From: Betaproteobacteria bacterium | GTDB taxonomy: Bacteria > Pseudomonadota > Gammaproteobacteria > Burkholderiales > Burkholderiaceae_C | Direction: 5' to 3' | NCBI GenBank assembly: GCA_050256835.1 | Contig: JBLMVT010000012.1 | Span: forward strand, 1 to 29,159 | Length of the DNA stretch: 29,159 bases | In this document: in pieces, positions 1 to 29,159 of the stretch | Layout of the letters: each line of letters begins with the position of its first letter | How positions within the stretch are numbered: the first letter of the stretch is position 1 | Position numbers and translations under genes: made by a program | Notes under the pieces: model-generated | Seen by the model: the letters and a program-made list of their open reading frames with translations, nothing else | What the model was told of the DNA's origin: nothing | Databases searched by the model: none

Positions 1-936
1 CGCGTGCGCATCACGGTGCAGCTGATCGACGCCGAGACCAACCGCCACCTCTGGGCCGAGCGCTACGACCGCGAGCTGGCCGACATCTTCGCGATCCAGG
101 ACGAGGTCACGCAGGCGATCGTCGCCACCCTGCCCGGGCGCGTCGAGGCCGCCTCGCGCGACCGCGCTGCGCGCAAGACGCCCGACAGCCTGGCCGCCTG
201 GGAATGGGTGCTCAACGCCAAGACGCTGCACCACCGCAGCCAGCCCGAGGCCAACGCGCAGGCGCAGGCGATGCTCGAGCGCGCGCTCGCGCTCGACCCG
301 AGCTACGCCCACGCGCACGCCTGGAAGGCCTGCGTGCTCGGCCAGACCTGGGTCAACGGCTGGTGCGCCGACCGCGAGGCGACGCAGGCGCTGATCGCCG
401 CCGAGCTGCAGCGCGCGCTGGCGCTCGACAACAACGACAGCGACACGCACCGCATCCTGGCCGCGGTGCACCTGATCCGCAACCAGCACGACCGCGCGCT
501 CTACCACCAGCAGCGCGCGCTCGAGCTGAACCCGAACGACGACCTGATCGTCGTGCAGCAGGGCGAGATGCTGACCTGGATCGGCGAGCCCGAGGCCGGC
601 ATCGAGTGGATCAGGAAGGCGATGCGGCTCAACCCGTACCACCCCGAGCGCTTCTGGAGCCACCTCGGGCGCGCCTACTTCGTCGCCCGCCGCTACGCCG
701 AGGCGATCGACGCCTTCGTCCGCATCACCGCGCCGGAGCCGACGCACCACGCCTTCCTCGCCGCCTGCCATGCGCGGCTCGGCGACGCCGCCGCCGTGCC
801 GCCGCACCGCGCGGCGGTGCTCGCCGCCGCGCCGCAGTACACCGTCGAGGCCTGCCTCGCGACGCAGTACTACCGCCGCGACGAGGACCGCGAGCACCAC
901 CGCCAGAGCCTGCTGGCGGCCGGCTTCGCGCCCTGA
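1..936 (+). CDS. 5'-truncated protein: TolB-like module followed by TPR repeats (C-terminal half typical of adenylate-cyclase/TPR or wHTH/TPR proteins)
   Basis: Frame is open from base 1. RITVQLIDAETNRHLWAERYDRELADIFAIQDEV is the characteristic TolB-like segment, followed by TPR-like helices (ERALALDPSYAHAHA, RALELNPND, KAMRLNPY). The N-terminal domain lies outside the window, so cyclase identity cannot be confirmed. Confidence 0.8.
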   Translation, partial: RVRITVQLIDAETNRHLWAERYDRELADIFAIQDEVTQAIVATLPGRVEAASRDRAARKTPDSLAAWEWVLNAKTLHHRSQPEANAQAQAMLERALALDPSYAHAHAWKACVLGQTWVNGWCADREATQALIAAELQRALALDNNDSDTHRILAAVHLIRNQHDRALYHQQRALELNPNDDLIVVQQGEMLTWIGEPEAGIEWIRKAMRLNPYHPERFWSHLGRAYFVARRYAEAIDAFVRITAPEPTHHAFLAACHARLGDAAAVPPHRAAVLAAAPQYTVEACLATQYYRRDEDREHHRQSLLAAGFAP

Positions 937-946
937 GCGACGCGGC

Positions 947-2044
947 TCAGCCGCGCAGCCGGTACGCCGGCAGCGGCCGGTGGAAGCCCCTGAGCCGAAG
1001 CTCGCCGGCGGACTCGGCGGCGAAGTCGCCTTCCAGCTCGGCCATGACGCGCTGCGCCACCAGCACCTCGCCGGCGCGCGCCTCGCCGCACAGGCGCGCC
1101 GCGAGGTTGGTGACGGTGCCGATGGCGCCGTAGTCGATGCGCCCCGGAAAGCCGATGCCGCCGAGCGTGGCGAAGCCCTGCGCGATACCGACGCCCATGC
1201 CGAGGTCGTAGCCGCGCTTGCTCCAGCCGGCGGCCAGCCGCGCCACCTCGCGCTGCATCGCCAGCGCCATGCGCGCGGCACGCTGCGCCGGGTCGGGCAC
1301 CGGCTGCGGGTCGTTGAAGAAGACCATGATGCCGTCGCCCGTGAAGCGTTCCAGCGTGCCTTCGTGATCGAGGATCAGGCGCCCCATCGCGGCGTGGTAC
1401 TCGGCCAGCACGCCCATCACCTCCTCCGGGTCGGCGGTCTCGGTGAACGCGGTGAAGCCGCGCAGATCCAGGAAGACGACGGTGATCTCGCGGCGGTGGC
1501 TCTTCAGAGGATCGTCGGCGCCGCCGCCGACGATCGCCTCGGCGAGCTGCGGCGAGAAGAAGCGCTTGAGCCGCCCGACGCGCTCGAGCTCGCGCACGCC
1601 CTCGGCCACGCGCTGCTCGAGCGAACGGTTCCATTCGGCCAGCTCGGCCTTCTGCCGCTGCACCTCGTCGTACAGCGTCTTGATGCGCAGCAGCGAGCGC
1701 ACCCTGGCCAGCAACTCGGCCTGGTTGACCGGCTTGGTGAGGAAGTCGTCGGCGCCGGCCTCCAGCCCCTTGACGCGCTCGGCCGCAGGGTCGAGCGCGG
1801 TGACGAGCACGATCGGCAGCATGGCATGGCGCGGGTCGGCGCGCACCGCCTGGCAGACCTCGTAGCCGCTCATGCCCGGCATCATCACGTCGAGCAGGAC
1901 CAGGTCGGGCGCCTCGGCCTCGATCGCTGCCAGCGCCTCGGCGCCCGATGCCGCGGTGACCGTCGCGTAGCCCTTCACGCCGAGCACGTCGGCGAGCAGC
2001 TTGACGTTCTTGGCGACGTCGTCGACGACGAGGATCTTTTGCAC
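947..2044 (-). CDS. Response regulator receiver domain fused to a class III (adenylate/guanylate) cyclase domain
   Basis: REC: ILVVDD, DLVLLDVMMP, DDFLTKP. A coiled-coil linker leads to the cyclase: VFLDLRGFT (metal Asp), RFTGDG (second Asp), TNLAARL (Asn/Arg). GTG start lies 1 nt after the upstream stop. Confidence 0.92.
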   Translation of the reverse strand: MQKILVVDDVAKNVKLLADVLGVKGYATVTAASGAEALAAIEAEAPDLVLLDVMMPGMSGYEVCQAVRADPRHAMLPIVLVTALDPAAERVKGLEAGADDFLTKPVNQAELLARVRSLLRIKTLYDEVQRQKAELAEWNRSLEQRVAEGVRELERVGRLKRFFSPQLAEAIVGGGADDPLKSHRREITVVFLDLRGFTAFTETADPEEVMGVLAEYHAAMGRLILDHEGTLERFTGDGIMVFFNDPQPVPDPAQRAARMALAMQREVARLAAGWSKRGYDLGMGVGIAQGFATLGGIGFPGRIDYGAIGTVTNLAARLCGEARAGEVLVAQRVMAELEGDFAAESAGELRLRGFHRPLPAYRLRG

Positions 2045-2045
2045 G

Positions 2046-2426
2046 TCAGAGCGGCCTGCGGCCGCCGGCGAGGAAGCGCTGCACCGTGTCGAGGAAGGCC
2101 TTCAGCGCGATCGGCTTGGTGACGTAGGCGTCGAAGCCCGAGGCGACGATCTTCTGCTGCTCGTCGGGCATCACCGAGGCCGACACGGCGAGCACCGGCG
2201 TGGCCGCCAGGGCCGCGTCCTTGCGGATCGTGGCCAGCGCCGTGATGCCATCGATGTCGGGCAGCTGGATGTCCATCAGGATCAGGTCGGGGCGGCGCTC
2301 CGACGCCAGCCGCACGCCCTCCCCGCCGGTCACGGCCTCGATCGTGTCGTGACCCTGGTGGCGCAGGATGTCGCGCACCAGCTTCATGTTCTTTTCGTTG
2401 TCCTCGACGATCAGGATGGTGCTCAT
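2046..2426 (-). CDS. Single-domain response regulator (DivK/CheY-like), 126 aa
   Basis: MSTILIVEDNEKN...PDLILMDIQLPDIDG...DAYVTKP. ATG at 2426 overlaps the kinase stop (ATGA). The longer 2046..2795 ORF extension overlaps the kinase and is not credible. Confidence 0.93.
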   Translation of the reverse strand: MSTILIVEDNEKNMKLVRDILRHQGHDTIEAVTGGEGVRLASERRPDLILMDIQLPDIDGITALATIRKDAALAATPVLAVSASVMPDEQQKIVASGFDAYVTKPIALKAFLDTVQRFLAGGRRPL

Positions 2427-5400
2427 GGGGTGGCTCCCACCGCCTCCGGCGTGCGCTCGGGAAGGATAAAGGCAAACGTCGATCCCCGGCCCGGCGCGCT
2501 CTCGACGCGGATCGTTCCGCCGTGCAACTCGACGAAGCGCCGGGCCAGTGACAGCCCGAGGCCGGTGCCCTCGCTCTTGCGCAGGTAGTCGCCGCTGGCC
2601 TGGCGGAATTCCTCGAACACGAGAGCCTGCTGGTCGGGCGCGATGCCGACGCCGGTGTCGATCACGGCGATCTCGACCGCGCCGTTGCTGCGCCGCGCGC
2701 GCAACGTGACGCGGCCGCCGGGCGGAGTGAACTTGACCGCGTTCGACAGCAGGTTGATGACGATCTGCTTGACCTTGCGCGCGTCGGCCACCCACTCGTC
2801 GACCCCCTCGCCCACGTCGAGCGTCAGCATCAGGCCGTGGCGGGTGGCGCGCTCGCGCACCAGCGTCATCGAGTTGTCGAGCAGCAGCCCGAGGTCGAAC
2901 GACGACAGCTCCAGCTCCATGCGGCCGGCCTCGATCTTCGACAGGTCGAGGATGTCGTTGATGAGCGAGAGCAGGTGCTGCCCGGAGGAGTGGATGTCGC
3001 GCAGGTATTCGAGCTGCTTCTCGTTGACCTCGCCGAACATCTGCTCGGCCAGCACCTCGGAAAAGCCGATGATGGCGTTCAGCGGCGTTCGCAGCTCGTG
3101 GCTCATGTTGGCGAGGAACTCGCTCTTGTGCTTGTTGGCCGTCTCGAGTTCACGGCTCTTGGCCTGGATCTCCTCGAACAGCCGCGCGTTCTGGATCGCG
3201 ATCACCGCCTGGTCGGCGAAGGTCCTGAGCAGCGCGATCTCCTTGTCCGAGAACGGGCCGGCGGTGCTGCGTGCCACGCTGATGACGCCGATGCCGCGGC
3301 CCTCCCACAGCAGCGGCGCGAGGATCAGCGAGCGGGTCCCGACGGTGCTCGCGGCACGCCTGACGTAGGGCGGCACGTCGGCGCCATGCTCGACGTCCGG
3401 GTAGTGCATGACGCGCCGCTCCAGGATGGCCGAGCCCGAACCCGACTCGCGCGACAGCGGCACGGGGAAGCTGCGGGCGAAGTCCTCGCGGTTCGCCGCC
3501 GGGCCGTGCTGCGCCACGAGGTGGATCAGGCCATCCTCGCCGACCAGGTTGATCGCCATGTGCAGGCCGCCGAACAGCCGCTCGCAGCTGGCCAGGATCG
3601 CCTCGAACACCGGCGTCGCGTCGGCCACCGAGCCGCTGATCACCTGCAGGATCTGCGCGGTGGCAGTCTGCTGCTCGAGCGCCTCGCGTGTCTCGTTGAA
3701 CAGGCGCACGTTCTCGATCGCAATCACCGCTTGGTCGGCGAAGGTCTGCACCAAAGCGATCTCCGCTGGAGTGAACGGGCGCACCTGCTTGCGCAGCAGG
3801 CCGATCGTGCCGATGGCGGCGCCTTCACGCATCATCGGTACGGCCAGCACGGTGCGAAAGCCGTGGCGACGCTGCACCTCGCGCGCGTCGGGATACTGCG
3901 TGTCGACGAGCGGCTCAATGTCCTCGATGTGCACCACGCGGCGCTCGACGAAGGCGCGCCCGACGGTGGAGGTCGCTCGCATCGGCAGCAGCTCGCCGCG
4001 GCCGCGCTGCGTGCCGTCGGCGCTTCGGTAGCCGGTCATCGCGCGCAGCCGGTCGCCGTCGGGCAGCCAGATGCGGCTGCCCTCGGCGCGGCACAGCGCC
4101 GCCGAACGCTGCGCCACCGCGTCGAGCACCGGCTGCACGTCCGTGGGCGACTCGCTGATCACGCGCAGGATGTCGCTCGTCGCCGTCTGCCGCTCGAGCG
4201 CCTCCTTGGTCTCGTTGAACAGGCGCACGTTCTCGATCGCGATCACGGCTTGGTCGGCGAAGGTCTGCAGCAGTCGCACCAGTTTGTCGGCGAACGGCCC
4301 CGGCTCCTCGCGACAGACCGCTATCGAGCCGATGACCTGGCCCTCGCGCAGCATCGGCACCGCCATATTGCTGCGGAAGCCGGCGCGCCGCGTCGCATCC
4401 TTGAGCGCGTAGTCCGGGTCGGCGAGCACGTCGGCGATCTGCACCGGCCGGCGCTCGAGGATCGCGCGCGCGGTGATGGCGCCGCGGCCGACCTTCATCG
4501 GGAACGCTTGGCGCATGGCCTCGGCCGCCTGGGCCGTCACGCCACGGTAGGCCACCAGCTGGACCTGGTCCCCTTCGAGCCGCGCCACGCCGCCGATGTT
4601 CGCGCCGCTCAGCGCCATCGCGTGCTCGGCGATCGCGTCGAACACCGGCTGCACGTCGGTCGGCGACTCGCTGATGACTTTGAGGATGTCGGCCAGCGCG
4701 GTCTGCTGCTCGAGCGCCTCGCGCGTCTCGTTGAACAGGCGCACGTTCTCGATCGCGATCACAGCCTGGTCGGCGAAGGTCTGCAGCAGCCGCACCAGCT
4801 TGTCGGGGAACAGGCCGGGCGCCTCGCGGCAGACCCCGAGCGACCCGATCACCTGGCCCTCGCGCAGCAGCGGGACGGCCATGTTGGCGCGATAGCCGGC
4901 GCTGCTGGCTGCCCCCTTCAGGCCGTAGTCCGCGTCCGCCAGCACGTCGGGAATCTGCACCGGCGCGCGCTCCTGGATCGCCCTGACCAGCGTCGCGCGG
5001 CGCCCGAGCGGCATCGGATAGGCGGCGCGCATCGTCTCGGCGGCCTCGGGCGACGTGCCGCGGAAGGCGACCAGGTGCACCGACTCGCCGTCGAAGCGGG
5101 CGACGGCGCCGATCATCGCCCCGCACAGCGTCATGGCGCGCTCGGCGATGGCGTCGAACACCGGCTGCACGTCGGTCGGCGACTGGCTGATGACCTTGAG
5201 CACCTCGGCGGCGGCGGTCTGCTGCTCGAGCGCCTCGCGCGTCTCGTTGAACAGGCGCACGTTCTCGATCGCGATCACCGCCTGGTCGGCGAAGGTCCCC
5301 GCCAGCGCGATCTCTGGGTCGGTGAAGGCGCCGCGCGCGACGCGCAGCACGGCAATGCCGAACTCGGCGCGCCCGCCGCGCACCATCGGCACGAACAACC

Positions 5401-7372
5401 CCGATCCGTAGCCCAGCGCGACCGCCAGCTCGCGCATGCGCGGCAACTGGGGGATGGCCGCCTCGGTGTCGGCAATGTTGAGCACGCGCGCATCGAGCAT
5501 GCACGTGCCGATGGCGCTGCCGCGGTCGAGCGGCCAGTGCGCGAGCACCTTCCCGGCCGCCTCGTCGAGCGCCTCGTCGCGCGCCACGGCGAGCGGCTCG
5601 ATCAGGCCGTCGCGGGCGCGCACCAGCACGGCAGTGCGGCCCTGGAACAGGCGCTGGCAGGCGTGCACGATGGCCTCGAACACCGGCTGGGTGTCGGTCG
5701 GCGAGCTGCTGATGACGCGCAGGATCTCGGCGATCGCAGTCTGCTTGTCGAGCGCCTCGCGCGTCTCGTTGAGCAGCCGCACGTTCTCGATCGCTATCAC
5801 CGCCTGGTCGGCGAAGGTCTGCAGCAGCTCGATCTGCCGCGGCGGCGTCGGCCCCGGGTCCGGCCACGCCAGCACGATGGCGCCGACCGGCACGCCGTCC
5901 TTCAGCAGCGGCGCGCCGATCATGCGGCGCCACCGGCCGAGGTGCGCGTTCGTCTGGTCGTAGTCGGGGTCGGAGAAGGTGTCCTCCTCGACCTGCAGCC
6001 GGCCCGATAGGATGACGCGGCCGCTGATCATCTGGCGGCTCGGCGGGCCGGGGTAGAAGCGGCGCGCGTCCTCGATCGCCTCGGCCGTCCAGTTGCGAAC
6101 CGCCACCTGGTGCACCAGCTCGCCGTCGTAGCGGAAGATCGCCGACAGCGGCGTGCCGAACAGCCGCGTTGCGCTGTCGAGGATCGCCTCGAACACCGGC
6201 GCGACGTCGGTTGTCGACCGGCTGATGACCCGCAGCACCTCGCTGATCGCGGTCTGCTGGGCGAGCGACTCGCTCAGCTCGGCGGTGCGCTGCTCGACCT
6301 TGCGCTCGAGCCCGGCGTACGACTCCTGCAGCGCCGCGGCCATGCGGTTGAACTGCTCGGCCAGGCCCTCCAGTTCGTCGCCGGTCTTGACCACGATGCG
6401 CCGCTCGAGCTCGCCGGCGCCCAGGCGCACCGCGCCTTCCTGGATGCTGCGGATCGGCCGCACCAGCGCGCGCGCGAGGAAGAAGCTCGCCACCATGGAC
6501 AGCAGCAGTCCCGCGGCGAGCAGCAGGCCCAGCCGCTCGACCGAGGCGTACAGCGGCGCCAGCGCCTCGGCGCGCGGCGACTCGACGAACACCTGCCAGC
6601 CGAGCGTGCGGATCGGCGCGTGTGCGGCAAACACCGGCTGGCCGGCGAGGTCGTGCGCCTCCGGCGCAGCCTCCGCGCCCAGCGCCGCCACCTGCGGCAG
6701 CGAACGCATGTCGATCTTCTTCAGCACCAGGCTGATGTCGGGGTGGGCGATCAGCGTTCCGGTGTCGTCGACCACGTAGGCCAGACCCTTCTTGCCGACG
6801 TGGATGCGCGACACCACCTCCCACACGAACTTGAGGTTGACCTCGGCCGCCGTGACGCCGCCGGCACCACCGGCCGGCCGCGCGATGGTGAGGTAGGGCT
6901 CGGTTTCCTTGCGGAAATACACCGGGCCGGTCCAGGTCTTGCCGGATTTCGCGACGAGGAAGCGAGGCTCCTTCGACACGTCGGTGCCGGCGCTGATCGT
7001 GTCCATCGCCAGCCGCGACACGCGCAGCTGCTCGTGGCCGGTGGCGTCGATCCAGGCCACCTCGGTGATCGCCGGCACCTGGCGCAGCAGCTTGAGGTAT
7101 TCGATGCGCCGGCCCTCGACCGGGTTGCCGCCGCCGGCATCGAGCGTCGGCAGCGCCGTCCAGCCGAGCTGCTGCTCGATGCCCTGCACGTACTGCTCGA
7201 TGCGCGTCGCCGCACCCTCGGCCTTCTCGACCTGCAGCGCGACCAGGTGCTGGCGTGTCTCGCGCCACGAGAAATACAGGCTGACCGCGCTGGCCGCCAG
7301 CAGCATGCCGCCAACCAGCGCGATGATCAGCAGCGCGTACTTGGGGAATAGGCGCCAGCGGCGGGCGGTCAT
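2423..7372 (-). CDS. Membrane sensor histidine kinase, 1649 aa: TM - periplasmic Cache-like domain - TM - HAMP - six GAF domains - HisKA - HATPase
   Basis: Start MTARRWRLFPKYALL overlaps the upstream stop (ATGA). Two hydrophobic segments; HAMP (LVRPIRSIQEGA...GDELEGLAEQFNRMA); six repeats ending FADQAVIAI(E/Q)N; H-box FLANMSHELRTPLNAIIG; N-box NLLSNAVKFT; G boxes DTGVGI and GTGLGL. Confidence 0.93.
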   Translation of the reverse strand: MTARRWRLFPKYALLIIALVGGMLLAASAVSLYFSWRETRQHLVALQVEKAEGAATRIEQYVQGIEQQLGWTALPTLDAGGGNPVEGRRIEYLKLLRQVPAITEVAWIDATGHEQLRVSRLAMDTISAGTDVSKEPRFLVAKSGKTWTGPVYFRKETEPYLTIARPAGGAGGVTAAEVNLKFVWEVVSRIHVGKKGLAYVVDDTGTLIAHPDISLVLKKIDMRSLPQVAALGAEAAPEAHDLAGQPVFAAHAPIRTLGWQVFVESPRAEALAPLYASVERLGLLLAAGLLLSMVASFFLARALVRPIRSIQEGAVRLGAGELERRIVVKTGDELEGLAEQFNRMAAALQESYAGLERKVEQRTAELSESLAQQTAISEVLRVISRSTTDVAPVFEAILDSATRLFGTPLSAIFRYDGELVHQVAVRNWTAEAIEDARRFYPGPPSRQMISGRVILSGRLQVEEDTFSDPDYDQTNAHLGRWRRMIGAPLLKDGVPVGAIVLAWPDPGPTPPRQIELLQTFADQAVIAIENVRLLNETREALDKQTAIAEILRVISSSPTDTQPVFEAIVHACQRLFQGRTAVLVRARDGLIEPLAVARDEALDEAAGKVLAHWPLDRGSAIGTCMLDARVLNIADTEAAIPQLPRMRELAVALGYGSGLFVPMVRGGRAEFGIAVLRVARGAFTDPEIALAGTFADQAVIAIENVRLFNETREALEQQTAAAEVLKVISQSPTDVQPVFDAIAERAMTLCGAMIGAVARFDGESVHLVAFRGTSPEAAETMRAAYPMPLGRRATLVRAIQERAPVQIPDVLADADYGLKGAASSAGYRANMAVPLLREGQVIGSLGVCREAPGLFPDKLVRLLQTFADQAVIAIENVRLFNETREALEQQTALADILKVISESPTDVQPVFDAIAEHAMALSGANIGGVARLEGDQVQLVAYRGVTAQAAEAMRQAFPMKVGRGAITARAILERRPVQIADVLADPDYALKDATRRAGFRSNMAVPMLREGQVIGSIAVCREEPGPFADKLVRLLQTFADQAVIAIENVRLFNETKEALERQTATSDILRVISESPTDVQPVLDAVAQRSAALCRAEGSRIWLPDGDRLRAMTGYRSADGTQRGRGELLPMRATSTVGRAFVERRVVHIEDIEPLVDTQYPDAREVQRRHGFRTVLAVPMMREGAAIGTIGLLRKQVRPFTPAEIALVQTFADQAVIAIENVRLFNETREALEQQTATAQILQVISGSVADATPVFEAILASCERLFGGLHMAINLVGEDGLIHLVAQHGPAANREDFARSFPVPLSRESGSGSAILERRVMHYPDVEHGADVPPYVRRAASTVGTRSLILAPLLWEGRGIGVISVARSTAGPFSDKEIALLRTFADQAVIAIQNARLFEEIQAKSRELETANKHKSEFLANMSHELRTPLNAIIGFSEVLAEQMFGEVNEKQLEYLRDIHSSGQHLLSLINDILDLSKIEAGRMELELSSFDLGLLLDNSMTLVRERATRHGLMLTLDVGEGVDEWVADARKVKQIVINLLSNAVKFTPPGGRVTLRARRSNGAVEIAVIDTGVGIAPDQQALVFEEFRQASGDYLRKSEGTGLGLSLARRFVELHGGTIRVESAPGRGSTFAFILPERTPEAVGATP
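3189..6275 (-). repeat. Six tandem GAF-coding repeats, period 516-522 bp
   Basis: The TTCT(C/G)GATCGC core (antisense of AI(E/Q)N) recurs at 5784, 5262, 4746, 4230, 3711 and 3189, giving spacings of 522, 516, 516, 519 and 522 bp. Confidence 0.9.
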
Positions 7373-8339
7373 TCGATCACTTGGTCGGCGCCAAGCAGCA
7401 CCTGCTCGGCGACGTGCAGACCCTGGGCCCGCCCAGCCTTCAGGTTGACGACGAACTCGAACTTCGCTGGCTGCTGGACCGGCAGTTCCGCCGGACTCGC
7501 GCCGCGCAAAATGCGATCGACATAAACGGCCGCGCGCCGATACTGGTCGCGGAGGTCGACGGCGTACGACATCAGCCCACCGGCTTGCGTGAAGACACTG
7601 TGCGGATACATGGCCGGCCGTCGCAGCGCGGCGATCGCCTCGACGATGCCGCGGCGCGCAACGAAGTAGAGCGTGTCGTCCTGCACGAACCACGCATCTT
7701 CGGCCGCATGGGCCATGATGGCCGGCCGCAGTTGCTCCTCGGCGCCTGCCCGGGCAAAGGTGAGCCGCAAACCAAGCGACTGTGCCGCCCGCTCGGTCTC
7801 GGGCTGCGCTTCCGGTCGGCCCGACAGCACCGCGACGCGCGCGATGCCGGGGAATGCCTCCTTCAGCAGCTGCATGCGCTTGCCGATCAGCTCGTCGCTC
7901 AGCGTCGCGAAGCCAGTGAGGTTGCCGCCCGGTCGCGCCAGGCTCGCCACCAACCCCATGCCGACCGGCCTAGGGACCGCGGCAAACACGACGGGGATCG
8001 ATGACGTCGCCGCCCTGGCCGCCGCCGCCGCGTTGCCTCCTGACGCCAGGATCACATCGGGACGCTGAGCGACGATTGCCGAGGCCAATGCTGGAAAGCG
8101 CTCCACGCGACCCTCGGCGAAGCGACGCTCGAGCACGAGATCGCGGCCCTCGACCCAGCCTTGAGCGCCCAGCTCGCCCCAGAAAGCGTCCCAGATCGCC
8201 TGCGTCTCGGGCGAGTCGGGACGCGAATTGCCCAGCCAGCCGATGCGCGGCAAGGTGCCGCGCTCGCGCGCCCACACCGGCTGCAATGCGAACAAAGCGC
8301 TGGCTGCGAAGAAGGCACGGCGGGCGGTCATTCGATCAC
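7359..8339. repeat. 22-bp exact direct repeat CGGCGGGCGGTCATTCGATCAC at 7359-7380 and 8318-8339, each spanning a stop/start junction
   Basis: Read directly from the sequence. A shorter third copy (TCATTCGATCAC) starts at 9311. Confidence 0.9.
7369..8331 (-). CDS. ABC-type substrate-binding protein (ABC_sub_bind / Trp-Tyr-like family), copy 1
   Basis: PRIGWL, RFAEG, PDVIL, GMGLVASLARPGGNLTG, GGLMSY, PAELPVQQPAKFEFVVNLK, ADQVIE. Twin-arginine-like N-terminus (ARRAFF). Confidence 0.88.
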   Translation of the reverse strand: MTARRAFFAASALFALQPVWARERGTLPRIGWLGNSRPDSPETQAIWDAFWGELGAQGWVEGRDLVLERRFAEGRVERFPALASAIVAQRPDVILASGGNAAAAARAATSSIPVVFAAVPRPVGMGLVASLARPGGNLTGFATLSDELIGKRMQLLKEAFPGIARVAVLSGRPEAQPETERAAQSLGLRLTFARAGAEEQLRPAIMAHAAEDAWFVQDDTLYFVARRGIVEAIAALRRPAMYPHSVFTQAGGLMSYAVDLRDQYRRAAVYVDRILRGASPAELPVQQPAKFEFVVNLKAGRAQGLHVAEQVLLGADQVIE

Positions 8340-9314
8340 CCGGTCCACGCGCAGCAGGAACGCCGGCGGCAGCGCGATGCCGAGCGCGCCAGCGACCCGC
8401 CGGTTCACGACGAGTTCGAAGCGGTTGGGCTGCTCGACCGGAATGTCCGCCGGCTGCACGCCATTCAGCACCTTGTCGACCAGATGAGCGGAGCGGCGCA
8501 ACTGGTCGTCGAGCGCACCGCCGTAGGCGAACAGTGCGCCGCCCTCGACCGCCTGGCTGCGGGTCGCCACGACCGGCACGCCATGTGTCGAGGCCAGCGC
8601 CGCCAGGTGCGCCGCGAGGTTGCCAGCGAGCGTCGAGCCGGTGAGGACGACGTCGACCTTCTGGGCCAGCAGTCGGGTCAGGGCGGCCTCGGTCTGCGCC
8701 GGATTCGACCCCTCGGCAACGATCATCGTGAAGCCGAGGTCCGGCGCAACCGCCCTGATCGCCGCCAGGTCGAAGTTCGCCCGGGGGTCGCGCCGGTCAC
8801 CGATGTAGCCGATGCGCCGTGCAGCCGGCAGTGCCTCGCGTACCAGATCGAGCCGCTTCGGTCCCAGCGAATCGGCGATCGTGACGATCCCGGTCACGTT
8901 GCCGCCGGGTCGAGCCAGGCTGGCGACGAGTCCGGCGCCGATCGGATCGCTGCCGGTCGCGAACACGATCGGGATCGTCCGCGTGGCGGCGCGCGCAGCA
9001 ACCGCAGCGGACTGCGGCGGCGCATAGATCACCTGCGGCGCGCGCGCGACCAGTTCGGCGGCCGCCCGGGTCAGCACTTCGGCACGGTCGTCGCCATAGG
9101 CTCGGTCGTACTCGATGCTGCCGCCCTCGATCCAGCCGATGCGCCTCATCTCGTCGTAGAACGGTGCCAGCGTCGCTTCCTCCTTCGCGCGCGTGCTGGG
9201 CGCCAGCACGCCGACCTTGCGCACGATCCGGCGGGGGTCCTGAGCCAGCGCGTCGTGGCTGAACGGCTGAATCGTGGCAGCCAGCGCACCGGTGATGATC
9301 CGCCGGCGTTTCAT
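8328..9314 (-). CDS. ABC-type substrate-binding protein (same family), copy 2
   Basis: KVGVL, IPIVF, DPIGAGLVASLARPGGNVTG, PADIPVEQPNRFELVVN, DRVIE. N-terminus MKRRRII followed by a hydrophobic stretch. Confidence 0.88.
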   Translation of the reverse strand: MKRRRIITGALAATIQPFSHDALAQDPRRIVRKVGVLAPSTRAKEEATLAPFYDEMRRIGWIEGGSIEYDRAYGDDRAEVLTRAAAELVARAPQVIYAPPQSAAVAARAATRTIPIVFATGSDPIGAGLVASLARPGGNVTGIVTIADSLGPKRLDLVREALPAARRIGYIGDRRDPRANFDLAAIRAVAPDLGFTMIVAEGSNPAQTEAALTRLLAQKVDVVLTGSTLAGNLAAHLAALASTHGVPVVATRSQAVEGGALFAYGGALDDQLRRSAHLVDKVLNGVQPADIPVEQPNRFELVVNRRVAGALGIALPPAFLLRVDRVIE

Positions 9315-9391
9315 TCGATCACCCTGTCGGGGCGCAGCACGATCGACAGCGGCCCGAAGGGCCTCGCCGGTCGAGTCGCGTCGTCTTGCAT
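9311..9391 (-). pseudogene. 26-codon mini-ORF, probable internally deleted remnant of a fourth substrate-binding-protein gene
   Basis: Manual translation gives MQDDATRPARPFGPLSIVLRPDRVIE*. GGAGG lies 9 nt upstream of the ATG, the C-terminus matches the neighbours (LLRVDRVIE, LSRADEVIE), and its TGA overlaps the ATG of copy 2. Confidence 0.6.
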
Positions 9392-9455
9392 CACATCACC
9401 CCTCCGTGTCAGCGGGCCGGCCGCGCGGCGATTGTCGCCGCACGCAGCCGGACTT

Positions 9456-10478
9456 TCACTCGATGACTTCGTCCGCGCGCGATAGCAGCGTGTCGGGCAG
9501 TGCCAGGTCGAGCGCGCGCGCGGTGCGCAGGTTGACGACCAGCCTCAGGCGCGTCGGCCGCACGATCGGCAGGTCGCCGGCACGCGCCCCGCGCGAGAGC
9601 CGGTCGACGTAGGCCGCGACCTGCTGCCAGGCCTCGTCGAGCCCGACGCCGTAGGCCAGCAGGCCGCCGTCGCGCGCCTCTTCGGGCCATTCCCAGGCCG
9701 TCGGCAGGCGGTGCCGCACCGCCAGCGCGAGGAGCCGCCTGCGGTCGTGCAGGAACGCGGTCGACGCGCCGACCAGCACCGCCTGCACCTGCTCCGAGTC
9801 GAAGGTGTTGAAGACGCGCTCGTAGTCGCCGCGGCCCTCGACCTCGGCCACCGACAGCGCGACGCCCTGCGCCGCCGCCGCACGCTGCGCCCCGGCCACC
9901 TCGGGGCGCAGTGCCGGATCGGCGGGGACGATCAGGCCGAAGCGGGTCGCCTCAGGCAGGGCCTCGCGCAGCAGCGCGAGCCGGCGCGCGGCGAGCCCGG
10001 CACCGCTGCCGACCAGCACGCCGGTGAGGTTGGCGCCCGGCCGCTCGAGGCTCGACACCAGCCCCACCGCAATCGGATCGAAGTCGCCGACCATGACGAT
10101 CGGGATCGTCGTCGTGGCATCGCGCGCCGCCCGTGTCGCCGCGCTGCCGACCGCGACGATGACGTCGACGCGGTGCCGCACCAGCTCGCGCGCCAGCGCA
10201 GGGAGCCGCTCCTCGCGGCCGTCGGCGTGGCGGTTCTCGACGGCGAGGTTGCGCCCCGTGCGGTAGCCCAGCCGGCGCAGGCTGTGCAGCAGCAGCGCCG
10301 CCGAGCGATCGGCCGGCTCGAGCTCCGTCGGCCGCAGCACACCCAGGCGAAGCCGCCTCGCGAACGGCTGCGCACGCGCCGCCGGCGCGAGGAGCAGGCC
10401 GGCGATCCCGACCGCGAAGGCGCGACGCGAAGGAGCTGGGAACGGGCGACCGGCTTCGAGTGCGCGCGGCGGCGTCAT
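9456..10478 (-). CDS. ABC-type substrate-binding protein (same family), copy 3
   Basis: RLGVL, RHADGREERLPALARELV, IPIVM, DPIAVGLVSSLERPGANLTG, GGLLAY, ADEVIE. Tat-like SRRAF signal. The start is chosen at ATG 10478 (MTPPR) and is uncertain. Confidence 0.85.
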   Translation of the reverse strand: MTPPRALEAGRPFPAPSRRAFAVGIAGLLLAPAARAQPFARRLRLGVLRPTELEPADRSAALLLHSLRRLGYRTGRNLAVENRHADGREERLPALARELVRHRVDVIVAVGSAATRAARDATTTIPIVMVGDFDPIAVGLVSSLERPGANLTGVLVGSGAGLAARRLALLREALPEATRFGLIVPADPALRPEVAGAQRAAAAQGVALSVAEVEGRGDYERVFNTFDSEQVQAVLVGASTAFLHDRRRLLALAVRHRLPTAWEWPEEARDGGLLAYGVGLDEAWQQVAAYVDRLSRGARAGDLPIVRPTRLRLVVNLRTARALDLALPDTLLSRADEVIE

Positions 10479-10740
10479 TCGACGACTCTGCCCCCACGTG
10501 TCGGAACCGCCGGCGTCAGCGCCAGCCGGACGGTGGAACCGATCAGCGCCCTGCGGACGATCATGACTCACCCTGCTTCGCATTCGCCCCGAGCCGACGG
10601 ACGGGGCGCCACGTTACGCCGGCGCCGGACGGCGGTCAACGAAGCTGACTCCGGGCTGCGTTCGATTCGCGACCTGCCGCGAAGTGCCTAACATCGGCCC
10701 TTGTCGGCGTCATGCCCTCTCGCTCGCCCAGGAACACCCG

Positions 10741-11433
10741 GTGACCTTCGCAGACCTCATCACCAACGTGCAGGCGCTGATCGCGGCGGAGCTGTCCTCG
10801 CCGCTGGAGATCTTCGCCATCGTCGCGGGCTTCGTCGCCGGCGCGCTGATCGTCGTCAGCTCGTTCGTGCGCACCATGATCCCGCTGCGCTGGCTGGCGG
10901 TGGGCAGCAACGTCGGCTTCGTCCTCTACGGCGCGCTGCATCCATCGATGCCGATGCTGCTGCTGCATGCCATCCTGCTGCCGATCAACATCTTCCGCGC
11001 CCGCGAGATGGGGCGGCTGGCGCGCCGGGTGCGTGCCGCCGCGCGCGCGGCGGACCTGTCGGGCATCTGGCTCAAGCCGTACATGCGCAGCCGCCAATAT
11101 CGTGCCGGCACGGTCCTGTTCCGCAAGGGCGACCGCGCCGATCAGCTCTACTTCCTCGCGGAGGGCCGCATCGAGTTCGTCGAGATCGGCGCGATCATGG
11201 AGCCGGGCCGCATCTTCGGCGAGGTCGCGCTGTTCTCGCCCGAGCGCAAGCGCACGCTGACCGCGCGCTGCGTCGAGAAGTGCAAGGTGCTGTCGATCGA
11301 CGAGGCGAGCGTCGAGCAGCTGTACTTCCAGAACCCGGCGTTCGGCTTCAAGCTGATCGGGCTGGTCGCGGGGCGGCTGTCGGCCGACGTGCGCCGGCTG
11401 GAGGACCGGCTCGCCAACGCGACCTCGGCGTGA
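10741..11433 (+). CDS. Membrane protein with about three N-terminal TM helices and a C-terminal cyclic-nucleotide-binding (CAP/cNMP) domain, no HTH
   Basis: GTG start with AGGA 7 nt upstream. Hydrophobic segments LEIFAIVAGFVAGALIVVSSFV, WLAVGSNVGFVLYGAL and MLLLHAILLPINIF. cNMP motifs LFRKGD, LYFLAEGRI and FGEVALF...RT. Confidence 0.88.
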   Translation: MTFADLITNVQALIAAELSSPLEIFAIVAGFVAGALIVVSSFVRTMIPLRWLAVGSNVGFVLYGALHPSMPMLLLHAILLPINIFRAREMGRLARRVRAAARAADLSGIWLKPYMRSRQYRAGTVLFRKGDRADQLYFLAEGRIEFVEIGAIMEPGRIFGEVALFSPERKRTLTARCVEKCKVLSIDEASVEQLYFQNPAFGFKLIGLVAGRLSADVRRLEDRLANATSA

Positions 11434-11436
11434 GCG

Positions 11437-14400
11437 TCATTGCGGCGGCGACTCCAGCTGCCGCTGCTCGAACAGGTAATCCCCGCCGCCCTGATCGCCG
11501 GCCGCACCGAAGGCGCCGTACTGCGGACGCTGCGGCAGCGCACGGGCGACCGCGAATCGCACGCGCTCGAAGACGTTGCCTCCCGGCTGCCACTTGGACA
11601 GCTGACGCAGGTTGTTCATCAGGTTCCAGGCAAACGGCGAATGCCCGTCCTTGCCCTCGTCGGCCACCGGCTCGTTGCCGCCCGAGGACATCACCACCAC
11701 CGATCTGCGCGACAGCACCTGCTGCGGATCGATCGTGCCGGGGGTCGCGCGAATGCGCTGGCCGACCAGCGAGCCGGAGTAGCAGCTGTCGGAGATCAGC
11801 GCGACCTGCGACGCGTCGAACAGCTTTGTGAGGCGGCCGATGTCGGTGTTCGACAGCCAGGTCTGCGGCCGCTTCGCGTCGCTGTCCGAGAGCAGCCAAT
11901 AGCCCAGGCCGGTGGAATCGATCAGCTGGCCGTGTCCGGCGTAATAGACGACCACCGAATCCTGAGGATCGAGTGCGAGGGCCAGCTGGTTCAGGGCGGC
12001 CACCACCGTCTGCTTGGAGGGGTTCTCGAGCACGATCGACTCGTAGCCCAACTGGGACTCGAAGATGCGGCCGATGGCCTGCGCATCCCCCACGGCGTTC
12101 GACAGCTGCGGAATCTCGGCGTCGGTGTACCGGTTCACGCCGATCACCAGCGCCACCTTGCGCACGATCTGGGGCAGGTTCGCCACCTTGACCCGCGGCG
12201 TGGGCAGATGCAACAGGGCCGCGGGAAGTTCGGCCGCCGCCGGACGGGCCGCGGCCGCAGTGCTGGCCACTGCTGCCGGCGCGGGTGCCGGAGCAGGCGC
12301 CGGTGTCGGTGCAGCGGCCGTCGCGGCGGGCGGCTTTTCGGTCGGCTTGGCGCCACCCGGCGCAGTCAGCGACGGCGCGGCGAGCGTCTTGCCCGGCCTG
12401 GCTGCCTGCATCTCGCGCTTCATGTCGGCCGTGATCAGGCAGGTGCCGCTGGTCAGATCCTGCGGGCTCTGGCAGGCCGGGAGGTCGGCCAGCGTCGGGT
12501 CCTGCTCCAGCTCGTGGATCGAGTCGGAGAAGATGGCCTTCTTGTAGTTCGCGCGCGAGTCCAGCATGCCCTGCAGCGCGCTTGGCGACAGGTCGCTCAG
12601 GCGCACCGGTGCGAAAGCGCCTGCTCCGGTCGATGGCGGCGTGGTGGAGGACGGCGGGCTGGCCACCGGCATCAGGTTCACCAGGCCGGCCTGGGTCGGG
12701 TCGGCGACGGCCAGCGGTGGCGCGACCGCCTGCCGCGCGAGCAGCGGTGCCCCGGTGCTGACCGCGACCGAGTCCTGCGCGGGGCTGATCCCGCTGTAGT
12801 TCAGGGCCGTCGCATTGGCCGGGTCCTGCGCGAAGACGTAGTTGGTGGCGCCCAGCCCGCCACCGAGGATCGGGTAGGCGCCGGGCAGCGATTGCGCCGT
12901 CGCGGTGGTGGTGAAACTCGGGGCACCGGTGGTGGCGCCTTGCAGCGTCTCGCCGCCCACGAACCCGTAGACGGTGCCGGTCAAGGCAGGCAGGGGCGTT
13001 CCTGCGGGCCAGGTCACGGGCGTGGCCAGGTAGTACAGCGTGGCCGGGTCGATGTTCGCCGTCGTCGTGAAGGACGCAGGCAGCACGTAGTTGGCAGCGT
13101 CGGGGCCCGTCAGGCCCAGCCCGGTGATCGCCACCGTCTTGCCGGTGCCCACGTTCGGGTCGCTGAAGCTGGCCGTCGGGCTGCCCGAGACGGCTACCGA
13201 GTCGCTGCCCAGCGGCTTCACGCTCGCCGTGCCGCTGAGCGTGGCCAGCGAGGTTGCGTCGTAGACCTTGTTGTTGGCGCTGAGTCCGCTGACCGCCAAC
13301 GATGCCGGCGTGATGTCGGCGCTGAGACCCGACGCGACGGGGAGGTAGTTGCCCGCGTCGGCGCCAGTGAGACTCAGCGCGCTGATCGAGACGCTCTTGG
13401 CCGTGCCGACGTTCTTGTCCGAGAAGGTCCCCACCGGGGTTCCGGATACGGACACCGAATCGTTGCCCAGCGGCGTCACGCTTGCCGTGCCGCTCAGCGT
13501 GGCCGCCACGGTTGCGTCGTACACCTTGTTGTTGGCCACCAGCCCGCTGACCGCCAGCGACGCCGGCGTGATGTCGGCGCTGAGGCCGCTCGGCTGGAGC
13601 ACGCTGTAGTTGCCCGCATCGGTGCCGCTCAGTGTGAAGCCGCTGACGGTGACGCTCTTGGCGGTGCCCACGTTCTTGTCCGCGAAGCTTGCCGACGGTC
13701 TGCCCGCGACGGCCACCGAGTCGCTGCCGAGCGGCGTCACGCTCGCGATGCCGCTGAGCGTGGCCAGTGTCGTCGTGTCGTAGATCCTGTTGTTGGCACT
13801 GAGGCCGCTGACGGACAGGAACGCCGGCGTGATGGTGCCGGGCGCCGTCAACGTCGGCGCGACGCTGTAGTTGCTGGCCAAGCCTCCGTTGCTGCCGTTC
13901 GTCAGGCCGATGGCAACCGAAAGATCGTACGTGCCCACGTCCTTGACCGGAAACGCGGCGACGCTGGTGACCCCGAGCGTTTCCGAACCCACCAGTCCGC
14001 TCGTCACCGTCGCGACGGGGTGGGCTAGCGTGGTCGCGTCGTACACTTTGTCCAGGCCGGTCACGGCGACGGTCACCGGTGCCTGGGCGATGCTTCCGCG
14101 CAGCAGGTACTGTGGCAGGTAACCGTAGACCGGCTTCTGGTTGGCGTCGACGAACTGCAATGAAAGGCCGTTCAGCGTGACGTCGTTGTTGGTGCCCGCA
14201 TTGGGACTGGCGAAGTCCGCGCCGCTGAAGCTCAGCCCCACGGCCTGGTCCTGGTTCACCCCTGTGGCGGCAACGTTGGTGACCGTGGCCGTCGTCGTGG
14301 CGTCGTAGGTCTTCGTCTGCACGCTGCCGGTGATGGTGGCGAACTCGGGCGTCGAGAACGCCAGGCCGTTGCCGACGTCGCTGGCGATCGCCGTGTCGCC

Positions 14401-17130
14401 CGGCAGCGCGTTGTAGCGCTTGAAATCGAAGGCAAGCCCGCCCGTATTGAACGTCACGGGGTCGGTGGCGAACAGCAGCCAGCGGCTGTTTGGCGTCGAC
14501 AGCACCGCGGAGCCGACCTGGTTGTCGAAGGCCTGTATGGCGCCGGTACCCGCACCCTGCAGCACCAGCGCCGTCGTTCCGGCAAAGTTGCTGGTGATGC
14601 TGGTGCCGCTGCCGAGCACCAGAGCGTCGGCATGCACCGTGATCGGCCCGCCGGACGTGATCTGCGAATTGGTCAAGCTGAGCGTCTGCCCCCCGTACAG
14701 CGTGAAGGGCACGCCGTTCACGTCGGCCGGGTTCGCGCTGACGAACGCGTTGGACAATTGCGTACTCGTCGCGACGCCGCCGATGGTCAGCGTCGTGCCG
14801 CCCGAGACGTCGATGACGTTGGTGGTGTACCCCGGGCCGACGATGTTCACGGCCGCCGTGCCGGACGCAGCGGTGGTCCCGTCGATGTCCACCGAGCCAC
14901 CCGTCTTGTCGAAGACGAGGCTGAACGTCGTCTGCGAGCCGTCGAGCAGCACGCCCTCGTTCTGTTGGCCGGCGCCGAACAGGCGCAGCGAGGCGGGGGA
15001 GAACGAGTTGGTGAGGATCAGCTGGCTTTCCAGGCCGATGGCGATGCCCTGGGTGGTGCCCATGCCTCGCAGGTCCATCGTCTGATCGGCCTCCAGCGTC
15101 GCGAGGCTCGTGCCGATGCCGGGGCCCGTCGTGCCGAAGTCCGCCGTGTTGCCGTTGATCACGATATTCCTGGCCAGCAGGTTCGAGTTTGAGAGGGACA
15201 CGCCCGAGCCCGTACCCTGGTACCTGCTGCCGCCGTTGGCCGTGATCGTGCCGGCGAGTGCGGTGAGGTCCGCCGTACTGAAGTCGACGCCCGTCGGGTG
15301 GCTGGCGTCGTAGCCGGTCGCACCCTGGAACGTGCCGCCGCCCGCCCGGTTGTAGTTGGTGAAACCGCCGAAGGTGATGTCGCCGTTCTGCAGGGTGATC
15401 GTGGTGTTCGGCAGCTGGATCGCGCCCGACCCGCTGCGCCCCGCGAGGAAGGTCAGGGGCATCGACGCGCCCTGGAAGGTCAGCGTGCCGTTGACGGAGA
15501 TGGAACGGTCGGCGATGAAGGTCAGGCTGGCGCCGGTCCCGGCATTCACCGGCGGGCTGCCCAAGATGTTGATCGCGATGTCGCCGGCCTGCGTGCCTTC
15601 GCTGCCGGTCGCGCTGGTGGACACCGTGACCTGCGTGCCGGCTGCGAGGGCGCTGCTGATCGTGCTCCAGGTGATGACGGCGCTGTCGGCGTTGGCGGTG
15701 AACGAGGCGTCGGTGCCCTGGTTGATGGCAGCGGGATCATCGGTCACCGTGACGTCGTACGGGTCCAGCAGCCAGCTGCCGTTGTGCCCGTAGGGTGCAG
15801 AGATGTCGACGCGCACCGGCCGCGCGTCCAGCCAGCCGCCGGAGGTCTCGATGAAGCCGCCGTCGCCGCCCAGCGGTCCGCCGCGCGCGCTGAGGCTGCC
15901 GAAGGCGCGCGTCGCTTCGTCGCTCCACAGGATGATCCGGCCGCCGTCGCCGCTGGCCGTGGCGTCGGCCGTGATGCCGGCCTGCGGGCCGAAGTAGACG
16001 GCCTGGGCATTGGGCACGTTGGGGTCCTTGCCCTGCTCGCCGCCGCCGACCAGCACCTCGCCGCCGCCGCCGGCACCCGACACGTCCACCCGTGCGGCGT
16101 CGAGCAGGCCGACCTGCCGGCCCAGCAGCTGGATCTGCCCGCCTGCATCTTGCGATCCCGTGGCGCTGACCGTGCCGCGCACCATGGTCTGGTCGGCCTC
16201 CAGCGTGATCCTGCCGCCGCTGCCGCCGTTCGCCGTGGTCTGGCTGGCCGCGCCAAGGTTCAGCTGGTCGCGCGCGCGCAGCACCACTTCGCCGCCGGGG
16301 CCGCGCTCCAGCGCGTCGGCACGCATGATGCCGTCCTGGTTGACGGTGGCAGCATGGATGTCGATGCGCCCGCCCGCCGCCAACAGTTGCCCCAGGTTGA
16401 GGACGTTGCCTTCGCCGGCATTCACCTTGACGCCGACGTTCGGTGTTGCTGTGTCCAGCAGTTCGACGTCCGATCCGGCGGCGAGGACGATCTGGCCACC
16501 GGGGGCGGTGATGTCCCCTTCGTTGCGCACCGTGCCGCCGATCAGCGCGACGTGGCCGCCGAAGCTGCTGCGCAGATCGCCCTGGTTGACGACGTCCGCG
16601 GCCGGACCGCTGCCCTGCGTGAAGCGGTAGCGGCCGGCCAGCCAATCGGTGTCGTTCAGGTTCAGCGTCGACGTGACCAGGCTGGCCACGTCGATGCGTG
16701 CCCCCTGGCCGAACAGCACGCCGTTCGGGTTGAGGAGCCAGACGCGGCCGTTGCTGCTGAGGCCGCCGAGAATGGACGAGGGGTCCGTGCCGGTGACGCG
16801 GTTGAGCACCTGGCTGCTGGCGCTCGACTGCTCGAAGCGCACCGCGTTCTGCGCGCCGATCGAGAAGCTGTTCCAGTTCAGGATGGTGCCCGGGGAGTTG
16901 GTGATCGTGAGCGTGTTGCCGACCGTGCGCGCCGACGCCTGCCCGGCCACGGTGCTCATGCCCGACGGCAGGGTCTGCGCCTGCAACGTGGTGGCCCCGG
17001 GCCACAAGGTCAGCAGCGAGCCGGCGGCCAGCGCGTGCGCCAGACGACCGAGGCGCAGGGGCGGTCGTGCAGATCGCGACCGGTCGGCGGCAAGTGGGCG
17101 GGTGCTGGAACGTCCCTGGGGGTACTTCAT
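11437..17130 (-). CDS. Two-partner-secretion passenger (TpsA, HMW1/FHA-like), 1897 aa, with YDG-type repeats, an MBG-like domain and a C-terminal caspase-family (C14) domain
   Basis: Signal peptide, then TPS domain (ILNWNSFSIG, VLNRV, WLLNPNGVLFG), GG-rich beta-helix repeats and GSWLLDP. Five K/RxYD repeats follow, then a Pro/Ala linker. C14 motifs: KVALVIGVNRY, AVGDA, YYAGHG (His1733), ISDSCYSG (Cys1783), HSPFA. Confidence 0.9.
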   Translation of the reverse strand: MKYPQGRSSTRPLAADRSRSARPPLRLGRLAHALAAGSLLTLWPGATTLQAQTLPSGMSTVAGQASARTVGNTLTITNSPGTILNWNSFSIGAQNAVRFEQSSASSQVLNRVTGTDPSSILGGLSSNGRVWLLNPNGVLFGQGARIDVASLVTSTLNLNDTDWLAGRYRFTQGSGPAADVVNQGDLRSSFGGHVALIGGTVRNEGDITAPGGQIVLAAGSDVELLDTATPNVGVKVNAGEGNVLNLGQLLAAGGRIDIHAATVNQDGIMRADALERGPGGEVVLRARDQLNLGAASQTTANGGSGGRITLEADQTMVRGTVSATGSQDAGGQIQLLGRQVGLLDAARVDVSGAGGGGEVLVGGGEQGKDPNVPNAQAVYFGPQAGITADATASGDGGRIILWSDEATRAFGSLSARGGPLGGDGGFIETSGGWLDARPVRVDISAPYGHNGSWLLDPYDVTVTDDPAAINQGTDASFTANADSAVITWSTISSALAAGTQVTVSTSATGSEGTQAGDIAINILGSPPVNAGTGASLTFIADRSISVNGTLTFQGASMPLTFLAGRSGSGAIQLPNTTITLQNGDITFGGFTNYNRAGGGTFQGATGYDASHPTGVDFSTADLTALAGTITANGGSRYQGTGSGVSLSNSNLLARNIVINGNTADFGTTGPGIGTSLATLEADQTMDLRGMGTTQGIAIGLESQLILTNSFSPASLRLFGAGQQNEGVLLDGSQTTFSLVFDKTGGSVDIDGTTAASGTAAVNIVGPGYTTNVIDVSGGTTLTIGGVATSTQLSNAFVSANPADVNGVPFTLYGGQTLSLTNSQITSGGPITVHADALVLGSGTSITSNFAGTTALVLQGAGTGAIQAFDNQVGSAVLSTPNSRWLLFATDPVTFNTGGLAFDFKRYNALPGDTAIASDVGNGLAFSTPEFATITGSVQTKTYDATTTATVTNVAATGVNQDQAVGLSFSGADFASPNAGTNNDVTLNGLSLQFVDANQKPVYGYLPQYLLRGSIAQAPVTVAVTGLDKVYDATTLAHPVATVTSGLVGSETLGVTSVAAFPVKDVGTYDLSVAIGLTNGSNGGLASNYSVAPTLTAPGTITPAFLSVSGLSANNRIYDTTTLATLSGIASVTPLGSDSVAVAGRPSASFADKNVGTAKSVTVSGFTLSGTDAGNYSVLQPSGLSADITPASLAVSGLVANNKVYDATVAATLSGTASVTPLGNDSVSVSGTPVGTFSDKNVGTAKSVSISALSLTGADAGNYLPVASGLSADITPASLAVSGLSANNKVYDATSLATLSGTASVKPLGSDSVAVSGSPTASFSDPNVGTGKTVAITGLGLTGPDAANYVLPASFTTTANIDPATLYYLATPVTWPAGTPLPALTGTVYGFVGGETLQGATTGAPSFTTTATAQSLPGAYPILGGGLGATNYVFAQDPANATALNYSGISPAQDSVAVSTGAPLLARQAVAPPLAVADPTQAGLVNLMPVASPPSSTTPPSTGAGAFAPVRLSDLSPSALQGMLDSRANYKKAIFSDSIHELEQDPTLADLPACQSPQDLTSGTCLITADMKREMQAARPGKTLAAPSLTAPGGAKPTEKPPAATAAAPTPAPAPAPAPAAVASTAAAARPAAAELPAALLHLPTPRVKVANLPQIVRKVALVIGVNRYTDAEIPQLSNAVGDAQAIGRIFESQLGYESIVLENPSKQTVVAALNQLALALDPQDSVVVYYAGHGQLIDSTGLGYWLLSDSDAKRPQTWLSNTDIGRLTKLFDASQVALISDSCYSGSLVGQRIRATPGTIDPQQVLSRRSVVVMSSGGNEPVADEGKDGHSPFAWNLMNNLRQLSKWQPGGNVFERVRFAVARALPQRPQYGAFGAAGDQGGGDYLFEQRQLESPPQ
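13050..14320 (-). repeat. Five YDG-type repeats, period 258-264 bp
   Basis: The Tyr codon (forward GTA) of each YD motif falls at 13261, 13519, 13780, 14041 and 14305. Motifs are NNKVYDATS, NNKVYDATV, NNRIYDTTT, LDKVYDATT and QTKTYDATT. Each unit contains D(K/P)NVGT, KDVGT or PNAGT and an NY-like motif. Confidence 0.85.
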
Positions 17131-17215
17131 GGCCTGACACCTCTCGAAGAAGACGCAGTCGCTCGGTCGAGGCGTGCGGCGTCGACCGTCATGCGAGGGA
17201 GCCCGAGTTCTCGAC

Positions 17216-18814
17216 TCATTGGAAGCTGTAGATCAGCTGCAGATGCGCGCGGTTGTCGCCTCTCTCGGTGAGGTTGCCGTTCTTCAGTGCGTGCGCCAGG
17301 TCCAGTCGAAACTGCAGGTTCTGCCAGTCCAGGCGCGTGCCCAGCCCGACAGCGGCCAGCGTGCAGGACGACTGTGCGTCGCGGCAAGGGGTGTTCAGCC
17401 GATTCCAGACCTTGCCGGCATCAACGAAGCCAAGCAGACGCAACGCCGACTTCGGGCTTGCGGTGGCCGGGAGCAGGCTCGGCGAGTACAGCTCCAACGT
17501 GGCGCTGACGCCGCTGTCGCCGGTGATTTCGCGTTCCTCGTAGCCGCGCACGCTGGTCGACCCGGCAATGCTGAACTGCTCGCCATTGACCAGGCCGTCG
17601 TCGGTCCATTGCCCGGCGATGCGCCCGCTGATCTGCCAATGCCGCGGCAAGGCCCGGGCCGCAAAGCCGCCCAAGCGCACCAGGCTGTAGTCGCGCGACG
17701 CGCCTGGACGCGCCGCCTCGTAGTGGGCCGCGTCGGCATGGCTGCCGCCCAGCGCGAGGTTGTGCGTCAAGCCGGCATTGAAGCCGAGAGCCCGTTCGCC
17801 GCCGCGCTGCAGGGTGTAATCCAGCGACAGTGGATTGACCGTCACGCTGGCGCCGGGGCTGCCGCAGGCGCCGGGGGGCAGGCCGGCGATGGTGCAGTCG
17901 TTGTTGTAATCGCGGCGGTCCAGGCCGAGCGACAGTCGGTGGTCGAACTCGCCGATGCGCTCCAGGTGCTTGTTGAGCCGCACGCCCAGCATCTGGCCGC
18001 GGCCGCTGAACTGCAGCGCGCCGGCCGCGGTGGCGGTGGTGCCGTTGTCGACGTCGGAACGCACACCGAAGAAATCGACCGTCATGCCACGCTCATAGAG
18101 TGGAACGTGGTAGCTGGCACTAAAGACGGCCACGGAACTGGGCTTGTCCGGGGATGTCTGCAGCAGAAGCGACAGCACGTGGTCCAAGTCCCACAAGGCG
18201 GCGTTCTGGTACATCAGGCTGGCGCGCAGACGTCCCGTGTTGCTGTTGCCGGTGTTGTCCAGCGCCACCGACCAGCGACGCGCGGGCTGCTCGCTGACGA
18301 CGATGTGGGCCTCAACGTCACCCGGTTGCTGGCCTGCCTCGAGGGACAGCGCCAGCTGTTTGGCGGGGTTCTCGTTAGCCAACTGGATCTCGGTGTCGAT
18401 GCGCCGCACCGGCGGCGTCTTGCCCTCCACCAGCTGCGGCAGGCTGCGGCGAATGTTCGCCTCGCTGAACTGCTGGTTGCCGGAAACGACCACCAGCGCC
18501 AGACGGCCTTCGAGCACGGCGATGGTGACCCGCCCGGGTGTGCCGGACTGCGGCGGCAGGTAGGCCACCACGGCGCCGTAGCCGGCATCACGGTACAGCG
18601 ACTGGACTGCCTGAGCCGCCTGTTTGAGCTCGTCCAGCGTGCGTTCGCCCTTGAATGGCGCCAGGGCGGCAGCCACGGCCTGCGCGGGCAGCAATGTGTT
18701 CCCGGTGACGACAAACTCTTCGACCAGGACGCGCGGTTGCTGCGCCTGGACCTGGATCGCGATGCCCAGGATGAGCCCGCAGGCCAACCGATGAATGATG
18801 CTTCTTGTCGTCAT
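17216..18814 (-). CDS. TpsB outer-membrane transporter (ShlB/FhaC/HecB family), 532 aa
   Basis: Signal peptide MTTRSIIHRLACGLILGIAIQVQA with AGGTG upstream. POTRA segments (FVVTGNTLL, YRDAGY, VLEGRL, SGNQQFS), SVALDNTGNSNTGRLR, the conserved VRGY loop motif (SVRGYEE), FVDAG, and an aromatic C-terminus (LIYSFQ). Directly upstream of tpsA and co-oriented with it. Confidence 0.92.
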   Translation of the reverse strand: MTTRSIIHRLACGLILGIAIQVQAQQPRVLVEEFVVTGNTLLPAQAVAAALAPFKGERTLDELKQAAQAVQSLYRDAGYGAVVAYLPPQSGTPGRVTIAVLEGRLALVVVSGNQQFSEANIRRSLPQLVEGKTPPVRRIDTEIQLANENPAKQLALSLEAGQQPGDVEAHIVVSEQPARRWSVALDNTGNSNTGRLRASLMYQNAALWDLDHVLSLLLQTSPDKPSSVAVFSASYHVPLYERGMTVDFFGVRSDVDNGTTATAAGALQFSGRGQMLGVRLNKHLERIGEFDHRLSLGLDRRDYNNDCTIAGLPPGACGSPGASVTVNPLSLDYTLQRGGERALGFNAGLTHNLALGGSHADAAHYEAARPGASRDYSLVRLGGFAARALPRHWQISGRIAGQWTDDGLVNGEQFSIAGSTSVRGYEEREITGDSGVSATLELYSPSLLPATASPKSALRLLGFVDAGKVWNRLNTPCRDAQSSCTLAAVGLGTRLDWQNLQFRLDLAHALKNGNLTERGDNRAHLQLIYSFQ

Positions 18815-18923
18815 TGATTCACCTACGGAGCGCCGTCGGCATCCGGCCCGAATCCGGCACGCACGAACGATCAGGAATTGGGACCAACAACGGTTGGGTT
18901 CGACAATACCGATGAACCCGCGT

Positions 18924-18938
18924 GCAACGACTCGTTGC
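18924..18938. promoter_or_regulatory. Perfect palindrome GCAACGA-C-TCGTTGC in the tpsB/ompA divergent intergenic region; candidate operator
   Basis: 7-bp inverted arms with a 1-nt centre, seen directly. Function is inferred only. Confidence 0.3.
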
Positions 18939-19190
18939 GGCAAGGACGATCCGCCTAGCCTCGAGCTACTTCCCCACCGAGGCATTGTGCGGGCAAGGCC
19001 ACGCGATCGCGCGATCGGCGCGAAGAAAATGCGCGGACTCGGGCGGCGGATCGATCAGCGGTCGTCCACTCGCGCGCCTGCGCGAGATCGGCTGCACACG
19101 GGAATCGGCATGGAACCAGCCCTGCGTTTGCGTAGTGGCGGAGGCTCGACGGCACGGTGTATTCTTTCGAGCCACATCGAGGGGGATCCC

Positions 19191-19763
19191 ATGAACATCG
19201 GAAAGCAGCATCTCTGCACCTGCCTCGTCGCAGTCGCGCCCTGGATGCTGGGCAGTGCATTGGCGCAGGAGCCGGTGCTCAAGGGCAAACAGGTCACCGA
19301 GTCGGCGCTCATCGACGCGCTGTCGGTCGATGCGCCCGCCGGGGCCGTGCAAGGCGGGACGCGGGGCTTGGTCCTGTCTTCCAAGCATGCGGGTCCATCC
19401 AAGGCCACCAAGGCGGGTCCGGGCAAGGCGTCCTTGCTGATCACGTTCACGGAGGGCTCGGCCCAACTGACGCCCGAATCGATGTCGATTCTGGACACGC
19501 TGGCCAAGGCGCTCGCGTCGGATCAGCTCGCGGGCAACACGTTTCGGGTCGAAGGGCACGCGGATCCGCGCGGCACCGAAGAGGGCAATGTTCGTCTTTC
19601 GCAGGAGCGCGCCGAATCGGTCGTCGACTATCTCGTCAACAAGCACGGCCTCCTGCCGGAGCGCCTCTCGGCAGTGGGCAAGGGTTCGACCGAATTGGCC
19701 AACCCGGACCGGCCAGACGCACCTGAGAACCGCCGCGTGACCATCGTCACCAAGCGCGAATGA
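19191..19763 (+). CDS. Exported OmpA C-terminal-like (peptidoglycan-binding) domain protein, 190 aa
   Basis: GAGGGG upstream of the ATG; signal peptide ending ALA-Q; ITFTEGSAQL, FRVEGHADPRG, NVRLSQERAESV, GKGS, NRRV. Confidence 0.9.
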   Translation: MNIGKQHLCTCLVAVAPWMLGSALAQEPVLKGKQVTESALIDALSVDAPAGAVQGGTRGLVLSSKHAGPSKATKAGPGKASLLITFTEGSAQLTPESMSILDTLAKALASDQLAGNTFRVEGHADPRGTEEGNVRLSQERAESVVDYLVNKHGLLPERLSAVGKGSTELANPDRPDAPENRRVTIVTKRE

Positions 19764-19804
19764 CCACTCGCGATCGAATCGGCGCCTATGCCGGCGGCGG
19801 CGGA

Positions 19805-19881
19805 TGGTCGGGGTGAAGTGATTCGAACACTCGACCCACTGCTCCCAAAGCAGTTGCGCTACCAGGCTGCGCTACACCCCG
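19805..19881 (-). tRNA. tRNA-Pro (anticodon TGG)
   Basis: Minus strand reads CGGGGTGTAGCGCAGCCTGGTAGCGCAACTGC-TTTGGGA-GCAGTGGGTCGAGTGTTCGAATCACTTCACCCCGACCA. It is 77 nt with paired acceptor stem, anticodon stem, TTCGAAT loop and encoded CCA. Confidence 0.97.
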
Positions 19882-19890
19882 ACAGCGCTC

Positions 19891-19896
19891 ATTGTA
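19891..19896 (-). promoter_or_regulatory. Candidate sigma70 -10 box (TACAAT) for tRNA-Pro
   Basis: TACAAT is followed by GC-rich GAGCGC and ends 9 nt before the tRNA 5' end. No convincing -35 box. Confidence 0.45.
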
Positions 19897-19905
19897 GGGC
19901 GGCCC

Positions 19906-22900
19906 TCACGCGCGCAGCTGCGTCAGGACCTTCTCCAGCCGCCTGACGCTCACCGGTTGGGGCGTGCGCAGCTCCTGCGCGAACAGGCCGACGCGCAGCT
20001 CCTCGAGCAGCCAGCGGAACTCGTCGAGGCGCGCGTCGTGCGCCCCGCGCCGCTCGGCGACGAGTCGTTCCCAGCGCTGCTCGAGCGGGCGCAGCTCGGC
20101 CAGGTGCCGGGCATCGCGCTGCGGATCGGCGCGCAGCTTGTCGAGCCGTCGCTGCACGGCCTCGAGGTAGCGCACCATGTGCGGCAGCTGTACTGCCGGC
20201 GTGTCGACGACGAAGCGGGCCGGCAGCAGCCGCGCGAGCTGGGCGCGGATGTCGTCGGCGACCTCCTTCGGCGGGCGGCTGTCCTTGAGCTTGCGTTGCG
20301 CGGCAGCGTAGCCGGCGAGCACCGCTGCGGCCTGGCGCGCGATCTCCTGCGCGATCAGCGTCAGCCGCGGTCGTCCCTCGGCGAGCCGCGCGTCGAAGCT
20401 CGCCGCGTCGTGCGGCAGCGGCTCGGCGAGGAAGGCGCGGTCGAGCGCGGCCTCGACGATCTGCCCGCGCAGTTCCTCGGCCGTGCCCAGCCCCAGATAG
20501 GCCACCGCCATCTGCTGCAGGCCGGAGATGTTCTTCTCGAGGTGCTTGAGCGGCTCCTTCAGCTGCAGCGCGACGAGGCGCCTCAAGCCCGCACGGTGCC
20601 GCTCGACGGCGACCTGCGGCTCGTCGAAGACCTCGATCGTCACGTGATCGCCGCGGTCGATCAGCGCCGGAAAGCCGACCAGCGACGCGCCGCCCCTGGC
20701 GCCCGGCACCTCCATCAGTTCGGGCAGCTCGCCGAAGGTCCAGGCGGTGTAAGTCACGTCGCGCGTGTGACCCTCACCCCCACCCTCTCGCGCCAGCGGG
20801 GGAAGGACGGCCGCCTCACTCCCTCTTCCCCCGGGAGAGGGTTGGGGTGCGGGCCGCGGCGCGATCGCCTCCTTCACCCGCAGTCCGGCCAGCGCCTGGA
20901 ATGCCGAGCGTGCCTGGCCACCGAGCTCGGCCTTCAAGGCGGCGACGTGGCGGCCCATGCCGAGCTGGCGGCCGTGCTCGTCGACGATGCGCAGGTTCAT
21001 GAACAGATGCGCCGGCACCTGGTCGAGCTTGAAGTCAGCGCGCTGCACGGGCAGCTGGCTGCGTTCGCGCACTGAACGCAGCAGAGCGTCGATCAGGTCG
21101 CCCTCGCCGAACGTCGTCGCCTCGACGAAGGCGCGGGCGAATTCCGGCAGCGGCAGCAGCCGCGAGCGCGGGCGCTGCGGCAGGCTCTTCGCGAGCGCCA
21201 CCACCTTGTCCTTCAGCATGCCGGGCACCAGCCATTCGCAGCGCTCTTCGCTGACCTGGTTGAGCGCATACAGCGGCACCGTCACGGTGACGCCGTCGCG
21301 CGGGTCGCCGGGTTCGTGCAGGTAGCCGGCAGCGCAATCGATGCCGCCGAGGCGCACCAGGCGCGGGAAAGCGTCGGTGGTGATGCCCGCGGCCTCGTGG
21401 CGCATCAGCTCGTCGCGCGCCAGCATGAGCAGCCGCGGCTGGCGCCTGACCTCCTGCCGGTACCAGCGTTCGAGCGCCGCGCCGCCGGTGACGTCGGCCG
21501 GCAGCATGCGGTCGTAGAAGGCGAAGATCAGTTCCTCGTCGACCAGCACGTCCTGCCGGCGCGACTTGTGCTCCAGCTCCTCGACCTGGCGTACCAGCTT
21601 GCGGTTGTGTTCGAGGAACGGCAACCGGCTGTCCCAGTCGCCTTCGACCAGCGCGGCGCGGATGAACATCGCGCGCGCGGCGACCGGGTCGACAGTGGCG
21701 TAGGCGACGCGCCGGTCGTTGTAGACCACCAGTCCGTACAGGGTCGCACGCTCGAGAGCGACCACCTCGCCGGCCTTCTTCTCCCAGTGCGGCTCGAGCA
21801 GCTGCTTCTTCAGCAGGTGGCCGGCGACGCCGGGCAGCCAGCGCGGGTCGATCGCCGCCAGGCCGCGGCCGAACAGCCGCGTCGTCTCGACCAGCTAGGC
21901 CGCGACGATCCAGCGGCCCGGCTTGCGGCACAGATGCGTGCCGGGGTGGCGCCAAAAGCGGATGCCGCGCGCACCCAGGTACCACTCGTCCTCGTCGCTC
22001 TTCACGCCGACGTTGCCCAGTAGTCCGGCGATCAGCGCGAGGTGGATCTGCTCGTAGGTCGCCGGTGCGGCGTTGAGCCGCCAGCCGTGTTCGGCGACCA
22101 CGGTGTGCAGCTGCGAATGGATGTCTCGCCACTCGCGCACTCGGCGCGGGCTGATGAAGTGCTCGCGCAGGCGCTGCTCCTGCTGGCGGTTGCTGAGCTT
22201 GTGCACCGGGCCGTCGGCCGGCCCCTGGCCTCGCCCCGCCTCGATCCAGCGCCACAGCCTGAGCGTGCCCATGAACTCCGACTTCTCGTCGTCGAAGGGC
22301 TTGTGCTTTGCGTCGGCCGCGGCCTGCGCCTCGAGCGGGCGGTCGCGCACGTCCTGCCCGGCCAGCGCCGCGGCGATGACGAGCACCTCGCCCAGCGAGC
22401 CGCGCTCGCGCGCCTCGAGGATCATGCGGCCGATGCGCGGGTCGAGCGGCAGCTTCGCCAGCTCGCGGCCGATCGCGGTCAGCTCGTTCGCGTCGTCGAC
22501 GGCGTTCAGCTCGCCGAGCAGCGCGTAGCCGTCGGCGACGGCGCGCCGTGGCGGCGGGTCGATGAAAGGAAACTCCTCGACCGCGCCGAGCGCCAGCGCC
22601 TTCATGCGCAGGATCACGCCGGCCAGCGACGAGCGCAGGATCTCCGGGTCGGTGAAGCGCGGACGGGCGGCGAAGCCGGCCTCGTCGTAGAGCCGGATGC
22701 ACACGCCGTTGGCGATGCGTCCGCAGCGCCCGGCGCGCTGCTGGGCCGCGGCCTGGCTGATCGGCTCGACCTGCAGCTGCTCGACCTTGTTGCGCCAGCT
22801 GTAGCGCTTGACGCGCGCCAGCCCGCTGTCGATCACGTAGCGGATGCCGGGCACGGTGAGCGAGGTCTCGGCGACGTTGGTGGCGAGCACGATGCGCCGC

Positions 22901-23838
22901 GCCCCGCCGCTGGCGAACACGCGGTCCTGCTCGGCCTGCGACAGCCGCGCATAGAGCGGCAGCACCTCGACCGCGCCGCGGTGCGCGCTCGCCAGGTGCC
23001 GGCGCAGGTGGTCTGCGGCCTCGCGGATCTCGCGCTCGCCGGGCAGGAAGACGAGGATGTCGGCCGGGCCGCCGGGCTGCGGCCCGCGCCAGAGCTCGTC
23101 GACCGCATCGGCGATGGCGTCGTTCAGGTCGTGGTCGCGGCGCTCCTCGAACGGCCGCCAGCGCTGCTCGACCGGGAACAGACGTCCCGACACTTGGATC
23201 ACCGGCGCCGGACCGGCGCCCGAAGCGAAGTGCTGCGCGAAGCGGTCGGCGTCGATCGTCGCCGACGTGACGACGACCTTCAGGTCGGGCCGCCTCGGCA
23301 ATAGCTCGCGCAGGTAGCCGAGCAGGAAGTCGATGTTCAGGCTGCGCTCGTGCGCCTCGTCGATGACAAGCGTGTCGTAGGCGGCGAGCAGCGGGTCGGA
23401 CTGGGTCTCGGCGAGCAGGATGCCGTCGGTCATCAGCTTGACCGATGCGCCCGGCTGCAGCCGGTCCTGGAAGCGCACCTTGTAGCCGACCACCTCGCCG
23501 AGCGGCGTCTGGAGTTCCTCGGCGATGCGCCGCGCCACCGAGCTGGCGGCGATGCGGCGCGGCTGGGTGTGGCCGATCAGCGGTCCGCGCCCGCGCGCGT
23601 CGCGGGCGCGACCGCGACCCATGGCCAGCGCGATCTTCGGCAGCTGCGTGGTCTTGCCCGAGCCGGTCTCGCCGCAGACGACGATGACCTGGTGGTCGCG
23701 CATCGCGCGCGCGATCTCGTCGCGCCGCGCGGACACGGGCAGCGACTCGGGGAAGGTGATCGGCGGCAGCGGTGCGAGCGTCGCTGCGCGGGGCGACGGG
23801 GCGGGGTTCACGGCAGGCGGCGGATTATCGGGGAGCAC
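19906..23838 (-). pseudogene. hrpA: ATP-dependent RNA helicase HrpA (about 1310 codons) interrupted by one in-frame TAG at 21895-21897
   Basis: [48 protein letters not shown]. ORFs 21895..23838 and 19906..21765 share one frame, and reading through gives WIVAA*LVETTRLFGR. The HrpA C-terminus RWLLEELRVGLFAQEL is present. The start may be GTG 23811. It could be an intact gene with a sequencing error. Confidence 0.85.
20771..20853. repeat. 83-bp REP/CIR-like palindromic element inside hrpA coding sequence
   Basis: Arms CCCTCACCCCCACCCTCTCGC (20771-20791) and GGGAGAGGGTTGGGGTGCGGG (20833-20853) are inverted repeats matching at 18 of 21 positions, and each end also folds locally. Confidence 0.75.
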
Positions 23839-23885
23839 CCGCCGTGCCGGGGCCCATGCTGCACAATCCGCCGACCGCCCGCGCC

Positions 23886-25226
23886 ATGAGCCTCGTCTTT
23901 CCCCACACCTTCGTGCCCTGGTTCCGCTCGGTGGCGCCGTACATCCACGCGTACCGCGGCAAGACCTTCGTGGTCGCGATGGCCGGCGAGCTGATCGCCG
24001 CCGGCAAGCTCAACCTGTTCGTCCAGGACCTCGCCGTCCTGCACGCGATGGGCATCAAGCTGGTGCTGGTGCACGGCTTCCGGCCGCAGGTCAACGAACA
24101 GCTCGCCGCCAAGGGCCACGCATCGCAGTTCAGCCACGGCCTGCGCATCACCGACCCGATCGCGCTCGACGCCGCGCAGGAAGCGGCCGGCCAGTTGCGC
24201 TTCGAGATCGAGGCCGCTTTCTCGCAGGGGCTGCCGAACACGCCGATGGCCAACGCGACGGTGCGCCTGGTCTCGGGCAACTTCCTGACCGCGCGACCGG
24301 TGGGCATCGTCGACGGCATCGACTTCCAGTCCAGCGGTTGGGTGCGCCGCGTCGACTCCGCGGCGATCCGCAACGCAATCGACAACGGCGCCATCGTGCT
24401 GCTGTCGCCGTTCGGCTTTTCGCCGACCGGCGAGGCGTTCAACCTGTCGATGGAGGACGTCGCCACCAGCACGGCGATCTCGCTGCAGGCCGACAAGCTG
24501 CTGTTCCTGACCGAGATCCCCGGCATCCACGAGGACCGCGCCGACGCCGACAGTCCGATCGACACCGAGCTGGCGCTGGCCGACGCGGAGCGGCTGCTGG
24601 CCGCGCTGCCGAACCCCGAAAAGCCGACCGACACCGCGTTCTACCTGCAGCACTGCGTCAAAGCCTGCCGCGGCGGCGTCGAGCGCTCGCACATCCTGCC
24701 GTTCGCCGTCGACGGCGCGCTGCTGATGGAGATCTATACCCACGACGGCATCGGCACGATGGTCGTCGACGAGAAGCTGGAGAGCCTGCGCGAGGCGACC
24801 TCCGACGACATCGGCGGAATCCTGCAGCTGATCGAGCCGTTCGAGCGCGACGGCACACTGGTCAAGCGCGATCGCACCGAGATCGAACGCGACATCGGCC
24901 ACTACACCGTGATCGAGCACGACGGCGTGATCTTCGGCTGCGCCGCCCTCTACCCTTACCCCGAGGCGCGCACCGGCGAGATGGCCGCGCTGACGATCTC
25001 GCCCGCGGTGCAGGGCCAGGGCGACGGCGAACGCATCCTCAAGCGCATCGAGCAGCGCGCCAAGGCGATGGGACTGGCGAGCATCTTCGTGCTGACCACG
25101 CGCACCATGCACTGGTTCATCAAGCGCGGCTTCGAGCACGTCGAGGCCGACTGGCTGCCCGAGGCGCGCAAGCGCAAGTACAACTGGGACCGCCGCTCGG
25201 TCGTGCTCGTCAAGCGCCTGGCATGA
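23886..25226 (+). CDS. argA: Amino-acid N-acetyltransferase (N-acetylglutamate synthase)
   Basis: [67 protein letters not shown], and a C-terminal GNAT domain ([10 protein letters not shown]). Confidence 0.96.
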
Positions 25227-25312
25227 CCCGCCTGGCGAGCGCCTGGCGAGCGCCGGGCCGCGCCGCGCTACAGTGCGCCGATTTCCGTTTCGAACGACCG
25301 AGGAGTGACGCC

Positions 25313-25585
25313 ATGGCGCGCACCGTGAACTGCGTATACCTGAAGAAGGAAGCCGAGGGGCTGGATTTCGCGCCGTACCCGGGCGAACTCGGCAAGCGCA
25401 TTTACCAGAACGTCAGCAAGGAAGCCTGGCAACTCTGGCTGCGCCACCAGACGATGCTGGTCAACGAAAACCGCCTCAATCTGGCCGACCAGCGCGCTCG
25501 CCAGTATCTGGCGCGGCAAATGGAGCGATTCTTTTTCGGTGAAGGCGCCGACCGCCCCGCGGGGTATGTACCGCCCGCGGAGTAA
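25313..25585 (+). CDS. yggX: Oxidative-damage protection / Fe(II)-trafficking protein
   Basis: AGGAG upstream; [31 protein letters not shown]...[14 protein letters not shown]. Confidence 0.95.
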
Positions 25586-25599
25586 GGGTTTCTCCTGCA

Positions 25600-25620
25600 C
25601 CCGCGGGTTGTTCCTGCGGG
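25600..25620 (+). terminator. Possible hairpin after yggX
   Basis: CCCGCGGG-TTGTT-CCTGCGGG forms an 8-bp stem with one G-U pair, but there is no immediate U-tract. Confidence 0.25.
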
Positions 25621-25685
25621 CCCGACTTTCATAGAATCCGCCATACGCCGCGCGGCGCGACGATTCCATGAATGAAGGGAATTCC

Positions 25686-25994
25686 ATGGCCAACCTTCAG
25701 GATTTGCTGGCGCAGAAGGCCGACCTCGAAAAGCAGATCGATGCAGCGCAGAAGAGGGCCCGCGCCGAGGCGATTGCCCAGGTCAAGGCGCTGATGGACG
25801 AATATGGCCTCAGCGTCGCCGACCTGAATCCTCGCGAGGCGCCGCGCAAGGCGGCCGGGGCGAAAGGTCGCAAGGTTGCCGTGAAATACCGTGACAGCGC
25901 CACCGGAAACACCTGGAGCGGCCGCGGCCTGCAGCCCAAATGGCTCAGGGCGGCACTGGCCGCCGGGCGCAAGCTCGAGGATTTCCGCGTCTAG
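25686..25994 (+). CDS. H-NS family nucleoid-associated protein, 102 aa
   Basis: N-terminal coiled coil (LLAQKADLEKQI...MDEYGL) and DNA-binding motif KYRD...TWSGRGLQPKW. GAAGGGA lies upstream. Confidence 0.93.
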   Translation: MANLQDLLAQKADLEKQIDAAQKRARAEAIAQVKALMDEYGLSVADLNPREAPRKAAGAKGRKVAVKYRDSATGNTWSGRGLQPKWLRAALAAGRKLEDFRV

Positions 25995-26015
25995 GCCCGA
26001 TATCCGGGGCGCGAC

Positions 26016-29159: not shown

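Follow-up and report, generated by a model that had tools for sequence, protein, structure and literature searches.

Gene content and junctions of the locus

The window, by which we mean the whole stretch of 29,159 nucleotides that was analysed, contains a unit in which three genes for substrate-binding proteins (SBPs) of the PF04392 family are followed by genes for a membrane histidine kinase, a lone receiver (REC) protein and a REC-cyclase protein (Table 1). This gene order, read in a preliminary description of the DNA, is confirmed by Pfam annotation and by reading of the junctions, as is the lack of a transporter in the unit: Pfam annotation found neither permease nor ABC ATPase genes anywhere on the 29-kb contig. 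Direct sequence reading also bears out the reported ATGA overlaps at three junctions (SBP2/SBP1, SBP1/kinase and kinase/REC), SBP1 having such an overlap at both its ends, as well as the single nucleotide that separates the stop of REC from the GTG start of the REC-cyclase. SBP3 does not overlap SBP2; the gap of 141 nt between them contains the relic of a lost SBP, whose TGA overlaps the SBP2 ATG. Comparable C-terminal SBP relics are found directly before the kinase in five related loci (L007, L009, L027, L071 and L078). SBP1 is flanked by an identical 22-bp junction.

Table 1. Features at the locus, with positions in the window, strand and annotation.
Feature	Position	Strand	Annotation
TPR protein, cut by contig end	1-936	+	convergent; Pfam
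REC + class III cyclase protein	947..2044	-	365 aa, GTG start; Pfam Response_reg 5.8e-29, Guanylate_cyc 1.7e-19
Lone REC protein	2046..2426	-	126 aa; Pfam Response_reg 9.1e-24
Membrane histidine kinase	2423..7372	-	1649 aa; Pfam dCache_1-HAMP-6xGAF-HisKA-HATPase
SBP1, predicted Tat-signal PF04392 protein	7369..8331	-	320 aa; Pfam ABC_sub_bind 1.5e-35
SBP2, PF04392 protein	8328..9314	-	328 aa; Pfam ABC_sub_bind 6.2e-34
Relic ORF, 26 codons, ending in SBP C-terminal motif (..RVIE-stop)	9311..9391	-	sequence reading
SBP3, PF04392 protein, unit's first gene	9456..10478	-	340 aa from ATG at 10478; Pfam ABC_sub_bind 1.1e-34
Small membrane protein with cNMP_binding domain	10684..11433	+	divergent; Pfam cNMP_binding 9.3e-18

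At the ends of the unit, Pfam agrees with the earlier reading of a divergent, plus-strand gene for a membrane protein with a cNMP-binding domain (TM-cNMP-binding protein). The convergent gene had been described as TolB/TPR; its TPR repeats are recovered, and no Pfam TolB match was found in this contig-cut gene.

The three SBPs score 123.3, 118.0 and 120.4 bits on the PF04392 profile, for which the Pfam curated cut-off is 25.9, and fall in the lower quartile of scores on the profile of their own family. Furthermore, the twin-arginine-like N-termini noted in the preliminary description turned out to be real and family-wide, the two arginines being present in 162 of 162 and 156 of 162 full-length relatives and the RRx-hydrophobic-hydrophobic pattern in 146 of the 162. 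Tat signals are recognized by a twin-arginine motif, hydrophobic residues after it and an end of the Ala-x-Ala type, and the PF04392 proteins studied here carry predicted signals of this kind.

Binding-protein arrays in related genomes

We examined whether the linkage between SBPs and kinase is conserved, using 80 related loci collected by the kinase's sensor domain. This neighbourhood survey found PF04392 genes beside the kinase in 65 of the 80 loci, in arrays of 1 to 11 that are mostly tandem, directly upstream and on the same strand. The core of kinase, REC and REC-cyclase is kept in about 54 of the 80, with the lone REC between the other two genes in most related loci, and both linkages are thus conserved. 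Among SBP-to-SBP junctions, 77 of 94 (82%) overlap by 4 or 1 nt, which supports translational coupling of the array genes. The arrangement occurs in many soil and groundwater Burkholderiales, and the linkage to this one kinase family recurs in at least 21 genera. Labels of the relatives include Usitatibacter, Casimicrobiaceae, Rhodoferax, Rubrivivax and Caldimonas. A class-level search beyond the order returned distant dCache domains only.

In 400 sampled genomes of the order, the SBP clade is present in 33 of the 35 genomes that bear the kinase and in only 13 of the 365 that lack it. Some of these kinase-less genomes hold SBP arrays of 4-5, and a search of the 13 for a homolog of the dCache sensor gave HAMP-region matches only.

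Within the arrays, the median pairwise identity between members is 38%, and in 94% of cases a member is closest to a sequence from another genome. The window fits this pattern, with SBP2 sharing 34-36% identity with SBP1 and SBP3, and SBP3 having its nearest relatives (48-51% identity) within arrays of other genomes. On these sequence comparisons the array members are old, diverged paralogs. Recent tandem duplication is rejected, since for only 6% of members is the closest relative found at the same locus. A dedicated clade of kinase-proximal SBPs is likewise rejected: 20 of 55 nearest neighbours of proximal SBPs are also proximal, against 30% expected.

We considered it very improbable that the SBP genes are simply cassettes that expand, decay and recombine at conserved junctions, adjoining the kinase without any functional link. 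The many SBP fragments and relics within arrays, including the one in the window, would be expected from such a process, as would the repeated junction around SBP1 and the AAA_14/DUF4143 genes inserted within or adjoining arrays. However, the array members are old, intact paralogs with orthologs across genomes, overlap coupling is maintained at most junctions, and the neighbour is this one kinase family in at least 21 genera.

Two ligand-selectivity positions were taken from solved PF04392 relatives (PMC6816091). In the SBPs, they lie at the 100th and 90th percentile of variability, one of them being the most variable column of all. At the position equivalent to Ala-246 of VC_1101, the three SBPs of the window have H, R and W.

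Sensor kinase and a modelled SBP contact

The kinase consists of a first transmembrane helix, a periplasmic dCache region (about aa 37-282), a second transmembrane helix, HAMP, six GAF domains, HisKA and HATPase_c. The dCache_1 Pfam match scores 64 bits against a cut-off of 45. In the AlphaFold model of aa 1-369 (pLDDT 83.6), a long stalk helix carries two alpha/beta modules, and Foldseek places the sensor among dCache ligand-binding domains, with TM about 0.7 to PscC, mmHK1S and PctA-C. With the profile match and a two-module Cache fold modelled between two transmembrane helices, the sensor is assigned to dCache_1. Ortholog lengths differ in steps of ~172 aa, corresponding to 0-8 GAF units.

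In the transmitter part, the HisKA and HATPase_c profiles match and an H-box motif is visible in the translation. In the REC-cyclase, D8, D9, D52 and K104 are kept in 53-55 of 55 orthologs, and equivalents of these phosphoacceptor-site residues can be read in the lone REC. Judged by their residues, kinase and receivers are equipped for two-component phosphotransfer.

Docking of an SBP on the periplasmic domain of the kinase, proposed earlier by analogy, is supported by structure prediction. Modelled on this domain, SBP1 reached an ipSAE of 0.70 (median of three runs), while none of the three controls exceeded 0.00; the runs had no less than 93% of contacts in common, and the partner pLDDT was 87 or higher. 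In calibration, 58 of 80 solved complexes and 2 of 110 mismatched pairs had come up to the ipSAE mark, counts that hold only roughly here because the analysis used its own alignments. No solved SBP-sensor complex was detectable by sequence for either chain. The modelled contact involves the membrane-distal dCache module together with the upper end of the proximal one; its kinase residues, invariant across 65 kinases, belong to a charged patch that includes K94, R97, S119-D124, R154-E158, N179, K181 and D212. Kinase residues at the interface have a mean conservation of 0.93, against 0.72 elsewhere (Mann-Whitney p = 7e-7), and those of the SBP 0.70, against 0.52 for the rest (p = 3e-4).

These data bear on whether the SBPs could be ordinary uptake proteins that share an operon with the kinase, the dCache domain binding a small molecule directly and making no contact with them. 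We regard this as unlikely. The sensor fold is a standard dCache one, and direct binding of small ligands is found in its nearest solved relatives; 15 of the 80 kinase loci have no SBP nearby (some of them with short flanks), and structure models can put chains together wrongly. Yet the residues that are invariant in the kinase carry charges and match the modelled contact in addition to a pocket, the controls scored 0.00, and kinase presence tracks the SBP clade genome-wide. Furthermore, because the output is a cyclase rather than a DNA-binding regulator, simple autoregulation of the operon is no obvious reading.

On the SBP side, the docking residues (K151, the DLPxEQ loop and RAD) show the same degree of conservation in unlinked orphans and in kinase-less genomes, and on this comparison the docking face has therefore not evolved for this kinase alone. 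Because the same surface is conserved in unlinked orphans and in the 13 kinase-less genomes, the clade probably has another partner, which may be a transporter. The preliminary description had called the proteins interchangeable sensory adaptors rather than transport components. The first half of that statement fits a conserved docking face combined with hypervariable pocket positions; the second half is not supported, the surface being equally conserved without the kinase.

We accordingly give some weight, as a tentative alternative, to a dual use of the SBPs, in which the primary partner of the clade, an importer or another membrane receptor, lies elsewhere and uses the same docking face, the kinase having evolved to read it in the way that maltose-binding protein is read by Tar and ChvE by VirA. 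The SBPs would then not be dedicated adaptors but would double as sensors and as components of transport or of something else. Besides the shared docking residues, the one-sided dependence argues for this: the kinase is hardly ever found apart from the clade, and the clade does occur without the kinase, in 13 of 46 sampled clade-bearing genomes. Genomes also carry 15-35 PF04392 genes, mostly scattered among unrelated genes. However, a candidate second partner was looked for and none was found. In genome G003, all 18 PF04392 genes are more than 10 kb away from any PF02653 permease, and no recurring partner family appears among 65 ORFs flanking scattered orphan SBPs in G001 and G003. A single permease with its ATPase lies 2.5 kb from an orphan SBP in G001; it was rejected as cognate transporter, since it is found in 315 of 401 genomes of the order and therefore does not track the SBP clade, and no ortholog of it was found in the window's own genome, which is 78% complete. 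That genome holds a fourth PF04392 gene, with neither permease nor ATPase beside it, and its PF02653 permeases were also rejected, almost all being paired Liv-type permeases on other contigs; at this level of completeness, a transporter gene may still lie at a distance.

Proposed signalling and cyclase output

Weighing these alternatives, we favour, as moderately probable, a binding-protein-dependent two-component system with a cyclic-nucleotide output, in which the three SBPs probably act as swappable ligand sensors for one kinase. Under this hypothesis, the PF04392 proteins would be exported folded via the Tat pathway, each binding a different small ligand in its diverged pocket, and all would dock by their common conserved face on the one invariant charged dCache patch. 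Docking would alter kinase activity through the HAMP and GAF chain, and the kinase would phosphorylate both the lone receiver and the receiver-cyclase, so that ligand occupancy in the periplasm becomes cyclic nucleotide. The array may then be a varying collection of input modules to a single receiver that stays constant, with 0 to 11 copies among related genomes.

About a dozen cases of sensing with the help of a binding protein are known, each with a single protein. In LuxP-LuxQ, kinase activity is controlled by a periplasmic binding protein of type I, which docks from the side on a periplasmic PAS/Cache-like domain of two modules (PMC8050422). As in this autoinducer-2 system of Vibrio harveyi, an SBP gene adjoins the kinase gene here, and it does so across genomes (65 of 80 loci; 33 of 35 kinase genomes); the modelled contact, on the distal module and the upper end of the proximal one, is also similar. 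Sequence searches detected no similarity to either LuxP or LuxQ, however, and LuxP belongs to Peripla_BP_4 rather than to PF04392. Furthermore, LuxPQ uses one dedicated SBP in place of arrays of 1-11 diverged paralogs, and LuxQ is a hybrid kinase with a phosphorelay to a transcription factor, whereas the kinase studied here would signal to a lone REC and a REC-cyclase.

A receptor and another partner can share an SBP, and more than one SBP can be read by Trg (PMC8050422). Such sharing, as in MBP-Tar, RBP/GBP-Trg, ChvE-VirA, BctC-BctE and CBP-ChiS, matches a docking face that is conserved across the clade. Those systems have a known transporter whose genes lie with the SBP genes, whereas the present locus has no linked transporter, and its SBP genes are translationally coupled to the kinase. 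The SBPs share their Pfam family and fold with the aromatic amino-acid binding proteins TrpX, SP1069, VC_1101 and CD0873 (PDB 3LFT, 3LKV, 6HNI), SBP1 matching 3LKV at E = 1e-24 and 3LFT at 1e-22. These relatives are lipoprotein or Sec-type components of ABC importers that bind Trp, Phe or Tyr (PMC6816091, PMC9382623), unlike the SBPs described here, which have predicted Tat signals, no linked permease, other residues at the selectivity positions and clade-specific surface residues, such as K151 in place of Gln in the solved proteins. The pairing of a sensor kinase gene with an SBP gene also recalls the AgtS/AruS-type kinases of Pseudomonas aeruginosa, which have adjacent sbp genes and for which activation by ligand-loaded SBPs has been proposed (PMC11113362); those involve other SBP families, single SBPs and DNA-binding response regulators.

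A 2021 review lists 13 receptor-stimulating SBP families, PF04392 not among them (PMC8050422), and a literature search on PF04392, COG2984 and SBP arrays with kinases found no account of such a system. If our reading is true, PF04392 would join the receptor-stimulating families, one receptor would be wired to many diverged SBPs, and part of the large orphan PF04392 gene pool of Burkholderiales would gain a function. The arrays would also be a natural test of whether a constant docking face with variable pockets widens the ligand range of a cell.

Class III cyclases are characterized by a Lys/Asp(Thr) pair for ATP and a Glu/Cys(Gly) pair for GTP. Neither pair is found in the 55 orthologs of this cyclase: position 233 is Arg in 39 and His in 15, never Lys or Glu, and the second position for specificity, 306, holds Gly, Ser, Ala or Thr. 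The metal-binding D193 and D237 and the transition-state residues N313 and R317 are nevertheless kept in 53-55 of 55. The nearest solved cyclase is CyaB of Pseudomonas aeruginosa (3r5g, E = 6e-31), which shares both Asp, the Asn and the Arg. Unlike in CyaB, the adenine-specifying Lys is replaced by the Arg or His, and control would be exerted by an N-terminal receiver domain. The system also points to a class of receiver-regulated cyclases with non-canonical substrate residues.

A stronger version of the favoured reading is possible but doubtful. In it, the invariant patch of the kinase would read up to 11 Tat-exported SBPs with hypervariable pockets, dedicated sensors without a role in transport, whose cassettes would be gained and lost by recombination at conserved stop/start junctions, and the product of the receiver-cyclase may be neither cAMP nor cGMP.

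The TM-cNMP-binding protein had been proposed as the effector of the pathway, a role that the survey does not uphold. A homolog is found in only 5 of the 80 related loci and, in genome G674, at 4 kb from the kinase, and the protein was not found in three (G418, G645 and G712) of five near-complete kinase-bearing genomes, which rules it out as an obligatory partner. A full-length ortholog is present in one of these five, and a homolog also occurs in one kinase-less genome. By this distribution, the protein is an occasional accessory outside the core.

Composition and conservation of the gene unit

The window is the whole contig C12 of a metagenome-assembled genome (3.37 Mb, 78% complete, about 70% G+C). 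On its minus strand, the genes for three PF04392 binding proteins (SBP3, SBP2 and SBP1) are followed in transcription order by those for a histidine kinase, a lone receiver (REC) and a fusion of receiver and class III cyclase (REC-cyclase). The three binding proteins score 118-123 bits against the Pfam cut-off of 25.9, and base-by-base reading of the junctions gives ATGA overlaps at SBP2/SBP1, SBP1/kinase and kinase/REC and a spacing of 1 nt between REC and REC-cyclase. The layout of the preliminary description, with no transporter gene in it, is therefore confirmed.

Features of the window (coordinates in nucleotides)
Feature	Position	Strand	Assignment
TPR protein, cut by contig end, convergent	1-936		Pfam
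REC-cyclase, receiver and class III cyclase	947-2044	-	Pfam
REC, lone receiver	2046-2426	-	Pfam
Histidine kinase, 1649 aa: dCache_1, HAMP, six GAF, HisKA, HATPase_c	2423-7372	-	Pfam
SBP1, PF04392 ABC_sub_bind	7369-8331	-	Pfam
SBP2, PF04392 ABC_sub_bind	8328-9314	-	Pfam
26-codon ORF	9311-9391	-	
SBP3, PF04392 ABC_sub_bind	9456-10478	-	Pfam
Small membrane protein with cNMP-binding domain, divergent	10684-11433		Pfam
TpsB/TpsA two-partner-secretion pair and OmpA-family gene	11437-19763		
hrpA frame	19906-23838	-	
PAS-GGDEF-EAL protein	26016-27848		

The short ORF between SBP3 and SBP2 has the SBP C-terminal motif at its end, and its stop overlaps the SBP2 start; it is the deletion relic of a lost fourth SBP copy. 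An identical 22-base string spans the SBP1/kinase (7359-7380) and SBP2/SBP1 (8318-8339) junctions, so that the kinase and SBP1 both start MTARR. Recombination at the conserved VIE-stop/start junction could be a means by which cassettes are gained and lost.

Scanning species-representative genomes with the kinase sensor region (aa 2-370) yielded 400 relatives, of which the best 80 (55-71% identity) were used. Nearly all come from uncultured Burkholderiales, with labels including Casimicrobiaceae, Usitatibacter, Rhodoferax, Rubrivivax and Caldimonas. When the window proteins were mapped onto these loci, the kinase-REC-REC-cyclase order was present in about 54 of the 80, and a family profile search found 241 PF04392 segments in 65 of them, mostly in tandem on the kinase strand and immediately upstream of the kinase, with 1 to 11 genes per array, and in a few loci downstream of the cyclase. 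SBP-to-SBP junctions overlap by 4 or 1 nt in 77 of 94 cases. The arrays include SBP fragments, with 25-residue C-terminal relics right before the kinase in five loci (L007, L009, L027, L071 and L078). For the remaining 15 loci no SBP was found near the kinase, and the upstream genes are unrelated enzymes where flanks are long. Conserved linkage, on which the proposed sensing pathway had been made to depend, is thus present, and SBP-kinase-REC-REC-cyclase is a real, conserved signalling unit.

An AAA_14/DUF4143 ATPase gene is inserted within or beside the SBP arrays of several genomes (L007:8749-9915, L009:8546-9712, L108:3915-5204); the insertions in L007 and L009 interrupt an SBP, whose C-terminal relic remains ahead of the kinase.

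Diverged binding proteins and their predicted docking to the sensor

The mutual identity of SBP1-3 is 34-36%; for 181 full-length array members the median is 38%. Because the nearest relative of an array member is found in a different genome in 94% of cases, the arrays are old paralog sets and not recent duplicates. By the same relationship analysis, the kinase-proximal SBP does not form a clade of its own. The SBP relatives share a practically invariant twin-arginine motif, which points to export by Tat. Solved PF04392 relatives bind Phe, Trp or Tyr, the choice being set by two positions (PMC6816091). These correspond, via alignment to 3LKV, to H244 and L260 of SBP1; among array members one is the most variable column overall and the other a 90th-percentile column, and the first reads H, R and W in the three window SBPs.

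Invariant charged runs in the kinase periplasmic domain were seen in a 65-kinase alignment before any modelling. Structure prediction of an SBP with this domain, a check suggested at the outset, was carried out in three runs for SBP1 (aa 22-320) and kinase aa 37-282, and gave ipSAE values of 0.69, 0.70 and 0.77, against 0.00 for each of three controls, two with an unrelated protein in place of the partner and one with the sensor replaced. The runs agree in at least 93% of contacts, with partner pLDDT no lower than 87. The ipSAE mark had been calibrated on solved complexes, of which 58 of 80 reached it, and on mismatched pairs, of which 2 of 110 did; these counts hold only roughly here because our own alignments were supplied to the prediction. 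Neither chain resembles in sequence any solved SBP-sensor complex.

The modelled contact residues of the kinase (K94, R97, S119-D124, R154-E158, N179, K181 and D212-L217) map, in our reading of the model's secondary structure, to the membrane-distal module and the beginning of the proximal module, and are far more conserved than the remaining domain (0.93 versus 0.72, p = 7e-7). Likewise, the SBP contact (S130-R133, K151, the 282-287 loop and 314-316) shows a conservation of 0.70 versus 0.52 elsewhere (p = 3e-4). The model supports binding of SBP1 to the kinase periplasmic domain, and our confidence in SBP signalling by way of the kinase is moderate.

Such a binding-protein-dependent kinase would resemble LuxP-LuxQ and the other receptors reviewed together with 13 listed SBP families, although PF04392 is outside these 13 (PMC8050422). 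Unlike in LuxP-LuxQ and its kin, the inputs here are many and diverged, their genes are translationally coupled to the kinase with no linked transporter, and the output is a receiver-cyclase. The modelled sensor is nearest in fold to ordinary ligand-binding dCache domains, not to LuxQ. No description of a PF04392-array/dCache-kinase/receiver-cyclase system was found in the literature searched.

One-sided dependence and a probable further partner

Across 400 genomes sampled evenly from the order, sensor orthologs (E <= 1e-50) occur in 35 genomes from 21 genera, nearly always as a single copy, and the SBP clade, called at a best E below 1e-70 against the array profile, in 46. The clade is present in 33 of the 35 kinase-bearing genomes; in one of the other two the kinase has an internal stop, and the other genome is 73% complete. 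Conversely, the clade occurs in 13 genomes that lack the kinase, a pattern unchanged if one of them, the unpublished G697, is left out. The kinase therefore depends on the SBP clade, but not the SBP clade on the kinase. In five of these 13 genomes the sensor profile gave HAMP-region matches only, and the arrays inspected are surrounded by unrelated genes. Loci L105 and L108, from genomes without a dCache sensor homolog (G761 and G634), hold 4-5 tandem clade SBPs among unrelated genes. A class-level search outside the order returned distant dCache domains as its only matches.

The SBP docking residues are equally conserved in 14 orphans (PF04392 copies unlinked to the kinase) of kinase-bearing genomes and in 14 copies of kinase-less genomes. 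The docking face is thus a property of the whole clade and therefore probably serves another partner too. A dual role like that of maltose-binding protein with Tar fits these data well. The search for a second partner gave no specific one: no PF02653 permease lies within 10 kb of any of the 18 PF04392 genes of genome G003, and no partner family recurs in the flanks of scattered orphans. A single-permease system near an orphan was rejected as specific SBP partner, since its permease (from genome G001) has orthologs in 315 of the 401 genomes sampled from the order, with no tie to the clade. In that genome the PF02653 permease and an ABC ATPase adjoin a multi-MlaD protein (L085:8649-11432).

No permease or ABC ATPase gene lies anywhere on the window's contig. 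Only four PF04392 genes were found in its genome, three in the window and a fourth, on contig C280, that adjoins an NCS1 permease and a GntR regulator, with no ABC transporter parts beside it. Of the genome's 39 PF02653 permease matches, nearly all belong to Liv-type pairs located on other contigs; as the genome is incomplete, its missing cognate transporter is absence of evidence only. The proposal that the SBPs are sensory rather than transport components is therefore unproven, and we hold it less probable that the SBPs do nothing besides signalling via the kinase than that they signal through it.

Output side and neighbouring genes

Phosphotransfer residues are kept in the kinase and both receivers, and REC-cyclase retains both metal-binding Asp along with the Asn and Arg of the transition state. 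Where adenylate cyclases have Lys and guanylate cyclases Glu, 39 of 55 orthologs carry Arg and 15 His, and Gly, Ser, Ala or Thr occupies the second specificity position; the sequence does not reveal which product is made. Kinase ortholog lengths step by about 172 aa, equivalent to 0 to 8 GAF units, with one GAF commonest and the window kinase's six at the high end. Its adjacent GAF units have near-identical linker motifs, suggesting recent internal duplication.

The cNMP-binding membrane protein had been proposed as the effector of the pathway. Homologs occur in only 5 of the 80 loci, at varied positions, in G674 at 4 kb from the kinase, and in a kinase-less genome, and none was found in three near-complete kinase-bearing genomes. 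The protein is an occasional accessory at best, and its role as pathway effector is not upheld.

The remaining contig genes encode a two-partner-secretion pair whose TpsA fibre carries a caspase (Peptidase_C14) domain at its end, OmpA, HrpA, ArgA, an iron-trafficking protein, DnaG and a PAS-GGDEF-EAL second-messenger enzyme that shows no clear connection with the kinase unit. The hrpA frame has a single in-frame stop at about 21895-21897, in place of what is probably a Glu in HrpA sequences (..AAELVET..), and is either a pseudogene or the product of an assembly error.

Follow-up and report, generated by a model that had tools for sequence, protein, structure and literature searches.

A two-partner secretion exoprotein with a C-terminal caspase-like domain and its linked OmpA-like gene in Burkholderiales

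Closest described systems

Bacterial homologs of caspases are usually viewed as cytoplasmic proteases of cell death or defense with few known substrates, and the C14 family members studied so far are cytoplasmic. Type Vb secretion is known so far to depend on unlinked proteases, e.g. LapG or SphB1. In the TpgA-AtaA pair of Acinetobacter sp. Tol5, an OmpA-like peptidoglycan-binding protein encoded beside a type V fibre ties the inner end of the fibre to the cell wall.

The locus described here (positions 11437-19763) lies in a window of 29,159 nucleotides from a Betaproteobacteria bacterium (contig JBLMVT010000012.1) and encodes a two-partner secretion exoprotein that ends in a C14 domain (TpsA-caspase). 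For HMW1, HxuA and CdrA, anchoring by a periplasmic disulfide at the C-terminus of TpsA is established, and CdrA is shed by periplasmic proteolysis (PMC5422565, PMC13405001). By analogy, our locus would share with HMW1, HxuA and CdrA/CdrB plus LapG of Pseudomonas aeruginosa a type Vb fibre whose disulfide-bonded periplasmic C-terminal module is lodged at TpsB. It differs from CdrA, HMW1 and HxuA in that about 330 residues follow the Cys pair, in that the protease is built into the fibre protein, and in that a gene for a dedicated partner, predicted to bind peptidoglycan, is linked to it. While CdrA is shed via a periplasmic cysteine protease, the protease found here belongs to C14 and not to the C93 family of LapG. 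As a candidate protease acting in trans, LapG was uninformative: a search of TpsA-caspase for a TAAG site found none, and LapG-like genes (PF06035) occur in three of the five complete carrier genomes with no clear pattern. None was found in the window's own genome (MAG, 78% complete).

With type I metacaspases, orthocaspases and MALT1, and with bacterial GSU0716 (PDB 3bij), all of C14, the protease part shares the caspase fold, a His-Cys dyad and two acidic residues of the presumed pocket. In non-caspase members of C14, the acidic pocket leads to cleavage after Arg or Lys (PMC5756287), a specificity that would be implied here as well. Unlike in these relatives, the domain is fused to the C-terminus of a two-partner secretion exoprotein, behind a signal peptide. 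TpgA-AtaA differs from our locus in that its fibre is a trimeric autotransporter (type Vc) and comes without a protease. When the OmpA-like partner described below was compared with NCBIfam NF047726, which we take to be the family of the TpgA name, the OmpA domain alone matched, weakly (E 5e-7); the likeness to TpgA is an analogy and not whole-protein homology.

Architecture and distribution of TpsA-caspase

The tpsA-caspase gene (P0001) occupies positions 11437..17130 of the minus strand and encodes 1897 amino acids plus stop, as delimited by the open reading frame and Pfam domains. The product begins with a leader and Sec signal peptide (16978..17130, minus strand, residues 1-51), for which the translation suggests cleavage at ...LLTLWPGATTLQAQ/TLPSG. 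The TPS secretion domain (16357..16980, minus strand, residues 51-258) carries LNRV at residue 109 and NPNG at residue 134 and scores 98.7 bits with PF05860 (cut-off 33.5) and 76.5 bits with TIGR01901. It is followed by a Gly/Thr/Ser-rich shaft (14341..16356, minus strand, residues about 259-930), which was recognized by composition, contains zero Cys and gave no match in a Pfam search; going by general TpsA biology, it presumably forms a beta-helix. In the subsequent YDG/MBG stalk (12691..14340, minus strand, residues about 931-1480), five YDG repeats (PF18657 in five stretches, 216 bits) are joined by MBG_2 (PF18676) at residues 1377-1439.

Upstream of the protease lies a helical module (12400..12612, minus strand, residues 1507-1577) with Cys1553 (12472-12474) and Cys1564 (12439-12441) within LPACQSPQDLTSGTC. 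Together with Cys1783, these are the only Cys residues in the whole 1897 amino acids. An alignment of 70 sequences shows both Cys of the module without exception, as do all 55 aligned genome copies. The AF2 model (pTM 0.83) comprises this module with confidence (pLDDT 92-97, a beta-bridge flanking both Cys), a disordered Pro/Ala linker and a caspase fold. As in disulfide-anchored exoproteins, a conserved Cys pair near the C-terminus encloses a small loop while the shaft is otherwise Cys-free. Cys1553 and Cys1564 are proposed to form a disulfide, and by analogy the module is comparable to the periplasmic disulfide "hooks" known from HMW1, HxuA and CdrA. The pair does not lie at the extreme C-terminus, since 333 residues, i.e. 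linker and caspase domain, follow Cys1564. The Pro/Ala-rich linker (12199..12399, minus strand, residues 1578-1644) is variable and gapped in the alignment; its pLDDT is below 50 over most of its length (roughly residues 1582-1632) and climbs toward the caspase domain.

The C14 caspase-like domain (11440..12198, minus strand, residues 1645-1897) matches Peptidase_C14 (PF00656) at residues 1657-1871 with 75.4 bits (cut-off 21.4). Its key residues, all on the minus strand, are His1733 (11932-11934) in AGHG, Cys1783 (11782-11784) and Asp1781 (11788-11790) in DSCYSG, and Asp1682 (12085-12087) in NAVGDA. The original prediction had held the catalytic dyad to be intact, and both residues are indeed present in the translation, are retained among 80 genome copies in 79 (His) and 80 cases (Cys), and are invariant in 70 sequences. 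It had also suggested an acidic S1 pocket, with which the alignments are compatible: Asp1682 aligns with the Asp of GCxND in AtMC4, Asp1781 appears as the Asp of D-x-C, and all 80 copies retain the two residues; we presume that they correspond to the pocket residues of TbMCA2. Ten-residue block means of pLDDT range from about 77 to 98 in the domain. Foldseek matched it to MALT1, metacaspases and GSU0716 with E-values of 1e-10 to 1e-8, the probability being 1.00 for MALT1, Yca1, AtMC9 and GSU0716, and a profile search gave matches to 3bij and AtMC4; the identity to solved structures is 15-21%. From its sequence, the domain is supported as complete; it would have an acidic pocket of the Arg/Lys type and is apparently catalytically active. 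Assignment to NCBIfam NF047832 (EACC1-associated caspase) was rejected with a score of 75.1 bits against a cut-off of 140. An autoprocessing site could not be localized in TpsA, in which the conserved R..YKK and KR are candidate cleavage sites. The closest relatives of the domain outside TpsA proteins have TPR or Sel1 repeats behind a Sec signal peptide. In one case, the neighboring gene encodes an orthologue of the OmpA-like partner in which the Arg loop is retained, and TPS genes are absent from the vicinity.

The adjacent tpsB gene (P0002; 17216..18814, minus strand) has an open reading frame that extends to 18985, the likely start being Met58 at 18814. Its product has a signal peptide, POTRA, the ShlB barrel and the VRGY loop motif (PF03865, PF08479, PF01103), with the Pfam domains POTRA_2, ShlB and Omp85 assigned to the frame 17216-18985 of the minus strand. 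In all related loci that extend far enough, tpsB likewise precedes tpsA. A TPS domain in the exoprotein and an adjacent Omp85-type TpsB with POTRA, the two marks of type Vb systems, are both present, and at the level of sequence the assignment of tpsA and tpsB to one two-partner secretion pair is supported. Open reading frames and Pfam matches agree with the domain order first read from the translation (TPS domain, beta-helix, five YDG repeats, MBG, Cys pair, Pro/Ala linker, C14), with the beta-helix as the presumed member.

On the other side of tpsA, a convergent gene for a membrane cNMP-binding protein (10684-11433, plus strand) ends 3 bp from the tpsA stop. It is not supported as a member of the unit, being missing from all related loci. 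It forms part of an adjacent block of binding-protein, kinase and cyclase genes.

The concern that the fusion could be an assembly chimera was refuted by a search for architecture and neighborhood, which recovered the same architecture from independent assemblies in at least 120 proteins, as well as in 78 genome loci. The carriers are mostly Burkholderiales and include complete genomes; culturable examples are Piscinibacter sakaiensis 201-F6 and strains of Roseateles and Aquincola (L008, L005, L046). Protein length varies between 1062 and 3105 amino acids with the variable stalk, and the last 400 amino acids are 50-80% identical. Full-text literature searches returned no functional study of a TpsA-caspase fusion, consistent with the initial statement that no characterized example was known, and the architecture is absent from a 2012 survey of prokaryotic metacaspases.

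The OmpA-like partner and its predicted complex with the caspase domain

The gene of the OmpA-like partner (P0004; 19191..19763, plus strand, likely start 19191) encodes 190 amino acids plus stop, scores 82 bits with PF00691 and is divergent from tpsB. The 376 bp between the two genes (18815..19190, from the coordinates) are presumably a shared control region. The protein consists of a Sec signal peptide, a conserved N-terminal helix (VTE.ALIDAL) and an OmpA_C-like domain, and it has a loop with an invariant Arg (Arg190 of P0004, 19362-19364). Across 45 orthologues of 56-65% identity, D98, R113 and the series N106-L109-S110-R113-A114 are invariant, i.e. the OmpA D...R pair and NxxLSxxRA are conserved. 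We take these residues to be those that contact peptidoglycan, and from this motif the partner would be a peptidoglycan-binding protein.

The original prediction had included the ompA gene in the unit, and this membership is supported by gene linkage: of the 77 gene copies that could be evaluated, 41 have an orthologue at most 2.5 kb downstream of tpsA, which in 36 cases is on the same strand as tpsA at a distance of 33-217 bp. The closest relative of our locus (L095) has the identical three-gene layout with different flanking genes. In a sample of 250 genomes, all eight with an OmpA-like gene above 170 bits have one adjoining a tpsA-caspase gene. The partner is not obligatory, because four of the twelve strong tpsA-caspase carriers in this sample are without a close orthologue. 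The gene is missing downstream in 36 of the 77 evaluable copies, although in five of these 36 the locus has one at another position. The loci lacking ompA were searched for a conserved small gene downstream of tpsA, and none was found. The only features seen at this position were convergent housekeeping genes (a ferrochelatase gene and a membrane transporter-like open reading frame) and spurious high-GC frames. The earlier observation that no immunity-sized reading frame follows tpsA holds for the window, but the 190-residue OmpA-like gene stands at this place in 36 related copies.

The predicted complex of caspase domain and OmpA-like partner reached an ipSAE of 0.71, compared with 0.08 for the best control. 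Among 80 solved complexes, 58 attained this mark, compared with 2 among 110 mismatched pairs, counts that hold only roughly because the analysis used its own alignments. The predicted interface is formed by the His loop, the Cys loop and the SGGNEPVAD loop of the caspase domain together with partner residues 26-37, which include the invariant Arg. The partner is thereby predicted to dock in the active-site cleft; because the prediction gives interface residues and not residue pairs, occupation of the S1 pocket by the Arg is at most a possibility. The interface positions are no more conserved than the rest of the caspase domain.

Location of the caspase domain and alternative readings

We tentatively propose, at a little short of an even chance, that the locus encodes a type Vb unit in which the fibre is exported, while a periplasmic caspase tail plugs TpsB, is latched via the OmpA-like partner and serves as a switch for release or signaling. 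TpsB would export the N-terminal 1500 residues with TPS domain, beta-helix and YDG/MBG stalk as a surface fibre. The C-terminal module would be located in the periplasm, where the last 390 residues, i.e. the disulfide-stapled helical module, the Pro/Ala spacer and the caspase-like protease of presumed Arg/Lys specificity, would remain. Both the stapled module and the folded protease would serve as a stopper, so that the fibre remains threaded through TpsB. The active-site cleft might dock on the invariant-Arg loop of the dedicated, Sec-exported OmpA-like protein, which on peptidoglycan would tie the inner end of the fibre to the cell wall. Cleavage at the Arg loop or in the TpsA tail could then be the switch that unlatches or sheds the fibre or reports its state; we infer these cleavage events and the biological output of the caspase tail.

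The original prediction had placed the protease on the cell surface at the end of a stalk. We favor the periplasmic tail over this placement because a folded module with two invariant Cys precedes the protease, because a Pro/Ala spacer follows this module, because the conserved neighboring gene encodes a Sec-exported partner with a peptidoglycan-binding motif, because the active-site cleft is the predicted docking place of this partner, and because the caspase domain has its nearest relatives among Sec-exported TPR/Sel1 proteins. Against the periplasmic tail stand the ability of TpsB to export globular C-terminal domains, e.g. CdiA toxins, the position of known hooks at the extreme C-terminus, where here about 330 residues follow, and the 36 of 77 copies without a downstream OmpA-like gene. 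If the whole of TpsA including the caspase domain were exported, an extracellular stalked protease could bring about its own release, process adhesins or matrix, or act against neighbors or hosts; the OmpA-like protein would then hold it in the periplasm as an inhibitor or chaperone and cover the active site in transit. We consider this rather unlikely. In its favor, TPS systems export enzymes and C-terminal effectors, among them the LepA protease and the CdiA toxins (PMC5422565), purifying selection on the catalytic residues is strong, the OmpA-like gene is absent in many members of the family, and a partner loop in the cleft would suit an inhibitor as well as an anchor. However, the invariant Cys pair upstream of the protease matches secretion-arrest hooks (PMC5422565), an inhibitor has no evident need of a conserved peptidoglycan-binding OmpA domain, the closest caspase-domain relatives are periplasmic-type Sec proteins, and in fibres held by a hook, for instance CdrA, the distal tip is formed by the N-terminus (PMC13405001), so that a C-terminal enzyme would not be located there.

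Two further readings concern the output and the target of the protease. The periplasmic tail and its partner could signal tension on the fibre, contact or envelope damage to an inner-membrane Ser/Thr kinase, which has a periplasmic DUF4384 domain and controls a T6SS; this overlaps with the periplasmic-tail model and differs from it solely in the output. We regard this as improbable. A Pkinase+DUF4384 gene does lie upstream of tpsB in 9 of 30 related loci and T6SS tssA/tssB genes in 5-6 of 30, yet these counts come from related genomes and are non-independent, and the link is missing from the window, from L095 and from most loci. The window's genome has a DUF4384 orthologue of 48% identity beside a T6SS sheath gene on another contig, and DUF4384 is also fused to bacterial caspase homologs (PMC7475262). 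It is quite doubtful that the unit acts as a mechanical or proteolytic sensor, in which a pull on the fibre or a disturbance of the envelope would let the caspase cut the Arg loop of the peptidoglycan-bound partner or its own tail, and the cut would release the fibre and give a periplasmic signal on which the DUF4384 Ser/Thr kinase would arm the T6SS; if true, this would be a previously unknown caspase-based route from surface contact to weapon firing. Very unlikely, finally, is contact-dependent inhibition with the caspase domain as a toxin delivered into neighboring bacteria and the OmpA-like protein as its immunity protein. A 190-residue gene 3' of tpsA on the same strand in 36 related copies recalls cdiI after cdiA, its product is predicted to cover the active site, and for polymorphic toxins, toxin domains of caspase-like type at the C-terminus have been proposed from comparative genomics (PMC3482391), but the same source gives Tox-Caspase for T2SS, T6SS, T7SS and PVC and not for T5SS. 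Moreover, the C-terminal domain is not polymorphic, with 50-80% identity across more than 100 proteins, and a search of TpsA for VENN, VDNN or ELYN found none of them. Genomes that carry two tpsA-caspase genes often contain a single OmpA-like gene (L011, L014), 36 of 77 copies have none downstream, and the position of a small cognate immunity gene is taken by the convergent cNMP-binding gene in the window and by an OmpA-family gene in relatives.

In conclusion, architecture, conservation, gene linkage, folds and a predicted interface that passes its controls are demonstrated for a design that is new to the searched literature, and the inner end of its fibre may be held in the envelope on a presumed wall-binding partner. 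Burkholderiales of freshwater, soil and activated sludge, with Piscinibacter (Ideonella) sakaiensis among them, commonly carry the TpsA-caspase family, and because of these habitats it may bear on floc and biofilm formation. The family would offer a caspase located in the envelope on a secreted fibre, together with a conserved candidate partner or substrate and Arg190 as a specific residue. For type Vb secretion, TpsA-caspase would add a self-contained device for retention and release.

Composition and recurrence of the TpsA-caspase unit

In the window, which has a G+C content of ~70%, tpsA occupies 11437-17130 on the minus strand as an ORF of 1897 aa. Pfam places a TPS secretion domain (residues 51-258), five YDG stretches, MBG_2 (1377-1439) and Peptidase_C14 (1657-1871) on it, all above the curated cut-offs, and its filamentous-haemagglutinin N-terminal domain is also matched by NCBIfam. 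The whole protein has only three cysteines, namely 1553, 1564 and the catalytic 1783, and every motif quoted for it in the original prediction is found in the translation. The tpsB ORF (17216-18985, minus strand) carries ShlB, POTRA_2 and Omp85 domains (Pfam); its true start is probably Met58, at 18814, ahead of a signal peptide. Divergent from tpsB, the gene of the OmpA-like partner runs on the plus strand from a likely start at 19191 to its stop at 19763. The gene convergent with tpsA encodes a membrane cNMP-binding protein and ends 3 bp from the tpsA stop.

The search for this architecture suggested by the original prediction found it to recur, both among the best 120 of 307 proteins matched by TpsA residues 1500-1897 and at 78 loci. 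Nearly all of these best 120 combine TPS, YDG, MBG_2 and Peptidase_C14, with 47-83% identity in the C-terminal part. Family proteins range from 1062 to 3105 aa; the tail is constant and the stalk is the part that varies in length. The 78 loci, from a scan of one genome per species, are nearly all from Burkholderiales, including complete chromosomes, and from genera such as Roseateles, Piscinibacter, Ideonella, Rubrivivax, Aquincola, Aquabacterium and Leptothrix. The catalytic Cys and the two pocket Asp residues are kept in 80/80 gene copies and the His in 79/80; the alignment covers the Cys pair in 55 copies, all of which retain it. The window's genome, a MAG of 78% completeness, has one copy. 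Because only ~12 of 250 sampled genomes of the window's family gave a strong match, and a 99%-complete genome of its genus within that sample has none, the unit is accessory and patchily distributed.

Beside the unit, window positions 947-10583 hold three ABC-type substrate-binding genes, a 1756-aa Cache/HAMP/six-GAF histidine kinase and a response-regulator cyclase. This block is absent from all related TPS loci and is therefore a separate module. cNMP-related genes lie near the unit at 10684-11433 and 947-2044. At two Rubrivivax-type loci (L067, L074) an adenylate/guanylate cyclase with an FHA domain lies ~1.5-4 kb downstream of the tpsA-caspase gene, at L067 with a convergent ferrochelatase in between; similar downstream ORFs were seen at seven more loci, by clustering only. 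The proximity of such genes to TPS units may be coincidence. On the other side of the unit, hrpA (DEAH helicase; 19906-23838, minus strand) is broken by a single in-frame TAG at 21895-21897 (WIVAA*LVETT), a position presumably occupied by Glu in homologues; the stop reflects a nonsense mutation or, alternatively, a consensus error of the MAG.

Linkage of the OmpA-like partner

The OmpA-like gene belongs to the tpsA-caspase system. Flanking DNA is sufficient at 77 copies; in 36 of them an orthologue (56-65% identity) lies on the same strand, 33-217 bp past the tpsA stop, and in 5 more it lies nearby on the opposite strand. Tandem tpsA-caspase pairs (loci L011 and L014) are followed by a single ompA-like gene, and in several genomes with two separate copies the partner gene adjoins just one of them. 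In the 250-genome sample, a high-scoring OmpA-like gene (>170 bits) adjoins tpsA-caspase in 8/8 genomes that have one, and no close paralogue was found in the window's own 78%-complete MAG. The closest relative keeps the divergent ompA/tpsB/tpsA order between quite different flanking genes, and therefore the three genes travel together. Since the OmpA-like gene is missing from one more distant clade and from some further loci, it is frequent and not obligatory. The protein carries a Sec signal peptide; its N-terminal helix is conserved, the Arg of its TRGF-like loop is invariant, and it retains the residues that OmpA-like domains conserve for peptidoglycan binding.

Structure of the tail and its predicted complex

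An AlphaFold2 model of TpsA residues 1498-1897, built with 70 homologues in the alignment, reached a pTM of 0.83. It consists of a confidently modelled helical module (1507-1577), a disordered Pro/Ala linker (~1582-1632) and a caspase fold. A beta-bridge flanks both cysteines of the module, as would be expected of a disulfide staple between Cys1553 and Cys1564. Foldseek matched the tail to MALT1 paracaspase, fungal and plant metacaspases and bacterial GSU0716 (E 1e-10 to 1e-8). In the family profile Asp1682 aligns with the Asp of the metacaspase GCxND motif, and Asp1781 lies two residues N-terminal to the catalytic Cys. An acidic pocket makes C14 members, animal caspases excepted, cut after Arg or Lys (PMC5756287).

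Predicted jointly, the 400-aa tail and the mature partner scored ipSAE 0.71, 0.70 and 0.71, whereas the best of three controls scored 0.08. Of 80 solved complexes 58 reach the mark of this complex, as do 2 of 110 mismatched pairs; with the author-built alignments used here, these counts apply only approximately. On the tail, the confident interface is formed by the loops of the catalytic His (1731-1736) and Cys (1781-1784), the SGGNEPVAD loop and parts of the pocket-forming segment and helical module; on the partner it includes residues 26-37 with the invariant Arg (Arg190 of the ORF translation P0004). The prediction supports binding without demonstrating it, and the contact would fit the partner as substrate, pseudo-substrate latch or inhibitor. 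Because the partner is a Sec-exported protein with a putative cell-wall-binding domain, the contact would require the caspase domain to be periplasmic at some stage at least.

Further evidence for a periplasmic tail comes from proteins other than TpsA: those closest to the caspase domain are TPR or Sel1 repeat proteins of ~450-800 aa (ORF lengths), and both that were read of the five nearest have Sec signal peptides. At locus L085 (genome G042, contig C72, 3122-6354) a Sec-signal Sel1/coiled-coil/caspase protein is convergent to an OmpA-like orthologue (54% identity, Arg loop kept), with no TPS genes found nearby and with an autotransporter and a lipase encoded upstream. The caspase/OmpA pair may constitute a portable module of the periplasm. 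At locus L089 (genome G141, contig C2, 5422-8471) the gene after tpsB encodes a caspase domain preceded by a signal peptide, a Pro-rich stretch and a Cys pair; TPS domain and stalk are missing, and it may be a minimal or decayed form of the system.

Possible roles of the caspase tail

Full-text literature searches turned up no functional work on a TpsA-caspase fusion, and the architecture is not in a 2012 survey of prokaryotic metacaspases. A survey of polymorphic toxins lists caspase-like domains with T2SS, T6SS, T7SS and PVC, T5SS not being among them (PMC3482391). Database names of the family are just "YDG domain-containing", "filamentous hemagglutinin family" or "caspase family".

It is unlikely, though deserving of some weight, that the protease is exported to the surface, as in the original prediction, with the partner as a transit inhibitor; the predicted contact at the active-site loops is compatible with inhibition. 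Less probable still, and overlapping with the reading we prefer, the tail could feed signals to a Ser/Thr kinase and T6SS. Among the 30 loci with enough upstream DNA, a Pkinase+DUF4384 gene adjoins tpsB in 9, and T6SS tssA/tssB genes occur in 5 or 6. Neither was found in the window, and the link, though genuine at a minority of the loci, is one seen in relatives. On another contig of the window's genome (C221, locus L093, 2332-4688), a fused VipA/VipB-like T6SS sheath gene is immediately preceded by the gene of a DUF4384 protein, truncated at the contig edge, which is an orthologue (48% identity) of the kinase that adjoins tpsB in relatives. A contact-dependent toxin with an immunity protein is very improbable, since the tail is not polymorphic and no VENN motif was found in TpsA.

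We tentatively favour, at somewhat less than an even chance, an exported fibre with a periplasmic stopper tail and a cell-wall-latched protease that acts in proteolytic release or signalling. Small disulfide-bonded periplasmic C-terminal modules hold HMW1, HxuA and CdrA at their TpsB, and the periplasmic protease LapG cuts the CdrA tail so that CdrA is shed (PMC5422565, PMC13405001). Periplasmic retention modules are known from type Vb secretion; here the module would carry its own protease and have a dedicated cell-wall partner. We propose that the fibre part of TpsA would be exported while the stapled module and the folded protease would stay behind as a periplasmic stopper. From there the Pro/Ala spacer would extend towards the cell wall, and the protease may latch, via its active site, onto the peptidoglycan-bound partner, and proteolysis would then free the fibre or signal its state.
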